DNA of 64,000 nucleotides from Minisyncoccota bacterium (GTDB taxonomy: Bacteria; Patescibacteriota; Minisyncoccia; Phycocordibacterales; Phycocordibacteraceae): positions 14,458 through 78,457 of the forward strand of contig JALHOO010000003.1 of assembly GCA_022842945.1 (NCBI GenBank), written 5' to 3'. The position numbers and the translations under genes were made by a program. Under the pieces are notes generated by a model. The model worked only from the letters and a program-made list of their open reading frames with translations, ran no database searches and was not told the origin of the DNA. This document shows positions 1 through 64,000 of this stretch, piece by piece. The first letter of the stretch is position 1. Every line of letters begins with the position of its first letter.

Positions 1-1203
1 ATCTCAGCGTCCATGTCATCGAACTCGATGGTAGACGCGTTTACGTCTCCCTGGAACTTGTCACGACCAATCTCAAGGGTTGCGCGGCGGATAACATCCG
101 ATGCGTCAACACCCATGTTCATGTCCGTAACATCGATAGTGAGGTCTGTGAGGAGCGAGTCAACGTCGTCACGGTTCTCAAGATCGAACACGAAGACATC
201 GTACTCGCCAGACTCGCGGTCCTCGTCAGCAACGAGAATCGATGCATCTGGGTTGTCAGAGTTTGTAGAGATGCGGAGGTCGCCGTTCTCCTCAGCGTCG
301 AAGCCGAAGGATACGGTCTCAGAGTCCTCACCCACATACTGCTGGATACCCTTAGCGTCAACAGCGCGGATGCCGCGGTCGTCAATGCTGAAGACGAAGG
401 TCTGAGCCATGTCAGCTGAGTCGATGTTTCCAGCGATGTCTGCAACAAGTGTGAGCTCAGCAGCGTCGTTCTCGCGAACGATGTGCTTCAGGCCTGTGAG
501 GGAGAGGCGGTAGCTGTCTCCAGAGCGGCTCCAGTCAGAACGAGAATCTACGTCCTTGTCCGCTACCTCCTTGCCGTCTGCAAGAATGGCGATGCGGTCA
601 AAGTAGCGCCAAGGCTGCGTGTTAAGGGATCCGTTCGATCCTTCAACACGGAGGTCAAGGCGCTCAACGCGGATGTCTCCACCGTCAACGTCGAACTCAA
701 CGGTTGCGACCTCAACCTCCTTGTCACCCTCGTTACCTGAGGACTGCTCGCGAACAAGATCGAAGTTGGAGAGGCGAGCCTCATCACCGTCGAGTTCGTT
801 CGAGCCGTTGCCTGGGTTCGTTGGTGTTCCAGGAACGATAACAATTGCCTGGTTCACGTGTGCACGAGTCACTGGGCCGAAGTAGCCTACTGCAGGTGCG
901 ATAGCATTCGCTGCCTGGTAGCGAGCGAGCGCTGCCTGTGTCTGGGCACCGAAGTAGCCAGTTGCACCAGCGGGGATAGCGTGTCCCTTACTAATAAGCC
1001 AGTTCTGAAGTGCTGTAACGTCAGCACCGGTAGAACCGATCGTCATATCGCGATAGAACGCGGTAACCGCAGTAGCAGTCTGGATGGTCGTTGTCTGGGC
1101 ACGAGCCTGTGGGGCAAGTACGGCGACAGACGAAGCCACGAGACCTACAACCGCAAGTACCGCGAAAAGCTTCGCGACGAGTGTGTTGTTCGTAGTAGTC
1201 ATA
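1..1203 (-). CDS. Secreted protein with peptidoglycan-binding-like domain (PG_binding_1-type). Start codon at 1203; the 3' end runs past the window edge (partial)
   Basis: Manual translation of the minus strand from ATG at 1201-1203 gives MTTTNNTLVAKLFAVLAVVGLVASSVAVLAPQARAQ (signal peptide), then GSTGADVTALQNWLISKGHAIPAGATGYFGAQTQAALARYQAANAI, which resembles peptidoglycan-binding domain repeats. The open frame continues to position 1. It is absent from the ORF track because the stop lies outside the window. Confidence 0.6.
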
Positions 1204-1373
1204 ATGCCAATAAGGGTATTACTTGATAGGATGCTTGGTAATGCACGGTTTTAGCGATATTTTAGTCCCGCAAGGCAAAGCGTGCGCTACCGGGGACATA
1301 TATAGGACAGGCCAGGCTCCAGAACCTTACAGGTTCGGGTCTGTAACACTTTGCTCGTTCATCTGTCCTACAT

Positions 1374-1874
1374 ATGGGTAAGATCACTGAAACAGCCTTC
1401 ATCAAGGCATATGACGAGTATGCGGACGAGATTTTTCGCTTCTGCGCCTTCAAGCTCTTTGATCGCGAGAAGGCACAGGACGTTATGCAGGACAGCTTCA
1501 TGAGAACCTGGGCCTATGTGGCTGCTGGGAATGAGATTGAGAACCTGCGCGCCTTTCTGTATAAGACTGCTCGCAATCTCTGTGTGAATGAGATGGTACG
1601 CGGGAAGACCTACTCGCTCGACGAGATGCAGGAGGTGGTAGGCTTTGATCCTGAGGACTCTCAATTGGAGAGTCCAGAGGACATTGCTGAGGCTTCGATG
1701 CTCATGCAGAATATCGCAACCCTCGACGACGCCTTTCAAGAAGTCCTTACGCTCCGCTATATGAACGGTCTTGCCGTGAATGAGATTGGGGAGATACTAG
1801 GAGAAGCCCCCAACACGGTCTCGGTCCGCATCCACCGAGCCATTCAGGAACTGAAGAAACGGATGCATCTATAG
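1374..1874 (+). CDS. ECF-type RNA polymerase sigma-70 family sigma factor
   Basis: 166 aa. The region 2-like stretch FMRTWAYVAAGNEIENLRAFLYKTARNLCVNEM and the region 4 HTH stretch LRYMNGLAVNEIGEILGEAPNTVSVRIHRAIQELKK match the family. Confidence 0.8.
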   Translation: MGKITETAFIKAYDEYADEIFRFCAFKLFDREKAQDVMQDSFMRTWAYVAAGNEIENLRAFLYKTARNLCVNEMVRGKTYSLDEMQEVVGFDPEDSQLESPEDIAEASMLMQNIATLDDAFQEVLTLRYMNGLAVNEIGEILGEAPNTVSVRIHRAIQELKKRMHL

Positions 1875-1877
1875 CCT

Positions 1878-2852
1878 ATGAACACCAACGAACCTATTGA
1901 GAAGAACCTCACCCGTCTTGCAGAGACGGTGTCGTTGCGTGTGTCTGAAAAGGCTGAGGGCCTGGAGACTCTAAAGGCCTACATGGCACAGACGCGTGTG
2001 CCGGTGCGTTCTCCATTCGCGTGGCTGCATGCTCCGAGCATGCGGTACATGAGCGCGTTCATGCTGTTTGTTGTGGTGAGTGGTACGGGTGCGGTGTCAG
2101 TTGCAGAGGCGTCTCGTCCGGGAGACCCTCTATATGGAGTAAAGCTTCGGGTAACAGAGCCAGCGCGGTCGGCACTTATATTTGATAAAGAAGAGAAAAC
2201 AAAGTTTGAGATCGAACGAGTAGACCGCCGTCTTAAGGAGTTCTCCCTAGCAACCCTAAAGAGTCCCGACAAGGAAACAACCGCCCTTATTAAGGAGTCT
2301 CTCGCAGAGAGTATTGAGCAGGTGTCTAAAGACGTGTCAGAACTCTCAGCGTCAGGAGAGGCTGATAAGGCACTTAACGCAAACACAGACATCAAGTCAG
2401 TGCTTTCAGCACACAGCCTTGTGCTGAGAGAGGTATCAGAACGCAATCCATCGTCTGCAGAAGATATTGCGTCCATAGCGCTTTCGGTTGATTCAGGTAT
2501 CGCGGCGTCTGAAAACGTAGAGCAGGGTATAGAAGACGCTCTCGATTCTTCTCTTGAGGACGGCTCCGCTGTTGAGGAGCAGGAAGCAGAGACTGAAGGC
2601 TCTCTCACGGGTGTCTTTAGTCAGTTGCTTGAAGAGGCGGCAAGTATTGACGTCGAGGATCGCGCTGAGATTGATGAGTCTCTCACCTACATATACGAAA
2701 CCATTGCAGAAGCACGAGACGCACGAGACGAAGGGTCCCGCAAGGAGGCATATCTGTTATACCTCGAAGCAAAGGAACAGCTTGATAGCCTTATAACCCT
2801 CGTTGAGGCGGACCGCGATCTCGGTATTGGTGTTATTGGTTCAGACAACTAA
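1878..2852 (+). CDS. Putative anti-sigma factor / single-pass membrane protein with acidic C-terminal extracytoplasmic domain
   Basis: It starts 4 nt after the sigma factor stop. It has a ~55-aa N-terminal cytoplasmic part, one TM helix (YMSAFMLFVVVSGTGAVSV) and a long D/E-rich C-terminal region. The assignment rests only on this gene position and architecture. Confidence 0.45.
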   Translation: MNTNEPIEKNLTRLAETVSLRVSEKAEGLETLKAYMAQTRVPVRSPFAWLHAPSMRYMSAFMLFVVVSGTGAVSVAEASRPGDPLYGVKLRVTEPARSALIFDKEEKTKFEIERVDRRLKEFSLATLKSPDKETTALIKESLAESIEQVSKDVSELSASGEADKALNANTDIKSVLSAHSLVLREVSERNPSSAEDIASIALSVDSGIAASENVEQGIEDALDSSLEDGSAVEEQEAETEGSLTGVFSQLLEEAASIDVEDRAEIDESLTYIYETIAEARDARDEGSRKEAYLLYLEAKEQLDSLITLVEADRDLGIGVIGSDN

Positions 2853-3487
2853 GAAGACTTCTGTGCTCTGTGCTTGAGGTAGAGATAGGCAAGGATGCCA
2901 AGGGTTATACATACAAGGAGTCCAAGAAGGAGTGTCTCAATGGTCTTGAAACGTGCAAGGAGCATGCCGGCAACCTCAAGTCCTGCGTACCCTGCATAGA
3001 GGAAGAATGCATCGCGCACAATAGAGCCAATGAAGGTAGAGAATATAAAGAGGCGGAGGGGTATCTTGAGTACGCCGCTTCCGGCACTTATAACGGCACT
3101 TGGCACAAACGGCAGCATGCGAAGCACTGTAAGGAGAACATAGTCTTTCCAGCCGTTCCCAAGGCGCTGTCCGAACGATTCTATCTGCGCATGCGTAACG
3201 CCTATAAGGGAACCAAGACGTCCTGCAAGAATATCCTCTGCCTTGTCTGCGATGACATACACGACGAGTGCGCCCAGGAGCTTTCCGAAAGCCGCAACTA
3301 CCGCGAGGCCAAAGAGCATGAGAAGGGTATATCCCTGTACCTGTGCCAAAGAGCCCATCACCAGCATCACAGGTCCAGACGGAATAGGAGCGATAATCTC
3401 CTCTACAAAGGAAGAGACTGCCGCAAAGACGGGAAGGGGGAGGATATCAGCGAGAGAGATAACCAGTTCTTCAAGGGCGTGCAACAT
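2849..3487 (-). CDS. DedA/SNARE-associated (TVP38/TMEM64-like) family membrane protein
   Basis: Multi-TM protein containing the DedA-type core GSLAQVQGYTLLMLFGLAVVAAFGKLLGALVVYVIADKAEDILAGRLG and FVPSAVISAGSGVLKIPL. An alternative start exists at 3505. Confidence 0.7.
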   Translation of the reverse strand: MLHALEELVISLADILPLPVFAAVSSFVEEIIAPIPSGPVMLVMGSLAQVQGYTLLMLFGLAVVAAFGKLLGALVVYVIADKAEDILAGRLGSLIGVTHAQIESFGQRLGNGWKDYVLLTVLRMLPFVPSAVISAGSGVLKIPLRLFIFSTFIGSIVRDAFFLYAGYAGLEVAGMLLARFKTIETLLLGLLVCITLGILAYLYLKHRAQKSS

Positions 3488-3540
3488 GTTCCTTAGGTAT
3501 ACCACATGAAGTAGGGGTATCTGCCTGGTACACTATTTGT

Positions 3541-4326
3541 ATGGATATCTTTCTAACCGCGCTTCTGTTTCTGTTCGTATACATGTGTGTGGCATTCGTT
3601 ATATCGCTTATTCGCAAGGACAATGGAACGGCAGACATTGCGTACGGGTGGGGATTTGTATTGGTTGCGTGGACAACGTACCTGCTCGGGAACCCGGGAC
3701 TCGTGGCATTCTTTGCGAGTGTATGTGCAACCATATGGGCAGCACGTCTCTCCATACGCATTTACCTTCGTAACATTGGCAAGCCTGAAGACTTTAGATA
3801 CAAGGAGTGGCGCGAGGCATGGGGGAAGACGTTTGTTCTGCGAAGCTTCCTGCAGGTCTATGTTCTGCAGGGCGCTATTATCTTCCTTGTTGCGCTCCCG
3901 CTCTCGCTTCTGAACGTGTACGGTCCAGGTTCTGCTGTGCCTACGCTCGCGCTTGTTGGGTTCGGGTTGTGGATCATAGGATTCTTCTTTGAGGCGGTGG
4001 GGGACTTCCAGCTGGCTCAATTTTTAAGGAACCCAGAGAGCAAAGGCGCGGTTATGGACAAGGGTCTGTGGCGCTACACCAGACACCCGAACTATTTCGG
4101 CGAGTCACTCATGTGGTGGGGTCTTGGACTCGCAGCGGCCTCAACACTCCTTCCGTTCATTGGTCTAGGAGCACTTGCGGCCTTCATAAGTCCAATCCTT
4201 ATCACGTTCCTGCTTCTTAAGGTCTCAGGCGTGCCTATGCTTGAGAAGCGGTTCGAAGGGAAGCCTGCGTGGGAGGCATACAAGAAAAGGACGAGTGTCT
4301 TCTTTCCGTTGCCGCCGCGCGCGTAA
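3541..4326 (+). CDS. DUF1295 / steroid 5-alpha-reductase / isoprenylcysteine carboxyl-methyltransferase-like membrane protein
   Basis: Polytopic membrane protein with the C-terminal motif WRYTRHPNYFGESLMWWG that is typical of this family. Confidence 0.6.
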   Translation: MDIFLTALLFLFVYMCVAFVISLIRKDNGTADIAYGWGFVLVAWTTYLLGNPGLVAFFASVCATIWAARLSIRIYLRNIGKPEDFRYKEWREAWGKTFVLRSFLQVYVLQGAIIFLVALPLSLLNVYGPGSAVPTLALVGFGLWIIGFFFEAVGDFQLAQFLRNPESKGAVMDKGLWRYTRHPNYFGESLMWWGLGLAAASTLLPFIGLGALAAFISPILITFLLLKVSGVPMLEKRFEGKPAWEAYKKRTSVFFPLPPRA

Positions 4327-4333
4327 CAAAAGC

Positions 4334-5686
4334 ATGCTCGTCCCTTCTGACGCAAAAACACTTCCACGCTTCAGTATTCCGGTACTGATTGCGGTACTTG
4401 GCGTACTTATCCTTGGGGTAGCATCCTCAATATACGTGTATCAGAAGGTTGACGAGTCTGGACGTAGCTCGGTACTTCAGCGAACCCAGACCTTTGCTGC
4501 GGGTGTGCCTGCTCTTGAGCTCGAGCGTCTCCAGGGAACAGAAGAGGATTCGGGTACGCCGGAATACGAGACAATCAAGACATACTTGACCGTTATGCGC
4601 TCGGTTAATGCTGATGCGCGCTTCCTGTATATCATCGGACAGAGAGAGGAGGGGCTCTTCTTCTATGCAGACTCTGAACCTGCGGAGTCTCCTGACTATT
4701 CACCCCCAGGCCAAATCTACTACGAAGCCACGCCTGCGATGTTCGCGGTCTTTGCAGATGGGCAACGGCATACTGAAGGACCCGACCAGGACCGTTGGGG
4801 GCTTTGGATATCTGGGTATACACCTATAACTGACGACGCTGGAAACGTTGTGGCGCTCCTTGGAATGGACCTGCCTGCCAACGAGTACCTAACCGATCTT
4901 GCCACCTACTCCTCCCTCCCTCTTCTGGTAGCGGTGGCGCTTGTCTGCATCCTCCTTATACTTGAACAGACACGTAGGAAAGAACGGGCCTATGTTGAAC
5001 AAAAGACAGAGTTCCTTTCCATTGCGTCACATGAGATACGTACACCGCTCACGGGTATACGTTGGGCGGTTGAGGGCTTGTTGAAGCGCCAGAACCCACC
5101 ACTTGATCCAAAGTCCCGTGTGATACTCTCGCTCGTGCACGAGAGCTGTCTTGGTCTCGTGGGAAGGGTAAACAACCTCCTTGATCTTTCGGGTCTCGAA
5201 GGAAAGACTCAAGTGCTGCGTATGGAATCCATTTCCATGCGCTCGTTCCTTGAGGACATTGTAGACAGTCTACTGCTTTCGGCACGCCAACGAAATGTAA
5301 CGCTACACATCGACGTCTCTGTATCAGAGGATTTGGTTGTTACGGGAGACCGACAAATACTGCACCATGCGTTCTTCAATCTTCTAACGAACGGCATTAA
5401 GTACACGCATGAAGGTACGAGAGTATCTATTTCATACGCAGCGGAGCAGGGCATGCACGCGTTTAGTGTGTCGGACGCCGGAGACGGTATCGCGCAAAGC
5501 GAACAAACCACTATATTTACTGGATATCATCGTACCCGTGAGGCGATACGATCCGGCCAGTACGGTACGGGACTCGGTCTTTACTTGGTTAAGAAAGCTA
5601 CAGAGCTGCACAACGGATCCGTGCGGGTTCAGTCTACGCCCGGGAACGGTGCCACCTTTACGGTGCGCATTCCCTCGAGTACCTAA
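4334..5686 (+). CDS. Sensor histidine kinase (two TM helices flanking an extracytoplasmic sensor domain, then HisKA and HATPase_c)
   Basis: The H-box FLSIASHEIRTPLTGIRWAVEGL and the N, G1 and G2 boxes (NLLTNGIKYT, DAGDGI, GTGLGLYLV) are present. The ATG at 4334 is chosen so that it does not overlap the upstream gene. Confidence 0.8.
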   Translation: MLVPSDAKTLPRFSIPVLIAVLGVLILGVASSIYVYQKVDESGRSSVLQRTQTFAAGVPALELERLQGTEEDSGTPEYETIKTYLTVMRSVNADARFLYIIGQREEGLFFYADSEPAESPDYSPPGQIYYEATPAMFAVFADGQRHTEGPDQDRWGLWISGYTPITDDAGNVVALLGMDLPANEYLTDLATYSSLPLLVAVALVCILLILEQTRRKERAYVEQKTEFLSIASHEIRTPLTGIRWAVEGLLKRQNPPLDPKSRVILSLVHESCLGLVGRVNNLLDLSGLEGKTQVLRMESISMRSFLEDIVDSLLLSARQRNVTLHIDVSVSEDLVVTGDRQILHHAFFNLLTNGIKYTHEGTRVSISYAAEQGMHAFSVSDAGDGIAQSEQTTIFTGYHRTREAIRSGQYGTGLGLYLVKKATELHNGSVRVQSTPGNGATFTVRIPSST

Positions 5687-6069
5687 ACTTTGCTGATGTG
5701 CTCTTCAACGAGCGCAACCACGCTATCTATCTGGCGGTCTGACTTAAGGAGGTACGCAACCGCACCAAGCTCCATAGCGCGTGATACGTAGTCCATATCA
5801 TTTGCGTTGCTGAGTACAATGAAGGGTACTTTGGTCTCAGGGAATGCAGCACGGATTTCCTGAAGCATTTCAACACCATCCTTTACGGGCATCATCACAT
5901 CCATAATTACGGCGTCTGGCTGTTCTGAAGTAAACTGTTCAACCCCTTTAGCGCCGTCGGTTGCGGTTGTTACAACATAACCAGCGTCCTCGAACTGGTG
6001 GGTTAGGGTAACGAGGAGGAGGTTGTCGTCTTCAACGATAAGTACGTTCTTTTTGTGTGCCGAGGTCAT
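5683..6069 (-). CDS. Stand-alone receiver-domain response regulator (CheY-like, no output domain)
   Basis: KKNVLIVEDDNLLLVTLTHQFEDAGYVVTTATDGAKGVEQFTSEQPDAVIMDVMMPVKDG shows the conserved DD, D and K receiver positions. Start is set at MTSAHKK (ATG at 6069) rather than the long upstream extension. The gene is convergent with the HK gene and its 3' end overlaps it. Confidence 0.75.
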   Translation of the reverse strand: MTSAHKKNVLIVEDDNLLLVTLTHQFEDAGYVVTTATDGAKGVEQFTSEQPDAVIMDVMMPVKDGVEMLQEIRAAFPETKVPFIVLSNANDMDYVSRAMELGAVAYLLKSDRQIDSVVALVEEHISKV

Positions 6070-6170
6070 AGGTCTTAGTGTAGCAGAGTGTTCATAAAGT
6101 CTTAATAAAAGGTGTGAGAAGATAGGTCTCACACGGTTTTGTAACCGCTTAATTCCTATACCCAAACTGT

Positions 6171-6839
6171 ATGAAGCCATACGCACCTCTTGCTCTCCTA
6201 TTCGCACTAAGTCTTGCAGGAGGCGTTGAGGCACAAGTGCTCGACACAGGACTTGACGCCACTCTTACAGGAGGCTCTTCAGAAGCGGTACTTGATGCTT
6301 CTCTCAGCACCAACGCAAGCGTGAATGAAGAAGACACTGCAGAGAGTGCGCTCGATATTTCCTTCACCCGCACGTCTATTGAAGAAGGTACTACCTATAG
6401 CGTAACGGAGTCTGGACGTGTCCGTTCAGTCTCTGGACTTGAGTCCTATTTGGGTGCGTCTGTGCAGAACGATGAGCGTCTCACGTCTGTTGCTATTAGT
6501 GACAACCGTATGGATCTTACCTACAAGCGAGATGGCCGTCTTCTATGGATTGTTCCTATACAGATGGGTACCCGTGTTTCCGTCGATGCCGAAGGGGAGG
6601 TGTCCGTGAGGTATCCCTGGTATTCCTTTCTTGTAGCAACCGACGAGAGTAGGGTAGACCTTGAAGCTAGGCTTAGAGGCGAGGTGAATGCGGTTGAAGC
6701 AGGCCTCGCGGCAAACGCTGAGGCCACGCGTTCAGGTACGAGCCAGACGGGTATTCAGGTTGGTACTGATGAGGTGCGTCGCTGGGCCCGCATTCTTGAT
6801 CGTCTGCATGCAGAACTCTCTGCGGAGGTAACTGCGTAA
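6171..6839 (+). CDS. Secreted hypothetical protein
   Basis: Signal peptide MKPYAPLALLFALSLAGGVEAQ. No recognised domain. Confidence 0.5.
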   Translation: MKPYAPLALLFALSLAGGVEAQVLDTGLDATLTGGSSEAVLDASLSTNASVNEEDTAESALDISFTRTSIEEGTTYSVTESGRVRSVSGLESYLGASVQNDERLTSVAISDNRMDLTYKRDGRLLWIVPIQMGTRVSVDAEGEVSVRYPWYSFLVATDESRVDLEARLRGEVNAVEAGLAANAEATRSGTSQTGIQVGTDEVRRWARILDRLHAELSAEVTA

Positions 6840-6883
6840 GCAATATGTTTGAACATAAAAGGGCCCGCTTGGGGCCCTTTTGC

Positions 6884-9800
6884 TTATCCTTCCTTTGCGT
6901 AGCGCGCACGCACTTCTTTTCCTGGCCAGCGATGGTAGAGAACCGGTACGAGTACCAAGGTCAGAATCATAGACCAGGCAAGACCAAACATAATAGAGAA
7001 GGCGAGGGGTCCCCATATGCCCGCTGCAAGCGAGAGTGGCACCATACCAATAACGGTTGTAATTGTGGTAAGCACAATAGGACGGAAGCGAGAGGATGCT
7101 GCTTCAACAACTACGTCCGTAAGACTCTTCGTGTCGTGCTCTTTTCCAATACGTGCCACGGAATCCATGAGGATAATGGCGTGATTAATAATCACCCCTG
7201 CCAGCGCAATAACGCCAAGCATAGATGGGAAGGAAAGCGGCGAGCCGGTAATAAGGAGACCGAAGAACACCCCCACAAGTGAAAGCGGAATAATAGAGAG
7301 CAGATAGAGCGAATGGCGGAATGAGTTAAACTCAAGGACGAGAATAGCGAGCATGAGTGCTGCTCCTGCAAGGAGTGCAATACCCATCTCCGCAAAGGAT
7401 TGATTCACGTCCTCGCTCTCGCCTCCAATCTTCATGTTTACCCCTTCAGGAAGGGTGACGCTCTCCATCTTCTTCGTGAAGTCAGATGCAATCATGAGAG
7501 GATTGCCTCCGGCTTTGGCGTCTGCGGTAAGGGTGGCAATACGCGTCCCGTCCTCATGTCGAATAACTGCGTTTGCGGGTTCGTACGTAATGGTTGCAAT
7601 CAAAGAGAGAGGAATCGGTCCGTTCTTCCCTGGCACCGTAAGGCTACGCACGGCGTCGATGGTAGCGTTTGCGGTCTCGGAAGGGTCACGATATCCAGGG
7701 TTGAGGTCGAGCTTGGTGCGCACTTCAATGTCTGTTGCGCCGTCCCTAATATCGGTTGCCTTAACGCCAAAGAGGGCACCACGAAGCGTCTCTGCAACCG
7801 TCAGAGGAGAGACGCCAAGTTCTGCAGCTCTCGCGGAATCAAGGCGCACCACGAACTCAGAGCCGTCGTCCTTCATAGAAGTGTCTATGTTTGTGGTACC
7901 AGCTACGTCAGAGAGTACGCGGGCACCTTGGTCTACTGCAGTACCAAGACTTGCAAGATCCTCACCCACAAACGTTACCGAGATTGCGGCACCTGTTGGA
8001 GGTCCTCCGGCAGGCTCAGACACAACGATGCGTGCGGAGGTTATCGCTGAGAGCTCTTCGCGCAGGCTCGTTACAATCTCGCCACTCATCTCCTTGCGGT
8101 CACTCGCAAGATTAACGGTTATATTTCCGATGTTGCTTCCGGACGCTCCGCTGCCGCTAAACGCGCTCCCCACACCAACGTCAGATACGAAGGACTCAAT
8201 GCGGCTGTCGCCATAGAGCATTTCTTCAACCTCGCGCACCGCGAGGTCCGTATCAGTTAGTGCGGTACCGAGCGGCTTCTCAATCTCGATGTAGACGAAG
8301 TCCATGTCTTCGGTTGGGAAGAACACCACCTTCACGAGTCCAACCATGGGAAGGAGTAGAGACAGGAAGAAGAGTCCTACCATCGTAAGGAGGAAGCGAT
8401 TCTCTTTCTTGCGGTTGCCGAGAATGCCTCGTAGGTACTTCTCGTACCATGCCTTTGCACGCTCGTTGTATCCTTCTTGCAAGAGCTCTATGCGGGATGG
8501 TTCTTTGCGGATGAGGTATATCGCGAGAAGCGGAACGAGACCGAGCGCTACGAAGATGGACGCAAGGAGTACGAAGATAACGGTGAAGGGAATTGAGGCG
8601 ATGAACTTGCCCACAATGCCTGAAAGGAAGAAGAGGGGAACGAATACCGCAACCGTAGTGAGGGTGCCGGCAATGAGCGGCCAGGCGTACTCTTGAATGG
8701 CCTGTATGGCAGCCTGACGCTTCCCGCCAGCGGTCATAAGACGGGTGTGAATCGCTTCCACCACCACGATGCCCGAGTCCACGAGAATACCAATGGCAAG
8801 AATAAGCGAGAACAGCGATATGAAGTTAATAGTGTTTCCAGACGCCGCAAGACCAATGAAGGCGATGAGGAAGGAAAGAGGAATGGATGCAGCAGCAACA
8901 AGTGACTCCCTCCAGCCAAGCGTAAGGAAGAGAAGAATCATAACGAGCACCACGGTCTCAAGTGCTACCTTCGATAGCTCTTTAAGATCGTGTGCGATAT
9001 CGTCGCCAGCATCGTACGTAATAACGGTCTTTGTTCCTGAGAGCGATGTCGTCTCTAGGCTCTCAAGGGTCTTCTTCACGTCGCTTCCGGTCTCTAGGAT
9101 GTTTCCGCCACGGCTTTTGAATACAGAAAGGGTAAGGGCGGGAACAGACGGTTCGCTCTCAACAGACACACGTGAATAGGTGGAGGGGTCTGCAAGACCG
9201 TCTACGACGTCCGCAACGTCCCCCACACGTAGGGCACTTCCTCCGGGGCCTGGGAGTGCGATGGCGCGTACCTGGTCGGTATCGGTTATGCCCGCCTCAA
9301 GGCGCACTGCGTAGCGAATACCGTCTACGGTTATGGAGCCGGCGGGGGACGCAACACCCGACGCACGAAGCGCGTTGGTTACGTCAGACATCGAGAGGCC
9401 GTACTGGCGAAGCTTTGCCTGCTCAACGATAACCTGCACCTCACGCGCACGAACACCCGACACGGATACTGAGGACACGCCACGAACGCGCTCAATCTCG
9501 TTAGCAACGGTCTCGCCAAGGGCCGTAAGCTCAGCAGGAGCGAGCTCGCCTGCGATAGAGATAATGAGGATGGGCTGATCAGCGAAGTTGATGTCGCTTA
9601 CGATTGGATCGTTCGCGGTCTCCGGGAGCTCGGGACGCACCGTGTCCACCTCGTCCTTCAGAAGCTGAATGGACTTATCAATGTCTGCGTTCGCATTGAA
9701 CTCAACACTCACCGACGACACGCCGTCGCCTGAGGTTGAGGTTACTTTTGAAACGCCCTCGATACCGAGTACACGGTCCTCAATCTTGTCTGTGATGAGA

Positions 9801-9985
9801 GACTCAACGTCTTCAGCAGACGCGCCGGGAAGTACGGTGGTAACCACACCAATAGGAATCTGTATCTCAGGCGATGACTCCTTCGGGATAACGGCAACAG
9901 CGTAGAGGCCACCGAGAATAAGCACGATTGAGAGAAGGATCGTGAAATGGTGCTTATCAATGAAGAACGTCCAGAATTTAGTCAT
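6884..9985 (-). CDS. RND superfamily efflux transporter permease (AcrB/HAE family)
   Basis: 1033 aa. N-terminal MTKFWTFFIDKHHFTILLSIVLILGGLYAVAVIPKESSPEIQIP followed by 12-TM architecture and two large periplasmic loops, characteristic of AcrB-type pumps. Confidence 0.85.
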   Translation of the reverse strand: MTKFWTFFIDKHHFTILLSIVLILGGLYAVAVIPKESSPEIQIPIGVVTTVLPGASAEDVESLITDKIEDRVLGIEGVSKVTSTSGDGVSSVSVEFNANADIDKSIQLLKDEVDTVRPELPETANDPIVSDINFADQPILIISIAGELAPAELTALGETVANEIERVRGVSSVSVSGVRAREVQVIVEQAKLRQYGLSMSDVTNALRASGVASPAGSITVDGIRYAVRLEAGITDTDQVRAIALPGPGGSALRVGDVADVVDGLADPSTYSRVSVESEPSVPALTLSVFKSRGGNILETGSDVKKTLESLETTSLSGTKTVITYDAGDDIAHDLKELSKVALETVVLVMILLFLTLGWRESLVAAASIPLSFLIAFIGLAASGNTINFISLFSLILAIGILVDSGIVVVEAIHTRLMTAGGKRQAAIQAIQEYAWPLIAGTLTTVAVFVPLFFLSGIVGKFIASIPFTVIFVLLASIFVALGLVPLLAIYLIRKEPSRIELLQEGYNERAKAWYEKYLRGILGNRKKENRFLLTMVGLFFLSLLLPMVGLVKVVFFPTEDMDFVYIEIEKPLGTALTDTDLAVREVEEMLYGDSRIESFVSDVGVGSAFSGSGASGSNIGNITVNLASDRKEMSGEIVTSLREELSAITSARIVVSEPAGGPPTGAAISVTFVGEDLASLGTAVDQGARVLSDVAGTTNIDTSMKDDGSEFVVRLDSARAAELGVSPLTVAETLRGALFGVKATDIRDGATDIEVRTKLDLNPGYRDPSETANATIDAVRSLTVPGKNGPIPLSLIATITYEPANAVIRHEDGTRIATLTADAKAGGNPLMIASDFTKKMESVTLPEGVNMKIGGESEDVNQSFAEMGIALLAGAALMLAILVLEFNSFRHSLYLLSIIPLSLVGVFFGLLITGSPLSFPSMLGVIALAGVIINHAIILMDSVARIGKEHDTKSLTDVVVEAASSRFRPIVLTTITTVIGMVPLSLAAGIWGPLAFSIMFGLAWSMILTLVLVPVLYHRWPGKEVRARYAKEG

Positions 9986-9996
9986 GAGTTCTGAGG

Positions 9997-11553
9997 TTAG
10001 CGAATGCCGTCTGCGCTTGCCACTTGCACGAGCTCGCCCTCTGCAAGACCGCGCGCGTCTGCAACGATGCGCAGCTCTTTAGGAAGATCGGTGCGCACTT
10101 CAATGCGGTCTCCACGTACCTCGCCAACCTCAACCGCGTGTGCAACAAGACGCTGGTCTTCGCCAACGGAGAACACGATGCGGTCTCCTGCGCGGAGCTT
10201 AACTGAAGCCAACGGCAGAAGGATCGGACCCTCTGCAACTACTTCAGTTTCTTCTCGCGGAGCGAGGTCTGGAAGAGCGATATGTACAGACTGTCCGTTT
10301 ACGAGCTCGCTCGCTCCCGTAACGGCTACGTGTACCTCAATCTGCTTGGTTATAGGGTCGAGAGCCGGAGCGATAGAGGTAATAACGCCTTCGTACTTCC
10401 CGTCAACGGTAGCGCGCCCTCCTGCAGCAAGAAGATCGCGGTTGTCTTCAGAGACGTACGCCACAATCTCAAGCGCACCGTTCTGTGCAACGGTTGCGAC
10501 GTGCTGAAGTGGCGTTACGTAGTCGCCAACACGAATCGGAAGGAAGTTAATCTGCCCGCCAATAGGTGCACGTACAACCGTGCGCTCAAGGGCCGCCTGT
10601 GCGCCGCGCAGGGCACCGAGCGCCTGTTTGATAGATGCGTCCGAACTTGCGGTTGCGGACACGGTACCGGTGCGTAGTCCCGCTCGAGCTGAAGTAATGC
10701 TCGAAAGTACGCCATTAACACCTGCGCGTGCGCTTGCGAGTCCTGCCGTCTGTGCGGCGGTAACTCTTGAGTCACGCTGGTTAGCGGCATCAGCAAGCTG
10801 GTTTAGGAAGGTTTGTATCTGACGGGTGATTCCTTCAGCTTCATTCAAAAGTGTCTCTGGAGTACGACTGTTTGCGCTCGCAAGACCGGTTTCGTAGGAA
10901 GCCATGAGGGTATTGAGACGTGCACGCTCGCGTGAGAGGCGGTTTGCGGTGTCTGCACCAGGATAGATCAAGAGATCGGGTCCAACCGGAGTAGGGCCTC
11001 CAAAGAAGGTGTCGACATCGTTCTCAAGAAGCGTGTCGAGTGTAGTGAAGATACTGCGGTAGGAGTCACGTGCGGACGCTTGAGTGTCGGGGAGAGACTG
11101 TGCATTGCGGCTTGCGATAGCAGCGTCGTACGCGCCTTCAGCCTGAAGCACCACTGCGCGCTCTGCAGCGTTCTCAAGTTCTGCAATAACGGAGCCCGCC
11201 GGGACGGTGCCGCCAATACGTGCGCGCACACTGCGGACGGTACCGCCATTCTGTGCAAGGAGGTTTGCCTCGGTTACGGAGCGAACCGTACCTATAAGGT
11301 CAACACTGCCACCGGTTCCTGAAAGCTCTCCAACAGTTGCGAGTGTTACAAAGCGACCCTCTGCGCGAGTGTCGTCTGACTTCTCTCCGTTGAGGAGCAT
11401 GAATGCACCAATAAGGAGTACGAGAAGAAGAAGGGCAATACCAACTCTCTGCCAGAGGGGTAGGGCAGCGTAGAGAGCCCAGAGCGCTTTGGCGTTCGCT
11501 GGGAGAGAGGTAAGGAATGTGCGCACGCGGGAAAGAATCGATGTAAATGACAT
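9997..11553 (-). CDS. RND efflux periplasmic adaptor (membrane fusion protein, HlyD family), unusually long
   Basis: N-terminal TM anchor, long coiled-coil region, then beta-barrel/lipoyl-like C-terminus (RAPIGGQINFLPIRVGDYV...). It lies immediately upstream of and co-oriented with the RND permease. Confidence 0.7.
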   Translation of the reverse strand: MSFTSILSRVRTFLTSLPANAKALWALYAALPLWQRVGIALLLLVLLIGAFMLLNGEKSDDTRAEGRFVTLATVGELSGTGGSVDLIGTVRSVTEANLLAQNGGTVRSVRARIGGTVPAGSVIAELENAAERAVVLQAEGAYDAAIASRNAQSLPDTQASARDSYRSIFTTLDTLLENDVDTFFGGPTPVGPDLLIYPGADTANRLSRERARLNTLMASYETGLASANSRTPETLLNEAEGITRQIQTFLNQLADAANQRDSRVTAAQTAGLASARAGVNGVLSSITSARAGLRTGTVSATASSDASIKQALGALRGAQAALERTVVRAPIGGQINFLPIRVGDYVTPLQHVATVAQNGALEIVAYVSEDNRDLLAAGGRATVDGKYEGVITSIAPALDPITKQIEVHVAVTGASELVNGQSVHIALPDLAPREETEVVAEGPILLPLASVKLRAGDRIVFSVGEDQRLVAHAVEVGEVRGDRIEVRTDLPKELRIVADARGLAEGELVQVASADGIR

Positions 11554-11695
11554 ATCTCAATTATTATCACATAATAGGCATATTGTCAAATATTGTCGCC
11601 GCGGCATAGCCATAAAGTAGGCCGTTTTATAAGAATAGGCTCCAGGTTGAATCTCGTGTGCACATAGGAGGAAGAACAGGTGGTATTCTGAAGAG

Positions 11696-12517
11696 ATGAA
11701 GATTCACGAACACGTCTCCTCGCACCACTCATTCATGTATCTTTGGATTGTGGGAGCACTTCTGGTGCTCGGAGGGCTTGTCTACTCCTATGTAGGATCA
11801 CATCCTGCCGGCATCATCGACGGACAGCATGAGGGAGATGTGCGTACAACGGTTGCAGGATTCGGCAACCAGCTAAACTCGGTATCACTACTTTCTCCGC
11901 GCGTTTCTGAGGAGATACAGCGTGCGTACCGTCCGTATGTAACACCTGAATTACTTACAGGTTGGATAGCAGATCCGAGTACTGCCCCTGGACGCGGTTC
12001 CTCAAGTCCGTGGCCTGACCACATCGAAGTTGATAGCGTCACGCTCAGGGAAGACGGAAGTTATGAGGTTATGGGGCGTGTCATGCTTAGGGCGAGTGAT
12101 GGTGACGCAGGAATTATTCCGGTTGCACTCACGGTTGCAAGTATTGAAGGAAGCTACCTCATCACCAAGTACGAAGAGAATCCTCAAGAAGTAGAAGTTG
12201 CAACTGAGGACACAGTTACACTCAGTCTTAACGAAACGGGTTCTCTCTATGGTGTGCGCATAACGCCACGCATGGTTACTGAAGACAGTCGTTGTCCGCA
12301 AGACGTTGCCTGCATTCAGGCAGGACAGGTTCGTATCCAGGCAGAGCTCATAGATGGTATGGGTACCAGCACCATGGAGTTCACCCTTGGAGCAGAAGAA
12401 TCTATTAGCTCAGAAGTCGCTATGTTCTGGCTCACGACCGTTACGCCAGAGAAAGCCTCAACAACCCACACAGAAGACGCGCAGTATCGTTTTACGTTCA
12501 CAGCTGAAAAACGCTAG
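11696..12517 (+). CDS. Hypothetical membrane-anchored protein
   Basis: N-terminal TM helix MYLWIVGALLVLGGLVYSYV. No recognised domain. Confidence 0.5.
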   Translation: MKIHEHVSSHHSFMYLWIVGALLVLGGLVYSYVGSHPAGIIDGQHEGDVRTTVAGFGNQLNSVSLLSPRVSEEIQRAYRPYVTPELLTGWIADPSTAPGRGSSSPWPDHIEVDSVTLREDGSYEVMGRVMLRASDGDAGIIPVALTVASIEGSYLITKYEENPQEVEVATEDTVTLSLNETGSLYGVRITPRMVTEDSRCPQDVACIQAGQVRIQAELIDGMGTSTMEFTLGAEESISSEVAMFWLTTVTPEKASTTHTEDAQYRFTFTAEKR

Positions 12518-12528
12518 CTTCCTTTCAG

Positions 12529-14199
12529 ATGACTCAGGCTGAAGCGCTTTCGATACTAAAGACAGGTGCGAATGTATTTCTTACGGGAGAACCGGGAAGC
12601 GGCAAGACACATACCGTTAATGCATACATCGCGTGGCTTCGTTCGCACGGTATCGAGCCCTCTATAACGGCATCAACGGGTATTGCTGCTACACACGTGG
12701 GTGGCATGACGCTTCATGCATGGAGTGGTATCGGTATTGCAGACCAGATGACACCAGAACTCCTCGACACCATTGCAAACAAAGAACATGTTGCAAAGCG
12801 TCTTCAGAAAGCAAAGGTGCTCGTTATAGACGAGGTGTCCATGCTTTCAGCGGGGGTGCTGTCTATGGTGGATGAAGTAGCGCGAGAAGTGCGCCATCGG
12901 CCGGAACACGCGTTCGGAGGATTGCAGGTAGTGCTTGTGGGAGACTTCTTCCAGTTGCCGCCGGTCTCCCGCGGTCAGGTGCAGTTTGCGTTTCAGTCTC
13001 CTGCGTGGACGAAGCTTAATCCTATGGTCTGTTATTTAACTGAACAACATCGCCAGGACGATGCGCAGTTTCTTTCGGTACTTGGCGCTATTCGCTCGGG
13101 TGAGTGGGATCACACGCACGTGTCGCAGATAATGGCACGCGAAGCGGAGTACGACAGTATTGAGGAAGGAGTACCGCAATTGTTTACACATAATGCAGAT
13201 GTTGATCGCATCAATAGCGACCAGCTTACGAAGCTTCCCGGAAGCACGAAGACGTTCGCCATGTCCGCGTCGGGGTCTGCGGCACTCGCAGAGTCTATGA
13301 AGCGCGGATGCCTTTCTCCAGAGTCTTTGGTTCTTAAGGAAGGTGCGGTTGTTATGGCAACGAAGAACAATCCGGTTGCAGGATATGCAAACGGTACGCT
13401 CGGTATTGTTATTGGATTTGAACGGGGAACAGGGTTTCCTATTGTTGAGACACGCGACGGACGTGAGCTTACCATTGCACCGGCTGAGTGGGCTGTTGAG
13501 GAGGGAGGGAAGGTTAAGGCGAAACTCACCCAGATTCCTTTGAAGCTTGCCTGGGCCCTCACTATTCATAAGAGCCAGGGGCAAAGTCTTGATGCTGCGG
13601 CAATGGACCTGTCTCGTTCATTTGAGTACGGACAGGGATACGTAGCGCTCTCACGTGTACGAAGTCTTGCGGGTGTCCACTTGCTTGGATGGAGCGAGAA
13701 CGCACTTATGGTGCACCCACTCGTGGCGTCGCTCGACAAGGATCTGCGTATAACGTCAGAGGCAGCTGCGCGTGCATTCGAAGCGCTCGAGGTGTCCGGC
13801 GAGCGGGAGATAATGGAGCAGAACTTTATAAAGGCCTGCGACGGTACGCTTGAAGCTGTTCCTATTGGCGAGCGACTTGAGAAGCGCTCAACATTTGATG
13901 AGACGTTCGCGCTCCTCGAAGAAGGAAAGAGTCTTGCAGACATCGCAAAAGAACGGAAGCTTACCCTTGGCACTATTGCAGACCATGCAACTAAACTCGT
14001 TTCTTCAGGACGCATAACCACTGAACTGGTTGAGGCACGTATACCAGCACGCCTTAAGGGTGCTCTTCCCTCCATTTACCATGCCTTTGAAGAGAATGGC
14101 ACCGAGAAGCTTACGCCCGTCCATGCTTTTCTTAAGGCCAAGTACTCGTTCGACGAGCTGAAACTCGCACGTATTCTATACACAGCGGAACGAGGATAA
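12529..14199 (+). CDS. Pif1/RecD-like ATP-dependent DNA helicase (AAA_30 family) with C-terminal helix-turn-helix extension
   Basis: Walker A FLTGEPGSGKTH, Walker B VLVIDEVSM, motif III VLVGDFFQLPPV and the RecD/Pif1 C-terminal LTIHKSQGQSLD..YVALSRVRS are all present. Confidence 0.75.
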   Translation: MTQAEALSILKTGANVFLTGEPGSGKTHTVNAYIAWLRSHGIEPSITASTGIAATHVGGMTLHAWSGIGIADQMTPELLDTIANKEHVAKRLQKAKVLVIDEVSMLSAGVLSMVDEVAREVRHRPEHAFGGLQVVLVGDFFQLPPVSRGQVQFAFQSPAWTKLNPMVCYLTEQHRQDDAQFLSVLGAIRSGEWDHTHVSQIMAREAEYDSIEEGVPQLFTHNADVDRINSDQLTKLPGSTKTFAMSASGSAALAESMKRGCLSPESLVLKEGAVVMATKNNPVAGYANGTLGIVIGFERGTGFPIVETRDGRELTIAPAEWAVEEGGKVKAKLTQIPLKLAWALTIHKSQGQSLDAAAMDLSRSFEYGQGYVALSRVRSLAGVHLLGWSENALMVHPLVASLDKDLRITSEAAARAFEALEVSGEREIMEQNFIKACDGTLEAVPIGERLEKRSTFDETFALLEEGKSLADIAKERKLTLGTIADHATKLVSSGRITTELVEARIPARLKGALPSIYHAFEENGTEKLTPVHAFLKAKYSFDELKLARILYTAERG

Positions 14200-14216
14200 G
14201 AGATACGGTACAATAG

Positions 14217-15239
14217 GTGTCCATGCAGGCATCGTTCATTGAGTCTTTCAGACGACGTCGTCCCACACGTCGTCACCTTCTTATAGGAGGCGCTGCATTC
14301 GTACTCTTTCTTATAGTGTTCGTACTGGTATACGCAAAGTATTTCGGACCTGTTACTCCTGCATCGATTCCCGCTTCTGACTTCATCGTGTCTCCAGACA
14401 GCGAGTTTGAAACTGTTGTGCAAGAACTGAAAGCCGGCGGTTACATAAAGAGTATGACGGCCTTTCGTATTGCGTACGGTACCCAGGGAGGTATGCGCGA
14501 GATTAGAGAGGGAGGCTACGTTATCTCGCCGTCTATGGACGTGTGGACCGTTGCGGACCGTCTGTCACAGTCTCCGTATCTTGCGTGGATAACGTTTCCG
14601 CCCGGCTGGCGAAAGGAGCAGATTGCAGACTACCTCACCCGAAAGCTCGATTGGACCGAAGAACAGAAGAGACAGTTTATTGAGGTGGACACGGCACCTT
14701 CGTTTGAAGAGATTGAGGGTGTGTACTATGGCGATACGTATCTCATTCCTTCAGACCAGAATCCCGCACAGATTGCCGCACGTCTGAGAGATCGCTTTAA
14801 GGAAATGTTCGCGCCCTATGCCGCGCAGACTGTTGAGAAGAATGTCACCTGGACCGAGACGCTCATTATGGCGTCCTTAATTGAGCGTGAGGCGGCAAAG
14901 AACGACAAGCATCTTGTTGCGGGTATTCTCTGGAACCGCATTAATGACGGCATGCGTCTGCAGGTTGATGCAAGTCTGCAATATATCCGTGGAGTAGAGG
15001 GGAACTGGTGGCCGCAGCCACGCTCTGAGGATAAGGATCTTGAATCTCCCTTTAATACGTACAGAAATTCCGGACTTCCTCCGCACCCCATTGCAAACCC
15101 GTCCCTTGAGTCCATTGAGGCGGCCCTCAACCCGGAAGACACCAACTGCATGTACTACCTACATGACAACGACGGACAGATACACTGTTCGGTTACGTAT
15201 GCAGGACACGTGGCGAACGTGAATAGGTATCTTCGCTAG
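14217..15239 (+). CDS. mltG: Endolytic murein transglycosylase MltG (YceG family)
   Basis: N-terminal TM anchor followed by a YceG-like domain (ETLIMASLIEREAAKNDKHLVAGILWNRINDGMRLQVDASLQY..NTYRNSGLPPHPIANPSLESIEAAL). Confidence 0.8.
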   Translation: MSMQASFIESFRRRRPTRRHLLIGGAAFVLFLIVFVLVYAKYFGPVTPASIPASDFIVSPDSEFETVVQELKAGGYIKSMTAFRIAYGTQGGMREIREGGYVISPSMDVWTVADRLSQSPYLAWITFPPGWRKEQIADYLTRKLDWTEEQKRQFIEVDTAPSFEEIEGVYYGDTYLIPSDQNPAQIAARLRDRFKEMFAPYAAQTVEKNVTWTETLIMASLIEREAAKNDKHLVAGILWNRINDGMRLQVDASLQYIRGVEGNWWPQPRSEDKDLESPFNTYRNSGLPPHPIANPSLESIEAALNPEDTNCMYYLHDNDGQIHCSVTYAGHVANVNRYLR

Positions 15240-15323
15240 TCTCTCTTTACAAGGCTGGGCGAGAGGAGTAGCGTTCCTGGTATAGAACCGGTTACGGGTT
15301 CATAAGATCCTTGGGAGGTAAAC

Positions 15324-15761
15324 GTGGTTAAAGAAGTAGAAGTTACCGCTGCAGACGCCGAGAATGCTCTTGACTCCGTGAGCCCGATCATCATGGGCCT
15401 GGTTGCTGTTGGCGCCCACAAAGGGGCGTATGTCAGAATCGGAAACCGTACATCCGGTGAACGGCTTGCAGAGCGCGGATTCGGCGTTGTGAAGCCTCAG
15501 GAAAATCTGGACTACAAGGATTTATCTGGGCAGAAATACAGCGTCGTGTTTAAGCGTGGGGTGTCGATGCGCTACGCATTGAATAATCCTGCGATGCTTG
15601 ATCCGAACGAGCGCAAACTACATAGAGGCGCTTTTCTTTTCGGGGATTGCATCATTGCTGTAGCAGGGTTGGGGGATTCGAGCGAGACCATTGCATTTGT
15701 TCTCGCTCAGTACCTCGGACTGCTCTATGTACCGGCCGTGGAGACCCTTGCTGCTGAATAA
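15324..15761 (+). CDS. Hypothetical protein (GTG start)
   Basis: 145-aa ORF with a GGAGG Shine-Dalgarno 5 nt upstream of GTG and a strong terminator downstream. Confidence 0.5.
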   Translation: MVKEVEVTAADAENALDSVSPIIMGLVAVGAHKGAYVRIGNRTSGERLAERGFGVVKPQENLDYKDLSGQKYSVVFKRGVSMRYALNNPAMLDPNERKLHRGAFLFGDCIIAVAGLGDSSETIAFVLAQYLGLLYVPAVETLAAE

Positions 15762-15771
15762 GCCAACAGAC

Positions 15772-15812
15772 CCGCCCGCAACCCCCGTGGTTGCGGGCGG
15801 GCTTTCGTTTCC
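15772..15812 (+). terminator. Rho-independent terminator
   Basis: CCCGCCCGCAACC-loop-GGTTGCGGGCGGG followed by CTTTCGTTT. Confidence 0.7.
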
Positions 15813-15899
15813 CCGCGTTGACGCATTACCTATATAAAGGTACTTTATAGACATCAACGCCCAAGGGGCATTTTTATTTTACCGAGCCCGCAATTACCT

Positions 15900-17687
15900 A
15901 TGGAAATCCGAAACATCGCCATCATCGCGCACGTGGACCACGGCAAGACCACGCTGACTGATGCCATCATGAAGCAGACCGGTGCTGCCGCTGAGGGTGT
16001 GTCTATGGACTCAAACGCGCTTGAGCACGAGCGTGGTATCACCATCTACTCGAAGAACACCTCTATTGAGTACAAGGGAACCAAGATCAACATCGTGGAC
16101 ACCCCAGGCCACTCCGACTTCGGTTCTGAGGTTGAGCGCGTGCTTCGCTCCATCGACTCCGTGCTTCTCATTGTTGATGCGCAGGAGGGTCCAATGCCAC
16201 AGACTCGTTTCGTACTTAAGAAGTCTCTTGAGCTTGGACTGAAGCCAATCGTAGTGCTCAACAAGATTGATAAGCCAGCGGCAGACCCGGCGAGGGCAGA
16301 AGACCAGGTACTTGAGCTCTTCCTAGAGCTTGGTGCGTCTGACGAGCAGTCTGACTTCACGACCGTATACGCTATTGGGCGAGAGGGTGTTGCTATGAAG
16401 AAGCTTGATGACGAGCGTAAGGATCTTACGCCGCTTCTTGACGTTATTCTTGAGCACGTTGCCCCTACCTCAAGCGACGAGAGCGCGGCTAAGCCACTTA
16501 AGCTCCAGACCTTCAACCTTGCCTACGACAACTTCCTCGGACGTCTTGCTATTGCGCGCGTGTACGAGGGGGTGGTTAAGGCGGGACAGGCCGTTATGGT
16601 AAAGAAGCCGGACGGCACAAGTCGGAACGCTAAGATCACCAAGCTCTTCACCTTCAAAGGTCTTGAGCGTGTGGACGTTGCAGAGGCAGGTGCTGGAGAC
16701 ATTGTTATTGTTGCTGGTATTCCGGACGCTTTCATCGGCGAGACCGTTACGACTGACGCGTCAGTTGAAGCAATGCCTGCTATCGCAATTGATGAGCCAA
16801 CCATCACCGTTAACTTCCTCGTTAATAACTCTCCGTTTGCCGGACGTGAAGGAAAGTACGTAACCAGCCGTCAGCTCCGCGAGTATCTTGAGCGCGAGCT
16901 TGAGGTTAACGTGGGACTTAAGGTGGACTTCGTATCTCCTGACGCCTTTAAGGTGTCCGGACGTGGAGAGCTCCACATCGCTATTCTCCTTGAGAACATG
17001 CGCCGTGCTGGGTACGAGATGCAGGTCTCTCAGCCACAGGTAATTATCCGCGAGGAGGAGGGCCAGAAGCTTGAGCCATACGAGGAGGTTACTATCGACA
17101 CGCCTACCGAGTTCCAGGGCTCTATTATCGAGCGCCTCGGCACCCGTGCGTTCGTCCTTCAGAACCTCGTGCAGGAAGGGGACACTGTCCGCCTCACGCT
17201 TGAAGGTCCTACTCGTGGACTCCTTGGATACCGCAACCAGTTCGTGGTGGACACAAAGGGCGAGGGAATTCTCTCTACACGCGTTATCGGCTTCAAGCCA
17301 TACGCAGGCGAGATCAAGAAGCGCCAGGTTGGTTCCATGATCTCCATGGCAAGCGGCAAGGCACTCGGCTACGCTCTCTGGAGCATGCAGGAGCGCGGCG
17401 TGCTCTACATCATTCCCGCTACGGAAGTGTATGAGGGTATGGTTGTGGGCAACACCTCGAAGGGAGAGGAGATGGTGGTTAACCCAACCAAGGGAAAGAA
17501 CCAGTCCAACGTCCGTTCGTCTGGTATGGACGAGGCTATCAACCTCGTACCTGCCTTTACGCTCACCATTGAGCGCGGACTTGAGGTTATGTCTGACGAC
17601 GAGTACCTCGAGATCACACCGCTCTCAGTACGTCTTCGCAAGCAGGGTCTCACCGAGACCGATCGTGCGAAGAGCAAGCGATCCTAA
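15900..17687 (+). CDS. typA: Translational GTPase TypA/BipA
   Basis: 595 aa. N-terminus MEIRNIAIIAHVDHGKTTLTD with a G-domain and EF-G-like domains. The protein is collinear with BipA. Confidence 0.9.
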   Translation: MEIRNIAIIAHVDHGKTTLTDAIMKQTGAAAEGVSMDSNALEHERGITIYSKNTSIEYKGTKINIVDTPGHSDFGSEVERVLRSIDSVLLIVDAQEGPMPQTRFVLKKSLELGLKPIVVLNKIDKPAADPARAEDQVLELFLELGASDEQSDFTTVYAIGREGVAMKKLDDERKDLTPLLDVILEHVAPTSSDESAAKPLKLQTFNLAYDNFLGRLAIARVYEGVVKAGQAVMVKKPDGTSRNAKITKLFTFKGLERVDVAEAGAGDIVIVAGIPDAFIGETVTTDASVEAMPAIAIDEPTITVNFLVNNSPFAGREGKYVTSRQLREYLERELEVNVGLKVDFVSPDAFKVSGRGELHIAILLENMRRAGYEMQVSQPQVIIREEEGQKLEPYEEVTIDTPTEFQGSIIERLGTRAFVLQNLVQEGDTVRLTLEGPTRGLLGYRNQFVVDTKGEGILSTRVIGFKPYAGEIKKRQVGSMISMASGKALGYALWSMQERGVLYIIPATEVYEGMVVGNTSKGEEMVVNPTKGKNQSNVRSSGMDEAINLVPAFTLTIERGLEVMSDDEYLEITPLSVRLRKQGLTETDRAKSKRS

Positions 17688-17705
17688 GTATCGGTAGGTG
17701 CGCCT

Positions 17706-17731
17706 CAATATCCCGCGAAAGCGGGATATTG
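17706..17731 (+). terminator. Hairpin terminator after typA
   Basis: CAATATCCCGC-GAAA-GCGGGATATTG. Confidence 0.5.
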
Positions 17732-17756
17732 ACTTTATATACAAAATGTATATAAT
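17729..17756 (+). promoter_or_regulatory. Near-consensus sigma-70 promoter (TTGACT-16-TATAAT) driving the GC-rich ORF at 17798
   Basis: TTGACT at 17729-17734 and TATAAT at 17751-17756. A GGAGG SD lies 8 nt before the ATG. Confidence 0.5.
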
Positions 17757-17797
17757 AATGTCCGCATGCTGTTTGAATTCTGACCGAGGAGGGTCAC

Positions 17798-18178
17798 ATG
17801 GAATATCAGAAAAATGTCCGCTTGTTAGCCAAACTGATGGGAATCACCAATCCCGACTCCATTCCTGAAAACGAGCTCGGCATCGAACGGCTGGTCTACA
17901 GAAATGAAGCCGGTGACGCGTTCATCGTAGACGCCCTGCCTTCGAACCGGGGCGGCCGGCTTTTCTGGCAGAGTGTCGCCGCATTCCAGGACAGGAAGAC
18001 GCTCGAGTATGTCGCTCGAAGCGACTATGTGAAGTTCGGCCCCGGTTTCAAACAAGCCGCGGCTGACTTCTTCTTGGATGCTTGGGGTGACCTCAGTTCT
18101 GTGAAAAGGACCCTGCTCTATGGCATCGCGACCTACACCAGCGTCGAGATCTTCTGGAAGGAGGGCTTCTTCGACTAG
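17798..18178 (+). CDS. Hypothetical protein encoded in a GC-rich (~60%) island
   Basis: 126-aa ORF with a canonical promoter, SD and terminator. Its composition differs from the flanking DNA. Confidence 0.5.
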   Translation: MEYQKNVRLLAKLMGITNPDSIPENELGIERLVYRNEAGDAFIVDALPSNRGGRLFWQSVAAFQDRKTLEYVARSDYVKFGPGFKQAAADFFLDAWGDLSSVKRTLLYGIATYTSVEIFWKEGFFD

Positions 18179-18197
18179 GATTTCCTCCAAACCATCA

Positions 18198-18230
18198 AAG
18201 GGCGCTTCCGCAAGGAGGCGCCCTTTCTTC
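18198..18230 (+). terminator. Rho-independent terminator
   Basis: GGGCGC-TTCCGCAAGGAG-GCGCCC followed by TTTCTTC. Confidence 0.6.
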
Positions 18231-18292
18231 ATCTCACCTCCAGGTTCCTTTGTGTACGGTATACGCTTGTTACCTCATTCATTCCGTACACC

Positions 18293-18445
18293 ATGCTGTA
18301 TACCATCGCTGTTATCCTCCTTGTACTCTGGCTTCTAGGCAACGTTCTGTCATTTACTCTCGGCGGCTTCGTACACCTGCTTCTTGTTATCGCCATTATC
18401 GTAGTGCTCGTGCGTCTCATTCAGGGAAAGAACCCTATTGCCTAA
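18293..18445 (+). CDS. lmo0937-family small membrane protein (50 aa)
   Basis: MLYTIAVILLVLWLLGNVLSFTLGGFVHLLLVIAIIVVLVRLIQGKNPIA fits the MLWTIxVILLVLWLLG..HLLLVIA pattern of this family. It is missing from the ORF track because it is under 60 aa. Confidence 0.6.
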   Translation: MLYTIAVILLVLWLLGNVLSFTLGGFVHLLLVIAIIVVLVRLIQGKNPIA

Positions 18446-18477
18446 CTGAGGACATGAGCAAACAAAGGGTCGAGTAG

Positions 18478-19290
18478 TTACTCGGCCCTTTGTTTGCGGT
18501 GCAGTTCAATATTTATCGAACCGCTCGACTCTTCCACCGTCCAATTCTGAAGGTATTTCTTGAACATGGCAGAAAAGAGACGGGAGCGTGCGCGTGACCG
18601 ATCCCTGCTGTTTGGGTGGGCTCCGAGAAAATGCTCACCAAACAGATCTTTATACATCTCGAAAAGCCGACCACCCTCGTATGCTCCAGAAAATGATAGG
18701 AGTTCTTCGCGGGTATAGACCGTGTCTGGATGGGTAAGGATCTTATCTATACATGCCTTAATATCATCAACTGAATATGAAACTCCTGAAGGGCTACTTT
18801 CAATACGTTGTACTAGGCCGTTAGCGTAGTCTGTAAAGCTTTCAACAAAGGCAGCTCTCGTTCGGAAAAGTTCCTCGCTACTTTCGGGGTCGAGGTTAGT
18901 TGTGGCAAAGCCATATCCTTCCGTCTCTGTTTGCAGGGTAAAGGAATGTGGACTGAATTGGCCCTGTGCCAGTCTGAAACGATATGCGTGCCCACCGATG
19001 GTTTTTGAAAGAATGAACCGATGATAGGTTTTTTCCTCCGGATCATTCCAATACGAAGTACGGTAATGCACAATCGAACCCTCAGCCGGATCGGGCCTGT
19101 CTTTACCTTGGTATACACCCTCGTCCTCAATAATGGGGAATCGCTCAAGGTTCTCCTGCGATTCTTGAGATGCAGTAGGCATCTTACGACGCTCCGTGGG
19201 CAATTTCTCGCTCATGACCTCATTAAAGCACGTGAGTAGCTCTAGTCCTGAGTTTAAAATCCCCATAGACACTTGCAAAAAAGCCCACAT
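18478..19290 (-). CDS. Hypothetical protein (AT-rich gene)
   Basis: 270-aa ORF with no recognisable motifs. The true start may be the internal MSEKLPTERR. Confidence 0.45.
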   Translation of the reverse strand: MWAFLQVSMGILNSGLELLTCFNEVMSEKLPTERRKMPTASQESQENLERFPIIEDEGVYQGKDRPDPAEGSIVHYRTSYWNDPEEKTYHRFILSKTIGGHAYRFRLAQGQFSPHSFTLQTETEGYGFATTNLDPESSEELFRTRAAFVESFTDYANGLVQRIESSPSGVSYSVDDIKACIDKILTHPDTVYTREELLSFSGAYEGGRLFEMYKDLFGEHFLGAHPNSRDRSRARSRLFSAMFKKYLQNWTVEESSGSINIELHRKQRAE

Positions 19291-19463
19291 CTGCTATACT
19301 ATTTCCACAACGGTTATTCCACGGTTTGTCGTCTTGAAGAGTTATTCAAGACCAGACACCGCGCTACGGCGCACGTCTTGAAACTCTCGAGAACGGTTGA
19401 GTCAGATTCCTGGCTACTTACACAAACCGCACGCCCTACAGCGTGCACTAGCATTCCAAATAC

Positions 19464-20918
19464 ATGAATTCAAAGAATGACACGCGTTCGCGCGGTCCTC
19501 GTCGTGAGGGTGGCGCACCGCGTCCACGTTCTGGCGGACGTCCAGCTCCTATGAGCTCGGCATACGAAGCGGGCATGAAGTTCGCTCTCGATAATGGTTT
19601 CAAGCGCCCTGCAACAGCGGCGGTTGAGTTTAAGCGTTCCCGTCCCTCGGGAGGCGCTGGATCTCGCGGTCCTCGTCGCGATGCTGGACCGTCTCGTAGC
19701 CCTTCGCGTGGAGGCTCGACAAGCTCACGCGGTGGCTACTCTCGCCCACAGTCTGGCGGTTCTCGTTCTGGAGGTGGACGCTCAGGCGGACGCAACTTCC
19801 AGGAGATGAACGTCGATCTCTCAAAGCTTGTTAACAAGGCAACGGCTCCAGCTGAAGTTGAGGTATACGTACCAACACACACCTTCGCAGAGTTCGCCGT
19901 TGACGAGCGTTTGAAGACAAACATCGCAAACAAGGGCTACGTTGCGCCAACTCCTATCCAGGACCAGTCTATTCTTCCTATGCTCGCAGGACGCGACGTA
20001 GTGGGAATCGCTAACACGGGTACCGGAAAGACCGCAGCATTCCTTATTCCTCTCATCGACAAAGTACTCAAGTTCCGTGCCGCGGGTACAGACGAGCGTG
20101 TGCTCGTTATGGTGCCAACGCGTGAGCTTGCTATCCAGATTGAGGACGAGTTCTTCGGCTTCGCTAAGGGTCTTGGTGTTAACTCCGTAACCTGTGTCGG
20201 AGGCGCAAACATCGTGCCGCAGATTCGCGTGCTTAAGCGCAACCCAGCCTTCGTTATCGGAACCCCAGGACGTCTTAAGGACCTTATGGAGCGCCGCGAG
20301 CTTAACCTTGAGCACTTCGGTACGGTTGTACTCGACGAGGCAGATCGCATGCTCGACATGGGATTCATCGACGACATGCGTTTCATCATGTCGAAGATGC
20401 GCAAGGAGCGTCACACACTCTTCTTCTCAGCTACAATGTCCCGCGACATTCAGGCACTTATCGGTGCGTTCTTGAACGATCCGGTACATGTGTCTGTTAA
20501 GACTCGTGAGACGTCGCACACCATTGATCAGGACGTGATCAGGGTGCATCACACTCAGAAGTTCGACAAGCTCGTAGAGCTTCTTAAGGACGAGAGCTTT
20601 GACAAGGTACTCGTGTTCGGACGCACCAAGCATGGCGTAGAGCGCCTTGCGAAGGATCTCCGTTCGTCTGGTATCCGTGCAGACTCTATCCACGGGAACA
20701 AGACGCACTCTGCCCGCCAGAAGGCACTCATCGCCTTCAAGCGTGGCGACGCGCGTGTGCTTACGGCAACTGACGTTGCGGCACGTGGTCTTGATATCTC
20801 GGGCGTCTCGCACGTGATCAACTACGACCTCCCGTCGACTTACGAGGACTACACTCACCGTATCGGCCGCACTGGCCGCGCGGGGAAGGCGGGCATGGCC
20901 CTTACCTTCATTCCGTAA
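19464..20918 (+). CDS. DEAD-box ATP-dependent RNA helicase with ~115-aa RG/SG-rich N-terminal extension
   Basis: Q-motif, GTGKT, PTRELA, DEAD (VLDEADRMLDMGF), SAT and HRIGRTGRAG motifs. The N-terminal low-complexity stretch is RSRGPRREGGAPRPRSGGRP...GGSRSGGGRSGGRN. Confidence 0.85.
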   Translation: MNSKNDTRSRGPRREGGAPRPRSGGRPAPMSSAYEAGMKFALDNGFKRPATAAVEFKRSRPSGGAGSRGPRRDAGPSRSPSRGGSTSSRGGYSRPQSGGSRSGGGRSGGRNFQEMNVDLSKLVNKATAPAEVEVYVPTHTFAEFAVDERLKTNIANKGYVAPTPIQDQSILPMLAGRDVVGIANTGTGKTAAFLIPLIDKVLKFRAAGTDERVLVMVPTRELAIQIEDEFFGFAKGLGVNSVTCVGGANIVPQIRVLKRNPAFVIGTPGRLKDLMERRELNLEHFGTVVLDEADRMLDMGFIDDMRFIMSKMRKERHTLFFSATMSRDIQALIGAFLNDPVHVSVKTRETSHTIDQDVIRVHHTQKFDKLVELLKDESFDKVLVFGRTKHGVERLAKDLRSSGIRADSIHGNKTHSARQKALIAFKRGDARVLTATDVAARGLDISGVSHVINYDLPSTYEDYTHRIGRTGRAGKAGMALTFIP

Positions 20919-20943
20919 GGAAACTAAACGCTTTTACAACGCA

Positions 20944-20970
20944 CACCCTCGCCTTTGGCGGGGGTTTGCT
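20944..20970 (+). terminator. Rho-independent terminator
   Basis: CCCTCGCC-TTTG-GCGGGGG followed by TTT. Confidence 0.6.
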
Positions 20971-21009
20971 ATACTTAGGGACATAGTATTTAAGGGCATA
21001 TATATTCGT

Positions 21010-21702
21010 ATGGAAACTAAAGTTAATGGCGCAGGTACCTTTTTCGAGAAGTACGGTACGGCACTTGCGGTACTCGTTGGTGCACTCATCATCGGAAGCG
21101 CATTCGCATTCGGACAGGGTGGGGAGCGTGCACCCGTTGCAGGAGAGCCTATCGCGGTTGATATCAAAGATGTAGAGCTCGACAATGGTCCTTCGGTTGG
21201 GCCTAAGTCTGCAAAGGTATCTGTAGCGGTATGGTTTGATTACCAGTGCCACTTCTGCAAGCAGTACGAGACCACTACTATTCAGGAGATTATCGCTGCA
21301 TACGGAAACGATGTGCGCATCGTATACAAGGACTTCCAGTTCCTTGGAAGCGCATCGAACGATGCGGCACTCTACTCACGCGCTGTGTGGGACGCATACC
21401 CAGACCGTTGGAGCGAGTGGTTCGCAGGTATGTTCGAGGCAGGTCCTGACAGCGAAGGAACCCTTAACCTCGCTGCCATGGACGCACTCTCGTCTCGTCT
21501 TGGACTTGATGTCGCGCGCCTGACTAAGCTCCGCACGGATAAGGCCTCTGAGTACCAGGCTGCTATTGATGCAGACCGTGCTGAGGGTCAGTCCTTCGGT
21601 ATTAACGGAACCCCGGGTACCATCATCGGTACTACGCTTGTCGCTGGCGCTCAGCCATTCGCAAGCGTAAAGGCGCTCATTGACGCCGAGCTCGCTCGCT
21701 AG
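21010..21702 (+). CDS. DsbA-family thiol:disulfide oxidoreductase (membrane-anchored)
   Basis: N-terminal TM anchor, thioredoxin-fold active site WFDYQCHFCKQYE, and the cis-Pro region GINGTPGTII. Confidence 0.75.
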   Translation: METKVNGAGTFFEKYGTALAVLVGALIIGSAFAFGQGGERAPVAGEPIAVDIKDVELDNGPSVGPKSAKVSVAVWFDYQCHFCKQYETTTIQEIIAAYGNDVRIVYKDFQFLGSASNDAALYSRAVWDAYPDRWSEWFAGMFEAGPDSEGTLNLAAMDALSSRLGLDVARLTKLRTDKASEYQAAIDADRAEGQSFGINGTPGTIIGTTLVAGAQPFASVKALIDAELAR

Positions 21703-21717
21703 CAAGAAGTGTAGATA

Positions 21718-21747
21718 GCAAAAGCCGCTCAATTGAGCGGCTTTTGC
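21718..21747 (+). terminator. Rho-independent terminator
   Basis: AAAAGCCGCTCAATTGAGCGGCTTTTGC. Confidence 0.65.
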
Positions 21748-21759
21748 TATTATGTGCAC

Positions 21760-22269
21760 ATGACTCCCAAAGACGTGCTCGTGAACGATCTCATGCAGAG
21801 CGGGTATCGGTATGTTAGAAGCGAACCCGTAGGCAAGAACTTTGCGAAAGACTTCACGCCGGATCTTACACCAAAGGAAGTCCTTCAGTTGGGTGCGTTT
21901 GGTGGAAAGTATATGACGGACTGCAAGGATGAATTTCCGAAGGACTGGTATGACGGCGTTAAGCTTTGTCACGAAAAGCATGTAGCAGAGTTCAACTGCT
22001 TCGGTGTGAACGCATCCCAGCCTTTGTCGGTGTGGCGAGCTAAAGGATGGATATACGAAGAGGATCCTCGCGGGTGGTTCCAATGGTACTGCCGGTACTA
22101 TATGGGTCGCAGGATTCCAGAAGAGGATGCGCGGCAGATTAAGCGGTGGAAGCAGATGGTGCGACACGTGGCGCAGGTTAAGTATGGGTGCCGTGCGGGA
22201 GACACCACGTGCCGTCCGCGTCAGAGGCAGGCCCTGTTGCACTGGGCGTATGATAGTAGGAAGCTATGA
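21760..22269 (+). CDS. Hypothetical Cys/Trp-rich protein
   Basis: ATG at 21760 is preferred because the track start at 21733 lies inside the terminator hairpin. The ATGA at 22266 overlaps the next gene, so the two are translationally coupled. Confidence 0.5.
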   Translation: MTPKDVLVNDLMQSGYRYVRSEPVGKNFAKDFTPDLTPKEVLQLGAFGGKYMTDCKDEFPKDWYDGVKLCHEKHVAEFNCFGVNASQPLSVWRAKGWIYEEDPRGWFQWYCRYYMGRRIPEEDARQIKRWKQMVRHVAQVKYGCRAGDTTCRPRQRQALLHWAYDSRKL

Positions 22270-22676
22270 GCGAGTACGAGTTTGAACAGATTGCAGAAGG
22301 AGAGTGGGCGCGTATGCCAGAGCGCTTTAAGCGCGAGATTGTGAACGTTGCCCTCCTTATTGAAGACGAGGTGAGTGACGAGATACGTGCGCTCGAGGGA
22401 CTCGAAGAAGGAGATACACTCCTCGGCCTATACCAGGGCATTCCGTTAACCGAGCGCGGAAGCGAGTACGGCATTGGTATGACGATGCCCGACACCATAA
22501 CCCTCTACCGACTACCTATCCTTGAGGAAGCAGAAGAAATGGATAGAGCGTTTAGGGACGCGGTCCGCATCGTTGTACGGGAGACGCTATGGCACGAGGT
22601 TGGACATTACTTTGGGCTTCAGGAACATGCAGTTAACGAGAGGGAGAATGAGGGGACGAATGGGTTCGATACCTAG
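22266..22676 (+). CDS. Zincin-like metallopeptidase family protein (PF06262/Zincin_1-like)
   Basis: 136 aa with the C-terminal HExxH motif TLWHEVGHYFGLQEH. Size and layout are typical of the family. Confidence 0.55.
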   Translation: MSEYEFEQIAEGEWARMPERFKREIVNVALLIEDEVSDEIRALEGLEEGDTLLGLYQGIPLTERGSEYGIGMTMPDTITLYRLPILEEAEEMDRAFRDAVRIVVRETLWHEVGHYFGLQEHAVNERENEGTNGFDT

Positions 22677-22937
22677 TCTGCCAGCAATGAAACTCCCCCG
22701 ATTACTCGGGGGAGGGCTTCAGGTTATTCGGATGAGAGATCGCTAACATCGCTCGTTTCTGGTCTTCCGTAAGCGGCGATGAGGCGCTGTCGGTCGGCAC
22801 GGATCTGCTTCTGAACTGAGGCAGGCGTTGAGCAAGAGGTCTTATGCGATGTGAAATGGCGGCGTGGTCAACGGTACGAGGATGTCTCGCGGTCATGCTA
22901 TTTTCTCCTATAACTACCCGGAGTAACCGTAGCATGT

Positions 22938-22969
22938 ACCAACACGTGTTCCAACATCGCCCCATACAG
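22938..22969 (+). repeat. Degenerate copy of the cassette-boundary element
   Basis: GTTCCAACATCGCCCCATACAGCCAAGCTATA. Confidence 0.6.
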
Positions 22970-22987
22970 CCAAGCTATACTGAATGC

Positions 22988-23395
22988 ATGAGTGAAATCA
23001 AACACATATGTCTTTGTGGCTCCATGTCTGTTCTTCCACGCATTCTGGAAGTTAAAGATACTCTCGAATCAAAGGGTATCATTGTTGAGACCCCTAGTCT
23101 TAATGAGCCGAGCGACTACTCGACACTCTCTGAAGCGGATCGTGCACCTATAAAGACTGAAATGATTAGACGTCATCTGGAACGAATTAAGACCTCGGAT
23201 GCGATTCTTGTAGTGAATGAGACTACAAAGGGGATTGAGAGCTACATTGGTGCAAATTCATTCCTTGAAATGGGTATTGCATTCGCATTTGAGAAGCCAA
23301 TTCTTTTACTGAATTCTGTACCTCAGCAACCTAATCGTGATGAGTTGCTCGGCCTAAATCCAAGGGAACTCAAGGGAGACCTGGATTCCATATAG
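22988..23395 (+). CDS. Cassette gene: flavodoxin-like/SLOG- or nucleoside 2-deoxyribosyltransferase-like small protein (tentative)
   Basis: The 136-aa sequence MSEIKHICLCGSMSV...ILVVNET...YIGANSFLEMGIAFAFEKPI resembles Rossmann-like nucleotide-processing folds. The start is set after repeat copy 2. The stop TAG abuts repeat copy 3. Confidence 0.4.
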   Translation: MSEIKHICLCGSMSVLPRILEVKDTLESKGIIVETPSLNEPSDYSTLSEADRAPIKTEMIRRHLERIKTSDAILVVNETTKGIESYIGANSFLEMGIAFAFEKPILLLNSVPQQPNRDELLGLNPRELKGDLDSI

Positions 23396-23424
23396 ATTCC
23401 AACATCGTCCCAGCCTCCAGCAAT
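23396..23424 (+). repeat. Cassette-boundary element copy 3
   Basis: TTCCAACATCGTCCCAGCCTCCAGCAATC. Confidence 0.85.
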
Positions 23425-24186
23425 CTATAAAATCTTATACAACACTTCGCAGTACTCGAAGTCTGTTCCGAACTGCTCTGATTGTCGTCGAGAGAACTCC
23501 ATGATTCGCGAAGAAAGATCCCCGCCTACAAAAAGCTCAAGTGGCAGTATTTGAGACTTATACATCATTATCGCTTCAGTCTTCTTCAACACTTGCTCTT
23601 TTAAAAGAGGGGCGACTACCGTCTCTGCATTCGCTACGCTTGTTATGTGATCTGCGCTGAGCTTTTCTTGAGGAAGGGTGCAGGCGTACGGCAAGTCCTG
23701 ATATAGGAAGCAATGGACATTTCTGGATACTAAATGCGGAATAGCAGCATGCAAGACCTGCTTTATAAGTCGGTGATCCTGATGCAATTCCAGTCCAGGC
23801 GCATAGAGGTTAAGCTCCCTTTGTCCGCATCCTTCTAGGAAGGAAAGAAGGCCCCGAAGGAGAACTTCTTGAAGTTCTCCTTCGCTTGATCTGCGAAATA
23901 TACTGCTTCGGTATTGCTGGTCTAAGTGTCCCAGATTAACAATCTGTTCCTGCGGAACTCCAAGGAATTCAAGAGCCTGGCTATTTTCTTCTACTCTGGC
24001 TTTGTGCGCTTGATTGCTGTTAAGAAATCCAGAAGAAAGATCCCAGGGAGTGATATGAAGAGTGTCAGGCTTGCCGGCAAAGAATGTTATTACCGTTGAG
24101 ATGGCGCCTTCTTTCGCCAAGAGTCCGCCCAGAGAAAGGACAGCATCATCAAAGTGGGGTGAAAGTATAATGTTATATCTTTCCAT
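23425..24186 (-). CDS. Cassette gene (inverted): PIG-L/LmbE family N-acetylglucosaminyl deacetylase
   Basis: N-terminal ILSPHFDDAVLSLGG (the HxDDxxxG zinc-binding motif) and the downstream HQDH motif. Start is set at MERYNI. Longer starts at 24216 and 24228 would run into repeat copy 4. Confidence 0.7.
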   Translation of the reverse strand: MERYNIILSPHFDDAVLSLGGLLAKEGAISTVITFFAGKPDTLHITPWDLSSGFLNSNQAHKARVEENSQALEFLGVPQEQIVNLGHLDQQYRSSIFRRSSEGELQEVLLRGLLSFLEGCGQRELNLYAPGLELHQDHRLIKQVLHAAIPHLVSRNVHCFLYQDLPYACTLPQEKLSADHITSVANAETVVAPLLKEQVLKKTEAIMMYKSQILPLELFVGGDLSSRIMEFSRRQSEQFGTDFEYCEVLYKIL

Positions 24187-24218
24187 ATCTAGAAGTATAT
24201 ATCTTTCCTTCTGCATGG

Positions 24219-24250
24219 ACTCCAACATCGTCCCAGACTGCCAGCAAAAT
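24219..24250 (+). repeat. Cassette-boundary element copy 4
   Basis: ACTCCAACATCGTCCCAGACTGCCAGCAAAAT. Confidence 0.85.
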
Positions 24251-24268
24251 TAGCCGTATACTTAGAGA

Positions 24269-24718
24269 ATGATCCCTCTCAAGAGGCTTTTATATACGTT
24301 CATCCAACCATTCAGAAAGCTGTATTGGTTTATGGTACGGCCGCATACCTTAGGAGTTAAATGCCTAATCGAACACGAGGGAAAATTTCTTTGCATACGC
24401 AATTCGTACTATCCATATTGGACGCTCCCTGGAGGGGGAGTTGGCAAGAACGAACTACCTAAACAAACAGCCCGAAGGGAGACGCTAGAGGAAGTAGGAA
24501 TTGATGCAGCAGACTGGAAGGAAATAGGAGAGTACCAAAGCAGGCGCGAGCATAAGAAAGATGTTGTGCACTGCTTCTACGTAGAGGTAGAGAGTCCGGA
24601 ATTTCAGATTGATAACGACGAAGTAATTGAAGCTCGTTGGTTCAGTGAAGACGAGATTCCTGAGAACCGATCGTTTGCTGTGGAGGAGGTCCTAGCTCTG
24701 TATGAGGGATCAAGATAA
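24269..24718 (+). CDS. Cassette gene: NUDIX hydrolase
   Basis: Nudix box GGGVGKNELPKQTARRETLEEVGI. Confidence 0.8.
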   Translation: MIPLKRLLYTFIQPFRKLYWFMVRPHTLGVKCLIEHEGKFLCIRNSYYPYWTLPGGGVGKNELPKQTARRETLEEVGIDAADWKEIGEYQSRREHKKDVVHCFYVEVESPEFQIDNDEVIEARWFSEDEIPENRSFAVEEVLALYEGSR

Positions 24719-24740
24719 AGGTTCCAGACTGCCAGCAATA
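24717..24740 (+). repeat. Cassette-boundary element copy 5 (deletion variant)
   Basis: AAGGTTCC-AGACTGCCAGCAATA. It lacks AACATCGTCCC. The deletion is bounded by TCCA microhomology. Confidence 0.8.
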
Positions 24741-24763
24741 CTTTACAGGCTATAATCTCAGTA

Positions 24764-25420
24764 ATGGATTTCGTCGATGCCCTGGCAATAAAGCTCTGGA
24801 ACTATCACCACGTAGGTCATAAGTGGGAGAAAGCGGACATCATCTTTGCGCTCGGAAGTCATGATCTAGGCGTAGCGCGCTTTGCAGCACTCCTGTTCCA
24901 GGAGGGGTGGGCTCCGCTTCTGGCATTTTCGGGAGGCATCGCACATCAGGGTGATTCGTTGCGAACTGGCTGGGACAAGTCAGAGGCTGAGATGTTTGCT
25001 GATGTAGCGATGAGTGTGGGTGTCCCTAAGGAAGAAATCCTTATTGAAGACAGGGCAACAAATACGGGTGAGAACTTCGCGTTCATGGAGCAAGTGTTTA
25101 AAGACCAAGGACTGAATCCCAAGAAAGTAATTCTTGTACAGAAGCCTTACATGGAACGTAGGGCACTTGCCACGGCGCTCGCGCATTGGCCACAAAGAGA
25201 ATTCATTTCAACCTCTATGCCCATATCATTTGAGGACTATACGAGCGGGGATATACCGAAAGATCGCATCATTAACATCATGGTTGGCGATCTGCAAAGA
25301 ATTAAGCTCTACGGGGAAAAAGGATTCCAGGTTCCTCAGGAGATTCCAGAGGACGTATGGGATGCATACGAGAAGTTGGTTCAGTTGGGCTACACCTCAC
25401 ATTTGGTTACTGAAGCATAA
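24764..25420 (+). CDS. Cassette gene: DUF218 (YdcF/SanA-like) domain protein
   Basis: ADIIFALGSHDLGVARFAALLFQEGWAPLLAFSGG matches the DUF218 core. Confidence 0.65.
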   Translation: MDFVDALAIKLWNYHHVGHKWEKADIIFALGSHDLGVARFAALLFQEGWAPLLAFSGGIAHQGDSLRTGWDKSEAEMFADVAMSVGVPKEEILIEDRATNTGENFAFMEQVFKDQGLNPKKVILVQKPYMERRALATALAHWPQREFISTSMPISFEDYTSGDIPKDRIINIMVGDLQRIKLYGEKGFQVPQEIPEDVWDAYEKLVQLGYTSHLVTEA

Positions 25421-25453
25421 AGGTTCCAACATCGTCCCAGACTGCCAGCGATA
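25419..25453 (+). repeat. Cassette-boundary element copy 6
   Basis: AAAGGTTCCAACATCGTCCCAGACTGCCAGCGATA. Confidence 0.9.
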
Positions 25454-25469
25454 ACGCTATACTAGCTAC

Positions 25470-26030
25470 ATGCAATATAAGGCCCTTGTGTTCGACTTCT
25501 TTGGAGTGGTTTGTTCTGAAATATCTCCGTTCTGGTTCGCAGAGCACCTCCCGGATCGCGCAAAAGAACTTAAGCACCAATACCTGCGTCCTGCGGATCA
25601 AGGTGAAGTATCGCAAGAAGAACTATTTAATCAGCTCGCTATGTTGTCCAACCTTCCTGCGGAAGAAATTGAGCAGGACTGGAACGCACGTGCGGTTTTC
25701 AATACAGAGCTCGTAAGCTTCATAAGAGAATTGAAGGGTGAGTATAAACTTGGCCTTCTTTCAAACAGTATGGCTCCGCTCTTTCATACGCTCGCAGAGA
25801 AGGTTAATGTAGCCGACTTATTCGAACAGGTAGCGGTATCGAGCGAGATTGGTCATGCCAAGCCTGAACCAGAAGCATTTCAAGCAATACTGGCAAAGTT
25901 AAGCGTGCTTCCTGAGGAGGCACTAATGATTGATGACAATCAGGTTAATCTTGATGGTGCGAGGGAGATAGGAATGCCAGGATTCCTTTTCACATCAGTT
26001 TCGGGACTGAAGGCTGCATTAGGGAAGTAG
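25470..26030 (+). CDS. Cassette gene: HAD-superfamily hydrolase (subfamily IA)
   Basis: Motif I ALVFDFFGVV (DxD-type), motif II LLSNS, and a C-terminal DD motif. Confidence 0.75.
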   Translation: MQYKALVFDFFGVVCSEISPFWFAEHLPDRAKELKHQYLRPADQGEVSQEELFNQLAMLSNLPAEEIEQDWNARAVFNTELVSFIRELKGEYKLGLLSNSMAPLFHTLAEKVNVADLFEQVAVSSEIGHAKPEPEAFQAILAKLSVLPEEALMIDDNQVNLDGAREIGMPGFLFTSVSGLKAALGK

Positions 26031-26038
26031 GTTCCAAC

Positions 26039-26072
26039 ATCGTCCCAGACTGCCAGCAATAAAATCTGATAC
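26039..26072 (+). repeat. Cassette-boundary element copy 7
   Basis: AGGTTCCAACATCGTCCCAGACTGCCAGCAATAA. Confidence 0.9.
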
Positions 26073-26081
26073 AGTCTAAGC

Positions 26082-26741
26082 ATGCAAAAGGCTTTTATAT
26101 TCGACATGGACGGCGTACTCGCAAATACTGAACCCTATTGGGAGGCCGCTAAAGCCGAGGTCTTCAACGAATTCTTAAATCCATTGGTAGTACAGAAGAT
26201 GGGTCCAACCATGGGCCTCAACATGGATAGTATCTACAATCTCGCTGTAGAATGCGGCGCGTCTTTAGATAAGGAGGCGCTCATCAGCGCCTTTTATGCT
26301 AAAGCACACTGGGTGTATGAGAACGCTGCATTAACGCCTAACGTAGAAGAGTTGGGAAGAGCTCTTCAGCGAATGAACTACGCCATTGCCATCGTATCCG
26401 CATCTCCAACAGATTGGATGAGTACAATTGTTGGCCGGCTTCCATTTCGAGAGTCTATTCGCCATCTAATATCTTTGGAAGACCGAAAGGATCTGGCGCA
26501 CAAGCCTGCGCCTGACGGATATCTTGAGGCTATGAGGGAGCTGGGTTCTGGACCCGAGACAACTATTATCCTAGAGGATTCAAATACCGGCATCGCGTCG
26601 GCAAAAGCTTCCGGTGCCTATACGATCGGACTGCGAGAGAATCTCATTGAGGGATACGTACAGGAAGGCGCCGATACATACGTTGAGAACATGGGAGATG
26701 TACTGCAGATTCTAGAGAATCGAGAAAAGGCCTCGGTTTAG
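26082..26741 (+). CDS. Cassette gene: HAD-superfamily hydrolase, beta-phosphoglucomutase-like
   Basis: AFIFDMDGVLANTEPYW (DxDG motif I), IVSAS motif II, and a C-terminal EDSNTGIASAKASG. Confidence 0.8.
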   Translation: MQKAFIFDMDGVLANTEPYWEAAKAEVFNEFLNPLVVQKMGPTMGLNMDSIYNLAVECGASLDKEALISAFYAKAHWVYENAALTPNVEELGRALQRMNYAIAIVSASPTDWMSTIVGRLPFRESIRHLISLEDRKDLAHKPAPDGYLEAMRELGSGPETTIILEDSNTGIASAKASGAYTIGLRENLIEGYVQEGADTYVENMGDVLQILENREKASV

Positions 26742-26742
26742 G

Positions 26743-26775
26743 AAGGTTCCAACATCGTCCCAGACAGCCAGCAAT
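26743..26775 (+). repeat. Cassette-boundary element copy 8
   Basis: GAAGGTTCCAACATCGTCCCAGACAGCCAGCAATA. Confidence 0.9.
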
Positions 26776-26787
26776 AATATATAAAAA

Positions 26788-26826
26788 AGCGCCTCCTGCT
26801 GGTACATGCAGTTGGCGCTTTCGCTT
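26788..26826 (+). terminator. Hairpin terminator inside the gene-less unit
   Basis: AGCGCC-TCCTGCTGGTACATGCAGTT-GGCGCT followed by TTCGCTTC. Confidence 0.5.
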
Positions 26827-26916
26827 CAGGTGTCTGATGGCCCAGACATTTTCCCCTCAGTCGCTGGTTCTGATAGGCCCCAGTAAGCCATCACCGAATG
26901 AACGACGATGCTAGAA

Positions 26917-26986
26917 CTATACTAGCAGGATATATTTATTTGTCAAGTACAAAAAGTTCTAACATCGTCCCAGACCGCCAGCAATA
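26917..26986 (+). repeat. Cassette-boundary element copy 9, extended version (~70 bp)
   Basis: Shares an extra upstream segment CTATACTAGCAGGATATATTTATTTGTCAAGTACAAA with copy 10. The core is AAGTTCTAACATCGTCCCAGACCGCCAGCAATA. Confidence 0.85.
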
Positions 26987-27044
26987 ACAAAAGCCGCTCA
27001 AAATAAAAGCTAAACGGCTTTTGTCTTTGAACGGCTTAGGGGAA

Positions 27045-27527
27045 TTAACCCCAATAGCTGCAGAGGAGAAGTTCAGGTTCGCGGAACTCGATTCCGGCAC
27101 GTTTGCAGAACGCAGCCAGTTTCTCGCGCCACTCGGGTTTGACCTCAACGCCCTGTCCGAAGGAAAGTGGCGAGCCTCGACTGCTCACGTGGTCGCAGTC
27201 CTTGACGGCGAGAATCCACATGGGGTATTCGCCCGAGCAGTGCTCGACCAGGGTAACACCGAATTCCTCCTCCAGATTCCTTTTCTTGGCCCAGTAATCG
27301 GACCAAGTCTGGGCATACGCAGGATCGGAGTCGTACTTCTCCTTATCGAAGGAGTCTGGCTCCCGGAGACCGACGAGGTTTGCAAGGAAATCCTCGAATT
27401 CCATCGACTCCTCGTCGTCGTCGCCAGGCAGCGTCAGCCATTCGGGTGATTCGCCCTCGACTTCGTCCCCATCTTCATTGTGGATTCGAAAGCCGTAGCA
27501 GAGAATTCCGTTCGTTGAGACGCCCAT
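27045..27527 (-). CDS. Cassette gene (inverted): acidic hypothetical protein
   Basis: 161 aa starting MGVSTNGILCYGF. The gene is GC-richer than its neighbours and is flanked on both sides by extended repeat copies. Confidence 0.5.
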   Translation of the reverse strand: MGVSTNGILCYGFRIHNEDGDEVEGESPEWLTLPGDDDEESMEFEDFLANLVGLREPDSFDKEKYDSDPAYAQTWSDYWAKKRNLEEEFGVTLVEHCSGEYPMWILAVKDCDHVSSRGSPLSFGQGVEVKPEWREKLAAFCKRAGIEFREPELLLCSYWG

Positions 27528-27581
27528 GGCATTTCTCCCTTTAGCTTGTGATAGATCAATTGGCCACAAATAGGCTTGGTA

Positions 27582-27652
27582 CTATCATAGCACGATATTG
27601 CTTATTTTGTCAAGTACAAAGGTTCCAACATCGTCCCAGACTGCCAGCAATA
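27582..27652 (+). repeat. Cassette-boundary element copy 10, extended version
   Basis: CTATCATAGCACGATATTGCTTATTTTGTCAAGTACAAAGGTTCCAACATCGTCCCAGACTGCCAGCAATA. Confidence 0.85.
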
Positions 27653-27670
27653 TTTGGTACACTTTCAATT

Positions 27671-28132
27671 ATGAAATGGGACATTCCGCCAGATATAAAG
27701 ATATATGAAGCGCTGGGAGCAGTTGCCGATGAGCGAGTTAAGGCAGACGAAAATCGAGCCAAAGTTTATTCCTCAAGTGGTAATAAATTCTACGACGTAG
27801 AATATGACGCAGACTCGGGGTCAATCATGACGAACGATAATGGATCGTATTGGAAGGGGTATCTTGGTTATCCAGCCGTTGCGTACTTAATGTCGCTCAG
27901 GGTACTAACATACAACTCTAATCTCGGGAGTTTAATGCAGGGAATCGCCTGGAAGGATCTCAATACCAAGTACAAGAATGATTTTGAGAAGACGCTTGAT
28001 TTCATACTTAAAGACCTACCTATAGGGGCTAAACAGGAGCTTCAGGATTATGTATCCCAGGTTCAGGGAGAGATAGTAAGTCTCGACCTAAGCCTCTTAG
28101 GTAAGAAAACTCTACCGCCGCAGGGATACTAG
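27671..28132 (+). CDS. Cassette gene: hypothetical protein
   Basis: 154-aa ORF starting MKWDIPPDIKIYE, 19 nt after repeat copy 10 and 6-7 nt after a TACACT box. Confidence 0.5.
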   Translation: MKWDIPPDIKIYEALGAVADERVKADENRAKVYSSSGNKFYDVEYDADSGSIMTNDNGSYWKGYLGYPAVAYLMSLRVLTYNSNLGSLMQGIAWKDLNTKYKNDFEKTLDFILKDLPIGAKQELQDYVSQVQGEIVSLDLSLLGKKTLPPQGY

Positions 28133-28171
28133 AAAACCATATACCTTCCTTGCCTCCTAGCTTTAAAAATC

Positions 28172-28214
28172 ACACCTCCAGCTGGTAAGGCTGGAGGTGG
28201 TCGTCTTGTTTTCA
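28172..28214 (+). terminator. Bidirectional hairpin terminator between convergent cassette genes
   Basis: CACCTCCAGC-TGGTAAG-GCTGGAGGTG followed by GTCGTCTTGTTTTC. Confidence 0.6.
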
Positions 28215-28406
28215 GGCATGGCGTGCAATCAGCCCAAGCTCGTGTTGAGAAAGTCCCAGCTGTTCTGCAGTGAGACCGCGTTTGAGATCCTTCTCCAGTC
28301 TTACAATACGAACCGAAGTCTTGTCTCCTGAATGGAGAGCCTGAAGAAGTTCTTGGGCGTTCTCTTTCGCAGCAGCCAGTACGTTTGGCGTAATTGATTT
28401 GGCCAT
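28212..28406 (-). CDS. Cassette gene (inverted): small hypothetical protein (64 aa)
   Basis: MAKSITPNVLAAAKENAQELLQALHSG... on the minus strand between the terminator and repeat copy 11. Confidence 0.4.
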   Translation of the reverse strand: MAKSITPNVLAAAKENAQELLQALHSGDKTSVRIVRLEKDLKRGLTAEQLGLSQHELGLIARHA

Positions 28407-28453
28407 AGTTCTTGTCCCGTGTTGCTCCTAGACAAAACCTAGCACAGTTGCAT

Positions 28454-28487
28454 AAAGGTTCCAACATCGTCCCAGACACCCAGCAAT
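28454..28487 (+). repeat. Cassette-boundary element copy 11
   Basis: AAAGGTTCCAACATCGTCCCAGACACCCAGCAAT. Confidence 0.9.
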
Positions 28488-28506
28488 CATCTGCTCAGGT
28501 ATATAC

Positions 28507-28804
28507 TATAGAAATTATGGAAACCCTCATTGCGAAGATAGTTCTTTGGGCAATAGCGATGTCTATGGTGCTTTTGCTGATAAGAGCCGCAAGAATTGGA
28601 AGAATTCCGGCACTCCGTCCACCTGGAGTTTATTACAAGGGCAAGGAAGGGCGGGTTGATGTGCACAAAGAGCCAATTCTGTTTTGGTTTAATTGCACTG
28701 TGATATTGCTGGTTACTTTAATTGCTCTTGGCATAATCTTTGAGGTACCGTTCTCAATCTTTGATTTTGGAGCAGATGCTGTTGAAGCACTCAATTTGAA
28801 TTAA
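28507..28804 (+). CDS. Cassette gene: small two-TM membrane protein
   Basis: METLIAKIVLWAIAMSMVLLLIRAA...ILLVTLIALGIIFEV. The stop TAA abuts repeat copy 12. Confidence 0.45.
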
Positions 28805-28838
28805 AAAGGTTCCAACATCGTCCAAGACTGCCAGCAGA
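28805..28838 (+). repeat. Cassette-boundary element copy 12 (last)
   Basis: AAAGGTTCCAACATCGTCCAAGACTGCCAGCAGA. Confidence 0.85.
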
Positions 28839-28946
28839 CTTTCTAGTGAGGCCATTTTAGGTGCATTAGCTAGTGGAGGCGCTCTTTCTTACTCAGTCTC
28901 ACTAAAAACAGGTGGTTTAATTTTTCTTGCACGCTATACTTAGCAT

Positions 28947-29147
28947 ATGGAATCACTCATTTCTTTCGTATCAGCACTCACACTCACCCTTACCACGTGG
29001 TTGGGTCTCGTCGAGCAATCAGTAACGAACATTACTGATCTTGGAGCTATTGATGCAACTCTAAATCAACTTACCGAACTGGGTTCTTCGACAATTGAAG
29101 AGCTGGTTGTGGGCGAAGAGGGAAGTGAACCGACCGAAGGGAATTAA
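28947..29147 (+). CDS. Small hypothetical protein (66 aa) downstream of the last repeat copy
   Basis: Preceded by CGCTATACT-N6-ATG, like the cassette genes. Confidence 0.35.
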   Translation: MESLISFVSALTLTLTTWLGLVEQSVTNITDLGAIDATLNQLTELGSSTIEELVVGEEGSEPTEGN

Positions 29148-29339
29148 TTTCTATAGCGTCGCGGCATGATGCATGGGTGTTGGTTGCTGAGGCCATGCTA
29201 AATCGAGTGTGTTAGCTCGAAGCGTCTAATCATGCGAAGCGGTGGGAAGTCCTCTCTTTCAGAATAGCTAGATTTTCTCGAGTATCATCCGAGACTAAAC
29301 ACAAAAGCCGGGTTCCAAGGAATCCGGCTTCGAGCATTG

Positions 29340-29558
29340 CTACGGACGAGTCTCAGGAACGCGAGGGAGGGCGAAGGGTTCATTGCTGAACCGGATGTCG
29401 CCTGCACTTGCGGCAAGGTCGGTTGCGACACTTGCAGAGACTTGTGCACCCCGAAGGAATGCAATAGCGGTAGCTTCAATTTCTGAAAGGACCCCGGGAA
29501 GCAGAAGCTTGAGGACGATGATGACAATCCCGAGTCCTATGGCTTTGGTAAATGCCAT
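29340..29558 (-). CDS. Small hydrophobic protein (72 aa)
   Basis: MAFTKAIGLGIVIIVLKLLLPGVL TM helix. A hairpin GCCGGGTTCC-AAGG-AATCCGGC lies just downstream at 29301-29330. Confidence 0.35.
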   Translation of the reverse strand: MAFTKAIGLGIVIIVLKLLLPGVLSEIEATAIAFLRGAQVSASVATDLAASAGDIRFSNEPFALPRVPETRP

Positions 29559-29755
29559 ACGCGTAGACGTAAGTGGATAAGGGAACGGAGATCTGGAACA
29601 GATCTCGCATCAATCGTCTTTCAAGGTCCTGGCTCCCTCTACTTATAAGAACACTATCTCCTGGGAATAGGTTTCAGGAGCGGGTAGACGAGCTAGTACA
29701 CGCGGGCGTATAGTACCGGAGGATAAGAGGGCATAGTGCCCAGGAGGATATAGAA

Positions 29756-30262
29756 ATGGGAGTGCGAGGTGTCACACATGCTGCTGGGTGGACGCCAGAT
29801 AGGCTCGACTCTCTTAAGAAACTTTGGCTTGCAGGCAAATCTGCAAGCCAGGTCGCAGAAGAGCTTGCTGGCGGAGTTACAAGAAGTGGCGTTTTAGGAA
29901 AGGTTCGTGATCTAGGTCTTTCTGGAGATGGGGCGCCGACGCGGTCTACCCGCTCGTCGTTCAAGCCGAAAAAGCGGGCACCACAGAAACCTTCGACGGC
30001 CGATAAGTCATCAGAGGTTCCAGCAACGCCCGCAAAGCCTCCCGTCCCGGAATTGCCCGGGACAGCGAACATCGAGACGCTCGGCGCACACATGTGCAAG
30101 TGGCCTATCGGAGACCCTGACAACACGTCCTTCTCCTTCTGTGGGAGAAGGACAGACGGTAGGTGTGTGTACTGTGTTGAACACGCACGCGTGGCATACC
30201 AGCCCAAAAGCAAGAATCCAAATTCGAACCGGGTGTATGTACACCCATCTCACTATCGTTAA
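29756..30262 (+). CDS. GcrA-like cell-cycle regulator family protein
   Basis: N-terminal WTPDRLDSLKKLWLAGKSASQVAEELAGGVTRSGVLGKVRDLGLS and C-terminal CKWPIGDP...FCG..C.YC.EH match the conserved N- and C-terminal blocks of the GcrA family (PF07750). Confidence 0.7.
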   Translation: MGVRGVTHAAGWTPDRLDSLKKLWLAGKSASQVAEELAGGVTRSGVLGKVRDLGLSGDGAPTRSTRSSFKPKKRAPQKPSTADKSSEVPATPAKPPVPELPGTANIETLGAHMCKWPIGDPDNTSFSFCGRRTDGRCVYCVEHARVAYQPKSKNPNSNRVYVHPSHYR

Positions 30263-30273
30263 TCACAACCTGA

Positions 30274-30312
30274 AGAGGCCGCTTCGCAAACGCGAAGCGG
30301 CCTCATTCCTTT
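30274..30312 (+). terminator. Bidirectional terminator
   Basis: GAGGCCGCTTCGC-AAA-CGCGAAGCGGCCTC followed by ATTCCTTT. Confidence 0.65.
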
Positions 30313-30324
30313 AGGTTGTATGCA

Positions 30325-30491
30325 TTACGCGTCCGCCCGTTCAGCTGCGTCTGCCGCCTCATCTTTGCGGTCTGCAGCCTCATCTAGATTACGCGCAGCT
30401 GCATCATGGTCTTCCTGGGTCCTGCGCTCGTCGTCTGCACGCTGGCGGTCTTCTTCTGCGCTCTCGCGGATGTCATCAGATGGATCAATCA
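30325..30491 (-). CDS. Possible small acidic protein (55 aa), not in the ORF track
   Basis: Minus-strand MIDPSDDIRESAEEDRQRADDERRTQEDHDAAARNLDEAADRKDEAADAAERADA. It ends right at the bidirectional terminator. Confidence 0.3.
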
Positions 30492-30546
30492 TAGGAATGG
30501 GTAGTTACGCTAACCCTTTCTGTATACCAGTCGGTATATGGAGGGT

Positions 30547-30969
30547 TTATGAAGGATTGGTGTCCTTCTTTTCAAACTCCAGCGCTACAGAATTGATGCA
30601 ATAGTGTTTGCGGTCCTCGTTCTGAACGGTCTCGTCGAACACGTGGCCCAAGTGGCTTCCGCAATTCTTGCAGAATACCTCGGTGCGTACCATACCGTGT
30701 GAAGTATCAGGCCTCAATCCAATGTTCTCCATGAGAGCTGCATCTGAGAACGAGGGCCAGCCATGGAGGCCTGGTCCACTTTCACTCGAATCAAGCTTCT
30801 TATCTGACGAAAAGAGAAGCACCTTGCATGCCTTGCAATGGTACATACCCTCGGTGTCTGTAGTTACGTACGCGCCGCTAAAGGGCGTCTCTGTGGAGCC
30901 TTCGCGGAGCACCGCATACTCCTCAGGGCTCAGCAGCTTCTTCCATTCCTCTTCGGTCATTTGGGACAT
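30547..30969 (-). CDS. msrB: Peptide-methionine (R)-S-oxide reductase MsrB
   Basis: SelR domain with the zinc-binding CxxC pairs (YHCKACKV, FCKNCGSHLGHVF) and the GWPSF motif. Start is set at MSQMTEEEW. Confidence 0.85.
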   Translation of the reverse strand: MSQMTEEEWKKLLSPEEYAVLREGSTETPFSGAYVTTDTEGMYHCKACKVLLFSSDKKLDSSESGPGLHGWPSFSDAALMENIGLRPDTSHGMVRTEVFCKNCGSHLGHVFDETVQNEDRKHYCINSVALEFEKKDTNPS

Positions 30970-31041
30970 ATCCATGCCTACATCATACCGTTCAACCATG
31001 AAGGTTGCCGGTACGGGAGTGTACGGGGTAAGATTATGTTC

Positions 31042-31488
31042 ATGAATCGCACCCTCCTTGTTGTTCTTTTGGTTGTCCTCTCGCTCTTTGGCATCGTAGA
31101 CTCTTGGTACCTGTATCAGAGTGCGGTCACCGACACTGCGCTTACGTGCGACATCGGGGCCGGGCTTGATGGATGCAACATTGTGGCGCAAAGTCCGTAC
31201 TCTCAGTTCATGGGACTCCCGCTCGCGCTTTATGGGATAGGATTCTTCTCCCTGTTGTTTATGCTTAGCATGGCACTACTCGTGCTTCCTGTGCGCCTCC
31301 TCTATCGTGCAATCTACATCCTCTCTCTCCTTGGGGCTGTAGCGTCGGTAGTATTCTTGTTTATCCAATTCGCCCTCATTAAAGCTATCTGCATATACTG
31401 CATCGCCTCTGCGGGTATCGTGTTCGGTATGTACGTAGTTTCAAGAGTGCTGTGGAAGCGGTTCACACCGTCTGTGCCTTCACTATAG
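31042..31488 (+). CDS. Vitamin K epoxide reductase (VKOR) family membrane protein
   Basis: 4-TM protein with loop cysteines (CDIGAGLDGC) and the active-site CIYC. Start is set at MNRTLLVV. Confidence 0.7.
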   Translation: MNRTLLVVLLVVLSLFGIVDSWYLYQSAVTDTALTCDIGAGLDGCNIVAQSPYSQFMGLPLALYGIGFFSLLFMLSMALLVLPVRLLYRAIYILSLLGAVASVVFLFIQFALIKAICIYCIASAGIVFGMYVVSRVLWKRFTPSVPSL

Positions 31489-31491
31489 AAA

Positions 31492-31986
31492 ATGGGTATC
31501 TACCAATCTAGCGGAAGACAGAATCAGGGATTCACGCTCATCGAGCTCCTGGTGGTGATTGCGATTATCGGTCTCCTCTCCTCCATAGTCCTTGCGAGCC
31601 TGAGCACGTCTCGAAACAAAGCGCGGTTAACCAAGGCGGTCTTAACCATGCAAGAGATTAACAAGACCGCGTATCTCTGTAGTTTGAGTGGTACAGCGGT
31701 AAATATCCCCCCTACAGGTTCAACCGGGGGCACTGCAGTTTGTGCAACAGAACCAATGATTCTTCCGAATCTGAATGATATTGGTTTTACCTATTGCGGC
31801 TCGGGAGGGTGTGGGGGATGGACGGGCAGCAGCGACAGCTATGCAATCTCAATTTATTCCGATGCGTATCCTGGCCAAAGAAAGATCGTGATATGCGGTT
31901 CCAACTACAACGCCAGTGGATGGTTCTTTTCAGGCTCATCCTTTAACTTTTCAGGTACCACAGGCTGCTTGAAGAGCGGATTCTAG
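31492..31986 (+). CDS. Type IV pilin-like protein (prepilin-type N-terminal cleavage/methylation domain)
   Basis: GFTLIELLVVIAIIGLLSSIVLASL after a short leader. Confidence 0.7.
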   Translation: MGIYQSSGRQNQGFTLIELLVVIAIIGLLSSIVLASLSTSRNKARLTKAVLTMQEINKTAYLCSLSGTAVNIPPTGSTGGTAVCATEPMILPNLNDIGFTYCGSGGCGGWTGSSDSYAISIYSDAYPGQRKIVICGSNYNASGWFFSGSSFNFSGTTGCLKSGF

Positions 31987-32027
31987 ACATCTTGACGATT
32001 GTCGGATTGTGCTAGAATGGTCCCACC

Positions 32028-33188
32028 ATGACCTATCCTCGGATTCTGGCGGTCATCCTCCTCGGGGTACTCACCGTGCCTCTCAGTGCTTCTGCGGCAA
32101 CCTTCTTTAGCGAACGAACTATTGTGGTGTCTGAGGCCCCAGAGGACAACCTGTATCTTGCCGGAACAGATGTAACGGTTGCCACCGCTCTTCAGGCAGA
32201 CGTACTTGCCCTCGGCGGTACACTGAGTCTTCGTGCTCCTATTGCACACGACGCACTTCTTGCGGGCGGCACCATTGTTGTTGACGGAGATGTGGGAGGA
32301 GACCTGCGTGCTGTTGGTGCGCGCATTGTGGTTACCGGTGACGTTACCGGGGACCTCTCACTCGCAGGTGGCACCATTATTACCTCGTCCTCAGCCCAGG
32401 ACGCACGTATGGTAGGGGGGTCGCTGCGGGTGAACGGGGGAGGTGCACGAACGGTGCTCTATGGCGCTGACGTACATCTCGCAGGAAGCTTCACAGGAGA
32501 CGTGGAGGTTGTGGCCTCTGACAGTCTTACGCTTGCAGAAGGAACCGTTATCGAAGGAACGCTCCGCTATGACGCTCCTCAGGAAGTTACGCTTCCAGCG
32601 ACAGCGACGGTAGCTGAAGGAGTTACATACACCGGTTCGTCTTCATATCTGCCAACGGTGGAGCAGGCCAAAACCTTCGCTATCGCAGGAGCGAGCGTGT
32701 TTCTCGTAGTACGTATTCTGTCGCTTGTTATTGCCGCTGCGCTTCTTGCAGGGCTCTTCCCAGCATTCGCACAGAAGGTCTCAGATCGCGTACTCTCTCG
32801 TACTCCGGGAAGGTTTGCGCTCCTTGCGCTCCTTGGCTTTGCGGTTGTTATTGCAACCCCGGTACTCATATTCCTTCTCCTCGTATCGTTTGTGGGTATG
32901 TCCGTTGCCTTCGTTATGCTCTTTGGATACTTGCTCCTTATCATGCTGGCATATCTCTATGCCGGCATAATCGCAGGAGCGTCTCTCGCACAAGGCCTGT
33001 TTAAGCGCACCCAGGTTACCTGGAAGTTCGCAGTACTTGGTATGCTCGGTCTCTATCTTGTGGGCACCGTCCCGGTTATTGGCGGACTCATTGTTTCCAT
33101 ACTCTTCTTTGCGGCCGCCGGCGCTATTGTGGCGATAGCGCACCGTGCGGTGTTTGGGCGTCTCCCGGAAGATATAGCCGCTGAATAG
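32028..33188 (+). CDS. Membrane protein with N-terminal secreted repeat (beta-helix/bactofilin-like) region and C-terminal multi-TM domain
   Basis: Signal peptide, then repeated G-[DT]-[VL]-x-G-D-L segments (GTDVTVATAL, GDVGGDLRAVGARIVVTGDVTGDLSLAGGTII), then 4-5 TM helices. Confidence 0.5.
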   Translation: MTYPRILAVILLGVLTVPLSASAATFFSERTIVVSEAPEDNLYLAGTDVTVATALQADVLALGGTLSLRAPIAHDALLAGGTIVVDGDVGGDLRAVGARIVVTGDVTGDLSLAGGTIITSSSAQDARMVGGSLRVNGGGARTVLYGADVHLAGSFTGDVEVVASDSLTLAEGTVIEGTLRYDAPQEVTLPATATVAEGVTYTGSSSYLPTVEQAKTFAIAGASVFLVVRILSLVIAAALLAGLFPAFAQKVSDRVLSRTPGRFALLALLGFAVVIATPVLIFLLLVSFVGMSVAFVMLFGYLLLIMLAYLYAGIIAGASLAQGLFKRTQVTWKFAVLGMLGLYLVGTVPVIGGLIVSILFFAAAGAIVAIAHRAVFGRLPEDIAAE

Positions 33189-33192
33189 TCCT

Positions 33193-33657
33193 ATGATTCC
33201 TCAGATAGGCACAATAGCTCCAGACTTTACGCTTCTTGATCAGGACGGCGTTTCTCATACACTCTCATCACACAAAGGAACTAACGTTCTTATCTATTTC
33301 TATCCGAAGGACAATACCCCAGGCTGCACCAAGCAGGCCTGTGCATTGCGCGATGCTATGCCCGAGCTTTCAAAACTCGACGCTATTGTCTTTGGTGTTT
33401 CGGCAGACTCTGTTATCAGCCACAAGAAGTTCGCCGAGAAGTATGGCCTCCCGTTTACGCTGCTCGCAGACGAGGATCACGCGGTCTCAGAAGCCTATGG
33501 TGTGTGGGGTACCAAGAAGATGATGGGGCACGAGTTTCAGGGTATACGCCGCACCTCGTTTCTTATAAGCAAAGAGGGAATGATTGAGAAGGTGTACGAG
33601 AACGTAAAGCCAGAACTCCATGCGGATCAGGTGCTCGCTGATCTTGCACATGCCTAG
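33193..33657 (+). CDS. bcp: Thiol peroxidase / peroxiredoxin Bcp (AhpC/TSA family)
   Basis: APDFTLLDQDGVSHTLSSHKGTNVLIYFYPKDNTPGCTKQACALRD contains the peroxidatic-Cys motif. Confidence 0.85.
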   Translation: MIPQIGTIAPDFTLLDQDGVSHTLSSHKGTNVLIYFYPKDNTPGCTKQACALRDAMPELSKLDAIVFGVSADSVISHKKFAEKYGLPFTLLADEDHAVSEAYGVWGTKKMMGHEFQGIRRTSFLISKEGMIEKVYENVKPELHADQVLADLAHA

Positions 33658-34315
33658 TACACCAGAGCAACGCAAAGCACGTGCACAGAAGCTAGTTCGC
33701 TACCTGAAGAAAGCCTATCCGGTCCCCGAGACTGAGCTTGAGTTCACTACACCCATACAACTGGTTGTTGCGGTTATGCTGTCTGCGCAGTCTACCGATA
33801 AGCGCGTGAATCTTGTAACAAAGACACTGTTTACGAAGTACAAGACCGTGAGGGATTTTGCCGAAGCAGACCCGGCCAATTTCACAGAGCAGATTTCCTC
33901 CATAACGTTCTTTAGGAACAAAGCCCGCCACATCATTGCAACTGCAAAGATGATCCAGGAAGAGTTCGGCGGGAAAGTTCCGAAGACTGAGAAAGAGCTC
34001 GTGCGCCTTCCGGGTGTGGCATACAAGACCGCACACGTGATTCTCGGAGAACTGCACGGTATATGGGAGGGTATACCAACTGACACTCATGTGCGCCGCT
34101 TTGCGCTTAAATTTGACCTTACGGACAGAACCGAACTCACAAAGATCTCCAAAGACCTTGAGCTCCTCATACCAAAGGAAGACTGGAAATATGTTAACAA
34201 CGGGCTCGTGCTGTATGGCCGCTACGTATGCAAGGCAACGCCGCATGCTTGCGAGGATCATGCGTTAACCAAGTTGTGGCCGCAGGCTGCAGAGCGGTGG
34301 CCGAAGGCGAAGTAA
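33650..34315 (+). CDS. nth: Endonuclease III-like HhH-GPD DNA glycosylase
   Basis: LVVAVMLSAQSTDKRVN, the HhH segment LPGVAYKTAHVIL and a catalytic D. Start is set at MPSTPEQ, overlapping the bcp stop by 8 nt. The C-terminus has only a partial Fe-S cysteine cluster. Confidence 0.7.
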   Translation: MPSTPEQRKARAQKLVRYLKKAYPVPETELEFTTPIQLVVAVMLSAQSTDKRVNLVTKTLFTKYKTVRDFAEADPANFTEQISSITFFRNKARHIIATAKMIQEEFGGKVPKTEKELVRLPGVAYKTAHVILGELHGIWEGIPTDTHVRRFALKFDLTDRTELTKISKDLELLIPKEDWKYVNNGLVLYGRYVCKATPHACEDHALTKLWPQAAERWPKAK

Positions 34316-34524
34316 TTGCCATATCATCCAGTCAGGCTTATATTCTTCTGTAGGTTCTTGGTTTCTTGCGAGAGGGTCGAGATCACTTACGATCAGGTCC
34401 TAGTGAGCCTGGATGGAGTACTCCTTCGTCCTAAGGTAACGCCCTTCCATAAGGCGACCATTCTCACACAGAGACCAACACCATTGTCCCTTGAGCCCAC
34501 TCACACGTGAACCAAGAACCTACC

Positions 34525-34554
34525 TCGCCCCCTCTGCTTTGGGGGCGTTTCTTT
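34525..34554 (+). terminator. Rho-independent terminator
   Basis: CGCCCCC-TCTGCTT-TGGGGGCG followed by TTTCTTTT. Confidence 0.65.
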
Positions 34555-34573
34555 TATCCTTAGAACAGCGCAT

Positions 34574-34831
34574 TTGGTATACTTGAATGATATGGAAAAG
34601 AAACTCACCAGAAGCAGGAAGAACAGGGTACTTGCAGGTGTTATGGGAGGTCTCGGAGAGTTCTTTGGTGTTGACCCAGTACTCCTTCGCCTTGGGTACC
34701 TCATCCTTACGGTATTCTCCGGATTCCTTCCCGGCTTTATTGGATACATGCTCGCTATCCTCATAGTGCCTGAGGAGCCTCTCTCGGTGCCTTCTACGCC
34801 TGCGGAGGCACATGACACCGAAACGGTTTAG
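34574..34831 (+). CDS. PspC-domain membrane protein
   Basis: LTRSRKNRVLAGVMGGLGEFFGVDPVLLRLGYLILTVF matches the PspC domain core. An alternative start at MEKK (34592) is possible. Confidence 0.65.
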   Translation: MVYLNDMEKKLTRSRKNRVLAGVMGGLGEFFGVDPVLLRLGYLILTVFSGFLPGFIGYMLAILIVPEEPLSVPSTPAEAHDTETV

Positions 34832-35621
34832 GACGCTTGTCCTCACACATTACGCGCAGTCTGGCAGGCATACGCTTCCGTGGAGAGAGACGAAGGATCC
34901 GTACAAGATCCTGGTGTCTGAAATCATGCTGCAGCAGACGCAGGTTGAGCGTGTTATCCCGTTCTACCAGACCTTCCTCAAAGAGTTTCCAACGGTAGGG
35001 GTGCTCGCAGAGGCACCTCTTTCGTCTGTGCTCGTACGCTGGCAGGGTCTAGGCTACAACCGTCGTGCAAAGATGTTGCATGAAGCGAGTAAGGCAATTG
35101 TTCGCGACTATGCAGGGAAGATGCCAAGGACGGTTGAAGAGCTCGAGAAGCTTCCAGGGATAGGACCCTATACCGCTCGTGCGGTTGCGGCGTTCGCATA
35201 CAACCAGGACGTAGTATTTGTTGAGACAAACCTACGCACCGCGGTTATCCATCACTTCTTTCCTGGAGAAGCGAAGGTTAGCGATGTGCAGATATATCCC
35301 ATACTTGAGAAAGCGCTCGTGCAGGGAGATGCGCGTACCTGGTACGCGGCACTCATGGACTACGGTTCCTTCCTCAAGCGCTCCGGTGTGCGAGTAAACG
35401 CAAAGAGTGCGCACTATGCGAAGCAAGCACCCTTCAAAGGGTCCGGAAGGGAGGCAAGAGGAGCGATATTGAGAGCGCTTATGGACGGTGCAAAAACTGA
35501 GAAAGCGCTTCTAGGCACCTTCGAGACTGATAGGGCTGAACAGATACAGGAGCAACTTGTTAAGCTTCAGAAGGAAGGTCTTATACAAAAGACGGGAGCT
35601 AGATACCTCCTGTCTGCATAA
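34812..35621 (+). CDS. MutY-like HhH-GPD DNA glycosylase (A/G-specific adenine glycosylase family, no C-terminal NUDIX-like domain)
   Basis: LPWRETKDPYKILVSEIMLQQTQVERVIPFY and LPGIGPYTARAVAAFAY match the MutY N-terminal and HhH blocks. Confidence 0.6.
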   Translation: MTPKRFRTLVLTHYAQSGRHTLPWRETKDPYKILVSEIMLQQTQVERVIPFYQTFLKEFPTVGVLAEAPLSSVLVRWQGLGYNRRAKMLHEASKAIVRDYAGKMPRTVEELEKLPGIGPYTARAVAAFAYNQDVVFVETNLRTAVIHHFFPGEAKVSDVQIYPILEKALVQGDARTWYAALMDYGSFLKRSGVRVNAKSAHYAKQAPFKGSGREARGAILRALMDGAKTEKALLGTFETDRAEQIQEQLVKLQKEGLIQKTGARYLLSA

Positions 35622-35633
35622 CCCTGCTACGAT

Positions 35634-36518
35634 ATGTCTATGACGTTTAACGGACCTCCAAAGCCAGTACACGAGAAGGCTCCTGGTGCTGTAGTGGAAA
35701 CACCAGAATACTGGGAGGGTAATAAGCCATTCAAATCTCCAAGAAAGTATTACGAGGCTCAGTTTGAGTTGGCGAAAATGATGGCCGAGCGCACAGGAAT
35801 GTCCTTAGTAGATGCTGTGGATTTATATGCACCTGTCATAAAGAATCATATTCATACGTTCAACGAAGAGAGTGATTGGGAAATCACTGGACTTGAAGAA
35901 GGTGTTACTGACGAGAACATGCTCGAGCATGCCTGGGAACGATCCTTGGTGCGTCACATTGAACGTAATAGCGAGCCTACGGAATACCATCCGGAAGGTT
36001 CGCGTTTTGGGTGTCATTACTATGATTACGACGAAGCCTCAAAGACTATAAATATTCATTTCTTCAATGCAGAGTTCGAAGAAGAATGGGTAGACGGAGC
36101 CGATGTTTCCAAGGGTCCTCTTGATAGAGTGAAGATTGAACGAAGGCTGCACGAGCTAGCGGACATGTTCCGAGATATTAAAGCTCGATATCCTGATGCA
36201 GAAAAGGTTCGCTGCCAGACAACTCTAAACAATCTCGAATCCTATCTTAGATTGTTTCCAGAATCCTACAGAGATTCCGTAGGCGGCATTGACTACGACC
36301 CTAAGCTTTGGGGTCAGGGCACAACGGTCTGGGGTCAGTTTGTCGGCGGGAATAACAAGAAGAAGGGAGAGTACGGGTTTAAGGAAGAACTCGTCGCTTC
36401 ATTTCTAGAGAAAGCTAAACACGTGCCTATAGATAAGCTACCTGAAGCACTACCTAATCCCGTTCGCACCGGAGAGGCGCCGATAGAGGATTTCTACGAT
36501 CTCTACCGGGTTGCATAG
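35634..36518 (+). CDS. Hypothetical protein
   Basis: 294-aa ORF in an AT-richer segment. No recognised domain. Confidence 0.45.
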   Translation: MSMTFNGPPKPVHEKAPGAVVETPEYWEGNKPFKSPRKYYEAQFELAKMMAERTGMSLVDAVDLYAPVIKNHIHTFNEESDWEITGLEEGVTDENMLEHAWERSLVRHIERNSEPTEYHPEGSRFGCHYYDYDEASKTINIHFFNAEFEEEWVDGADVSKGPLDRVKIERRLHELADMFRDIKARYPDAEKVRCQTTLNNLESYLRLFPESYRDSVGGIDYDPKLWGQGTTVWGQFVGGNNKKKGEYGFKEELVASFLEKAKHVPIDKLPEALPNPVRTGEAPIEDFYDLYRVA

Positions 36519-36613
36519 TAGAGTTTAGTTCGCACCTTGTCTCAAGGTGCGTGCTCGACAAGTCTACATTTTTATACTATAAGTAACCTAGTTGAATTTA
36601 TGGAGGTACAGCT

Positions 36614-36973
36614 ATGGCTACTCGTGTGGAGCGGCTCCTAGCCGCCTTCGACAAGATCTTTTCCAGACATCACGATCGGAGTACTCCGGGGTCCAATGGT
36701 GCCGCGTACTCTGAGACCTACTGGTCTGGTATCGGCACCAAGTTCTGCTTCGTCGACAAAGCAAGCAACGTCTCATGGCTCGGGAATTCTTTCTGGGTCA
36801 TTCATCAATATGATGAGAATGGCGTCCTACTGAGTCGGAAACGCGTGGTTGAAATGGCTGGTCCTGACGAGCGTATCATCTACGGCCATGACCAGGTGTA
36901 TCAAGCGTACCGTGATCAGCCGAATGATCAGCGGTTCCCCAGGTCTCCTGGGACGATGACTATCTGCTACTGA
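36614..36973 (+). CDS. Hypothetical protein
   Basis: 119-aa ORF. Confidence 0.4.
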   Translation: MATRVERLLAAFDKIFSRHHDRSTPGSNGAAYSETYWSGIGTKFCFVDKASNVSWLGNSFWVIHQYDENGVLLSRKRVVEMAGPDERIIYGHDQVYQAYRDQPNDQRFPRSPGTMTICY

Positions 36974-37053
36974 AAGCCTTCAGCGACGGCCCGAGAAATC
37001 GGGCCGTTTCTACTTGCCTGTATTCGAATATTATCCCTCGCGACCAGCACCAG

Positions 37054-38235
37054 CTAGCGCACATCCCTAAGCGGAATCGTAACAATAATGCCAAGAGCAA
37101 CAATGAGTGCACCTGAAACCATAAAGAAGAGCAGATAGTTCCCGGTAATAAGAAGGAGACTCGCAAACAAAGGAGCGATAAGTGCACCAACCGGTCGCAT
37201 CATGCGGTATACCGTTATGGTTGAGGCATCTCGTTCCGTTACGCTCCTAAAGAAATGCCCCTCAACCATAGCCTCAACAAGCGCCGCGCCAATGCGCGAC
37301 ACAAAGAGTATGGCGGCAATAACAACGAGAGAGGTTGATGCAGTAACGAGCGCGAGTGCTCCGAATGCTATGCCTGTAATAACAAAACCGGCAATAAGCA
37401 TTTCCTTGTCGCCAAGCCACTTGTCCGCAATAATCCCGGCCGGATATTCAAGAAATACAAACGGCAGGAGCATAACGGCAAACACCCATCCTAAATCGCT
37501 CCATGGGAATCCTAATACCGTGTGCAGATAGAGTGGAATGTAGAGAGGCGCGAGATGGAAGAAGAACTGAAGCACGCCATTTCCAAGTGCCGCAGCTCTA
37601 AGGTCTGGATTCGCCCATATACACGCAAGGGTGGTAGCTATTTTAGATACGTGGGGAACCTCTCCTGTAGGAAGACGCTCAAAGAGAAAGAGTGCAATGA
37701 ACGGAGTAAGCGAAAGAGCCGCAAAGAGAAACACACGTCCGTATGCTTCTGTCCCATCGAGCACCCAGCCGATAATCAAAGGAGCTAACAGAAGCGCTAC
37801 GCTTCCTGCAGTTATGAAGAGTGTACGAACACGCCCTGTTGTTCCTTCCTCGTCCGTAACCGCCTCAAGCAGAAGATCAAGCTGATAGGACAGAATGGGG
37901 GCGAGCGCCATAACCACAACCACACACAGAACTGCAAACAGTACACTTGGCGAGAGGGCGAGTACAGACAGAAACACTGCCTGCAGCGCTGCGAGTATGA
38001 GCGCTAATCGCTTCGCGCCAATCGTGCGCACCATCTGTGGCACGAAGGGAAAAAGAATGAGTGTGGCAAGCGCGCCAAGCGACACCACCAGCCCGGTCTT
38101 GCTTGCTGGCATCAAGAGCGCCAAGTACGGCGCTACAATATAGATAACGAGAAAGAAGTAGATAGCCGAGAGGAAGTTCCCGATAGAAAGGACAAGACGC
38201 GGGTGCATTACTTCGATTCTAGCATTCGCATGCAC
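37054..38235 (-). CDS. MFS transporter
   Basis: 12 predicted TM helices in a 6+6 arrangement. Confidence 0.8.
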   Translation of the reverse strand: MHANARIEVMHPRLVLSIGNFLSAIYFFLVIYIVAPYLALLMPASKTGLVVSLGALATLILFPFVPQMVRTIGAKRLALILAALQAVFLSVLALSPSVLFAVLCVVVVMALAPILSYQLDLLLEAVTDEEGTTGRVRTLFITAGSVALLLAPLIIGWVLDGTEAYGRVFLFAALSLTPFIALFLFERLPTGEVPHVSKIATTLACIWANPDLRAAALGNGVLQFFFHLAPLYIPLYLHTVLGFPWSDLGWVFAVMLLPFVFLEYPAGIIADKWLGDKEMLIAGFVITGIAFGALALVTASTSLVVIAAILFVSRIGAALVEAMVEGHFFRSVTERDASTITVYRMMRPVGALIAPLFASLLLITGNYLLFFMVSGALIVALGIIVTIPLRDVR

Positions 38236-38335
38236 TGCTTTTCACACAGCACGAATGAGCTAGCAAATCTTGTTAAGGGGATGTATGACGTTGTACGTAC
38301 AATGTATTGACAGACTCAAAGAGCGAGTATAGACT

Positions 38336-38611
38336 ATGTCCATGACTACCACGATACAAGTCCGCGTTGACGCTAAAGTAAAGAAAGAAGCCCAAGCAGT
38401 GTTTGAGAATATGGGACTCGATCTCTCCAGTGGTGTGAAGCTGTATCTTACGCAGGTTGTGCGTGAGCAAGGACTTCCTTTTACGCCACGCACGGCAAAT
38501 GGCTTCTCGTCCGCATATGAGACTAAGCTCTTACGTGAGGCAGCGAGCACGAAGAAGAACGGAACTTCTTATCGTTCAGCTAAGACGGCAATGCGCGACC
38601 TACTCTCCTAG
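38336..38611 (+). CDS. dinJ: Type II antitoxin, RelB/DinJ family
   Basis: MTTTIQVRVDAKVKKEAQAVFENMGLDLSSGVKLYLTQVVREQGLPF matches the DinJ N-terminal RHH region. Confidence 0.75.
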   Translation: MSMTTTIQVRVDAKVKKEAQAVFENMGLDLSSGVKLYLTQVVREQGLPFTPRTANGFSSAYETKLLREAASTKKNGTSYRSAKTAMRDLLS

Positions 38612-38614
38612 TCC

Positions 38615-38890
38615 ATGTACGAACTTCGCTCCTCTCGTCTTGCGAAGAAATCGCTCAAGAAGCTCAGTCGCAGTGGCTCGTTTGATGCTCAAGCCTTTGA
38701 AGATTTGTTAGAGCACTTCATAGCAGGAGGGAAGATCCCGTCCAGATATAAAGATCATCAGCTTCAAGGAAACCTCTCCCTGTTCCGGGAGTGTCATCTA
38801 GTGTTCGATCTTCTTGTTATATACGAGCGAGACGAAACGCACCGAACCGTTACCCTCCTTGATATCGGTACGCACGACAGTCTTTTCTAA
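38615..38890 (+). CDS. yafQ: Type II toxin YafQ (RelE/ParE superfamily mRNA interferase)
   Basis: SRLAKKSLKKL...KDHQLQGNLSLFRECHLVFDLLVIYERDETHRTVTLLDIGTHDSLF matches the YafQ pattern. It starts 4 nt after the dinJ stop. Confidence 0.75.
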   Translation: MYELRSSRLAKKSLKKLSRSGSFDAQAFEDLLEHFIAGGKIPSRYKDHQLQGNLSLFRECHLVFDLLVIYERDETHRTVTLLDIGTHDSLF

Positions 38891-38950
38891 GAGAGTAAGC
38901 AAGAAGCCCGCGTGACCTAGGTCACGCGGGCTTCTTTGTATAGGCGGTAC

Positions 38951-40867
38951 CTAGACTCCGATGAGTACCGGGATAACCATAGGCGCTTTGTTGGTGCGCG
39001 TGAAGAGGTATCCAGCCATCGTGTCCGAGAGCGCGTTCTTCACGAAGTCGAGGTCAACCGGGTTCATGCCCTCAGTTGAGTCCTCAACCGTCTTCTTAAT
39101 AAGAAGGCGTGCTTGGTTCAGCATGTCCTGGTTCTCACGCAGGTATACGAACCCGCGGGAGATGATATCCGGAGACTTGCGGAGCTTTCCAGTCTTCAGG
39201 TTAACGGTGGCGATGATAACGAACATACCATCCTTCGCGAGCGCAAGACGATCGCGGATAACCACTTCCTGGAGGTCGCCGATAGAGAAGCCATCCACCA
39301 CGAGTGGGGTAGAAGGAACCTTCTGCTTGTGGATCTCCATGCGGGTACCCTGGTCTACGATGTCGATAACGGTACCGTTGTCAGCCACAACGATAGACTC
39401 GCGCGGACGCCCTGCCTGCTCAACGGCCTTTGCGTGGCTTGCGGTCATCGAGTAGTAGCCGTATGCAGGCATGAAGAACTTTGCGTTCACCTGCTGGTTA
39501 ATCCAGATAAGCTCGCCCGTGTTTCCGTGTCCGGTTGAGTGCACGTCGCTTGAGCGGTAGTGGATGAGGGATGCACCGCTGCGATACAGATTGTCCTTCA
39601 AGCGCTGCACAGAGATCTCGTTTCCAGGAATAACCGAAGACGAGAGGACAACGGTATCGCGCGGATTAAGCGTAATGGACTTGTGCTGCTTGGTTGCGAT
39701 GCGCATGAGGGCCGCAAACTCCTCTCCCTGAGCACCGGTTGAGAGGATAACTATCTTGTCTGGTGGATAGTCTCCAATCTCCGCAGCAGAGATAATCGTC
39801 TCCTTCTTAACCTTAAGAAGGCCGGTCTTCTGGGCAATCTCGAGGTTGGTCTTAATGGAGCGACCTTCGGTAACAATCTTCTTGTTGAGAGACTCTGCGA
39901 TCTCGATGATACGGACCATGCGTTCGAACTGCGAGGCGAAGGTTCCGATAATGAGACGGCCCTTAACGGTCTTAATGATCTCTTCGAGCGTCTCATGTAC
40001 TTTGCGCTCAGGCACCGAGAAGCCGTCACGCTCAGCGTTCGTTGAGTCTGCAATGAAGAAGAGGTTCTTCTGTGCCGCAAGCGCACCCCACTTCTTCTGC
40101 TCAGCCGCGGTTGGAATACCGTTCTCGTGGTCGAGCTTCAAGTCTCCGGTTGCGATAACGTTTCCGTAGGGTGTCTCTACCGCAATACCCATAGAGTCAG
40201 GAATAGAGTGCGTCACGGGGAAGAACTGAACCTTGGTTGAACCAATGGTCATGGTTGAATTCGGATCAACCGTAATCACATTAAGTTCTGGTTGGTCAGG
40301 GTACTCTTCCTGACGCTTCTTGATCATTACGGCAGAAAGGTTCTGCGTATAGATAGGGGGATTGCCCATGCGCTCCATAAGGAAGGGGATACCGCCGATG
40401 TGGTCGAGGTGGCCGTGCGTGATGAAAATACCGCGAATACGGTCCTTGTTAACCTCAAGGTACTTGGTGTTTGGAAGAACGTAGTCGACGCCTGGCTGTG
40501 TATCCTCAGATACGAACTGGAAGCCTACGTCAAAGACGAAAATGTCGCCATTGGTTTCAACGGTAAACATGTTACGTCCCACTTCCTCAACACCGCCAAG
40601 AGGAACGATACGGACCACGTCCTTGCCCGGAGCTGCCGGGAGGTACTCGGCAACCTTCTTCTGGATGCCTTCGCCTCCTCCGGTGCTTCGCATAGGGCGA
40701 GGACCGCCGGAACCCGGACGTCCTGCGTTGGTGCGTCCGCGACCACGGCCGCGACCCGCGTCACGTGGGGGACGTGGCGTGTCGCTCTGCGCACGCTCGC
40801 GAGGAGCGCTTGCAGGAGTTTGAGAACGAGGGCTTGGCGCCGGAGCTGGCGCAGGTGCTGCTGACAT
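38951..40867 (-). CDS. rnj: Ribonuclease J with ~70-aa Pro/Arg/Gly-rich N-terminal extension
   Basis: Metallo-beta-lactamase motif HGHLDHIGG, beta-CASP and C-terminal domains. The N-terminus is MSAAPAPAPAPSPRSQTPASAPRERAQSDTPRPPRDAGRGRGRGRTNAGRPGSGGPRP. Confidence 0.85.
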   Translation of the reverse strand: MSAAPAPAPAPSPRSQTPASAPRERAQSDTPRPPRDAGRGRGRGRTNAGRPGSGGPRPMRSTGGGEGIQKKVAEYLPAAPGKDVVRIVPLGGVEEVGRNMFTVETNGDIFVFDVGFQFVSEDTQPGVDYVLPNTKYLEVNKDRIRGIFITHGHLDHIGGIPFLMERMGNPPIYTQNLSAVMIKKRQEEYPDQPELNVITVDPNSTMTIGSTKVQFFPVTHSIPDSMGIAVETPYGNVIATGDLKLDHENGIPTAAEQKKWGALAAQKNLFFIADSTNAERDGFSVPERKVHETLEEIIKTVKGRLIIGTFASQFERMVRIIEIAESLNKKIVTEGRSIKTNLEIAQKTGLLKVKKETIISAAEIGDYPPDKIVILSTGAQGEEFAALMRIATKQHKSITLNPRDTVVLSSSVIPGNEISVQRLKDNLYRSGASLIHYRSSDVHSTGHGNTGELIWINQQVNAKFFMPAYGYYSMTASHAKAVEQAGRPRESIVVADNGTVIDIVDQGTRMEIHKQKVPSTPLVVDGFSIGDLQEVVIRDRLALAKDGMFVIIATVNLKTGKLRKSPDIISRGFVYLRENQDMLNQARLLIKKTVEDSTEGMNPVDLDFVKNALSDTMAGYLFTRTNKAPMVIPVLIGV

Positions 40868-40967
40868 AATAGTTTTAATTGTTAGGTATGTTAATGGTAT
40901 AGGTGCACACCAGAATGGTTTGAGTGCGCAGTAGGCAGACAGGAGGAACGGTCCTCTGGTCTATCTA

Positions 40968-42653
40968 CTAATCACTCGTTCGCGCAAATACGGGCCACAC
41001 GTGCTCAGTAGTACGGTACCAGCCTCTAACACCTGCGAACCGGTCTGATGGTGTTGCTATCTGGGGAAGGCGCACTCCGTGGACGCTGTTAGGAATAGCA
41101 TACAGGAAGTCGGGTGCATGCGTAAAGGCGGCGGGATAATCGCTCGCGATAAGTGTGGATACCTCCTGTAAATCCTCCGTTGCTACAGCAGGATCCTGCT
41201 CTTCACGAATACGCTCAAGCAGAAGGTCAACGGTACGATTAGCGTACGCGGCAATGTTAAGTCCCGGATCACTACGCTCTCCAGAGTCCCAGAACGCAAA
41301 CAAATCGCGGTCTCGTCCCACAACCATACCGAAGAAGAGTATCTCGTATGCGCGTGGGCGAATAACAGTCGTGGCAAGGTCTCCTGGTTCGTACAGCTCA
41401 ACTTCAACCTGTACACCAAGACGCTCCCAGTCTGCCTCTACGGCGGAGGCTATAGCCTTGAGTTCAGGTACGTTCGACGTCTTGAGGGTAACGGTTTCAA
41501 GGGTGTACTCTCCATCGCCCCACACCCCTGTTTCCGGATCCCGCTCCCAACCCTCTTTTTCAAGGGTCTCGATAGCAAGGGTAAGGCTATCTCCCTCGGG
41601 GAACGGGAAGCTCTCTACGCCGCTTCCAGGCGGCACGGGTCCCGTGAGGGGAGTGGCAAAGCCGCTCAGTACCTCGTCTACGATATATGCACGGTTAACA
41701 GCAAGAGAGAGTGCCTTGCGTACTTCAGTCTTTGCAAAGACCGGGTTCTCGTCGCTATTGAAGAACGCACCGAAGATACGAGAGTACGGGGAGCGTAGAG
41801 ACGTAGGGGTGCTCAGACCATGCGCGCTCTGAATGCTCTTGCGAGCATACGCATCCTTAAGCTTTTCAGTGTCGTCATAGAACTTTACGTAGATGCGATC
41901 GAGATAGGGACGCCCGAGTGCGTACGAATCAGAAGCCTTAAGTTCATAGGAGATAACGCTTCCGTCACTATCACGGGTTACCTTGGCAACCTCAAAGGGA
42001 CCGGCACCGATAGGGTTGCTCATGAGTGGCGAGAACGAGAATTCGCTGAGCGGTATGTTGCGCCACTTATCCGCCGGAAGGATACCGAGTGTCGTATCTA
42101 TGAGGAACGGCGCATAGGGCTTTGGAAGGGTAAAGACAACGGTGCGTGCATCAAGGGCCTGTGCACGAATGTTTGCCCAGTTAGCGAGCTCTGGACTGCG
42201 AAGCGCTGGGTCTTGTGCCTTCTCAACCGTAAACACCACATCGTTTGCGGTTACGGGCGTACCGTCTGAGAACCTGGCGTTCTCTCTCAGAGAGAACGTG
42301 TACTCAAGACCGTCTTCTGATACGCGGTACCGTTCAGCAAGTACCGGTACGAGATTTCCCTCGTCGTTAAGACCCATGAGTCCAGCGTAGGTTAGGGCCG
42401 TAAGGTCGCGGTCTGCGTCCGTGAGTGCAAGAAGGGGGTTCACAAAGCGCGGAGACCCCACAACGCCTTCCGTAAGCGTGCCCCCGTAGGCCGGCACTTC
42501 AACGAGGAACGTTCTCTGAAATGCAATGAGGCCTGCAAGGCTCGTTCCGAGCACAACGAAGCCAAGGAAAGACGCAATAAAGCGATCTCCCGGAGAGAGC
42601 TGCTTGAAGAAAGACACTATGCGCTTAAGGGGGGAGCTTTGGGAGCTATCCAT
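40968..42653 (-). CDS. ABC transporter substrate-binding protein, family 5 (peptide/nickel/oligopeptide type)
   Basis: N-terminal TM anchor. SBP_bac_5-like length and conserved stretches (TFTLRENARFSDGTPVTANDVVFT). Confidence 0.7.
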   Translation of the reverse strand: MDSSQSSPLKRIVSFFKQLSPGDRFIASFLGFVVLGTSLAGLIAFQRTFLVEVPAYGGTLTEGVVGSPRFVNPLLALTDADRDLTALTYAGLMGLNDEGNLVPVLAERYRVSEDGLEYTFSLRENARFSDGTPVTANDVVFTVEKAQDPALRSPELANWANIRAQALDARTVVFTLPKPYAPFLIDTTLGILPADKWRNIPLSEFSFSPLMSNPIGAGPFEVAKVTRDSDGSVISYELKASDSYALGRPYLDRIYVKFYDDTEKLKDAYARKSIQSAHGLSTPTSLRSPYSRIFGAFFNSDENPVFAKTEVRKALSLAVNRAYIVDEVLSGFATPLTGPVPPGSGVESFPFPEGDSLTLAIETLEKEGWERDPETGVWGDGEYTLETVTLKTSNVPELKAIASAVEADWERLGVQVEVELYEPGDLATTVIRPRAYEILFFGMVVGRDRDLFAFWDSGERSDPGLNIAAYANRTVDLLLERIREEQDPAVATEDLQEVSTLIASDYPAAFTHAPDFLYAIPNSVHGVRLPQIATPSDRFAGVRGWYRTTEHVWPVFARTSD

Positions 42654-42707
42654 ACGTACGTAAATAGGGGAGTGGCCACCTAAGTGGCAGGGAGCGAGTC
42701 TGAAAGA

Positions 42708-42938
42708 CTAGATAAAGAACCCAGCGACAACCGACAGCACAAAAAGAATAGCCGTTACGATGGTCGCATTGAACAGGAACTTCTCAGCACCTCGGCGCTT
42801 GTAGAAGGTCGATGCGAAGTTGTCGCCTCCAAAGGCTCCTCCGAGGGACGCCCCCCGGTTCTGGAGGACAATACCTATGATAAGGAGTAGGGAGAGGGCT
42901 ATCTGAATGTAGGGCAATCCTGCCGAAAGAGTCTCCAT
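42708..42938 (-). CDS. secG: Preprotein translocase subunit SecG
   Basis: 76-aa two-TM protein METLSAGLPYIQIALSLLLIIGIVLQNRGASLGGAFGGDNFASTFYKRRGAEKFLFNATIVTAILFVLSV with the Gly-rich loop. Start is set at the internal METL. Confidence 0.7.
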   Translation of the reverse strand: METLSAGLPYIQIALSLLLIIGIVLQNRGASLGGAFGGDNFASTFYKRRGAEKFLFNATIVTAILFVLSVVAGFFI

Positions 42939-43017
42939 CTGTGGGGTCGAGTATAGCAAATAGGGGACAGGAATGCAAAAGCCCCCGGTTCCTTTCGGAT
43001 CCGAGGGCGACTGGTGT

Positions 43018-43218
43018 TCAGGAAGATAGGGAAGTGTTGAGCGATCGTCGAGGCCCCCGCTTGGTGCCTTTCTCAACCGTTCCTGTGGGGTGATCGACTT
43101 CGTGGTCGATCTCCCAAGAACGGAGCCAGACCCTTTTCGTGTTATTTCCGCGTGCGACTTCGTACCACGAGCGGCCGTTGGTCAGAGCGCGGTACCATCC
43201 GAAGTTACGCCAAAACAT
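43018..43218 (-). CDS. Possible small Trp/Arg-rich protein (66 aa), uncertain
   Basis: MFWRNFGWYRALTNGRSWYEVARGNNTKRVW... It overlaps the 5' region of the long secG ORF in another frame. No homology recognised. Confidence 0.2.
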   Translation of the reverse strand: MFWRNFGWYRALTNGRSWYEVARGNNTKRVWLRSWEIDHEVDHPTGTVEKGTKRGPRRSLNTSLSS

Positions 43219-43309
43219 CCTTTATTCCTCCTGTGCTGCAAAGGTGCGTCAAAAGAAAAATAGCATATTTTTAATGCAAAGTCAATTACCCAGAGAATAG
43301 TTAGGGAAG

Positions 43310-43337
43310 TTGACGCTCACTACCGCCGTTCTATACT
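43310..43337 (+). promoter_or_regulatory. Candidate sigma-70 promoter for groES-groEL (TTGACG-16-TATACT)
   Basis: TTGACG at 43310-43315 and TATACT at 43332-43337. This leaves a leader of ~88 nt. No CIRCE inverted repeat was seen. Confidence 0.45.
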
Positions 43338-43425
43338 GTGGATAACTCGGTGAGGCACAACAGCGCACCGAATGGGGAATCTTTCAGTTTGACGTTTATA
43401 ACCGCACTAAGCGAAACATTTTCCT

Positions 43426-43734
43426 ATGGCTACCTCAGACAAAAAACTCGCTATTACGCCACTTGCAGACCGCGTGGTAGTACAGCCTTTGGCGAAAGAC
43501 GAAGTGTCTGCATCCGGCATCATTATCCCGGACTCGGCAAAACAAGAAGCGCCCTCAAAAGGAACCGTTGTAGCGGTCGGTGAAGGTCGGTATGACGATG
43601 GCGACCTTATCCCTATGACGGTTAAGGTTGGAGACCAGATTCTCTTCTCGAAGTATGGCTACGACGAAGTGAAGATTAATGGTCAGGAGTACTACATTCT
43701 TTCAGAGTCTAGCGTCCTCGCTATTCTCGGTTAG
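43426..43734 (+). CDS. groES: Co-chaperonin GroES
   Basis: 102 aa collinear with GroES (LADRVVVQP...GIIIPDSAKQ...GTVVAVGEG). Confidence 0.9.
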   Translation: MATSDKKLAITPLADRVVVQPLAKDEVSASGIIIPDSAKQEAPSKGTVVAVGEGRYDDGDLIPMTVKVGDQILFSKYGYDEVKINGQEYYILSESSVLAILG

Positions 43735-43762
43735 CGACTCCCCTTTTATTTCCCTTTCTTAA

Positions 43763-45409
<1,647 letters not shown>

Positions 45410-45429
45410 CGCTAAAGAGGGAAACTGAA

Positions 45430-45470
45430 AAGCGCCGCGGTCCTTACGGACGGCGGCGCTTTCATTTATG
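45430..45470 (+). terminator. Bidirectional terminator
   Basis: GCGCCGCGGTCC-TTAC-GGACGGCGGCGC followed by TTTCATTT. Confidence 0.6.
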
Positions 45471-45735
45471 CCTGCTCTCGGGCAGAGCGTTGCTTTTCTT
45501 CGCACCGAGTTTCGTAGTCGTCATCAGCGCAGCTCAGCTGGACAACAAACGAAACGATGAGCTCTCCGAGAAAGCTGAGTGGTCGGGCAAGCACGCTTGC
45601 GAGGATGAGAATCGCTGCGAGTCCAAGTGAGATTGCCACCAAAGGCTCGATGAGACCCCCGACAAAATCTGATACATACTGCCCGACCCCGTTCCATACG
45701 GACTCCGACATAGACCTAACTGTTCCGTTGTGCAT
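45466..45735 (-). CDS. Small membrane protein, hypothetical
   Basis: Start chosen at MHNGTV. Two TM helices (LIEPLVAISLGLAAILILASVLA and LGELIVSFVVQL). Confidence 0.4.
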   Translation of the reverse strand: MHNGTVRSMSESVWNGVGQYVSDFVGGLIEPLVAISLGLAAILILASVLARPLSFLGELIVSFVVQLSCADDDYETRCEEKQRSAREQA

Positions 45736-45850
45736 TTCAAACCTCCCTTTTCCGTCTCTGACCATACGCCTACTCGCAAAAACACGCAATGAAGGAGGGG
45801 GTGAATTGCCGTTCTTGCGTTTGCACCTGAAGAACTTACAATAGAGGTAT

Positions 45851-46411
45851 ATGACTATTCTTTACATTGTGCTCGGCGTACTTGCCCTCTTGGTTTTGTG
45901 GGTGGTGCTTACCTATAACGGATTTGTTTCTCTACGGAATCGTGCAAAAGAAGCATGGTCTGACATCGAAGTGCAGATGAAAAGGCGCTATGACCTTATC
46001 CCTAACCTCATCGAGACGGTTAAGGGATACGCAGCACATGAGAGTCAGACACTCGCAAGCGTAACTGAGGCGCGCACCGCCGCTATGGGAGCACAGACGG
46101 TTGAGCAGCATGCAGAAGCTGAGAATATGCTCACCGGAGCTCTTAAGTCGCTCTTCGCAGTATCAGAGGCGTACCCAGACCTTAAGGCGAACACCAACTT
46201 CCTCGAGCTGCAGCGCGAGCTCTCAGACACTGAGAACAAGATCATGGCGTCACGCCGCTTCTATAACGCGAACGTACAGACCATGAACACGGCGGTTGAG
46301 CAGTTCCCTGGGAACGTCCTTGCAGGACCCTTCGGCTTTGCGCAGATGGATCTCTTCGAGCTTACGGACGCTGAGCAGGCCGCTCGCGAGCCGGTGAAGG
46401 TTGCGTTCTAA
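45851..46411 (+). CDS. LemA family protein
   Basis: N-terminal TM helix, then NGFVSLRNRAKEAWSDIEVQMKRRYDLIPNLIETVKGYAAHE..YNANVQTMNTAVEQFPGNVLAGPFGF. Confidence 0.8.
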   Translation: MTILYIVLGVLALLVLWVVLTYNGFVSLRNRAKEAWSDIEVQMKRRYDLIPNLIETVKGYAAHESQTLASVTEARTAAMGAQTVEQHAEAENMLTGALKSLFAVSEAYPDLKANTNFLELQRELSDTENKIMASRRFYNANVQTMNTAVEQFPGNVLAGPFGFAQMDLFELTDAEQAAREPVKVAF

Positions 46412-46417
46412 CGCTCT

Positions 46418-46729
46418 ATGCTGAACGAAGCTCAGAAACGTATCGACGACTGGGCACAGCAGTTCGCTGAGCCGTACTGGCCACCGTTGTCTCAGTTCGC
46501 GGCTCTCACTGAGGAGGTGGGCGAAGTAGGCCGGCTCCTCAATCACCTGTACGGCTCGAAGCCGAAGAAGCAGGAAGAGGCTGCACAGGAACTCGGCGGG
46601 GAGATTACCGACGTTATATTCGCAGCCATGTGTCTCGCGAACCGGCATGGGATCGATCTCGACGCTGCATTCGAGAAGAAGATGGATACCTGCTACGGTC
46701 GCGACAAGGATAGGTTCGAGAAGAAATAA
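46418..46729 (+). CDS. MazG-like nucleotide pyrophosphohydrolase domain protein
   Basis: LTEEVGEVGRLLNHLYG...ELGGEITDVIFAAMCLANRHGIDLDAAFEKKMD is an EExxE-type MazG core. Confidence 0.65.
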   Translation: MLNEAQKRIDDWAQQFAEPYWPPLSQFAALTEEVGEVGRLLNHLYGSKPKKQEEAAQELGGEITDVIFAAMCLANRHGIDLDAAFEKKMDTCYGRDKDRFEKK

Positions 46730-46741
46730 TTCGTTCACTCT

Positions 46742-47644
46742 ATGGCATCAACCCTCTACCAACAGCGTTCACGCAATGTGCTCAAGACCTATGCCCTCAT
46801 GGCTGGGTTCTTGGTTGTAGTTATTGCTATTGGGTGGGCGATCTCTTGGTACTACGGCAACCCAGCCATCCTCTACGGCGCGGTAGTCTTCTCCCTCATC
46901 ATGAACGTAGGGAGCTACTGGTTCTCGGATAAGATTGCGCTTTCGATGAATGGCGCACGCCCGGCCTCGCGAGAGGAGTTCTTCGATCTCTATACCGTTA
47001 CGGAGAACCTCGCCATAACAGCGGGGCTTCCCATGCCTCGACTCTACGTTATTGAAGATCCCGCACCCAACGCATTCGCAACTGGACGAGACGAGAAGCA
47101 TGCGGTTGTTGCCGTCACCACCGGACTTCTTGCGATACTCGACCGCACAGAGCTTGAGGGTGTTATCGCGCACGAGCTCGCGCACATCCAGAACAAGGAC
47201 ATGCTCGTTATGACGGTTGCGGTTGTGCTTGCAGGGTTTGTGGCAATTGTCGCTGACATCTTCCTTAGGATGTCTTTGTTTGGTGGAGGCGGACAGGAGC
47301 GTGACAGCAGGGCAGGTGTTCTCTTTATGGTGCTTGCGGTTGTAGCAATTATCCTTGCACCCATCGCCGCCCAGCTCATCCAGCTCGCTATCTCTCGAAG
47401 GCGTGAGTTCCTCGCCGACTCTTCAGGCGCTCTTCTTACGCGCTATCCCGAGGGCCTCGCGTCTGCACTCCAGAAGATTGCCAGCGATGGTACGCCGATG
47501 CGCCGCGCGAATCACGCAACGGCGCACCTCTTCATAGGAAATCCGTTTGGAAGTCAGGCGGGGAAGTTCATGAACAAATTGTTTGCGACACACCCGCCGG
47601 TTGAAGCAAGGGTTGCGGCACTTATGGGCAGCAAGGCAGAGTAG
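46742..47644 (+). CDS. htpX: Protease HtpX (M48 family zinc metalloprotease)
   Basis: Four TM helices, HELAHIQNKD (HExxH) and a downstream EFLAD motif. Confidence 0.85.
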   Translation: MASTLYQQRSRNVLKTYALMAGFLVVVIAIGWAISWYYGNPAILYGAVVFSLIMNVGSYWFSDKIALSMNGARPASREEFFDLYTVTENLAITAGLPMPRLYVIEDPAPNAFATGRDEKHAVVAVTTGLLAILDRTELEGVIAHELAHIQNKDMLVMTVAVVLAGFVAIVADIFLRMSLFGGGGQERDSRAGVLFMVLAVVAIILAPIAAQLIQLAISRRREFLADSSGALLTRYPEGLASALQKIASDGTPMRRANHATAHLFIGNPFGSQAGKFMNKLFATHPPVEARVAALMGSKAE

Positions 47645-47687
47645 AAAGCTGTACACAGAAAGTACACAAGTTTTATAGATATTTTAT

Positions 47688-47721
47688 CTGTGCTTTATCT
47701 GAAATCCGTACCATTAGTTTA
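47688..47721 (+). terminator. Perfect 14-bp-stem hairpin (htpX terminator candidate). Its 3' arm contains the first ATG of the homing-endonuclease ORF
   Basis: GAAATCCGTACCAT-TAGTTT-ATGGTACGGATTTC followed by TTCGCTT. Confidence 0.5.
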
Positions 47722-48392
47722 TGGTACGGATTTCTTCGCTTCAGTATCCTAAAAAGAGTCACCGGAAAGTGGTTACACTTCCTGATCCTTCGATTGAGCT
47801 TGCAGAGTTCTTCGGCATCATGATGGGTGACGGGGGAATCAACAATGCGTGGCAGGCGAATATTTGTCTCAACTCAGTTGCAGACAAAGACTTCGTCGTC
47901 TATGTCTGCACAGCTATAAAGAAGCTTTTTGGAATTCAACCATCTGTATTCAAGTGCAAGAACAGCCAAGCTACAAAGATACTCATTTCTAGTGTTGCTC
48001 TTGTCGATTTTTTAGTCGACAAAGGACTTAAAAGAGGAGGCAAGCTCAAAAATGGATTATCTATTCCGGAATGGATACTTGGTAGTACTGAATACAAAAT
48101 AGCCTGTGTGCGGGGACTTATGGATACTGACGGTTGTTTATATATTCACAAGCATACAGTTGCAGGAAAGATCTATAAGAATATTGGTCTTTGCTTTTGC
48201 AGTCACTCACCTGTAGTTATTGCGCAGATATGCGCGGTATTTGAAGAATTCGGCATTATCCCGCATATTAGTAATCAGGGCCGCAGTATCTATCTATATA
48301 AGGAAAGTGCTGTGGCTCGGTATCTTGAGGTGTTTAGTACCTTAAATGAACGTATACGTTCGGTATACAAGAAATTCGGAGGCGTCTCATAG
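47721..48392 (+). CDS. LAGLIDADG-family homing endonuclease (double-motif, free-standing)
   Basis: Two motifs, LAEFFGIMMGDGGI and VRGLMDTDGCLYI. The gene is AT-rich relative to its flanks and its last 15 nt overlap tRNA-Ser. Confidence 0.8.
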   Translation: MVRISSLQYPKKSHRKVVTLPDPSIELAEFFGIMMGDGGINNAWQANICLNSVADKDFVVYVCTAIKKLFGIQPSVFKCKNSQATKILISSVALVDFLVDKGLKRGGKLKNGLSIPEWILGSTEYKIACVRGLMDTDGCLYIHKHTVAGKIYKNIGLCFCSHSPVVIAQICAVFEEFGIIPHISNQGRSIYLYKESAVARYLEVFSTLNERIRSVYKKFGGVS

Positions 48393-48462
48393 CGGTCTAG
48401 TGAGCACGCTTGGAAAGCGTGTGAACCGAAAGGTTCCGAGGGTTCGAATCCCTCCGCCTCCG
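48378..48462 (+). tRNA. tRNA-Ser (anticodon GGA), no encoded CCA
   Basis: Acceptor stem GGAGGCG/CGCCTCC. Three-bp D-stem with GG in the D-loop. Anticodon stem-loop CACGC-TTGGAAA-GCGTG. Long variable arm GAACCGAAAGGTTC. T-arm GAGGG-TTCGAAT-CCCTC. Discriminator G. Confidence 0.85.
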
Positions 48463-48497
48463 CACAGATTAGTGATTAACATTAGTGTCACGCACAT

Positions 48498-49418
48498 ATG
48501 AAAGCAGTTATTTGTGAAAAATATGGACCTCCAGAGGTTTTAAAAATACGTGAAGTCGATACGCCGTCACCGAAGACTGACGAAGTCTTAATAAGAATCA
48601 TGGCTACGGCCGTTAACTCCGGCGATGTGCGAGTCCGAAGTCTCGGGGTTTCCGGAGTAATGAGAGTAGTCATGCGTGCTGTGCTCGGATTTCGTGGGCC
48701 GCGCAAACAGATTCTGGGAGTTGCGCTTTCGGGTGTCGTAGAAGCTGTGGGAGATCGAGTAACGAAGTTTAAGGTGGGTGATGAGGTGTATGCTGCTACT
48801 GGCTTCGGTTTCGGCACGTATGCGCAGTACACGACCCTGTCAGAAAACAAGGCGATTGCGCTCAAGCCTAGAAAAGCTTCGTTTGAAGAAGCAGCGGTAA
48901 TACCCTTCGGCGGTACCACGGCTCTATACTTCCTCCATAAAGCGGGCATTGAAGAGGGTAGAGGCAAAAAGGTTTTGGTGTACGGTGCTTCGGGTGCCGT
49001 TGGAACAGCAGCCGTTCAGATTGCAAAGCATTATGGTGCTGACGTAACTGCGGTGTGTGGAGAAGATGGTGTGGGCCTGGCGTCATCCCTTGGAGCCGAC
49101 ACCGTCATCGTCTACACCAAAGAGGACTTCACTACTAGTAAGGAACAGTACTCGATTATCTTTGATGCTGTGGGTAAAACTACAAAAAAAGCATGCACAC
49201 AGGTACTCGCCCCAAATGGTGCTTTTGTAACCGTAGGAGGTCTTGATACGGCGTCTGAGACCAAGGCACAGTTAGATTTCCTAAGTGAGCTGTTTGATAC
49301 GGGTGCATACAAAGCAGTTATCGACCGCACATACACACTCGATGAAATTGTCGAGGCACATCGCTATGTTGATCAGGGTACAAAGAAGGGTAATGTGGCC
49401 ATTAACATTTCCAGTTAA
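48498..49418 (+). CDS. Zinc-binding alcohol dehydrogenase / NAD(P)-dependent MDR-family oxidoreductase
   Basis: MKAVICEKYGPPEVLKIREVDTPSP..., the nucleotide-binding site VLVYGASGAVGTAAVQIAK and a GroES-like N-terminal domain. Confidence 0.8.
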   Translation: MKAVICEKYGPPEVLKIREVDTPSPKTDEVLIRIMATAVNSGDVRVRSLGVSGVMRVVMRAVLGFRGPRKQILGVALSGVVEAVGDRVTKFKVGDEVYAATGFGFGTYAQYTTLSENKAIALKPRKASFEEAAVIPFGGTTALYFLHKAGIEEGRGKKVLVYGASGAVGTAAVQIAKHYGADVTAVCGEDGVGLASSLGADTVIVYTKEDFTTSKEQYSIIFDAVGKTTKKACTQVLAPNGAFVTVGGLDTASETKAQLDFLSELFDTGAYKAVIDRTYTLDEIVEAHRYVDQGTKKGNVAINISS

Positions 49419-49501
49419 GACCTTCTTGGCCGTGAATTCCGGAAAAGATTGAGCTTGAACTAGAATATACTTGCAGCTTTCAATCTCTGATACATCACAC
49501 C

Positions 49502-49990
49502 ATGTCTATCAAACTAGCAGTAGCATCTGCCATTCTTGCAATCGCTATAGTCGGTACAGGAGTCTTCTTCTTCATGCAAAACAACAAGGTTGCTACAGAA
49601 GAATCTGAGCGCACGTCTTTGGTTAGAGACTCAGTGCCAACGGTAGTCGAGACCGTGCAGGACTTTGAGTTTGAAATAGTGGCTTCTCCTGAGGCACGTG
49701 CCCAAGGATTGTCTGGTCGTGCAGATGTACCTCCCGGATACGGCATGCTGTTTGTGTTCGATGTGTCTGAGCGGTATGGGTTTTGGATGAAAGATATGCT
49801 CGTGTCTATCGATATCATCTGGCTTTCAGACAACGGCACCATAATCGGCATCGAGGAGAATGTCTCGCCTGCAACATACCCAACGGCGTTCCAGCCGCCC
49901 GTTCCCGTGCGTCTTGTTCTTGAGACGCGCGCGGGAGAAGCGGGAGCACGGGGATGGAGTGTGGGAACACGGATTCCACTCCCGCTCTAG
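49502..49990 (+). CDS. DUF192 domain protein (secreted)
   Basis: N-terminal signal/TM region, then ARAQGLSGRADVPPGYGMLFVFD..YGFWMKDMLVSIDIIWLSDNGTII, matching DUF192. Confidence 0.7.
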   Translation: MSIKLAVASAILAIAIVGTGVFFFMQNNKVATEESERTSLVRDSVPTVVETVQDFEFEIVASPEARAQGLSGRADVPPGYGMLFVFDVSERYGFWMKDMLVSIDIIWLSDNGTIIGIEENVSPATYPTAFQPPVPVRLVLETRAGEAGARGWSVGTRIPLPL

Positions 49991-50004
49991 ATATGAAAGA
50001 ACCC

Positions 50005-50035
50005 GCTTGCGCGGATTCTTTCAATTGTTCGGACC
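50005..50035 (-). terminator. Terminator after rnpB
   Basis: Minus strand GAAUCCGCGCAAGCGGGUUC followed by UUUCAU. Confidence 0.55.
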
Positions 50036-50037
50036 GG

Positions 50038-50351
50038 ACTATAAGCCGAATTCTGTCTAGGACGACCATCTATCTGGGACGTACGTTGCCGTACGCCTCG
50101 AGCGGCGCTCCCGCTTTCACGGGCACGGCCTTGCACAGCGGTAAGGATTTAGCCGTTTCAGTCTGACGTTGCAGTCAGCCCATCCTCCAAGAAGGATCTC
50201 TAGTCTTTCGACATCGAGCGTTTCTGTTCGCACCTCGCGCATCACTGCGGACGGGCGTTACCCGCTACCATGCTGCTCCTAAGAGCCTGTGTTCGGACTT
50301 TCCTCCCTACCTCCCTAAAGGAGGGTAGAGCGATCGTCACATCCGGTCCTC
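50038..50351 (-). ncRNA. rnpB: RNase P RNA (rnpB), bacterial type, compact (~314 nt)
   Basis: The minus strand reads GGACCGGAUG...GGGAGGUAGGGAGGAAAGUCCGAACACAGG...GGUAACGCCCG...CGUGAAAGCGGGAGCG...ACAGAAUUCGGCUUAUAGUCCGGUCC. This contains the universal GGAGGAAAGUCCG, GGUAACGCC and ACAGAAnnCGGCUUA blocks. P1 pairs GGACCGGA with UCCGGUCC. Confidence 0.8.
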
Positions 50352-50479
50352 ATAGATAATACAACGAACCTACATAAAAGCAATCAAGTGCATGTAGTCA
50401 GTCCACAGATGTTTCCCTAGGCGTCACTTCAAGCAGGGTATACTACCTAGTATTACAAGGGCCGTTTTTATCTTTACCT

Positions 50480-52894
50480 ATGCACGAGAATCACTCTGGA
50501 GAGAACGTAGTACGCCGTAGGCGCCTGTCGTTCGATATTGCTACGAATTGGGCAGTAGTACTTACGTTCGCGCTCAGTGTTATTGCGTTTATTCCTGTAA
50601 ACACGATTCCGTTTCTTTATACAAAGGTAACGGTTCTGGCGCTCGGTGTCCTCGTGACGCTCGTGCTCTTCATACTTGCGCGTCTCACGCGCGGAAATGC
50701 CATCATTCCACCACTCCCGCTTCTTGCGAGTCTCTGGATTGTGCCGTTCGCATACCTCCTGTCCTCGCTCTTCTCAGGAGCCGGCGTCGGTGCCTCATTC
50801 TTCGGTACGGAGCTTGAGTCCGACACCTTTGGGTTCATGCTGCTTCTCGCGACATTCGCAACGCTTACGGCCCTAGCGTTCCGTCGCACCGCAACCTACC
50901 GGATGTTCTATGGTGTTGCAGCTATCGTTACCGCACTTGTTGTTGTGAGTCAGGTACTTGTGGTTATCGTTAGTCGTTTTGCACCAACCATCATCGCTCC
51001 AACCACCAACCTTGTTGGTTCGTTCGTTGATATGGGCATGTTCCTCGGTCTTGCTCTCGCTACGGGTCTTCTCGCGCTTCGCCTCCTAACGCTTTCTTCG
51101 AAGACGCGCACCATGATCTATGTAGGGGGCGGTGTCGCACTCTTCTTGCTCGCGCTCGTTAACTCGGTTGTGGTGTGGGTGCTTGTGGCACTTGTCGCGC
51201 TCGCACTCTTTATTGAGGCAATCATGCGTAACCGTGCGTCAGGAGACCAGACTGATCTTGATGGTGTTGCACTTCTTCTTGCTGAGGAAAGCGACGATTT
51301 ACCGCAGTCCTCTCGCTCACTTATTGCTCCGCTTGCAACACTCGCTATCGCGCTCTTCTTCCTTATTGGAGGCTCAACCATCGGCAACGCCCTTGCGAGC
51401 GGGTTTGGAATTAGTCTCGTTGATGTTCGTCCATCGTGGCAGTCAACCTTTGATGTGGGTAGTCACACGTATGCATCGTCCCCGCTCTTTGGTTCAGGTC
51501 CCGGCACGTTCGACACTCAGTGGGTTAAATTCCGTGATCGTAGTTTGAACGACACACTCTTCTGGAACGTTGACTTTGTATCGGGTATTGGAACCATTCC
51601 AACCTCGTTTGTAACGACGGGTCTCATGGGAGCACTTGCCTGGATTGGATTCATTGGTCTCTTCCTCTTCTTTGGTCTACGCGCACTCTTGATGCGCCTC
51701 CCAGAGGATCCGTTCATCCGCTTCGTATCCGCTTCTTCATTTGTGGGAGCGCTCTACGTGCTCGCGCTCGCAGTGTTCGCGGTCCCAGGGGAACTCGTCC
51801 TCCTCTCTGGGTTCCTACTCTTGGGTATCTTCATCTCGTCGTTGCGCTACGGCACTGACGCGAGAGAGTTCGGTATTATCTTCGCGCGCAGTCCTAAGGT
51901 TGGATTCATCATTGTGTTCGTGCTCACGCTCTTGCTCCTTGCTTCAATCCTAGCGGCATATGTTGTAGTTGAACGATATCTTTCGAGTATCGCGTACGCA
52001 GAATCTGCAACCGCGCTTCAGGCTGGAGACCTTGAGAGAGCAAACAATGCGGCAAATCAGTCCATTACATTCTCTCCGAGCGATAGGGCGTACCAGCTTA
52101 TATCTGCTATTGGTATTGCTCGCATGAATCAGGTGGCAAGTGACACAACGCTTGCACAGGCAGACGCACAGACACAGTTCCAGGCTGCACTCTCCGGCAG
52201 TATTAGTGCCGCGCTTGCTGCAACGAAGCTCAATCCAAACGACTACCGAAACTGGGCAATGCTTGGAAACGTGTACCAGACCGTTGTGCCGCTTAAGATT
52301 GAAGGCTCCTATGACAATGCGAAGAGTGCGTACGATCAGGCAATCGCACTCAACCCTACAAGTCCCGCACTTCCGTTCGTAGTAGCGCAGCTTGAGATTG
52401 CGAACGAGAACCCGGTTGCAGCGGGAGAGTCACTCATGGCAGCCATTACCCTCAAGCGTGACTACACGCAGGCTATCTTCCTCCTCTCTCAGCTTGAGGC
52501 ACAGCAGGGTAGGGCTCGCGAGGCGCTCGAGGCGGCAGAGGCGGCAGCGTACTTCGCACCGAACGACCCAACGGTTCTCTTCCAGGTTGGTATCCTCCGT
52601 TCTGCTAACGGCAACAATGCGGGAGCAATTGCGGCTCTTGCACGCTCCGTAGAACTCAATCCTCAGTATGCCAACGCACACTTCTTCCTGGCGGTTATGC
52701 AGGCTATTGCAGGCAATTACCCAGCGGCAACCGCACAGCTCGAGTTTGTTGCAGGTCTCTCGCCAGAGAATGCAGAGGCCGTGGCAGCAGACCTTGCGGC
52801 CGTCCGTGCAGGAAGGAACCCGTTCCCACCTAGTCGTCTTGGCGCACTTGGTATTCCTCAGGCCCCTCTTAGGGAGACTGCACCCGTTCAATAG
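50480..52894 (+). CDS. Polytopic membrane protein with O-antigen ligase/Wzy-like N-terminal domain and C-terminal TPR repeats
   Basis: About 12 TM helices over the first ~480 aa, then TPR-like repeats (NWAMLGNVYQTV..AKSAYDQAIALNP, VELNPQYANAHFFLAVMQ). Confidence 0.55.
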   Translation: MHENHSGENVVRRRRLSFDIATNWAVVLTFALSVIAFIPVNTIPFLYTKVTVLALGVLVTLVLFILARLTRGNAIIPPLPLLASLWIVPFAYLLSSLFSGAGVGASFFGTELESDTFGFMLLLATFATLTALAFRRTATYRMFYGVAAIVTALVVVSQVLVVIVSRFAPTIIAPTTNLVGSFVDMGMFLGLALATGLLALRLLTLSSKTRTMIYVGGGVALFLLALVNSVVVWVLVALVALALFIEAIMRNRASGDQTDLDGVALLLAEESDDLPQSSRSLIAPLATLAIALFFLIGGSTIGNALASGFGISLVDVRPSWQSTFDVGSHTYASSPLFGSGPGTFDTQWVKFRDRSLNDTLFWNVDFVSGIGTIPTSFVTTGLMGALAWIGFIGLFLFFGLRALLMRLPEDPFIRFVSASSFVGALYVLALAVFAVPGELVLLSGFLLLGIFISSLRYGTDAREFGIIFARSPKVGFIIVFVLTLLLLASILAAYVVVERYLSSIAYAESATALQAGDLERANNAANQSITFSPSDRAYQLISAIGIARMNQVASDTTLAQADAQTQFQAALSGSISAALAATKLNPNDYRNWAMLGNVYQTVVPLKIEGSYDNAKSAYDQAIALNPTSPALPFVVAQLEIANENPVAAGESLMAAITLKRDYTQAIFLLSQLEAQQGRAREALEAAEAAAYFAPNDPTVLFQVGILRSANGNNAGAIAALARSVELNPQYANAHFFLAVMQAIAGNYPAATAQLEFVAGLSPENAEAVAADLAAVRAGRNPFPPSRLGALGIPQAPLRETAPVQ

Positions 52895-52909
52895 CGTTCG
52901 TACGGGCGC

Positions 52910-54592
52910 ATGGTACGAAAGATACTCACGTCGCTTGCAGGGCCTGTACGTGGTCTGCATCAGGCCGCGTACGTGCTTGCAGGGTTAACGCTCGCGTCTC
53001 AGGCTCTTGCGCTCCTGCGTGACCGATTGTTCGCACACAGCTTTGGCGCAGGCGACGTACTCGACTTGTACTACGCTGCTTTCAAGGTGCCGGACTTGGT
53101 CTTCGCACTTGTAGCGTCCTTGGTGTCAGCGTACGTGCTTATACCACGCATTGCCGGAGGATCTCGTGCTCAGTCTCGAGAACTCATATCGCAAACCGCG
53201 TCGTTCCTCTTGATTGGGGGCGGCGCGCTTTGCGCGGTGTTAGCACTCTTTGCGCCCACGCTTCTCTTTGCGCTCTTTCCGAATGCGCAAGATTCGGTGC
53301 ATGCAGAATCGTTTGTGCTCCTTGCCCGCATTCTTCTCATCCAACCCATTCTTCTCGGGCTCTCGGGAATTGTAACGAGCGTGACGCAGGTGCGCAGACG
53401 TTTCTTCTTGTTTGCGCTTTCTCCGGTGCTCTACAACCTCGGCATCATATTCGGCACGCTCGCGCTCTACCCTCTGTATGGTTTGCCGGGCATTGGTATG
53501 GGTGTGCTTATAGGAGCGTTTGCGCATCTCTTGATCCATATACCCGTGCTTGCGGGAGAGAAGCTCTTGCCACGGCTTGTGGTGCCGTCTCCGCGCTTAT
53601 TGTGGGGTGTGATACAGGACTCGGTGCCGAGGTCACTCGCGCTCGCTATGGGCTCTATTACCGCGCTTGCCCTTACTATTCTTGCGGCGAGAACGGGTGA
53701 GGGGAGTATCGCAGTGCTATCACTTGCCATGAACTTGCAGGCAGTACCGCTTTCCCTCATTGCCGCCTCCTATGCAACGGCTGCGTTCCCGGTGCTTGCA
53801 CAGAGTATGGAAGAGAAGAAGTATGATGCGTTCAAGGCGACGCTTTCAGCAGCCGCACGTCACATCGTATTCTGGTCTGCGATTCTGTCGGTGCTCATTC
53901 TTGTTATGCGGGCACACATCGTGCGTATTGTGCTCGGGACCGGTGCGTTTGACTGGGATGCAACCAGACTTACCGCAGCCATTCTCGCCATACTGGTTAT
54001 TGGCCTTATGGCGCAGGGTATCGTATTGCTTGCGTCCCGTGCGTTTTACGCAGCGCAGAGGTCCTGGAACCCGCTCCTTATTCAGGTTGGAGGCCTTATC
54101 GTCTCTATTGGAAGCGCTATCGGTCTTCTTATGCTTGCGCAGGCATTCCCACCAGTTCGCTACTTCGTAGAGGCGCTACTGCGCGTTGAGGATATACCGG
54201 GAACAGACATTCTCCTCATTGCCGTAGGTGCCATGCTCGGCCAGGTCTTCATGGGCTTCCTTGCGCTTGTTACGCTTCGCACAGTTGCGCCTGGGGTGAG
54301 TCGTTCACTCGAGCGTCCGGTGTTCGAGGGGGCTGCAGCGGCCATACTTGGAGGCGCCTCTGCGTATGGGGTCCTTTCGTTCTTTGGAAACCTCGCGCCA
54401 GCCACCACCCTCCTCTATGTCTTCACTGAAGCCGCTCTCGCTGGTATGGTGGGTCTAGTGGTGTCTGGTGCGGTTCTGGCTCTCCTTGCCAACAAGGAGT
54501 TTAAGGACCTCTCAGACTCTCTACGGCGTCTCAAGCCCTCGACCGCCCTTGCGCCTTCCGGGCCGGTCTTATCTGATCGCTCGGATGCGTAG
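52910..54592 (+). CDS. murJ: Lipid II flippase MurJ (MviN)
   Basis: N-terminal AYVLAGLTLASQALALLRDRLFAHSFGAGDVLDLYYAAFKVPDLVF and 14-TM architecture. Confidence 0.85.
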   Translation: MVRKILTSLAGPVRGLHQAAYVLAGLTLASQALALLRDRLFAHSFGAGDVLDLYYAAFKVPDLVFALVASLVSAYVLIPRIAGGSRAQSRELISQTASFLLIGGGALCAVLALFAPTLLFALFPNAQDSVHAESFVLLARILLIQPILLGLSGIVTSVTQVRRRFFLFALSPVLYNLGIIFGTLALYPLYGLPGIGMGVLIGAFAHLLIHIPVLAGEKLLPRLVVPSPRLLWGVIQDSVPRSLALAMGSITALALTILAARTGEGSIAVLSLAMNLQAVPLSLIAASYATAAFPVLAQSMEEKKYDAFKATLSAAARHIVFWSAILSVLILVMRAHIVRIVLGTGAFDWDATRLTAAILAILVIGLMAQGIVLLASRAFYAAQRSWNPLLIQVGGLIVSIGSAIGLLMLAQAFPPVRYFVEALLRVEDIPGTDILLIAVGAMLGQVFMGFLALVTLRTVAPGVSRSLERPVFEGAAAAILGGASAYGVLSFFGNLAPATTLLYVFTEAALAGMVGLVVSGAVLALLANKEFKDLSDSLRRLKPSTALAPSGPVLSDRSDA

Positions 54593-54639
54593 TTTTCAAT
54601 AATCGCGCTACAAGCTCACGGCATGGTAAAATTGCTCGC

Positions 54640-55470
54640 ATGGGAAGAACAAAGATTCTCATACCTGAAGCTGAGTTGCGACATCTCTATGAAGATGAGC
54701 GTTTATCTCCTGCAAAGATAGCCCAGAAATTTAATTGCACGTCCATAACAATCCGGTCTCGTCTCATTGAAGCGGGAATACCTCTTAAAACTAAAAGTGC
54801 CGCACAGACAAAGTACCCGAAGTATGATTTTGATGGCACTGATCTAGAAAAGGCATACATGCTGGGCTTCAGATATGGAGACTTGAATGTATACCAGCCG
54901 GCAGGTGCCTCAGAGACTATTGTGGTACGGTCACACTCGACACACCTAGTTCAGGGTGATCTTTTTAAGAGGCTGTTCGAACGATACGGAACCATAACGG
55001 TCCATGCAAATGAACGGAGCACCCAAATGAACTGCTATTTAAATTCAAGCTTTAGTTTTCTTCTTAATAAATATCCTCGAGAGATGCGCTCATGGCTTTC
55101 TTCCAACGAGGCATTCCTTTGGGCATTCGCAGCAGGATATAGCGATGCCGAGGGAACATTTGGACTTAATCAAGGCAAGGGACGCTACAAGATTGATTCG
55201 TATGATTTTGAAATACTTTCTGATATCCATTCACTACTTGCCAGGAACGATATACGGACCACTTTTCGTGTAATAGCAAAGAAAGGCGAGAACGATTACG
55301 GTTGGATATGGAAGGAGGATTTATGGAGGTTGTCAGTAAATGAAGCAGGTTCTCTTGAAAGATTGATCTCAAACCTTAAACCGTTCTCACTTCACAAAAA
55401 GCGCGTTAAAGATGCAAATATGGTATTACAGAATATAGCGACCAGAAGACACAATGGAACAATCTCGTAA
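54640..55470 (+). CDS. LAGLIDADG-type homing endonuclease-like protein with N-terminal helix-turn-helix
   Basis: Motifs AYMLGFRYGDLNV and FLWAFAAGYSDAEGTF. N-terminal HTH LSPAKIAQKFNCTSITIRSRLIEAG. AT-rich gene. Its last 17 nt overlap the lepA start. Confidence 0.6.
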   Translation: MGRTKILIPEAELRHLYEDERLSPAKIAQKFNCTSITIRSRLIEAGIPLKTKSAAQTKYPKYDFDGTDLEKAYMLGFRYGDLNVYQPAGASETIVVRSHSTHLVQGDLFKRLFERYGTITVHANERSTQMNCYLNSSFSFLLNKYPREMRSWLSSNEAFLWAFAAGYSDAEGTFGLNQGKGRYKIDSYDFEILSDIHSLLARNDIRTTFRVIAKKGENDYGWIWKEDLWRLSVNEAGSLERLISNLKPFSLHKKRVKDANMVLQNIATRRHNGTIS

Positions 55471-57253
55471 TATACGTAACTTCAGTATCATAGCTCACGT
55501 GGACCATGGAAAGTCCACGCTTGCTGATCGTATGCTCGAGCGAACTGGGACTATTGAGACCCGCAATATGCGGGACCAGGTGCTCGACAAGATGGACCTG
55601 GAGAGAGAGCGTGGCATAACCATCAAGATGCAGCCGGCACGTATGAAGTACGTGGGTGCTGACGGCACACCGTACACGCTCAATCTTATTGATACACCAG
55701 GACACATCGACTTTTCGTACGAAGTATCCCGCGCCCTCTCCGCGGTTGAGGGCGTTATTCTCCTTGTTGATTCAACACAGGGTATTCAGGCGCAGACCCT
55801 CACAACGCTCCAAATGGCGAAGGACGCGGGATGTGTGATTATTCCCGTACTCTCAAAGATTGATTCAATTGCCGCACGTGTCGACGACGTGTCTTTGGAA
55901 CTTGCGGAGTTGCTTTCTATTGATCCTGATACGGTGCTTACGGTTTCCGGAAAGACCGGCGAAGGTGTTACGGAGCTTCTCGAGGCGGTTGTTGCTAGAG
56001 TGCCCGCACCCCGTCCAAGTGCAGGAGGGCCCCGTGCACTTATCTTCGACTTCTCCTATTCCACTCATCGCGGCATAACGGTGTTCATGCGCGTCTTTGA
56101 CGGGGAGTTTAAGAAAGGGGACGTGCTGCGCTTTGCGGCCGCTGGAGAGCGTTTTACGGCCCTTGAGACGGGCATATTCATGCCCGACGAATTGATTACG
56201 GAGTCTCTAACGGCAGGCGAGATTGGGTACCTGGTTACGGGTGTGAAGCAGGCGGGTGTGGTTAACGTGGGAGATACGGTTATTGCGAACGCTGGATCAA
56301 CTGCAGGTCTTGAAGGGTTCGACCGCCCGCGTCCGGTTGTGTGGGCATCGGTATACCCAGAGAGCCAGGACGATCTTACAGAACTCCGCCAGTCTCTTGA
56401 GCGTCTGCGTCTCTCAGACTCCTCGCTTGCCTTTGAGGAAGAATCCTCCGGTATGCTCGGGCGCGGGTTCCGTTGCGGATTCCTCGGCATGCTTCACCTT
56501 GAGATTATTGTGGAGCGTTTGAAGCGCGAGTTCAATCTTGAACTTATCGTTACCATTCCCACCATCGCGTACCTTGTTACGGACAAACGCGGCAAGCGCG
56601 AGACCGTGTACACCCCGTCCAAGTTCCCAGCGTTCGGCGAGACTGAGGCTATCGAGGAGCCATGGGTGAAGGTTACGCTCATAACCCCGAACGAGTCGCT
56701 CTCAAACATGATCCAGCTCTTCCACGACCATGAGGGCAATGTGCTTGAGACGGAGACGCATCTTGATGGACGTATTGAACTGCGTGTGGAGATGCCGCTT
56801 CGCGAGCTTATGCGCGGGTTCTTCGACAAGGTGAAGAATGCGTCGTCTGGCTACGCATCCCTTTCCTACGAGTTTATGGATGAGCGTCCTGCTGACGTCG
56901 TAAAGCTTGAGATATACGTGGCAGAAGAACCTGTGCCAGCGTTCGCACGTGTGGTGTCCCGTAGACGCGTGGTTGAGGAAGGAGAGCGCATGGTTGAGAA
57001 GCTCCATGAGATTCTCCCGCGCCAGATGTTTGTGCTTAAAATCCAGGCACATGCCTTGGGACGCATCGTTGCGTCGCGCTCTATCTCAGCGCTTCGCAAG
57101 GACGTAACGGGGTATCTGTACGGAGGCGACATAACCCGCAAGATGAAACTTCTTGAGAAGCAGAAGAAAGGAAAGAAGCGCCGCGGGGCACACGCAAAGA
57201 TGGATATCCCCCAGGATGTGTTCATGAAGATGGTGCAGGACTCGGAGCGTTAG
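55454..57253 (+). CDS. lepA: Elongation factor 4 (LepA)
   Basis: IRNFSIIAHVDHGKSTLADRMLERTG and full-length collinearity with LepA, including the C-terminal domain. Confidence 0.95.
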   Translation: MEQSRNIRNFSIIAHVDHGKSTLADRMLERTGTIETRNMRDQVLDKMDLERERGITIKMQPARMKYVGADGTPYTLNLIDTPGHIDFSYEVSRALSAVEGVILLVDSTQGIQAQTLTTLQMAKDAGCVIIPVLSKIDSIAARVDDVSLELAELLSIDPDTVLTVSGKTGEGVTELLEAVVARVPAPRPSAGGPRALIFDFSYSTHRGITVFMRVFDGEFKKGDVLRFAAAGERFTALETGIFMPDELITESLTAGEIGYLVTGVKQAGVVNVGDTVIANAGSTAGLEGFDRPRPVVWASVYPESQDDLTELRQSLERLRLSDSSLAFEEESSGMLGRGFRCGFLGMLHLEIIVERLKREFNLELIVTIPTIAYLVTDKRGKRETVYTPSKFPAFGETEAIEEPWVKVTLITPNESLSNMIQLFHDHEGNVLETETHLDGRIELRVEMPLRELMRGFFDKVKNASSGYASLSYEFMDERPADVVKLEIYVAEEPVPAFARVVSRRRVVEEGERMVEKLHEILPRQMFVLKIQAHALGRIVASRSISALRKDVTGYLYGGDITRKMKLLEKQKKGKKRRGAHAKMDIPQDVFMKMVQDSER

Positions 57254-57278
57254 CTCAGGAGTTGCTATACTCAGAGGA

Positions 57279-57647
57279 ATGCCTCGAAAGTCCAAGAAAC
57301 AACAAGTGCGACAATTAGGTGAATACCTCTTGGCTGCTTTCTTGGTGCTGGTGGTCCTCGTACTTGCCTGGGCTGTGTGGGGTATTGCACAGAAGGAGAG
57401 AATCGCACGAAGCGCGGTTGATGACAGGAAGGCAGAGCTTGCTGTTCTCAAAGAGCGCAAGGCGGTCTTTGAAGAGAATATGGCTGAACTCTCAACTGAT
57501 CGAGGACAAGAAGCAACCCTTCGCCAGAATCATGGCGTCGCGAAAGCGGGGGAGGACGTGATTATCGTGGTGCCTCCTAAGGAGGATGAACTTGAGCCAC
57601 GCCTGCCATGGTACAAGCGATTCCTTGGATTCTTTGGTATTTGGTAG
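57279..57647 (+). CDS. Septum formation initiator-like (FtsB/DivIC-like) small membrane protein, tentative
   Basis: N-terminal TM helix followed by a coiled coil (ELAVLKERKAVFEENMAELS). Confidence 0.4.
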   Translation: MPRKSKKQQVRQLGEYLLAAFLVLVVLVLAWAVWGIAQKERIARSAVDDRKAELAVLKERKAVFEENMAELSTDRGQEATLRQNHGVAKAGEDVIIVVPPKEDELEPRLPWYKRFLGFFGIW

Positions 57648-57714
57648 AAAAGTCCTTTAATACAGTGTATTTGACATAATAGCAAGTATATGCTATTCTC
57701 CTAGACAGAAGGCC

Positions 57715-58428
57715 TTGGGTCTTCATGTTCCACTTCAACAGGAGAAGACTGTGCACAAAGCTTCCTATCTGGCAGCGGCTGCCGCCGCTCTGTTCATCAG
57801 CCTCGGCGCCTCGCCCGTTCTGGCCCAGTCCCACGACTGGACCGGCTGGCAGGCCACCCTCGGCGCGTCGTCGGTCGAATCCAACCTGGAAGGCGAAGGG
57901 TTCTACAATCCCTATGATCTGGCGCCCTCGGGCACCGTGGTCAGTGTCGGCCTGAACCATCGCTGGAACGCCGGCCACATCGCGCTTGGCGTCTACACGA
58001 ACGCCCAGTTCGGGTCCGTCGAGGCATCCGGTTCGGGCATTTCGTGCGAGATCAGCGACTGCGGCTTCGAAGAGATCGAGTATCGGACCGAGCGCACCAA
58101 CTATACCGTGAACGCCGGCCTGTCCGCCGGCCACGAGATCGGCCCTGTGCTGGTCTCTGTGCTCGGCGGCGTGACGGTGGGCGACTACATGCGCTCCGTC
58201 CGCTACGATGTGAACGGCACCGTCGACTACTGGTACGAAGGCAAGGGGTTTCGTGCGGGCTACCACTACGGCATCGCCGTCGAGTACGCCTTCACCGACC
58301 GCTGGTCGGCCCGCCTCGAACTCCGCCAGACGGAGCTGATCGAGGACGTGTCCGAAAGTCCCTTCTACACCGACGAGTCGGGATTCAGTCAGACGAGCGC
58401 CACGCTCGAAGCCGGCTGGAAGTTCTGA
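57715..58428 (+). CDS. Outer-membrane beta-barrel protein (Omp25/OmpA-like porin family) encoded in a GC-rich (~65%) island
   Basis: Signal peptide ending SPVLAQS. Alternating amphipathic beta strands. C-terminal ...LEAGWKF with a terminal aromatic residue. The true start may be the GTG at 57751. Confidence 0.6.
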   Translation: MGLHVPLQQEKTVHKASYLAAAAAALFISLGASPVLAQSHDWTGWQATLGASSVESNLEGEGFYNPYDLAPSGTVVSVGLNHRWNAGHIALGVYTNAQFGSVEASGSGISCEISDCGFEEIEYRTERTNYTVNAGLSAGHEIGPVLVSVLGGVTVGDYMRSVRYDVNGTVDYWYEGKGFRAGYHYGIAVEYAFTDRWSARLELRQTELIEDVSESPFYTDESGFSQTSATLEAGWKF

Positions 58429-58456
58429 TCCACGGCTAACTGGATATGAAGAAAAT

Positions 58457-58492
58457 GGGGCCCGTTGCGCATGCGCAACGGGCCTTTTCTTA
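58457..58492 (+). terminator. Rho-independent terminator
   Basis: GGGGCCCGTTGCGCATGCGCAACGGGCC followed by TTTTCTTATT. Confidence 0.7.
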
Positions 58493-58542
58493 TTCCTATT
58501 ACACCTAAAATGCTATACTGAAAGGACATAAGCAATACATTC

Positions 58543-58800
58543 ATGGAAAAGACAGTCACCATTTACACCACGCCAACGTGCCACTTCTGCCAGATGAGCA
58601 AGGAGTTCTTTAAGGAGAACAACGTTGCCTACACTGAGTTCAATGTTGCAAACGACATGGAGAAGCGCCAGGAGATGATTGATAAGAGCGGCCAGATGGG
58701 CGTTCCTGTGGTCTTCATCGGCGACGACATGATCGTAGGCTTCGACAAGAACAAGTTCGTTGAGCTCCTCGGTCTTGGGGAGGCTCCCGCAGCAGTGTAG
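58543..58800 (+). CDS. Glutaredoxin-like protein (NrdH/Grx family)
   Basis: VTIYTTPTCHFCQMSKEFF with the CxxC active site. Thioredoxin-fold size. Confidence 0.75.
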   Translation: MEKTVTIYTTPTCHFCQMSKEFFKENNVAYTEFNVANDMEKRQEMIDKSGQMGVPVVFIGDDMIVGFDKNKFVELLGLGEAPAAV

Positions 58801-58811
58801 GGAAGCACCAT

Positions 58812-58845
58812 AAAACCCGCGACCTGAATGGTCGCGGGTTTTATG
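58812..58845 (+). terminator. Rho-independent terminator
   Basis: AAAACCCGCGACC-TGAATG-GTCGCGGGTTTT. Confidence 0.7.
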
Positions 58846-58860
58846 CTACTCTCTCGATAC

Positions 58861-58932
58861 GCTCTCTTAGTTCAATGGATAGAACGGAGGTTTCCTAAAC
58901 CTTAGATTCAGGTTCGACTCCTGGAGAGAGCA
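58861..58932 (+). tRNA. tRNA-Arg (anticodon CCT)
   Basis: Acceptor GCTCTCT/AGAGAGC. D-arm GTTC-AATGGATA-GAAC. Anticodon arm GAGGT-TTCCTAA-ACCTT. T-arm TCAGG-TTCGACT-CCTGG. Discriminator A. Not in the ORF track. Confidence 0.75.
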
Positions 58933-58957
58933 TGTAAATGGTATACTCGACATACTC

Positions 58958-59269
58958 ATGCCACCCGTTGAAGGACACGCAGAACTAAAGAAACTGCTTG
59001 AAGAAAACCTGGCGGTTGCCAAGGACAATAACCGTCTCCTGCGGGAACTTCGCCGCAACGCTATCCTCGGTCTTATCGCAAAGGTAGTTATTTGGCTTGT
59101 TATTCTCGGCGTCCCACTCTTCTTCCTTTCGGCATACCTCGGTCCCCTCATGGAAGTCCTCTCAGGGCAGAATACAGGCTCAGAGAGCCTTCCTACAAGT
59201 ATTCTTGGTTTCCCCTCAGAGGAGCAGATTAGCCAGATACTTGAACAGTATAGGGCGGCAGGAGAGTAG
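58958..59269 (+). CDS. Hypothetical small membrane protein
   Basis: 103-aa ORF. TM helices in LGLIAKVVIWLVILGVPLFFLSAYLGPL. Confidence 0.45.
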   Translation: MPPVEGHAELKKLLEENLAVAKDNNRLLRELRRNAILGLIAKVVIWLVILGVPLFFLSAYLGPLMEVLSGQNTGSESLPTSILGFPSEEQISQILEQYRAAGE

Positions 59270-59317
59270 GAGGCGGGGGATGAAAGCTCCGTTCTAATGT
59301 GATAAAGTGCTGATATT

Positions 59318-59393
59318 GCTTGGATAGCTCAGTTGGTAGAGCACACCCCTGAAGAGGGTGGGGTCCCCGGTTCGAGCCCGGGTCCAAGCACCA
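59318..59393 (+). tRNA. tRNA-Phe (anticodon GAA) with encoded CCA
   Basis: GCTTGGA-TA-GCTC-AGTTGGTA-GAGC-A-CACCC-CTGAAGA-GGGTG-GGGTC-CCCGG-TTCGAGC-CCGGG-TCCAAGC-A-CCA. Confidence 0.9.
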
Positions 59394-59425
59394 GAAGACA
59401 CGTCAGTATGGCGTATAGTTAATGC

Positions 59426-60508
59426 ATGATCCGAAACATGCTCTCCTGGGCACAGCGGAATGAACGACACCTTGGCGCGGTGGTGTTCGTGTTTGGCTTT
59501 ATAACGGACATCATTACGTTCGTGTTTCTTGATATATCGGTAGTGAACCTGGTGTTCCTTGGATACCTTGGTCTCGCAACATTGTCGCTGCTGGTAAGCC
59601 ATATTCTTTCCTCTCGCCAGCCAGAGAATCCCTCAGTCCGGTATCGTAGCGCGCTCGTTATTCTTCCTCTCATAACGCAGTACCTCATCGGAAACCTGCT
59701 CTCAGGGTTCCTCATCTTCTATACCAAGAGCTCGGTACTCGGGGCATCCTGGCCGTTCTTGGTTCTCCTTGCGCTTATCTTCATCGGAAACGAATGGTTC
59801 CGAAAGTACAAGGACCGTATCGCTTTCATGGCGGTGCTCCTGTTCTTTACGACCTACGCCTATACGCTTTTTGCGCTTCCGTTATTTGTGTATTCGCTCG
59901 GCCCTCTTGTGTTTGTGGGAAGCACGCTCATAGCGCTCGGATGGTTCGCCCTGTTTCTGTTCTTGTTGTACCTAGCAGGAAGAGCGAAGCTGGTGCAAAG
60001 TTTGGCGCCAATTATTGGTTCGATGCTGGTTATAACCACACTGGTATCAAGTGCCTACTTCTCGGGCCTTATCCCGCCCATACCGCTCACGCTCAAAGAA
60101 GGCGGTATATATCACACCGTAGTTCCGGAAGCAGGGAACTATGTCCTCACCGGAGAGCCAGAGCGTCCGTGGTATGACCTACGGCCTGCCGTTGTGCATG
60201 TGTTGCCCGGACAATCTGTATCAGCCTTTGCCTCTGTGTTCGCACCCATACGGTTTGGTACGGTTGTGGTGCACCGATGGCAGCGATATGACGAAGAGAA
60301 AGGATCGTGGGTTACACAAAGTCGTATAGCGTTTCCTATATCTGGAGGACGCCAGGGCGGGTACAGAGGCTACTCAGAAATCTCAAACACTATACCGGGA
60401 GAGTGGCGGGTGCGTGTTGAGACTGAACACGGACAGGTTATCGGACAGATTAGGTTTACAATTGAGCGCACTTCTGTACCGCCATCCTTAACAAAGACCA
60501 TACGATAG
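59426..60508 (+). CDS. Hypothetical polytopic membrane protein with C-terminal soluble domain
   Basis: About 7 TM helices followed by a ~120-aa C-terminal domain (GEWRVRVETEHGQVIGQIRFTI). Confidence 0.5.
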   Translation: MIRNMLSWAQRNERHLGAVVFVFGFITDIITFVFLDISVVNLVFLGYLGLATLSLLVSHILSSRQPENPSVRYRSALVILPLITQYLIGNLLSGFLIFYTKSSVLGASWPFLVLLALIFIGNEWFRKYKDRIAFMAVLLFFTTYAYTLFALPLFVYSLGPLVFVGSTLIALGWFALFLFLLYLAGRAKLVQSLAPIIGSMLVITTLVSSAYFSGLIPPIPLTLKEGGIYHTVVPEAGNYVLTGEPERPWYDLRPAVVHVLPGQSVSAFASVFAPIRFGTVVVHRWQRYDEEKGSWVTQSRIAFPISGGRQGGYRGYSEISNTIPGEWRVRVETEHGQVIGQIRFTIERTSVPPSLTKTIR

Positions 60509-60509
60509 A

Positions 60510-60542
60510 AAAAGCCCCGGGAATACCGGGGCTTTTCTCAAA
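60510..60542 (+). terminator. Bidirectional terminator
   Basis: AAAAGCCCCGG-GAATA-CCGGGGCTTTTCTC. Confidence 0.7.
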
Positions 60543-60548
60543 GAAAGG

Positions 60549-61058
60549 CTATCCTGCCTTAACGCGCAGCTTCGTCTGTCGTGCCTTATCTAGTTTAGGA
60601 AGGATAAGGGAGAGGAGGCCGTCTTTTGCGCCGGCAGTACAGTTGTCTACATCAACTTCTTGGGGCAAGAGAATGGTGCGAGAGAACGAGCCCCAGAAGA
60701 GTTCGCGGGTGAAGTAGTCTGAGTCAACCACTGAATCACGCTCATCACGAGATCCTTCAATCACTACCATGTCGCGGCTTATGGAAACATTGAGCTCGTC
60801 GGGGCGTACGCCTGCCACAAATGCACGGATAACAATCTCGTTAGGAGTCTGGTACACGTCTACCGGAAGCTGTCCCTCGCTCTGGTCCTCCTCAATAACG
60901 TTCGCGAACGAGCGCTCAGGAAAAGCCTGTGTAGCTATTGGGCGAGAAGCACCGTTGATGATGGTCTGCTGAGGCAGGATGTCGTCGTCGAAAGAGTCGT
61001 ACCCGTCATCCATCGGGACGGAACCAGAGAGGCGGTCGAAGAAAGATCGTTTTTTCAT
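60549..61058 (-). CDS. Hsp20/alpha-crystallin family small heat-shock protein
   Basis: Alpha-crystallin domain PVDVYQTPNEIVIRAFVAGVRPDELNVSISRDMVVIEGSR...AGAKDGLLSLILPK. Confidence 0.8.
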   Translation of the reverse strand: MKKRSFFDRLSGSVPMDDGYDSFDDDILPQQTIINGASRPIATQAFPERSFANVIEEDQSEGQLPVDVYQTPNEIVIRAFVAGVRPDELNVSISRDMVVIEGSRDERDSVVDSDYFTRELFWGSFSRTILLPQEVDVDNCTAGAKDGLLSLILPKLDKARQTKLRVKAG

Positions 61059-61065
61059 AAGAGTG

Positions 61066-61779
61066 TTAGATATCGCACGTGTTCTTGGGTACGTTCCGAT
61101 ACCGGAAGTATTTTAAAGTCTCAAAGAGTGCGAAGAGTACTACGGCCCCACTCCACACCATGAAGAAGGCAAGGAGCGTGAACGAACCGCTTCCATCAAT
61201 TATAAGGAAATTGAAAAGGGCATGCAATGCGATAGCAAGGATAAGTCCAATGGTTGCGAACACGGTACGCACTACGCGACTCTTGCGGAACGAGAAGGCC
61301 AGTGCAAATCCAATTGCCGACGACGCAACTACATGAAGAAGCGTAGAACCAATGAAGCGTAGGTTTCCGGTGAGGAATCCTTCAGCAATATTTCCTCCGG
61401 AGAGCGGTGCAAGTAGGAAGAGTGCGTTCTCAAGTGCGGCAAACCCAAGTGCCACCGTAAGCATGTAGATAACAAGATCGAGAGACTCATCTACTGACCT
61501 CCTCCATAGCACCATAATAGCGGCCAGCAAATACTTCACGGTCTCCTCAATAGCTGCCCACGCGATAATAACCGGGATACCTGCGGGCAAGATGAGTACC
61601 GAGAAACGCTCAAGGGGAAGTACCAACGGAACCGAAAGAATACCGGCAAAGAATGCCAGTGCAATCATGTGGCGTGGCTCAGGACACCGACGATCCTCCT
61701 TTAAAAGGAAGTACAGCCATACAAGGGCCGGCAGAATGCCGCCGAGGAAGGCGTATATAAGGGTCTCAGTGGAGAGCAT
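61066..61779 (-). CDS. PrsW-family intramembrane metalloprotease
   Basis: Motifs AAIEETVKY, GFAALENALF and HALFNFLIID match the conserved EExxK, FxxxE and HxxxN of PrsW/CPBP-type proteases. Confidence 0.7.
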   Translation of the reverse strand: MLSTETLIYAFLGGILPALVWLYFLLKEDRRCPEPRHMIALAFFAGILSVPLVLPLERFSVLILPAGIPVIIAWAAIEETVKYLLAAIMVLWRRSVDESLDLVIYMLTVALGFAALENALFLLAPLSGGNIAEGFLTGNLRFIGSTLLHVVASSAIGFALAFSFRKSRVVRTVFATIGLILAIALHALFNFLIIDGSGSFTLLAFFMVWSGAVVLFALFETLKYFRYRNVPKNTCDI

Positions 61780-61789
61780 CCTCCTTATT

Positions 61790-63937
61790 CTACACTGCTG
61801 TCGCTGGCCACTTTTCCACCATCAAGAGTGTGTCCTTAGTTCGGACGCTCTTCCAGATCTCTTCCGTAACAAACGGCATGAATGGGTGGAGGAGCTTCAA
61901 GATATCGGTTAGGAGCGATAGAAGAAGTACCTTGCGTGAAGCTTTTGCCGCTTCGTCTTCGCCAGTAAAGATCGTCTTGGATTCTTCGATGAGTTCGTCA
62001 GCGAGACGGTGCCAGGCGAAGTGGTAGAGCTTCTCTGCAGCCATGTAGATACGATGCTCGTTAATATCTCTCGTTACATCTGCTGCGAGTGCCGCTAACT
62101 CTTCGCGCACTGCAGAGTCAGTCTCGGTTAGCGGCGCGTCTTTTGCTCCTTCAGTTTCTGTAAGAACATAGCGGGTGATGTTCCAGAGTTTGTTAGCGAA
62201 GTTCTTGTAGCCCTTAATCTTGTCCTCGCTAATGCGGGTGTCTGTGCCGGGTGTGTTGCCCACAATAAGTGCCATGCGTGCCGCGTCTGCACCGAACGTG
62301 TCGGCAATCTCAAGCGGATCAAGATTGTTGCCAAGAGACTTCGACATCTTGCGTCCTTGTGCGTCACGCACGAGTCCATGGAGATAGACCGTCTTGAACG
62401 GCACCGTATCAAGTGCAAAGCCGGTCATGAGAATCATGCGGGCAACCCAGAAGAAGAGGATGTCGTATCCGGTTTCAAGAAGAGCGGTAGGGTGGTATGC
62501 GACAAGCTCCGGTGTCTCTTCAGGCCAGCCGAGAGTTGAGAAGGTCCAGAGTCCAGACGAGAACCAAGTATCGAGCGTATCCTCGTCTTGTACCCATCCC
62601 TCTCCCTCGGGTGCGGCACCAACCACGATCTCCTCTCCTCGATACCACACCGGTACGCGATGTCCGTACCAAATCTGGCGGCTGATGCACCAGTCCCTCA
62701 GGTTCTCAATCCAGTGGAAGTACGTCTTATCAAAATGCTCCGGGATAATCTCAATGCGCCCGTCCTTAACCGGGTCAAGCATAAGCTGCTTCAGAGACTT
62801 TCCACGTCCTGGAATCTCCTTGTTCACGTCGATGAACCACTGCAACTTCGGCAAGGGTTCGATAACACCGCTGGTGCGCTCTGCAAGAGAAATGTTCTGC
62901 GTAACCTCTTCCTCCTTTTCTAGAAGACCTTCAGTGCGTAGCCACTCAACAACCGTTGAACGTGCCTCGCCAACTTTCATGCCGTTCAATTGTCCCTCTA
63001 CGGTCATCTTCGCGTACTCGTTAATAACCGGTATACGAGGAAGGTCATGGCGGTCAGCAATTTCCCAGTCAATCTGGCTGTGTGCTGGAGTAACGCCAAG
63101 GGCTCCGGTACCGAACGCTGGGTCAACCTCCTTGTCTGCAACGATGCGAACCGTTATCGGTACGTCGCAGAATACCGCTTCATAGGTCTTGCCAACGAAC
63201 TTCGCATAGCGCGTATCGTCCGGATGCACGGCAACCGCAACATCCCCCACCTTTGTTTCAGGGCGTGTGGTGGAGATGGTAATAGGGAAGTCCTTTGCAT
63301 ATTTAAACGTATAGAGCGTTCCCTTGCGCTCCTCATGCACAATCTCGTCGTCTGAAATGGTGGTCTGGCCTTTGGGGTCCCAGTTAACAATACGGTTGCC
63401 ACGATATATGAGACCCGCGTCATACATCTGCTTGAAGACGGTGTACACCGCTTTGGTGCGCGGTGCGTCGAGCGTGAATGCTTCGCGAGACCAGTCGAGA
63501 GACGCGCCCATAACTTTCAACTGAGAGACGATGGTGTCATGACTCTCGTTTGCAAAATCTCCAATCCGGCGCAACAGTTCTTCGCGTCCAAGATCATGAC
63601 GACTCTTGCCCTCTTTCTTCATGATGTCTTTCTCAACCACAGACTGTGTAGCGATAGCTGCGTGATCGGTTCCTGGAATCCAGAGCGTGCGGAATCCCTG
63701 CATGCGCTTGGTACGTACGAACACGTCTTCAACCGCAAGCATGAGTGCGTGACCCATATGAAGGCGTCCCGTTACGTTCGGTGGAGGAAGGACTATGGAA
63801 TAGGTTTCAGCAGAAGCCTCAGTTAGGCCATCTTTGATCATCTGGTCCGGGTTGAAATACCCACTCTCCTCCCACTCCGCATAGATACGAGCTTCGGTTG
63901 CTTTGGGGTCGTACGGCTTCAAGAATTTGTCGTCCAT
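61790..63937 (-). CDS. valS: Valine--tRNA ligase (short form lacking the C-terminal coiled coil)
   Basis: PPPNVTGRLHMGHA (HIGH region) and GRKMSKSLGNNLDP (KMSKS). Start is set at MDDKFLKPYDP (ATG at 63937). The track start at 63955 is a TTG. Confidence 0.85.
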   Translation of the reverse strand: MDDKFLKPYDPKATEARIYAEWEESGYFNPDQMIKDGLTEASAETYSIVLPPPNVTGRLHMGHALMLAVEDVFVRTKRMQGFRTLWIPGTDHAAIATQSVVEKDIMKKEGKSRHDLGREELLRRIGDFANESHDTIVSQLKVMGASLDWSREAFTLDAPRTKAVYTVFKQMYDAGLIYRGNRIVNWDPKGQTTISDDEIVHEERKGTLYTFKYAKDFPITISTTRPETKVGDVAVAVHPDDTRYAKFVGKTYEAVFCDVPITVRIVADKEVDPAFGTGALGVTPAHSQIDWEIADRHDLPRIPVINEYAKMTVEGQLNGMKVGEARSTVVEWLRTEGLLEKEEEVTQNISLAERTSGVIEPLPKLQWFIDVNKEIPGRGKSLKQLMLDPVKDGRIEIIPEHFDKTYFHWIENLRDWCISRQIWYGHRVPVWYRGEEIVVGAAPEGEGWVQDEDTLDTWFSSGLWTFSTLGWPEETPELVAYHPTALLETGYDILFFWVARMILMTGFALDTVPFKTVYLHGLVRDAQGRKMSKSLGNNLDPLEIADTFGADAARMALIVGNTPGTDTRISEDKIKGYKNFANKLWNITRYVLTETEGAKDAPLTETDSAVREELAALAADVTRDINEHRIYMAAEKLYHFAWHRLADELIEESKTIFTGEDEAAKASRKVLLLSLLTDILKLLHPFMPFVTEEIWKSVRTKDTLLMVEKWPATAV

Positions 63938-64000
63938 GTATACGGAATATAGCAAAAAAGCGCCTTATACGCTCGCAGGAGAAAGGGAGAGGTTGCCGCT

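Follow-up and report, generated by a model that had tools for sequence, protein, structure and literature searches.

Two enzymes of RNA turnover encoded in the window (the whole stretch of 64,000 nucleotides analysed here), a DEAD-box helicase and RNase J, carry genuine, translated N-terminal tails of RGG/RG character, as a preliminary description had proposed and as in-frame conservation and low dN/dS now bear out. Both enzymes come from Paceibacteria, a Kaiserbacteria-like CPR lineage. The explanation that probably holds as a whole is that the tails are under selection and of independent origin, tether RNA in cis, perhaps promote clustering, and contain short islands for recognition. The CPR, or Patescibacteria, are a large, uncultured bacterial branch whose genomes are tiny and whose RNA metabolism is almost unexplored.

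The helicase gene (19464..20918, plus strand) encodes 484 residues and was recognised from its open reading frame, Pfam domains, solved homologues and NCBIfam models. The translation contains the motifs TPIQ, ANTGTGKT, PTRELA, DEAD, SAT and HRIGRTGRAG of a DEAD-box RNA helicase of superfamily SF2, and Pfam places the DEAD domain at residues 163-331 (1.5e-45) and Helicase_C at 365-474 (9.4e-32). The core is CshA/RhlE-like: the NCBIfam model for CshA scores 408 bits, those for RhlE, RhlE1 and RhlE2 343-352 bits and the RhlB models 248-296 bits, all of them under their equivalog cut-offs. Relatives of the protein occur in 552 species-level genomes. Pfam and the solved homologues indicate that it ends with its RecA2 domain at residue 484 and has no C-terminal extension. 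RNase J (38951..40867, minus strand; 638 residues) was assigned in a similar manner, from its open reading frame, Pfam, TIGR00649 (488 bits; cut-off 400) and its best match in the PDB, RNase J1 (3zq4, 1.2e-131). Its Pfam domains are Lactamase_B (residues 97-252), beta-CASP (302-427; RNase_J_b_CASP, 1.4e-41) and RNase_J_C (536-637; 2.7e-22), and the HGHLDH motif is present. Alignment with solved structures begins only at about residue 133-140 of the helicase and about residue 78-85 of RNase J, and because the homologues align only downstream of them, we regard both N-termini as true extensions.

The extreme N-terminus of the helicase is conserved among orthologues (MNSKND, MDQKN or MNQSN) and opens segment A (residues 1-29; 19464..19550, plus strand), which by composition and AF2 is basic, R/G/P-rich and predicted to be disordered. 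Orthologue alignment and AF2 then mark out a conserved island at residues 30-60 (MSSAYEAGMKFALDNGFKRPATAAVEFKRSR; 19551..19643, plus strand), within which AF2 predicts a helix of 12 residues (32-43, SAYEAGMKFALD; 19557-19592, plus strand; pLDDT ~70). Here A33, G37 and A41 are invariant, forming a small-residue stripe of the type A-x3-G-x3-A, and F40 is kept in at least 90 % of sequences; of the 80 helicase orthologues only 33 have the island, and other subclades have different N-terminal motifs. Segment B (residues 61-107; 19644..19784, plus strand) is RG/SG-rich (G 29 %, S 24 %, R 18 %) and rich in indels among orthologues. It contains an RGG-x4-RGG element (SRGGSTSSRGGYS), which is an RGG/RG motif under the definition that reportedly goes back to Thandapani et al. 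2013 (di-RGG, RGG-x0-4-RGG; tri-RG, RG-x0-4-RG-x0-4-RG). A lineage-specific linker, conserved in the orthologue alignment (residues 108-140, beginning GGRNFQEMNVDLSKLVNKA; 19785..19883, plus strand), leads from the tail into the RecA1 core; E114 is invariant in it, and M115, D118, S120, L122, N124, K125 and A126 are each kept at 90 % or above. Residues 1-115 together comprise 20 % G, 17 % R, 17 % S and 10 % P with a net charge of +17. The low-complexity tail noticed earlier is therefore present as segments A and B, but not as one continuous run, since the conserved island interrupts them.

The tail of RNase J starts with an (AP)n cap, defined by orthologue alignment (residues 1-14, MSAAPAPAPAPSPR; 40826..40867, minus strand), in which A6, P7, A8, P9 and A10 are invariant. 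The cap is kept in all 97 full-length RNase J tails and was confined to RNase J in a scan of open reading frames from related genomes. An R/P/G-rich segment, disordered according to AF2 and delimited with the help of orthologues, follows (residues 15-67; 40667..40825, minus strand), and its GRGRGRGR stretch, four consecutive RG, likewise falls under the RGG/RG definition. A conserved junction in the orthologue alignment (residues 68-82, IQKKVAEYLPAAPGK; 40622..40666, minus strand) abuts the catalytic core, with Y75 and P77 invariant and the pattern [DE]Y[LFYI]P in 88 of 97 orthologues. A basic RxIRRxLxR motif found in 44 of the 97 is missing from the window copy. Residues 1-70 contain 19 % P, 17 % R, 17 % G and 14 % A, with a net charge of +9; the RG-rich tail originally put at about 70 residues does exist, but it extends to about 82, and P and A are as abundant in it as R and G.

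Analysis of disorder and composition yielded the same picture for both proteins, namely tails that are basic, R/G-rich and predicted to be disordered by AF2 and in a Uversky plot. The pLDDT lies below 50 for helicase residues 1-28 and 52-113, the single helix being that at 32-43, and at ~30-34 for residues 1-73 of RNase J; the disorder is a prediction, low pLDDT being no proof of it.

The preliminary description had named true start codons downstream of the RG-rich regions as what would undo it, and on this rival reading translation would begin at internal methionines (M30, M38 or M115 of the helicase, M59 of RNase J) and the RG regions would be untranslated leader. Neither ATG is preceded by a Shine-Dalgarno (SD) sequence, a sequence resembling a promoter runs across the RNase J ATG, and several pipelines call helicases of 370 residues and RNase J proteins of 539-589. 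The genome is, however, SD-poor overall, with an SD-like match of even 4 nt ahead of only 8 of 35 window genes, and we therefore rejected the missing SD as an argument against the tail starts. In both open reading frames the annotated start is the first in-frame start codon, and the internal methionines sit in GC-rich contexts (AT 0.24-0.40) as opposed to the AT-rich contexts of real starts (mean 0.56). Of the 120 orthologue clusters for each enzyme, 109 (helicase) and 97 (RNase J) are annotated with a tail, and all five tail-less annotations that we checked were gene-caller truncations with the tail in frame upstream; some 10-20 % of public annotations shorten the two genes to internal Met codons in this way. 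When called from the DNA, the helicase tail was found at 80 of 80 species-level loci (53-233 residues, mean R+G 0.40; net charge +9 to +17 after trimming of start calls placed too far upstream), and the RNase J tail, extreme N-terminus included, is conserved in 97 of 97 full-length clusters, so that the conservation among orthologues on which the original proposal hinged is borne out. The helicase tail has a dN/dS ratio of 0.06-0.10 and the RNase J tail one of 0.26-0.30, at dS above 1 and thus saturated, and tail indels among orthologues are exclusively in frame. The codons of the conserved tail motifs vary synonymously in both genes, which also led us to reject the notion that these motifs are elements of the mRNA and not of the peptide. 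With tails in frame upstream, dN/dS far below 1 and conserved N-termini, downstream starts are ruled out and the artefact is effectively refuted already. It is very improbable, too, that the tails are neutral low-complexity expansions, generated by replication slippage in GC-rich DNA and tolerated without function. Such an origin would fit the indel-rich, variable sequence of the RG segments, the raised dN/dS of the RNase J tail and the GC content of the tail DNA (0.62 and 0.70, compared with 0.55 and 0.53 in the cores). Against it, TRF detects no tandem repeats in the DNA of the helicase tail and, in that of the (AP)n cap, a single weak one (12 nt x2.2); the tails are present in every orthologue, within a narrow range of charge and a bounded length; and conserved islands and dN/dS far below 1 speak for constraint. 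The residue bias is also specific: helicase tails average 18.2 % R against 2.7 % K, with 22 % G, about five aromatics, 2.4 RGG and 7.9 RG/GR each, and R is enriched over K 6.7-fold in the tails as compared with 1.4-fold in the background. Genuine tails under selection thus remain our preferred reading, with the proviso that evolution is ~5-10 times faster in the RNase J tail than in the core of that enzyme, which, together with the loss of RxIRRxLxR from the window copy, suggests that part of the tail is weakly constrained.

Tails of this kind are rare in the sequences sampled. When the window is read in all six frames, 189 open frames reach 100 codons, and among these the two tails rank 1 and 2 for R+G (0.525 per 40 residues), and the binomial chance of such a stretch at the background R+G of 14.3 % is 1.6e-8. 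The preliminary description had advised a scan of the proteome for further RG-rich tails; across 1.48 Mb of related genomes (1,540 ORFs, 446 families), sampled as helicase-linked neighbourhoods, tails of the RG type occurred on these two real families only. Both tails are present together in every genome in which both genes could be seen, including the distant L051 and L066. A search of the tail profile against 1.84 billion representatives returned three matches, two of them being N-terminal pieces of members of this helicase family and the third a chance repeat protein (E = 3e-4), with no other family; it is silent on spread within the family, orthologues being collapsed into few 50 % clusters. 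We accordingly rejected the idea that the tail is a module common to other proteins. In the PDB, the chains of RNase J begin within ~26 residues of the core, with the exception of that from H. pylori, and solved CshA and Hera begin at the core. The tails are thus indeed unusual with respect to the bacterial homologues that have been characterised, but N-terminal IDRs as such have already been described (PMC13462270, PMC10700544). The suggestion that the two enzymes share one type of tail stands for composition; it fails for sequence, as the two are unrelated and bear different motifs, the helix island in one and the (AP)n cap in the other. Its companion idea, that a common mechanism of interaction or localisation unites the enzymes, finds no support in these motifs, in the profile search or in the placement and leaders of the two genes.

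Upstream of the helicase lies a promoter-like site (TTGCAA-16-TG-TATACT; 19273..19300, plus strand) with an extended -10 element conserved at orthologous loci. A leader RNA of ~92 nt (19308..19399, plus strand), which a covariance model folds as a three-way junction (P1, P1b, P2 and P3), starts at the predicted 5' end of the transcript, is supported by covariation and is present at 66 of 83 loci. RNAalifold on the raw MAFFT alignment of the leader gave one 5-bp hairpin only, and the structure was resolved with the covariance-model alignment. A further hairpin (GCACGC-cctaca-GCGTGC; 19429..19446, plus strand), which lies 17 nt ahead of the helicase start codon, shows compensatory changes in orthologues. 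The 4,227 covariance models of Rfam 15 matched only RNase P and three tRNAs at gathering thresholds in the window, nothing in the helicase leader (19200-19520) at E up to 1, and we found no counterpart of the leader RNA in the literature searched; it is a candidate for a new class of cis-regulatory RNA. Neither the leader sequence block nor either covariance model matched near RNase J, whose gene lies 18 kb away on the opposite strand, and on the ground of that absence we rejected the leader motif as a means of regulating both genes together. The sigma-70-like promoter match over the RNase J ATG was attributed to chance because its sequence is not conserved in L003-L005; a leader hairpin ~40 nt upstream of the match is conserved in them.

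We infer that the two tails arose independently on the helicase and on RNase J and were retained by selection, and by analogy their main role is most likely RNA tethering that would boost activity, possibly with condensate formation. Judging from composition and known relatives in function, each tail would act as a non-specific RNA tether, chiefly in cis, raising the affinity of its enzyme for RNA and hence, we propose, its ATPase and unwinding or nuclease activity on structured substrates. Being multivalent and rich in Arg, Gly and aromatic residues, the tails may in addition promote clustering or condensation that depends on RNA. The most likely role of the helix at 32-43, the (AP)n cap and the EYLPAAP junction is that of short motifs for recognition, either of a partner or of the core of the same enzyme. 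Since the helicase lacks a C-terminal extension, its N-terminal tail may stand in for the basic tails that RhlE, CshA and DeaD carry at the C-terminus.

An unlikely alternative is that the tails serve as docking scaffolds between proteins, with the islands joining RNase J directly to the helicase as a 'minimal degradosome', much as the SLiMs in the disordered C-terminal part of RNase E do, and the RG stretches acting as flexible linkers and RNA-binding segments. Short conserved islands within otherwise variable IDRs are what this would produce, the small-xxx-small stripe of the helix would suit tight packing, the tails co-occur wherever both genes are visible, and RNase J and RhpA do form a complex in H. 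pylori (PMC3592473). Yet the H. pylori extension is not needed for helicase binding (PMC3592473), and the helix island and the (AP)n cap do not co-vary, the former being present in 33 of 80 orthologues and the latter universal. The two genes, moreover, have no operon linkage and no common leader element. It also seems improbable that the helicase tail, and perhaps that of RNase J, targets ribosomes or pre-ribosomal rRNA, in biogenesis or quality control, and not mRNA decay. SrmB, DeaD, RhlE and CshA, all basic-tailed bacterial DEAD-box proteins, act in ribosome assembly, and the helicase gene lies directly downstream of that for the ribosome-associated GTPase BipA in conserved synteny; both points count in favour of ribosome targeting. 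So does the association of the H. pylori RNase J-RhpA complex with translating ribosomes (PMC3592473). The synteny is, however, suggestive at most, the helicase lacks any domain specific for rRNA, of which the RRM in DbpA and YxiN is an example, and a composition rich in RG would be expected to bind RNA without specificity. Decidedly unlikely, finally, is a compact, RNase E-independent and IDR-based circuit of RNA decay in Paceibacteria, in which the tailed helicase and RNase J would form an RNA condensate and the helicase would regulate itself through its leader. RG tails with lineage-specific motifs would then co-assemble on RNA into a degradosome-like condensate, the three-way junction would sequester the 5' end of the helicase mRNA, and unwinding recruited by the tail would expose that end to the 5'-to-3' exonuclease activity of RNase J. 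In plants, a C-terminal RGG/RG IDR of DRH1 recognises structured RNA in its own gene and provides feedback control, and the circuit would be a bacterial counterpart of this DRH1/'DEAD'-element loop with its specificity conferred by an RGG/RG IDR.

A basic N-terminal IDR is already known from Type II RhlB and an N-terminal IDR from H. pylori RNase J, as are the C-tails of RhlE and CshA. Reliance on basic IDRs is emerging as a rule for the RNA-decay enzymes of bacteria, and the selected tails described here extend it to a very distant lineage. As they are short (~80-110 residues) and naturally diverse, they could also offer a minimal system for studying how RG grammar and short motifs tune activity or condensation.

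The arrangement in the helicase resembles that of DDX4/Vasa, LAF-1 and Ded1/DDX3X, in which an N-terminal RGG/RG IDR precedes the DEAD core; it shares with DDX4, LAF-1 and Ded1 an RGG-rich composition with R far above K, abundant G and S and interspersed F/Y, but it is of independent bacterial origin and much shorter. The C-terminal scaffold of RNase E combines arginine-rich RNA-binding segments with SLiMs and underlies BR-bodies. Like that scaffold, the RNase J tail is an IDR carried by a principal nuclease of RNA decay and combines stretches rich in Arg with conserved motifs of short length, but it belongs to another enzyme family, lies at the opposite terminus and has about a tenth of the length, and its islands are putative motifs only. 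Disordered basic appendages are likewise found on RhlE1/RhlE2, CshA, DeaD and SrmB, where they influence how RNA is bound and unwound, phase separation and the interaction with RNases (PMC11260450); those tails are C-terminal and often Lys-rich, whereas the helicase tail is N-terminal and Arg/Gly-rich.

Two further close parallels are N-terminal extensions. In Pseudomonas aeruginosa PaRhlB (Type II RhlB; Hausmann et al., NAR 2026), the N-terminal IDR enhances RNA binding, ATPase activity and unwinding and drives RNA-dependent LLPS, which RNase E antagonises (PMC13462270); the C-terminal IDRs of RhlE act in a similar way (PMC11260450). Our helicase has the same layout of a disordered basic extension of ~110 residues ahead of the RecA core (PMC13462270), its residues 1-107 having pLDDT below 50 except for the helix at 32-43. 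It is nevertheless not a Type II RhlB, an assignment that we rejected because the RhlB models score below CshA and RhlE (at most 296 against 408 bits for CshA), and its tail is R/G/S-rich and not P/R/K-rich, with RGG boxes, a conserved helix island and a CPR origin. The N-terminal extension of H. pylori RNase J is an IDR that has been called distinctive of the Helicobacter lineage (PMC3592473, PMC10700544); it is required for full activity and dispensable for helicase binding within the minimal degradosome formed with RhpA (PMC3592473). RNase J of the window similarly has a long extension, non-catalytic and predicted to be disordered, with 82 residues before the first aligned one (PMC3592473, PMC10700544), and because such an extension had been described as Helicobacter-specific, it represents a second, independent lineage with an N-terminal IDR on this enzyme. 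The two have no kinship in sequence, the phmmer alignment with 8cgl beginning only at residue 81 of the query and 141 of the chain, and unlike the 132 residues in H. pylori, the ~82 residues here combine an (AP)n cap with RG repeats. A further difference from the H. pylori system is that the helicase, too, is tailed.

The DEAD-box helicase (484 aa; ORF at 19464-20918, + strand) and RNase J (638 aa; ORF at 38951-40867, - strand) both hold their catalytic domains well within the protein. Pfam places DEAD at residues 163-331 and Helicase_C at 365-474 of the helicase, and Lactamase_B at 97-252, beta-CASP at 302-427 and RNase_J_C at 536-637 of RNase J, which also scores above the cut-off of family model TIGR00649 (NCBIfam). 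Solved homologues of the helicase (CshA, Hera and eIF4A) align only from residue ~133-140 onward, and those of RNase J only from ~78-85; among solved RNase J structures, the H. pylori enzyme alone has a long N-terminal overhang. The helicase ends in its RecA2 domain and carries no C-terminal tail. The preliminary description had attributed RG-rich N-terminal tails to both enzymes, and their composition is as described: residues 1-115 of the helicase contain 20 % G, 17 % R, 17 % S and 10 % P (net charge +17), and residues 1-70 of RNase J 19 % P, 17 % R, 17 % G and 14 % A (net charge +9). Across 189 open frames of 100 codons or more, taken from all six frames of the window, the two tails provide the top two R+G-rich 40-residue segments, at 0.525 each, a value with a binomial probability of 1.6e-8 at local background.

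The possibility that the true start codons lie downstream, leaving the tails untranslated, is ruled out by ORF starts, orthologues, upstream DNA, dN/dS and start context. Each ATG is the first start codon of its own open frame. Homologues of both enzymes are Patescibacteria/Paceibacterota proteins, and the extension is annotated in 109/120 helicase and 97/120 RNase J clusters. There is a systematic annotation error, in which 11/120 helicase and 23/120 RNase J clusters begin at internal Met codons and drop the low-complexity tail. Where we checked the DNA of such 'tail-less' annotations (370-aa helicases P0013 and P0034 at related loci L001 and L002; RNase J proteins P0140, P0164 and P0215, of 553-583 aa, at loci L003, L004 and L005), the full tail lies in frame upstream from a conserved ATG in all five. 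A spurious 85-aa antisense gene is annotated over the RNase J tail in L005 (9699-9956). Measured against relatives with saturated synonymous sites (dS 1.1-2.4), dN/dS is 0.06-0.10 in the helicase tail versus 0.03-0.08 in its core, and 0.26-0.30 versus 0.025-0.075 for RNase J. All tail indels among the relatives compared are in frame for both enzymes. Codons vary synonymously inside the most conserved tail motifs, which indicates that selection acts on the peptide and rules out an mRNA element in these motifs. The missing Shine-Dalgarno sequence at both ATGs is no evidence either way: the genome is Shine-Dalgarno-poor, and even a 4-nt match is present at just 8 of 35 gene starts in the window. 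The leaders of real starts are AT-rich, averaging 0.56 AT (0.52 for the helicase and 0.80 for RNase J), while the internal Met codons of both tails sit in GC-rich sequence (AT 0.24-0.40).

The tails are also retained among orthologues. A scan with one genome per species found helicase relatives in 552 genomes, and in the best 80 loci, under names including Kaiserbacteria, Paceibacterota and Parcubacteria, tails were called directly from the DNA. All 80 carry one (53-233 aa, median 87, mean R+G 0.40), with a net charge of +9 to +17 after trimming of over-extended start calls. The 78 pooled helicase tails strongly favour arginine over lysine (R 18.2 % versus K 2.7 %; background 6.3 and 4.5 %), contain 22 % G and average ~5 aromatic residues, 2.4 RGG and 7.9 RG/GR each. 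In RNase J, all 97 full-length tails span 72-104 aa, with R+G 0.31, P+A 0.33 and a net charge of +6 to +17.

The tails are not featureless, as conserved islands are embedded in them. The helicase tail comprises a basic RG segment (residues 1-29), a conserved island MSSAYEAGMKFALDNGFKRPATAAVEFKRSR (30-60), an indel-rich RG/SG segment with RGG-x4-RGG (61-107) and a conserved linker GGRNFQEMNVDLSKLVNKA (108-140). AlphaFold2, run with a 50-sequence alignment, gives pLDDT <50 at 1-28 and 52-113 and predicts a single helix in the tail, at 32-43 (pLDDT ~70). The invariant A33, G37 and A41 line up as a small-residue stripe on one face of this predicted helix, which we infer to be a surface for packing or recognition. 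The island (AYEAGMKFA) defines one helicase subclade (33/80 loci), and two others place the motifs MATTYI[VR]RKNSRNDL (35) or MQ[VI]GRWxHQ (9) ahead of the RG stretch, so that basic RG character is constant and the short motifs are interchangeable. The helicase clade (L032-L085) has at least three N-terminal classes. In RNase J, the N-terminal (AP)n cap MSAAPAPAPAPSPR is invariant in 97/97 full-length tails. It precedes a variable R/P/G segment that contains GRGRGRGR, and a conserved junction, KKxxEYLPAAPGK, lies just ahead of the core. A basic RxIRRxLxR motif, present in 44/97 orthologues, has been lost from the window copy. For RNase J, pLDDT is 30-34 over residues 1-73, and both tails are also predicted to be disordered by charge-hydropathy analysis. 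No slippage-type DNA repeat was found under the helicase tail; the (AP)n cap has just one beneath it, a weak 12-nt x2.2 repeat.

Other RG-rich tails were sought in 1.48 Mb made up of the window and 85 related loci, with 1,540 non-overlapping ORFs grouped into 446 families, a sample biased to the helicase neighbourhood rather than a whole proteome, and here helicase and RNase J stand out. Segments of at least 40 % R+G occur in the helicase (82 copies), RNase J (5/5 copies), a single small protein of KGG type and singletons of wrong-frame composition. The only other plausible real ORF is a 101-aa basic protein with a KGG/GG-rich C terminus, directly upstream of the helicase leader in L031 (9428-9733, +). 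Within this sample the (AP)n cap is confined to RNase J, and no RG tails were found on the RNA- or ribosome-linked proteins BipA, LepA, class I tRNA synthetase and PIF1-type helicase. A helicase tail profile searched against 1.84 billion representatives returned same-family fragments and one chance match only, so the tail is family-specific. The proposal of one tail type on both enzymes thus stands for composition and falls for ancestry.

Both extensions are thus coding and conserved; they are basic, predicted to be disordered and interspersed with conserved islands, and the C-terminal tail usual for such a helicase is missing. Eukaryotic RGG helicases are one precedent for their likely function. 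Together with these, three bacterial cases lead us to consider it probable that each tail acts as a non-specific RNA tether, which would raise local RNA affinity and enzyme activity and would have potential for RNA-dependent clustering. RNA-dependent LLPS of P. aeruginosa Type II RhlB is driven by its N-terminal disordered region (IDR), which also enhances RNA binding, ATPase activity and unwinding (PMC13462270), RhlE C-terminal IDRs behave similarly (PMC11260450), and H. pylori RNase J needs its N-terminal extension to reach full activity, though not to bind the helicase (PMC3592473; PMC10700544). A degradosome in which RNase J and helicase would contact each other directly through their islands is suggested by analogy but appears unlikely; the occurrence of the helicase island does not follow that of the (AP)n cap, and the two genes are unlinked. 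A ribosome-directed role, to which we give a similarly low chance, is hinted at by synteny: the window (15900-17687, +), L001 and L002 keep the order BipA (TypA) - small DUF5670 protein - helicase, which would fit a ribosome-assembly link for the helicase.

Over the helicase 5' leader, the window and L001 share ~93 % identity despite saturated synonymous sites. A promoter-like TTGCAA-16-TG-TATACT (19273-19300, +) predicts a transcript start at ~19306-19308, and the extreme 5' end of the mRNA would fold into a conserved three-way junction of ~92 nt (19308-19399, +), a candidate new cis-regulatory RNA without an Rfam match. Its P1 (CAAC.GUU.CUC / GAG.AAC.GUUG) pairs the extreme 5' end and is joined by a further helix, P1b, by P2 (GUCUUGAR / YUCAAGAC) and by P3 (CAGGC / GCUUG), where close relatives have a GC stem capped by a GNRA loop. 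Searching with a covariance model built on 10 sequences gave 56 sites, and a second-round model recovered the element at 66 of 83 helicase loci; all sites lie directly upstream of the helicase, with none elsewhere in the 1.48 Mb. In the 67-sequence alignment, which was fitted to the model, 93.2 % of pairing cells can pair versus 82.4 +/- 0.5 in shuffles, and covariation is strong, with changes to both partners in 25 of 28 pairs versus 11.8 +/- 1.7; these values were attained in 0/500 shuffles, and slid registers give 30-50 % pairing. The element accompanies tail class A in 36/36, class B in 29/36 and class C in 0/9 cases. Plant DEAD-box helicase genes hold a structured RNA that serves as the sensor of helicase activity for negative feedback, with specificity depending on the helicase RGG/RG IDR (bioRxiv 10.64898/2026.01.23.701338). 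By analogy, an autoregulatory role of the leader is plausible; it could operate by making the sequestered 5' end accessible to RNase J, with the RNA possibly sensing helicase activity as in plant DRH1. A separate hairpin, GCACGC-cctaca-GCGTGC (19429-19446, +), lies 17 nt upstream of the helicase ATG and shows compensatory changes (GCATGC/GCATGC in L001, GCACGG/CCGTGC in L002); many other orthologues have a different GC hairpin at this position. The RNase J leader hairpin UGCGCAC...GUGUGCA (40904-40930, -), ~40 nt upstream of the ATG and common to L003 and L004, is unrelated to the helicase element.

Directly downstream of RNase J lies a RelB antitoxin / YafQ toxin pair (38336-38611 and 38615-38890, +), whose absence from syntenic L003-L005 marks it as a strain-specific insertion; YafQ is a ribosome-dependent mRNA interferase. 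An ORF matching the OMP_b-brl outer-membrane beta-barrel family (57715-58428, +; 51.6 bits versus cut-off 28.7) and also MipA is unexpected in these ultra-small Patescibacteria-type (CPR) bacteria, which are generally thought to lack an outer membrane. The window further encodes an RND pump conserved in L002 (AcrB-like 6884-9985, HlyD-like 9997-11553), a free-standing LAGLIDADG-type ORF (54640-55470, +) that overlaps the start of LepA (55454) at its 3' end, another LAGLIDADG-like ORF, a weak one, adjoining tRNA-Ser (47721-48392, +), class A RNase P RNA (50026-50350, -; 129.8 bits) and, on the + strand, tRNA-Ser(GGA) (48378-48463), tRNA-Arg(CCT) (58861-58932) and tRNA-Phe(GAA) (59318-59393). 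The region at ~24000-30000, with DUF218 and two HAD-hydrolase genes, has lower GC (0.47-0.49 versus ~0.52-0.55 elsewhere) and may be an acquired island.

We found no account of CPR RNase J or helicase tails in the searched literature. The helicase core scores 408 bits with CshA, 343-352 with RhlE and 248-296 with RhlB (NCBIfam), below every equivalog cut-off, which rules out membership of Type II RhlB. The helicase is nearest to CshA and RhlE, and is thus predicted to resemble Type II RhlB in its mode of action only. Although an RNase J N-terminal IDR has been called distinctive of the Helicobacter lineage (PMC10700544), the tail described here is unrelated in sequence and, judged by that comparison, represents a second, independent lineage with such an IDR.

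Follow-up and report, generated by a model that had tools for sequence, protein, structure and literature searches.

The region at 22663–28837 of the window is best explained as an array belonging to a gene-cassette system found widely among the ultra-small Patescibacteria (CPR). With a conserved separator, termed R, and swappable single-gene units, it looks like an integron-style gene-capture system. The system is apparently undescribed; our literature search found no published description of such a cassette system. It probably captures cassettes site-specifically, in the manner of integrons, at the tRNA-Gln 3' end, by means of a recombinase that is unlinked and unidentified. The window is the whole stretch of DNA that was analysed, 64,000 nt from Minisyncoccota bacterium (GCA_022842945.1, contig JALHOO010000003.1, positions 14,458–78,457 of the forward strand).

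The array contains 12 sites, all on the + strand, which delimit 11 gene-sized units. Eleven of the 12 sites are copies of one ~35-nt element, R (AnAAAGGTTCCAACATCGTCCCAGACnGCCAGCAAT). All twelve direct copies listed by the initial annotation are found, including a degenerate copy (core at 22948) and a copy with an 11-bp deletion (24718–24741), and their presence in the window is strongly non-random, as none of 100 dinucleotide-preserving shuffles contains a 34-mer match. The copy that had been taken as truncated is actually a separate site, L, which resembles the 3' end of tRNA-Gln. The site-to-site spacing is 210–836 bp, in agreement with the irregular 200–840-bp intervals reported before. 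The array is also AT-richer than its surroundings, as had been stated (GC content of 45–49% within the array versus 52–55% in the flanks). A GC-skew switch is absent at the array. The sites and units are as follows.

22663–22690, + strand: L site (attI/attB-like), copy of the T-loop-to-3' end of tRNA-Gln without the tRNA itself, GGTTCGATACCTAGTCTGCCAGCAAT(G); left boundary of the array
22691–22941, − strand: unit 1, reverse cassette, small ORF (frame 22702–22965; internal ATG after AGGAG)
22942–22976, + strand: R1, degenerate copy, GTTCCAACATCGCCCCATA--CAGCC
22988–23395, + strand: unit 2, forward cassette, nucleoside 2-deoxyribosyltransferase/SLOG-like protein, 135 aa (Pfam)
23390–23423, + strand: R2, variant, ATTCC...CCAGCC-TCCAGCAATC
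23425–24228, − strand: unit 3, reverse cassette, PIG-L family deacetylase (Pfam), likely start ATG at 24185
24213–24247, + strand: R3
24269–24718, + strand: unit 4, forward cassette, NUDIX hydrolase (Pfam)
24718–24741, + strand: R4, 11-bp internal deletion, AAGGTTCC^AGACTGCCAGCAATA
24764–25420, + strand: unit 5, forward cassette, DUF218 (Pfam)
25417–25451, + strand: R5
25470–26030, + strand: unit 6, forward cassette, HAD hydrolase (Pfam)
26025–26059, + strand: R6
26082–26741, + strand: unit 7, forward cassette, HAD hydrolase (Pfam)
26740–26774, + strand: R7
about 26777–26952, − strand: unit 8, without long ORF, reverse transcription unit (small RNA or 21-aa ORF)
26950–26984, + strand: R8
27045–27569, − strand: unit 9, reverse cassette, 174-aa protein (no Pfam match)
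27616–27650, + strand: R9, exact match to the consensus
27671–28406, both strands: unit 10, two convergent genes
27671–28132, + strand: unit 10 forward gene, 153 aa (homologue in L040, 55% identical)
28212–28406, − strand: unit 10 reverse gene, 64 aa
28452–28486, + strand: R10
28517–28804, + strand: unit 11, forward cassette, 95-aa membrane-like protein
28803–28837, + strand: R11, terminal copy; putative right boundary of the array

The cores of R, counted from the G of GTTCC, start at 22948 (degenerate), 23396, 24219, 25423, 26031, 26746, 26956, 27622, 28458, and 28809. Stop codons on the + strand (23395, 24718, 25420, 26030, 26741, and 28804) end 0–4 nt 5' of the core, consistent with the earlier remark that the copies abut them. 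The gene inventory needs more revision. The initial annotation counted ten cassettes, three of them inverted, and one empty interval; we count 11 units and five minus-strand transcription units (22702–22965, 23425–24228, ~26790–26946, 27045–27569, and 28212–28406). The supposedly empty interval, unit 8, has a minus-strand promoter (TTGACA/16/TAGTAT, 26946–26919) and, judged by eye, a hairpin followed by a T-run near 26787–26825. Nor does every occupied interval hold exactly one gene, as unit 10 has two. The accessory-gene assignments are borne out by Pfam, which gives PIG-L, NUDIX, DUF218, two HAD, and Zincin_1; the Nuc_deoxyrib_tr-like match of unit 2 scores under the curated cut-off.

Forward and reverse cassettes are laid out differently. 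Forward cassettes are compact and lack a terminator. Their stop codon is in or beside the A-rich left edge of R, and their leaderless ATG follows a few nucleotides after an extended −10 box; the distance from R to this −10 box, read from the sequence of the window copies, varies roughly from 0 to 17 nt. Reverse cassettes have a full promoter and a hairpin terminator, and the −35 element often comes from R itself. In 23 unrelated reverse cassettes, the reverse complement of R contributes a −35-like TTGGAA with a spacing of exactly 17 nt to a conserved extended −10. R lies outside the reverse-cassette transcripts, between their promoter and the neighbouring unit. In the window, unit 1 has a terminator hairpin at 22693–22714 and, adjoining R1, the conserved leftward promoter module in diverged form, unit 9 has a promoter (TTGACA/18/TATGAT, 27613–27584) and a hairpin terminator (inverted repeat, around 26990–27030), and the reverse gene of unit 10 has a terminator at 28199–28173 and the promoter module at 28430–28454.

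The conserved block of R is sharply bounded, from −6 to +28, with one free position at +20. Its orientation is constant regardless of gene orientation. The C-rich R is unstructured, with no stronger folding than shuffled sequence, which upholds the earlier statement that the element is unlike attC. It lacks the dyad symmetry usual for core sites of tyrosine or serine recombinases, and conservation is confined to the left side. The segment from +20 to +27 is genome-specific, and its copies are homogenised within one genome. R is not a tRNA fragment; it has only GGTTC and about 17 nt in common with the tRNA.

L is a distinct type of site that corresponds to the T-loop-to-3' end of tRNA-Gln. In the window it overlaps the final codons and the stop of the Zincin_1 gene. 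In 15 loci the array begins directly at a real tRNA-Gln gene; many others have a tRNA-less L copy there. Of 61 evaluable tiles, 32 have L-type sites no more than 1300 nt upstream of their first R. L-type sites are on the same strand as R in 42 cases and on the opposite strand in two. The tRNA-Gln anchor and the phylum-wide distribution were absent from the initial annotation.

In a scan of species-representative genomes, R is almost confined to Patescibacteria MAGs of several classes, including Saccharibacteria, Paceibacteria/Parcubacteria, and Nomura-, Wolfe-, Kaiser- and Berkelbacteria. No R was found on the viral or plasmid records searched. The 267 copies, in 91 tiles, form same-strand arrays of up to 14 or more, with several arrays in some genomes. 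They again lie at gene boundaries, so the outcome that would have refuted the earlier reading, a generic repeat, is not met. The median spacing of R is 549 bp (5–95% range, 282–1209 bp), and 38% of the cassettes are reversed. The 202 ORFs inside arrays form 189 clusters; the majority lack a Pfam match, and the remainder are small enzymes. The evidence comes mostly from MAGs, in which mis-assembly of repeats is possible, and Logan contigs end at identical R copies.

Where different genomes have homologous cassettes (L006/L108, L015/L113, and L018/L116), the homology runs exactly from R to R and the neighbours differ. The unit 2 cassette recurs beside other neighbours in L060, L161, L162, and L163, with 82–90% amino-acid identity. 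Orthologous loci also differ in cassette content. The flanks of L006 and L071 are 77% identical as far as the tRNA end, where unrelated arrays follow; L015 and L094 have both flanks in common and carry seven and three R copies, respectively; and L025 has one R against six in L118+L103, with flanks 92–94% identical. The unit-level variability that the initial annotation proposed to look for is thus abundant.

The ends of the arrays locate the breakpoint within R. The first site of an array consists of the left part of L followed by AGCAAT. Up to +21, agreement with the consensus is as good in terminal as in internal R copies; beyond that, it drops in the terminal ones (0.77 versus 0.90 at +22, and 0.54 versus 0.86 at +25). 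Therefore, we place the crossover in CCAGC. R11 has an intact left part and loses the consensus after GCCAGC (AGAC in place of AAT); from its sequence, we interpret it as a hybrid site in which R-left is joined to the original flank. R2 has C instead of A at +18, as does the homologous cassette in L060, and homology between the two cassettes ends at +19/+20. The presence of this derived R-left variant in homologous cassettes of two genomes indicates that R-left travels with the cassette. In integrons, attI × attC chemistry yields hybrid first and last sites around identical internal sites (PMC4889954), and such chimeric first and last sites are likewise present in R arrays.

Array anatomy, distribution, cassette shuffling, and the approximate breakpoint are observed; the circular intermediate, the type of enzyme, its action in trans, and the recombination chemistry are inferred. 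A unit is a small gene or small transcription unit followed by the ~35-bp R. An array starts at a tRNA-Gln 3' end or, as in the window, at a tRNA-less L, and grows downstream. A conservative site-specific recombinase, most likely of the tyrosine type and encoded elsewhere in the genome, would excise a cassette as a circle through R × R recombination and insert such circles at an L site or any R. The crossover would fall within CCAGC(A/C)A, which is common to R and the tRNA-Gln end (last acceptor-stem bases, discriminator base, and CCA). To its left, ~28 nt (AnAAAGGTTCCAACATCGTCCCAGACnG) would form the recognition arm and move with the upstream cassette. The genome-specificity of +20 to +27 could instead reflect gene conversion or copying of the resident repeat.

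Pfam labels and searches found no recombinase gene in the 64-kb window, as the initial annotation had stated. Across the array-bearing tiles (about 90, low-GC and mostly Patescibacteria, ~0.65 Mb in total), the only tyrosine recombinase found is one Xer-like gene, in L024, and no array has a linked recombinase. No cas1, transposase, or endonuclease gene associated with the arrays was found, and neither circular cassettes nor exact empty sites were observed. The window contains a free-standing LAGLIDADG-type gene. The earlier proposal of a cassette array with a trans-encoded recombinase, akin to an integron or CALIN without being a canonical one, is supported by all the tests made, with units shuffled and homology ending at the element; the recombinase itself remains an inference.

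R could be merely a portable 35-bp homology block, with naturally competent Patescibacteria taking up foreign R-gene-R fragments that RecA swaps or inserts through homologous exchange at R, and no dedicated recombinase; R would be kept conserved since cassettes with the commonest flank spread best. Competence genes are known from almost all CPR bacteria, and Saccharibacteria have been transformed. The lack of an array-linked recombinase fits this explanation, as do the homogenised +20 to +27, expected from gene conversion, and the microhomology deletion in R4, an ordinary recombination or replication error acting on R. However, 35 bp is at the lower limit for RecA-dependent exchange, and the first insertion at tRNA-Gln or L, where arrays start in dozens of loci, has only ~17 nt of similarity, all of it on one side. 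Moreover, terminal R copies end at a consistent rather than a random place, and the sharp conservation edges with one free position look like a protein footprint. We regard homology-driven exchange as unlikely, though it remains possible.

It is very doubtful that each insertion duplicates an R of the resident array instead of bringing one with the cassette. The enzyme would duplicate its target and could be a Cas1/casposase-type integrase, a target-specific transposase, or a homing endonuclease whose break is repaired by copying. Points in favour are the CRISPR-repeat length of R, the single direction of the arrays and their degenerate last repeat, the array-specific right part of R, and the LAGLIDADG-type gene. 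Such copying is hard to reconcile with the R-left variant common to two genomes, a first site of L type, and the absence of array-associated candidate genes.

We give scarcely any credence to R as only a conserved intergenic expression signal (promoter, terminator, insulator, or RNA-processing site) in accessory-gene clusters, without a role in gene movement. The −35-like TTGGAA, the resemblance of C-rich, unstructured R to rho-utilisation sites, and the terminator-less forward cassettes would suit it, but the orientation of R is fixed whatever that of the gene, R is outside reverse-cassette transcripts, its distance to the forward −10 varies, and its near-identity across classes is far above that of promoters or rut sites. 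The R-to-R homology blocks, the tRNA-Gln anchor, and the hybrid end sites would be left unexplained. A canonical integron, or a CALIN with its integrase elsewhere, would account for the mostly single-gene cassettes of diverse unknown function and the chimeric end sites, but is refuted on the defining attC feature, as the 35-nt R has neither R''-L''/L'-R' inverted repeats nor an attC-like fold, and is further contradicted by the lack of a nearby IntI or tyrosine recombinase, cassettes with their own promoters and often reversed, and a tRNA gene as anchor.

Capture by an unlinked site-specific recombinase, the explanation we prefer, has parallels in several known systems. Like R arrays, integrons and CALINs are unidirectional, with mostly single-gene cassettes, a conserved end site, a different start site, and very diverse cargo of mostly unknown function; reversed cassettes bear their own promoters, and sites in sedentary chromosomal integrons are homogeneous within a genome. 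In contrast, attC is 57–141 bp and conserved in structure, whereas R is 35 bp, unstructured, and conserved in sequence. Integrons start at attI beside intI, R arrays at a tRNA-Gln 3' end, with no linked integrase, cassette-borne promoters, and 38% reversed cassettes, in ~1-Mb genomes where integrons are not expected. CRISPR arrays have repeats in the same length range (28–37 nt), one direction, and a degenerate terminal repeat. In R arrays, however, the "spacers" are expressed genes of 200–1200 bp, cas genes are lacking, the first site is unlike the repeats, and R-left variants move with the cassette.

IMEX elements and pdif modules, in which host XerC/D acts on dif-like sites, are likewise recombinase-less, often single-gene modules with short conserved boundary sites, form tandem arrays at a primary site, and are served in trans by a chromosomal recombinase. 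Dif-type sites are 28-bp dyads that alternate in orientation in pdif modules, whereas R has no dyad and one orientation, and R arrays have a tRNA 3' end, not the terminus dif, as their primary site. SCC arrays of staphylococci, located at the 3' end of rlmH (orfX), consist of tandem units between direct repeats, and some of these units lack a recombinase and are mobilised in trans; SCC arrays differ in unit size (several kb to tens of kb), in the Ccr serine recombinases of some units, and in a 15–18-bp core repeat. tRNA-targeting islands, including the tycheposons of Prochlorococcus (bioRxiv 10.1101/2020.12.28.424599), and integrase-less island accretion are further comparison systems. Such islands also integrate at the 3' part of a tRNA gene that is left intact, displace older units downstream by successive insertions, and are hypervariable between relatives in streamlined genomes. 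They differ in being multi-kb, with their own tyrosine or serine recombinase and often replication genes, flanked by partial tRNA copies, and limited to about 1–2 elements per genome, whereas R-array units are single genes of about 0.3–1.2 kb without a recombinase, in arrays of 14 or more units.

The 34-mer that recurs at gene boundaries occurs six times in the window at exact identity to three mismatches, versus none in 100 shuffled sequences, and a repeat finder recovers the remaining copies. All copies lie on the plus strand, where the initial annotation had positioned them. We refer to the ~35-nt site that ends each cassette as R.

Array sites in the window, from direct sequence reading
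22663-22690, plus strand: short copy, the L site
22948, 23396, 24219, 25423, 26031, 26746, 26956, 27622, 28458 and 28809, plus strand: starts of the R cores
24718-24741, plus strand: R copy with an 11-bp internal deletion

The first copy is present where the initial annotation described a truncated repeat, but it is not a truncated R; it belongs to a separate site type, L. The gene immediately upstream of the array matches Zincin_1 in Pfam. The array genes match a nucleoside-deoxyribosyltransferase-like family, PIG-L (minus strand), NUDIX, DUF218, and two HAD hydrolases, and three have no match, so the initial gene calls stand. GC content is 45-49% within the array region versus 52-55% outside, in accordance with the earlier remark that the units are AT-richer than their flanks. 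ARAGORN finds no tRNA or tmRNA and Rfam no family in window 22-29 kb, which excludes a known RNA as the identity of the R region. The interval at 26777-26952, previously called empty, indeed contains no long ORF, but it carries a consensus minus-strand promoter (TTGACA, 16 nt, TAGTAT with TG), together with what is by eye a hairpin followed by a T-run. Its product is probably a ~130-nt small RNA or a 21-aa peptide. Similar ORF-less units are present in two other array loci (L024:3500-3780 and L025). Separately, a perfect 18+18-nt palindrome (ATAGCAAAAGCCGCTCAA/TTGAGCGGCTTTTGCTAT) is located at 21715-21750, upstream of the pair of genes whose end is formed by the L site, and one of its arms reappears directly after the eighth R copy (26983-27001); it looks like a common terminator sequence.

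R is not private to this genome. Its exact core 18-mer, TCCAACATCGTCCCAGAC, matches at least 117 stretches in a scan of one genome per GTDB species. Among the matches listed, most are in Patescibacteria MAGs labelled Saccharibacteria, Paceibacterota/Parcubacteria, Nomurabacteria, Wolfebacteria, Kaiserbacteria, and Berkelbacteria; those listed from outside this group are mostly one alphaproteobacterial prophage C5-methyltransferase gene, plus a few unrelated singles (e.g. Marinobacter, Thermogemmatispora, a spirochaete, and a Bifidobacterium MAG). With mismatches allowed, 267 R copies are found in 91 low-GC tiles, mostly of Patescibacteria. Within any one array every copy is on the same strand, and the spacing has a median of 549 bp (5-95%, 282-1209 bp). 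The loci are 8-kb tiles, and joining adjacent tiles yields longer arrays: at least 10 R copies in L016+L087, and, in the longest, at least 14 behind a single tRNA-Gln (UBA6241, L071+L105). Some genomes, e.g. LFCR01 and the 640-kb contig JAZKIU010000001.1, bear multiple arrays, and one has three, with 7, 10, and at least 6 R copies. The logo of 265 distinct copies presents a sharp-edged conserved block from -6 to +28 (G of the core GTTCC is position 0), AnAAAG GTTCCAACATCGTCCCAGAC n GCCAGCAA, in which +20 is free. Because the flanking positions lie outside the search pattern, their conservation is independent evidence.

The left end of the array is marked by L (GGTTCGATACCTAGTCTGCCAGCAAT), which recurs at left array ends in many genomes. 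In 15 loci, L is the genuine 3' end of a tRNA-Gln (T-loop, T-stem, acceptor strand, and discriminator; anticodon UUG or CUG), and the tRNA is intact according to ARAGORN. Elsewhere, L is a tRNA-less copy positioned directly at the stop codon of a protein gene; in the window it provides the final codons of the Zincin_1 gene. In 32 of the 61 evaluable tiles, the 1300 nt preceding the first R contain an L-type site, and over 646 kb, 42 L-type sites are on the same strand as R and 2 on the opposite one. R and L have in common the initial GGTTC and the right-hand CCnAGnCTnCCAGCAAT (right ~17 nt) and differ in the middle, which is CAACATCGT in R and GAT(C/A) in L. The internal array sites are R, not tRNA fragments.

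Two further observations concern these anchors. In MAGs labelled Saccharibacteria and Paceibacterota, a tRNA-less L at the stop codon of the same HI0933-like flavoprotein gene starts a second array (L048:4924 and L072:449); therefore, certain secondary docking sites appear to be old and conserved. In addition, tandem partial tRNA-Gln copies, from anticodon arm to 3' end, adjoin the intact gene at L008:6307-6593 (minus strand) and L058:7040-7195, a hint that tRNA-Gln is also the target of other elements, whose crossover position differs.

The intervals between R copies behave as mobile units. The 202 in-array ORFs fall into 189 clusters, and 145 in-array ORFs match only 51 Pfam families, mainly small enzymes (methyltransferases, SDR, NUDIX, GNAT, alpha/beta-hydrolases, HAD, and Ham1). 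When homologous cassettes occur in different genomes, nucleotide homology spans R to R and ends there, and the neighbours differ.

Nucleotide identity of cassette pairs from different array loci
L006/L108: 79%
L015/L113: 88%
L018/L116: 67%

Unit 2 of the window is 84% identical at the nucleotide level to a cassette of L060, an array that follows dus-dnaX-tRNA-Gln rather than Zincin_1, and it is also present in three further metagenome arrays, each time with other neighbours (five arrays in total). A 37%-identical relative is a chromosomal gene of the usual kind, without an R in its vicinity. Orthologous loci likewise differ in their cassettes. L006 can be aligned with L071 (77%) as far as the tRNA-Gln end, and nothing after it aligns. 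L015 and L094 have both flanks in common and hold 7 and 3 R copies, respectively, with zero shared cassettes. The flanks of L025, which has one 140-nt unit, are 92-94% identical to those of L118+L103, which has six cassettes. In L074, from a saccharibacterial relative of the window organism (typA 80% identical in nucleotides), a two-unit array sits between mltG (YceG family) and typA, where the window has a different gene without R. Strain-level variation of the window array itself is not seen in the Logan contigs of one study (SRR281545xx): their order matches that of the array, and they are interrupted at identical R copies. One cassette protein has no database record. The contigs of that study (L001-L004 and L157-L160) end exactly at R copies sharing at least 30 nt. 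Because such copies end short-read contigs, assemblies will break up at these arrays, and MAGs may contain too few of them or join them wrongly.

The first site of an array consists of the left part of L followed by AGCAAT. At the other end, terminal R copies agree with the consensus as well as internal copies do up to +21, and less well after it; the last copy in the window ends in ...GCCAGCAGAC.

Agreement with the R consensus, terminal versus internal copies
+22: 0.77 versus 0.90
+25: 0.54 versus 0.86
+28: 0.46 versus 0.73

In both the window and L060, the R downstream of the unit 2 cassette carries a common derived variant, C for A at +18, and the homology between the two ends at +19/+20; the homology of the L015/L113 pair ends at the same place. 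From the hybrid ends and these limits we infer that the left part of R belongs to the upstream cassette and AGCAAT... to the downstream one, and that the crossover would lie in or near CCAGC(A/C)A, with a breakpoint that is only approximate (+19 to +26). This segment is also the acceptor-stem end of tRNA-Gln plus G plus CCA. CCAGCCA and CCAGCAA are both present at L sites and at R sites, as expected if the segment is exchanged. The left 26 nt of R are universal across genomes, and positions +20 to +27 are genome-specific: CCCCCAGC (arrays of H51-bin099_1 and L041), GGCCAAC (L040), and GATCAGC (L005).

In integrons, a docking site, identical internal sites, and hybrid ends arise from attI x attC site-specific recombination (PMC4889954). 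By analogy, conservative site-specific recombination that joins sites borne by cassettes to a docking site in the chromosome would yield the anatomy of the R arrays. One docking site, identical internal sites, hybrid ends, R-to-R mobility, and turnover at fixed loci favour a trans-encoded recombinase. We consider it rather probable, on comparison of sequences alone, that such an unlinked enzyme acts on R, excises the gene together with its R as a circle, and inserts the circle at L or R. The weak points of this model are that no enzyme is found, that R has no dyad symmetry, that copies within a genome are homogenised in the right part of R, and that we see neither a cassette circle nor an empty site, in which L would be joined straight to the right flank (...GGTTCGATACCTAGTCTGCCAGC followed directly by AGACTTTCTAG...).

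The search for the enzyme covers the window and the other arrays. No recombinase is detected in the window by motif regexes or by phmmer with an Xer-like protein from L024, two Pfam runs over the larger window ORFs outside the array give no recombinase or transposase family, and the Pfam labels of a Logan contig covering ~28.5-36.6 kb include no recombinase; the initial statement that none lies within 64 kb therefore holds. Across the arrays, Pfam was run on 128 flanking and 145 in-array ORFs, and the 25 families matched most often include no recombinase; inspection of large inter-repeat intervals reveals no linked recombinase. When 1253 ORFs are clustered by BLAST, the largest clusters that recur look like chromosomal neighbours, identifiable by eye as dnaX, dus, and a flavoprotein, with Pfam support from DNA_pol3_delta2 and HI0933_like. 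None of these approaches (regexes, BLAST clusters, Pfam, phmmer, and interval inspection) gives an array-linked recombinase. A recombinase next to another R copy is likewise not found, apart from one Xer-like gene that adjoins a last R in L024 and is the sole tyrosine recombinase of the array-bearing tiles.

Other genes attract attention on their own account. Window 54640-55470 is a free-standing gene with a LAGLIDADG_3 Pfam match and an N-terminal region that is HTH-like by eye; 47721-48392 is a similar-looking ORF without a Pfam match, and both lie outside any rRNA gene. LAGLIDADG-type enzymes recognise long asymmetric sites. At L007:1932-3206 (minus strand), directly after the last R of an array, lies the gene of a reverse transcriptase joined to an apparent zinc finger of CHC2 primase type; RVT_1 matches 2 of the 128 flanking ORFs.

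In the main rival explanation, cells take up R-flanked DNA by competence and RecA mediates its exchange. It accounts for the missing enzyme but does not explain why first insertions fall at tRNA-Gln, why truncation occurs at a consistent point, or why conservation resembles a footprint, and we regard it as unlikely. Insertion with target duplication conflicts with the R-left variants that travel with their cassettes, and we judge it improbable.

The layout of the genes bears on whether R is merely a regulatory repeat. The 179 intervals comprise 101 with an ORF in forward direction, 68 with a reverse ORF, and 10 in which no ORF reaches 40 aa. In forward cassettes the stop codon, predominantly TAA or TAG, ends 0-5 nt ahead of the core in 42 of 101 cases, the distance from R to ATG has a median of 31 nt, and an extended -10 element (TGnTAnAnT; TATACT in the window) lies 6-8 nt before the ATG. 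So short a distance implies that forward cassettes would give leaderless mRNAs. Many genes across the window (e.g. 28931-28949, 24255-24271, and 25454-25472) likewise lack a Shine-Dalgarno sequence and carry a TATACT/TATAAT-like box 6-8 nt ahead of the ATG, suggesting that leaderless mRNAs are common in this organism. Reverse cassettes have full promoters, with space for a terminator after R and for a promoter before the next R. In 23 unrelated reverse cassettes (e.g. in L015, L103, and L108), a common ~33-nt leftward promoter module (TCTrGACAGAACsTAsCATAnnTTGCAkAAAG) abuts R on the left; its -35 element, TTGGAA, is the reverse complement of R's GGTTCCAA and is followed by a 17-nt spacer and TGcTAGGTT.

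Leftward promoter modules in the window
22920-22945: left of R
28430-28454: left of R

That unrelated genes have this module in common may bear on how cassettes are made. In forward promoters R is not a fixed element: no consistent hexamers of the sigma-54 or ECF kind are visible by eye, and the distance from R to the forward -10 varies. A purely regulatory role conflicts with the constant orientation of R and with the comparative data, and we give it very little weight.

R is also not carried by viral or plasmid replicons in the collections searched: IMG/VR (three scans), PLSDB, and INPHARED lack it, and the 35 IMG/VR matches are 34 copies of the prophage C5-methyltransferase gene and one chance match. 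This gene, of prophage type and found in Rhodobacteraceae and other alphaproteobacteria, holds AAGGTTCCAACATCGTCCCAGAC, 23 nt identical to R (L037:941-971 in Maritimibacter; also L009, L021, L036, L047, L097-L099, and the IMG/VR loci L122-L155). The reverse complement encodes VVWDDVGTF, upstream of GYPCQPFS in the enzyme. Five further matching bases have only a ~1% chance; the likeness is probably a coincidence.

Returning to capture by a trans-acting recombinase, we hold it an even question whether Patescibacteria have a phylum-wide cassette-capture system of their own, like an integron in function but seemingly made of other components: a 35-bp R, unstructured yet conserved in sequence, that descends from the 3' end of tRNA-Gln or matches it, docking at tRNA-Gln or at copies of that end, and an unlinked recombinase that may be of a new type or a housekeeping enzyme. 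CPR/Patescibacteria make up a large share of bacterial diversity and have very small genomes and host-dependent lives, and little is understood of their ways of acquiring and shuffling genes. A conserved, recognisable cassette system would explain their hypervariable regions, and, if real, a visible share of a ~1-Mb genome would consist of exchangeable single genes in at least one case, the genome with three arrays. Such a system would be unexpected in tiny genomes, from which integrons are reported missing (PMC4889954). R and L provide a simple sequence tag for accessory genes in MAGs, and identical R copies a cause of assembly breaks. Saccharibacteria are now transformable. An R-flanked marker could test capture directly and might provide genetic tools with a docking site. 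Cassette arrays of site-specific recombination are known in kind, and there is a realistic chance of mechanistic newness here. If the recombinase turns out to be of a new kind, or a housekeeping enzyme put to this use, the few known cassette systems would gain a distinct mechanism. We find no description of the R system in the full-text literature, searched also with the R sequence on both strands, and a paper on horizontal gene transfer in Patescibacteria makes no mention of tRNA sites or cassettes; much subscription literature is not covered, and a prior description cannot be ruled out.

Among known systems, CRISPR arrays have ~30-40-nt spacers, a leader, and cas genes, whereas R arrays have a median spacing of 549 bp with genes in the intervals, and no Cas family is among the 25 most frequent of the 165 Pfam families matched by flanking ORFs. 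Xer/dif modules use a 28-bp dif-like site of two inverted 11-bp arms and a 6-bp centre, and the primary IMEX site lies at the replication terminus. R arrays resemble IMEX and pdif modules in lacking a recombinase but differ in site architecture: R has no inverted arms, and cumulative GC skew climbs through the window array without a switch. Tycheposons and tRNA islands are alike in having a primary site in the 3' part of a tRNA that stays intact, but they encode their own integrase and have partial-tRNA repeats, neither of which R arrays have (bioRxiv 10.1101/2020.12.28.424599). Integron attC sites are imperfect inverted repeats (R''-L''...L'-R') of 57-141 bp that form a bulged hairpin. The initial annotation had noted a ~34-bp element without attC dyad, and folding agrees: the conserved block of 35 nt has no dyad or inverted arms, and R with its flanks, folded as single-stranded DNA, reaches -2.1 to -5.1 kcal/mol on either strand (z -1.3 to +0.35 versus shuffles), no better than shuffled sequence. 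We therefore reject R as an attC, and a canonical integron, failing this defining feature, is scarcely credible. Nor is an IntI seen beside an attI: the window has no tyrosine recombinase, and the ORFs of the array-bearing tiles include a single Xer-like gene. R arrays also fail as CALINs (at least two attC without nearby intI) because their sites are not attC. Integron cassettes are mostly promoterless, in one orientation, and run from Pc, unlike the R cassettes (101 forward, 68 reverse, own promoters). In function, however, R arrays work as integrons and CALINs do: their single-gene cassettes are exchangeable, and their end sites are chimeric.

Follow-up and report, generated by a model that had tools for sequence, protein, structure and literature searches.

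Homing endonucleases in essential genes are thought to hide in self-splicing introns or inteins, or to sit beside their target. Other arrangements come from fungal mitochondria: Paquin et al. in 1994 reportedly described an Allomyces endonuclease gene (atp6-ORF360) carrying a copy of the displaced gene end, and the same kind of mitochondrial insertion is said to have been found by Sethuraman et al. in 2009 in the Ophiostoma rps3 gene. “Cleave and Rescue” (ClvR) is a synthetic drive in which Cas9 acts in trans and there is no homing. In phage T4, the free-standing homing endonuclease SegB resides in a tRNA gene cluster and represents “intronless homing”, and hairpins with a promoter inside them control endonuclease translation (PMC2988022). 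In CPR bacteria, many LAGLIDADG genes are carried by rRNA insertion sequences (PMC11270868), in the description of which tRNA is mentioned 0 times. In the literature, we found no description of an endonuclease invading an essential tRNA gene with a replacement copy.

The locus considered here is located in a stretch of 64,000 nucleotides from a Minisyncoccota bacterium, which was analysed as a whole and is called the window below. It contains a free-standing, two-domain LAGLIDADG homing endonuclease ORF (47721..48392, + strand; ATG start, 223 aa), followed on the same strand by an intact tRNA-Ser(GGA) gene, delimited as 48378..48463 by ARAGORN and as 48378..48462 by the Rfam tRNA model (52.1 bits). 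Within the 15-nt overlap (48378..48392, +), the last four sense codons and the TAG stop of the ORF represent nt 1–15 of the tRNA; the stop corresponds to nt 13–15 and is supplied by the D-loop, the ORF itself bringing none. An AT-rich leader of 76 nt (47645..47720, +) separates the ORF start from the stop of htpX (Peptidase_M48, E 5e-34), the 3′ end of which is at 47644. The insert, which consists of the ORF and the tRNA with nothing else, is flanked by LemA, MazG, and HtpX at one end and by ADH and DUF192 at the opposite end. The original prediction, which had placed a 223-aa double-motif ORF between htpX and tRNA-Ser(GGA), proved correct in its coordinates and motifs, in the overlap (exact from the ORF end at 48392 and the tRNA start at 48378), and in the AT-richness of the gene (G+C 0.41 vs 0.53 in the flanks), while the tRNA, whose integrity was to be checked, is complete by both programs.

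The first LAGLIDADG motif, FFGIMMGDGG (47808..47837, +), includes the codon of the putative catalytic Asp37 (47829–47831), and the second, GLMDTDGCLY (48114..48143, +), that of the putative catalytic Asp137 (48129–48131). Both aspartates are invariant in 35 sequences. The window protein has 796 homologues; among 120 homologues, motif 1 occurs in 119, motif 2 in all, and both together in 119, with high sequence conservation and a constant length. The AF2 model (pLDDT 89.6, pTM 0.87) predicts an alpha-beta-beta-alpha-beta-beta-alpha fold repeated twice in tandem, for which the top Foldseek match in PDB is I-Tsp061I (2dch, E 6.9e-12; TM 0.65–0.71); ranks 1–45 are occupied by LAGLIDADG enzymes, endonuclease-bearing inteins, or bI3 maturase, and WhiA has rank 46. 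In the suggested check against Pfam LAGLIDADG profiles (PF14528, PF03161, and PF00961), homologues at 57–80% identity have a precomputed PF14528 assignment and long relatives score 32–42 bits, and the window protein alone reaches 20.0 bits with LAGLIDADG_3 at a cut-off of 22.5. Sequence searches of PDB, NCBIfam, and PHROGs gave weak matches only, to the endonuclease parts of inteins. The family assignment is made because of the homologues, the invariant residues, and the predicted fold. Judged from its sequence and the structural model, the ORF is an intact free-standing gene for a single-chain LAGLIDADG homing endonuclease, with a predicted nuclease activity.

This ORF is a member of a large family in Patescibacteria whose genes are physically joined to those of tRNA-Ser; the superfamily comprises at least 380 species representatives in Patescibacteria. 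A tRNA-Ser gene is located directly 3′ of the ORF in 77 of 77 evaluable related loci, overlapping it in 59, and in at least 98 of 120 homologues the C-terminus reads like a translation of the 5′ end of a tRNA-Ser, two frames being represented. The subfamilies follow the anticodon (GGA, GCT, and TGA): relatives with more than ~43% identity are linked to GGA, and those with 37–41% to GCT or TGA. htpX is located upstream in only about 30 of 80 loci. An Rfam search of the motifs that recur 3′ of the tRNA returned no family.

Of 62 occupied loci, 16 have a 5′ stub of a canonical tRNA-Ser(GGA) (nt 1–24/26) located 41–45 nt upstream of the ORF. The stubs end at nt 24–26, reaching nt 29 in two loci, and partial stubs are present in about nine further loci. 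When 12 of the 16 stubs were compared, ten resembled the canonical type B more closely than the functional tRNA of their own locus (e.g., 26/26 vs 17/26), the exceptions being L048 (a tie) and L009 (close). There are also 3′ stubs in L009, L058, and L022, scars without an ORF in L116, L124, and L101, and stub-like sequences in the GCT and TGA subfamilies. Since tRNA-Ser(GGA) stubs lie beside the cassettes, the target looks like the tRNA gene rather than a spacer. The canonical D-arm GGTC[TG]AGTGC[GA]C is present in 3 of 74 ORF-linked tRNAs vs 37 of 47 ORF-free ones, in samples which were drawn differently and are phylogenetically non-independent. L105 is occupied and its tRNA is fully canonical; L167 and L168 retain the canonical D-arm. 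By sequence comparison, the mobile unit looks like a promoter, an endonuclease, and a replacement tRNA, with the adjacent tRNA apparently as cargo. Separately, L048, L124, and L006 demand more complex histories.

We consider it likely that a free-standing endonuclease cuts tRNA-Ser(GGA), which is replaced by a promoter–ORF–tRNA-Ser cassette, and that the window contains a processed copy. In the cassette, the endonuclease ORF would be accompanied by an extended -10 promoter and a complete tRNA-Ser. The cut made by the enzyme presumably falls in the canonical tRNA-Ser(GGA) gene near the junction of the D-arm and the anticodon stem, a position suggested by the stub breakpoints; repair of the break from an occupied allele would copy the cassette in, leaving the 5′ part of the resident tRNA (nt 1–24/26) and sometimes its 3′ part too. 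The cassette tRNA has a different D-arm and for this reason presumably escapes cutting, as its association with the ORF suggests. Since it would substitute for the destroyed essential gene, the function would be regained by replacement and not by splicing.

The tRNA in the window is of the local “type B”, but two of its pairs are swapped by reference to the tRNAs at empty sites (L083 and others): one in the D-stem (T at 48387 and A at 48403), at the position of the stub breakpoint, and one in the T-stem. No stub is recognisable in the window: its D-arm and T-arm patterns match the functional tRNA only, and the leader aligns with the 5′ part of the tRNA no better than shuffles do. No strain polymorphism was found at this locus, the arrangement being identical in 7 of 7 contigs with an identical HtpX; these contigs end at the start-codon hairpin or within the tRNA, which the palindrome probably explains. 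As the window copy lacks a stub, its history has to be deduced from its relatives: it is probably an old, processed insertion with no stubs left and a tRNA of the local type.

The hairpin mentioned above (47701..47734, +) has the arms GAAATCCGTACCAT (47701–47714) and ATGGTACGGATTTC (47721–47734) and a 6-nt loop, tagttt. All of its 14 pairs are perfect (-23.5 kcal/mol, z -7.9), none of 200 shuffles folds equally well, and the ATG (47721–47723) represents the first three bases of its 3′ arm. The perfect 14-bp palindrome holding the ATG had been described earlier, correctly as to its pairs and the place of the ATG, with the loop left out. ATG-pairing hairpins with other arm sequences occur in L161, L162, L164, L166, L168, and L170, and 7 of 9 loci of the window’s subclade have such a hairpin with covarying arms, so that the start-codon hairpin is conserved in sister loci while its sequence changes. 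A leader block, ACACAAGTTTTATAGATATTTTATCT, is common to the window and the sister loci L161, L162, and L166.

The earlier suggestion that this hairpin terminates htpX transcripts was not sustained: there is no T-tract, and simple scans of the leader and hairpin returned neither an intrinsic terminator nor a sigma-70 consensus match. The 5′ arm contains TACCAT 6 nt upstream of the ATG, a place taken by TATAAT in other cassettes, and in 34 of 61 loci TGnTAnnnT precedes the start codon by 5–8 nt. At empty sites, a TGcTATAA -10 box precedes the tRNA by ~10–13 nt and is displaced by the insertion. The conserved SVYKK codons that immediately precede the tRNA contain TATAAA, a potential embedded tRNA promoter which was rejected because the conserved final T is missing. 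Probably, the endonuclease and the tRNA are co-transcribed, and the start-codon hairpin probably blocks translation of the read-through transcripts from htpX.

The expectation that the ORF varies in presence among close relatives was confirmed. Among 46 htpX-anchored loci with tRNA-Ser(GGA) downstream, collected from the closest htpX relatives, the ORF is present in only four, and in at least 17 of the 46 the tRNA follows htpX by 9–34 nt. No decayed endonuclease genes were detected by HMM in six-frame translations of the larger htpX–tRNA gaps of the “empty” loci. The occupied L092 and the empty L090 are 99.97% identical across 2892 nt of upstream sequence and have different tRNA genes. Since these near-identical loci differ in occupancy, the element was gained or lost. 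Neither a further near-identical pair of this kind nor the right-hand junction of L090/L092 was found among the fetched loci.

The ORF is interrupted in 3 of 77 copies, and its G+C content is lower than that of the flanks in 58 of 59 loci and correlates with the host G+C (r 0.84). Identities of the endonucleases and of HtpX show a weak but significant correlation (r 0.42, Mantel p ~0.0005). In this identity comparison no very recent inter-lineage transfer of the endonuclease was seen, and therefore its inheritance may be largely vertical. As to a phage vector, IMG/VR has no close relative, the best match having 34% identity.

These data bear on the possibility that the enzyme is not an active driver: the cassette might be moved by ordinary recombination after DNA uptake, or kept for the transcription of the tRNA, with the protein conserved for some other reason. 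The partial congruence with the host HtpX and the correlation of the ORF G+C with that of the host would agree with this, as would the window copy devoid of homology stubs and L105 with its canonical tRNA. However, both catalytic motifs persist in 119 of 120 homologues, the stub breakpoints at nt 24–26 are precise and recurrent, the canonical D-arm is strongly depleted among the linked tRNAs, and interrupted copies occur as a decay cycle predicts, and we regard this explanation as unlikely.

The original prediction assumed the invasion of a conserved intergenic site, which would imply a plain homing endonuclease with its homing site in the htpX–tRNA spacer, the tRNA being a mere neighbour and the overlap incidental. 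The window itself would fit, since it is free of stubs and its insert is located between the htpX stop and nt 1 of the tRNA, and so would the 9–34 nt spacers of the empty sites. However, this spacer is short and unconserved except for the -10 box, and the linkage to tRNA-Ser is universal in the 77 loci regardless of the upstream gene, while htpX is found in a minority. Moreover, the subfamilies follow the anticodon, tRNA stubs flank the cassettes of many relatives, and a comparison of the near-identical L090 and L092 shows the tRNA itself to be exchanged. The assumption of an intergenic target was thus given up, and we find such a target rather improbable.

A domesticated LAGLIDADG protein, maturase-like or WhiA-like, which serves the transcription or maturation of tRNA-Ser, would account for the co-transcription and the constant adjacency. 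The strict linkage, the high conservation, and the constant length of the protein are consistent with such a role, and bI3 maturase and WhiA are among the Foldseek matches. WhiA has lost the catalytic Asp residues. In the family studied these residues are invariant and the distribution is sporadic, unlike a domesticated regulator or maturase of the WhiA type; the gene is missing in most close relatives with the same tRNA (4 of 46 occupied), near-identical strains differ in it, and the stubs represent gene disruption, which makes domestication very improbable. An ORF encoded by a tRNA or rRNA intron with mis-delimited exons is hardly credible, even though LAGLIDADG genes are common in CPR rRNA insertions (PMC11270868) and an enzyme encoded by an archaeal intron gives the best structural match, since the downstream tRNA is complete (52 bits), no rRNA is nearby, the Rfam search of 47300–48800 at E<=1 revealed no intron RNA of group I, group II, or any other family, and the upstream stubs, where found, are redundant with a complete tRNA.

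An intein context is not indicated either: there are no exteins, and the weak NCBIfam matches cover intein endonuclease parts only. The double-motif gene is free-standing, as had been stated, with a complete tRNA and no intron RNA. An integrase-borne island at a tRNA gene was also considered and rejected, as the insert contains no tyrosine or serine recombinase and what is left as a stub is the 5′ portion of the tRNA, whereas such an island would duplicate the 3′ end at its far junction.

Returning to the replacement of the cut tRNA gene by the cassette, we lean towards a broader view, a natural “cut and replace” drive, in which a LAGLIDADG superfamily invades essential tRNA-Ser genes by means of a cleavage-resistant tRNA fused to the ORF, with subfamilies specialised on GGA, GCT, and TGA and the window harbouring an intact GGA member. 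The replacement tRNA carried along would remove the need for an intron or intein. If this is true, a third solution for survival in essential genes exists, in which the tRNA gene is broken and its replacement is brought along, and the family represents a natural counterpart of the engineered cleave-and-rescue drives. It would also account for the turnover of tRNA-Ser sequences and the tRNA pseudogene stubs in CPR genomes, and would offer, as candidates for engineering, a set of compact (~220 aa) single-chain meganucleases whose targets are related yet differ, with one for each isoacceptor. For genome annotation, Patescibacteria ORFs extending into tRNA-Ser genes are real and should not be trimmed.

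Similar to T4 SegB, the window family has an intronless endonuclease gene adjoining conserved genes, with the flanking DNA apparently co-converted. By analogy with the free-standing endonucleases of phages, occupied genomes would be protected through sequence differences, and the hairpin would act against read-through translation. However, SegB is a GIY-YIG enzyme of a phage with an intergenic target among tRNA genes, whereas the window family comprises LAGLIDADG enzymes of bacterial chromosomes with an ORF–tRNA fusion, which leave stubs of the resident tRNA and bring a whole replacement.

As in the fungal mitochondrial cases, the element brings a substitute for the disrupted part and the original persists as a pseudogene fragment; there, however, the substitute is an in-frame C-terminal coding segment in organelles, while here it is a whole RNA gene in bacteria, and the family has become specialised on isoacceptors for a single amino acid. 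The enzymes of CPR rRNA insertions and archaeal rRNA introns share the fold and the choice of a conserved structural RNA as a target, the CPR cases being from the same phylum. These enzymes lie inside the rRNA genes, and their insertions are removed from the rRNA or tolerated in it, whereas the ORF of the window family is located outside the functional RNA and provides a second tRNA copy. The ClvR drive offers an analogy, in that a nuclease destroying an essential gene would be linked to a cleavage-resistant rescue copy; unlike ClvR, the element of the window would insert at the cut site, and the resemblance is in the mode of action and not in the family.

The endonuclease gene of the window (47721-48392, 223 aa) lies between htpX (46742-47644; Peptidase_M48, E 5e-34), from which an AT-rich leader of 76 nt separates it, and a tRNA-Ser(GGA) gene (48378-48463). 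The ORF possesses no stop codon of its own: its final codons, GGA GGC GTC TCA TAG, are tRNA nt 1-15, and for this reason the TAG falls in the tRNA D-loop. The 3' arm of a perfect 14-bp hairpin (arms 47701-47714 and 47721-47734, loop tagttt; -23.5 kcal/mol, z -7.9) begins with the ATG, and 0/200 shuffles equal this hairpin in folding. The original prediction had described this ORF, its 15-nt overlap with the tRNA, the start codon in the hairpin arm and a gene AT-richer than its flanks; all of this is confirmed, the G+C being 0.41 for the ORF and 0.53 for the flanks. The tRNA, whose integrity had to be checked, is complete (52 bits), and intron RNA families give zero matches in 47300-48800, even at E<=1.

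The window protein scores 20.0 bits against Pfam LAGLIDADG_3 (cut-off 22.5) in the profile search that had been proposed, and searches of PDB, NCBIfam and PHROGs with it return the endonuclease parts of inteins as their sole matches. Its 796 homologues are nearly all 220-233 aa long, the best 120 being 57-80% identical, and many are annotated as LAGLIDADG family homing endonucleases from Patescibacteria MAGs. Of 120 homologues, 119 retain both LAGLIDADG motifs, and the motif-final Asp is invariant in both (D37 in GDG, D137 in DTDG) in an alignment of 35. An AlphaFold model from a 35-sequence alignment (pLDDT 89.6, pTM 0.87) has a tandem alpha-beta-beta-alpha-beta-beta-alpha fold; its top PDB match is I-Tsp061I (E 6.9e-12, TM 0.65/0.71), and the other best matches are endonuclease-bearing VMA inteins, I-AniI, the I-OnuI family and similar enzymes. 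Judged by its homologues, invariant Asp residues, intact motifs and predicted fold, the protein is a single-chain LAGLIDADG enzyme with the catalytic residues in place. Structurally, it is an ordinary LAGLIDADG family enzyme.

Linkage to tRNA-Ser characterises the entire endonuclease family. Scanning a single genome from each GTDB species yielded 380 genomes with a relative; 80 loci (numbered with L) were fetched, 77 of which are not truncated by a contig end, and in all 77 a tRNA-Ser lies directly 3' of the ORF. The two overlap in 59/77 loci, typically by 14, 15, 23 or 24 nt, while a gap of 1-76 nt occurs in 15 and the ORF is interrupted in three. The aligned C-termini resemble translated tRNA 5' ends in two reading frames, FGGVS/G/A being the translation of GGAGGCGT and WRDARVV that of T+GGAGAGATGCCCGAGTGGTT. 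Relatives of more than ~43% identity stand at tRNA-Ser(GGA), and those of 37-41% identity at tRNA-Ser(GCT) or (TGA). The latter (L060-L080) are longer (~335-350 aa), score 32-42 bits with LAGLIDADG_3 and have an extended N-terminus that includes a conserved R-T-L-x-D-W-K-R-E-K segment and a weak Xre-type HTH; some were found in MAGs with the label Omnitrophota or Planctomycetales. An IMG/VR "viral" contig (L171, 423-1146) also encodes a relative, at 34% identity, with tRNA-Ser(GGA) after it; the contig may derive from CPR and be misclassified, or the copy may truly be a phage one.

The gene order LemA-(MazG)-HtpX-ORF-tRNA is common to about 30 loci. A metagenome scan anchored on HtpX samples the site independently of the ORF. 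The nearest 80 HtpX relatives (62-86% identity) include 46 with a same-strand tRNA-Ser(GGA) downstream, and just four of these contain the ORF. The tRNA begins 9-34 nt past the htpX stop in at least 17 HtpX-anchored loci; the sole recurrent spacer feature of empty loci is a TGcTATAA box ~10-13 nt 5' of tRNA nt 1, and a profile search of the larger htpX-tRNA gaps found no decayed ORF copies. Two loci from sister samples, the occupied L092 and the empty L090, share 99.97% identity over 2892 nt and diverge from 13 nt 5' of the htpX stop; past this point L090 has a spacer and a canonical tRNA, whereas L092 has a partial stub of a tRNA, the ORF and then a different tRNA-Ser(GGA) gene. The comparison of htpX-tRNA-Ser regions thus reveals variable presence of the ORF, and the view of a free-standing, mobile gene is borne out by the 4/46 occupancy, the L090/L092 pair and the absence of intron RNA. 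The ORF has a lower G+C than its flanks in 58/59 loci, yet follows the host G+C (r 0.84). The correlation of endonuclease identity with HtpX identity is weak (r 0.42, Mantel p about 0.0005): between the window and its sister locus L081, HtpX is 85% and the endonuclease 67% identical, with empty relatives in between. This distribution is the pattern of a long-resident selfish gene, sporadically gained and lost.

The original prediction placed the invasion in an intergenic site, against which stand stubs of tRNA-Ser, the exchanged tRNA and a spacer with a single recurrent box. In 16/62 occupied GGA loci, a 5' stub matching canonical tRNA nt 1-24/26 (GGAGGCGTCGCATAGTGGTCTAGTGC) precedes the start codon by 41-45 nt, or by 10-33 nt in four loci, and ~9 further occupied loci retain just GGTCTAGT(G) at an equal distance. 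In 10 of the 12 loci compared (of 16), the stub is nearer to the canonical sequence than to the functional tRNA of its own locus (L005, 26/26 versus 17/26; L058, 24/24 versus 15/24), the exceptions being a tie in L048 and a close case in L009; therefore, the functional tRNA did not arise as a stub duplicate but is a separate gene. In L009, L058 and L022, the functional tRNA is followed by a 3' stub of the old tRNA, and in L009 the acceptor strand of the 3' stub matches the 5' stub. Three ORF-less loci (L116, L124, L101) have a 5' stub, a spacer of 60-105 nt and a whole tRNA, with a 3' stub in two, and look like cassettes (promoter, ORF and whole tRNA-Ser) minus their ORF. Stub-like sequences also occur upstream of the GCT and TGA subfamily ORFs. 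In L081/L164, the hairpin/start region aligns to tRNA nt 2-31 at 23/30 positions, a quality matched by 0/1000 shuffles. Finally, the canonical D-arm GGTC[TG]AGTGC[GA]C is found in 3/74 linked versus 37/47 ORF-free tRNAs (Fisher p 2e-18), the samples not being phylogenetically independent. Contrary to this trend, L105 is occupied and has a fully canonical tRNA, and L167 and L168 keep the canonical D-arm with altered anticodon-loop flanks. Three loci fit poorly: in L048 the ORF is followed by a decayed tRNA and, 76 nt beyond, a functional one; L006 contains a 14-nt tRNA-like remnant 5' of its tRNA; and the two stubs of L124 differ in type. The element most likely targets not the spacer but the tRNA gene, and a replacement tRNA travels with it.

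We suppose that the substrates of the enzyme are canonical tRNA-Ser(GGA) genes, cleaved near the D-arm/anticodon-stem junction. The site would span this junction and the anticodon arm, which would explain the restriction of each subfamily to one isoacceptor. Repair from the occupied allele would copy promoter, ORF and variant tRNA, the whole stretch that the stubs enclose, so that the resident tRNA gene would be destroyed and the cassette tRNA would take its role. That L090 and L092 begin to diverge inside the htpX end is as expected from co-conversion of the flank.

The window copy is probably an older insertion with trimmed edges. Its ORF and tRNA are intact, and neither 5' nor 3' tRNA stubs are recognisable in the window. 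The tRNA is of the local type, matching that of the empty locus L083 save for two compensated pair swaps. One of these swaps, which affects the D-stem (T at 48387, A at 48403), coincides precisely with the stub breakpoint. Among relatives, L161 (80% identity) is the closest, followed by L162, L164, L166 and L170; they share the leader block and hairpin, and 7/7 contigs with an identical HtpX have the same arrangement. Short-read contigs with the exact window HtpX (L206, L207) break just past the start-codon hairpin or inside the tRNA, probably due to the 34-nt palindrome and not to strain variation. In the window, a zinc-ADH/quinone-oxidoreductase-like gene (48498-49418, +) stands between tRNA-Ser and a DUF192 gene (49502-49990); DUF192 follows the tRNA immediately in L161 and L170, and a 102-aa ORF does so in L162, so the 3' flank is variable too. 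A class A bacterial RNase P RNA (50026-50350, -; 129.8 bits) lies ~1.6 kb downstream of the tRNA-Ser locus, and the sister locus L166 has a 90-aa GIY-YIG ORF (3020-3292, -) ~850 nt downstream of its tRNA-Ser.

In 34/61 loci, 5-8 nt separate the end of an extended -10 box, TGnTAnnnT, from the start codon, which suggests a leaderless mRNA continuing into the tRNA. The start codon is paired in a hairpin in 7/9 loci of the window's subclade, with differing arms (GAAATCCG/CGGATTTC, GAGATCCG/CGGATCTC, GAGACG/CGTCTC, GATACG/CGTATC) and two more registers in L168 and L170; the z scores of these hairpins run from -2.1 to -7.4, and cassettes outside this subclade lack the hairpin. TACCAT in the 5' arm stands where TATAAT would be. 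The hairpin had been thought to terminate htpX transcripts, but it is not recognisable as an intrinsic terminator. By analogy with the T-even phages, where hairpins control translation of I-TevI, SegB and MobE (PMC2988022), it may silence read-through transcripts from htpX, while those begun inside the hairpin would lack the 5' arm and hence be translatable. Limiting ribosomes on the ORF RNA would also make sense because the ORF ends inside the tRNA, and RNase P cleavage at tRNA nt 1 would remove the ORF stop codon.

Another inverted repeat (stub end GGTCTAGTGC, 14-19 nt, opposite-strand copy of this D-arm piece GCACTAGACC) is found in 12/61 loci (L001, L008, L009, L013, L016, L017, L051, L092 and others), between -55 and -18 relative to the ORF start and just ahead of the TGnTATAAT box; L092, where it is present, is a recent insertion. 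Downstream of tRNA-Ser(GGA), occupied and empty loci (L003, L017, L090, L095, L107) have a motif GAAAACGAAATCGGATTT..GCCGAAATGGGGTCGCGCCGAAGGCGCGAC with no Rfam match, and four independent MAG contigs (L014, L019, L027, L045) end 46-47 nt past the tRNA, inside the GC hairpin of this motif. A second motif, GTATCGGnAGACCCGAGTGCC, lies 10-40 nt after tRNA-Ser of all three isoacceptors (L005, L006, L029, L034, L064, L067, L073, L080, L147, L152); it is not in the window and has no Rfam match.

The known CPR LAGLIDADG genes are those inside rRNA insertions, and the most detailed survey of them does not mention tRNA (PMC11270868). A full-text literature search, the coverage of which is incomplete so that absence is not proof, found no description of the endonuclease-tRNA-Ser arrangement. 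Three systems are closest in behaviour. Fungal mitochondrial endonuclease genes carry a substitute for the displaced gene end; engineered cleave-and-rescue drives are similar in logic only; and T-even phages have free-standing "intronless homing" endonucleases, one of which is SegB, located in the tRNA cluster of T4 (PMC2988022).
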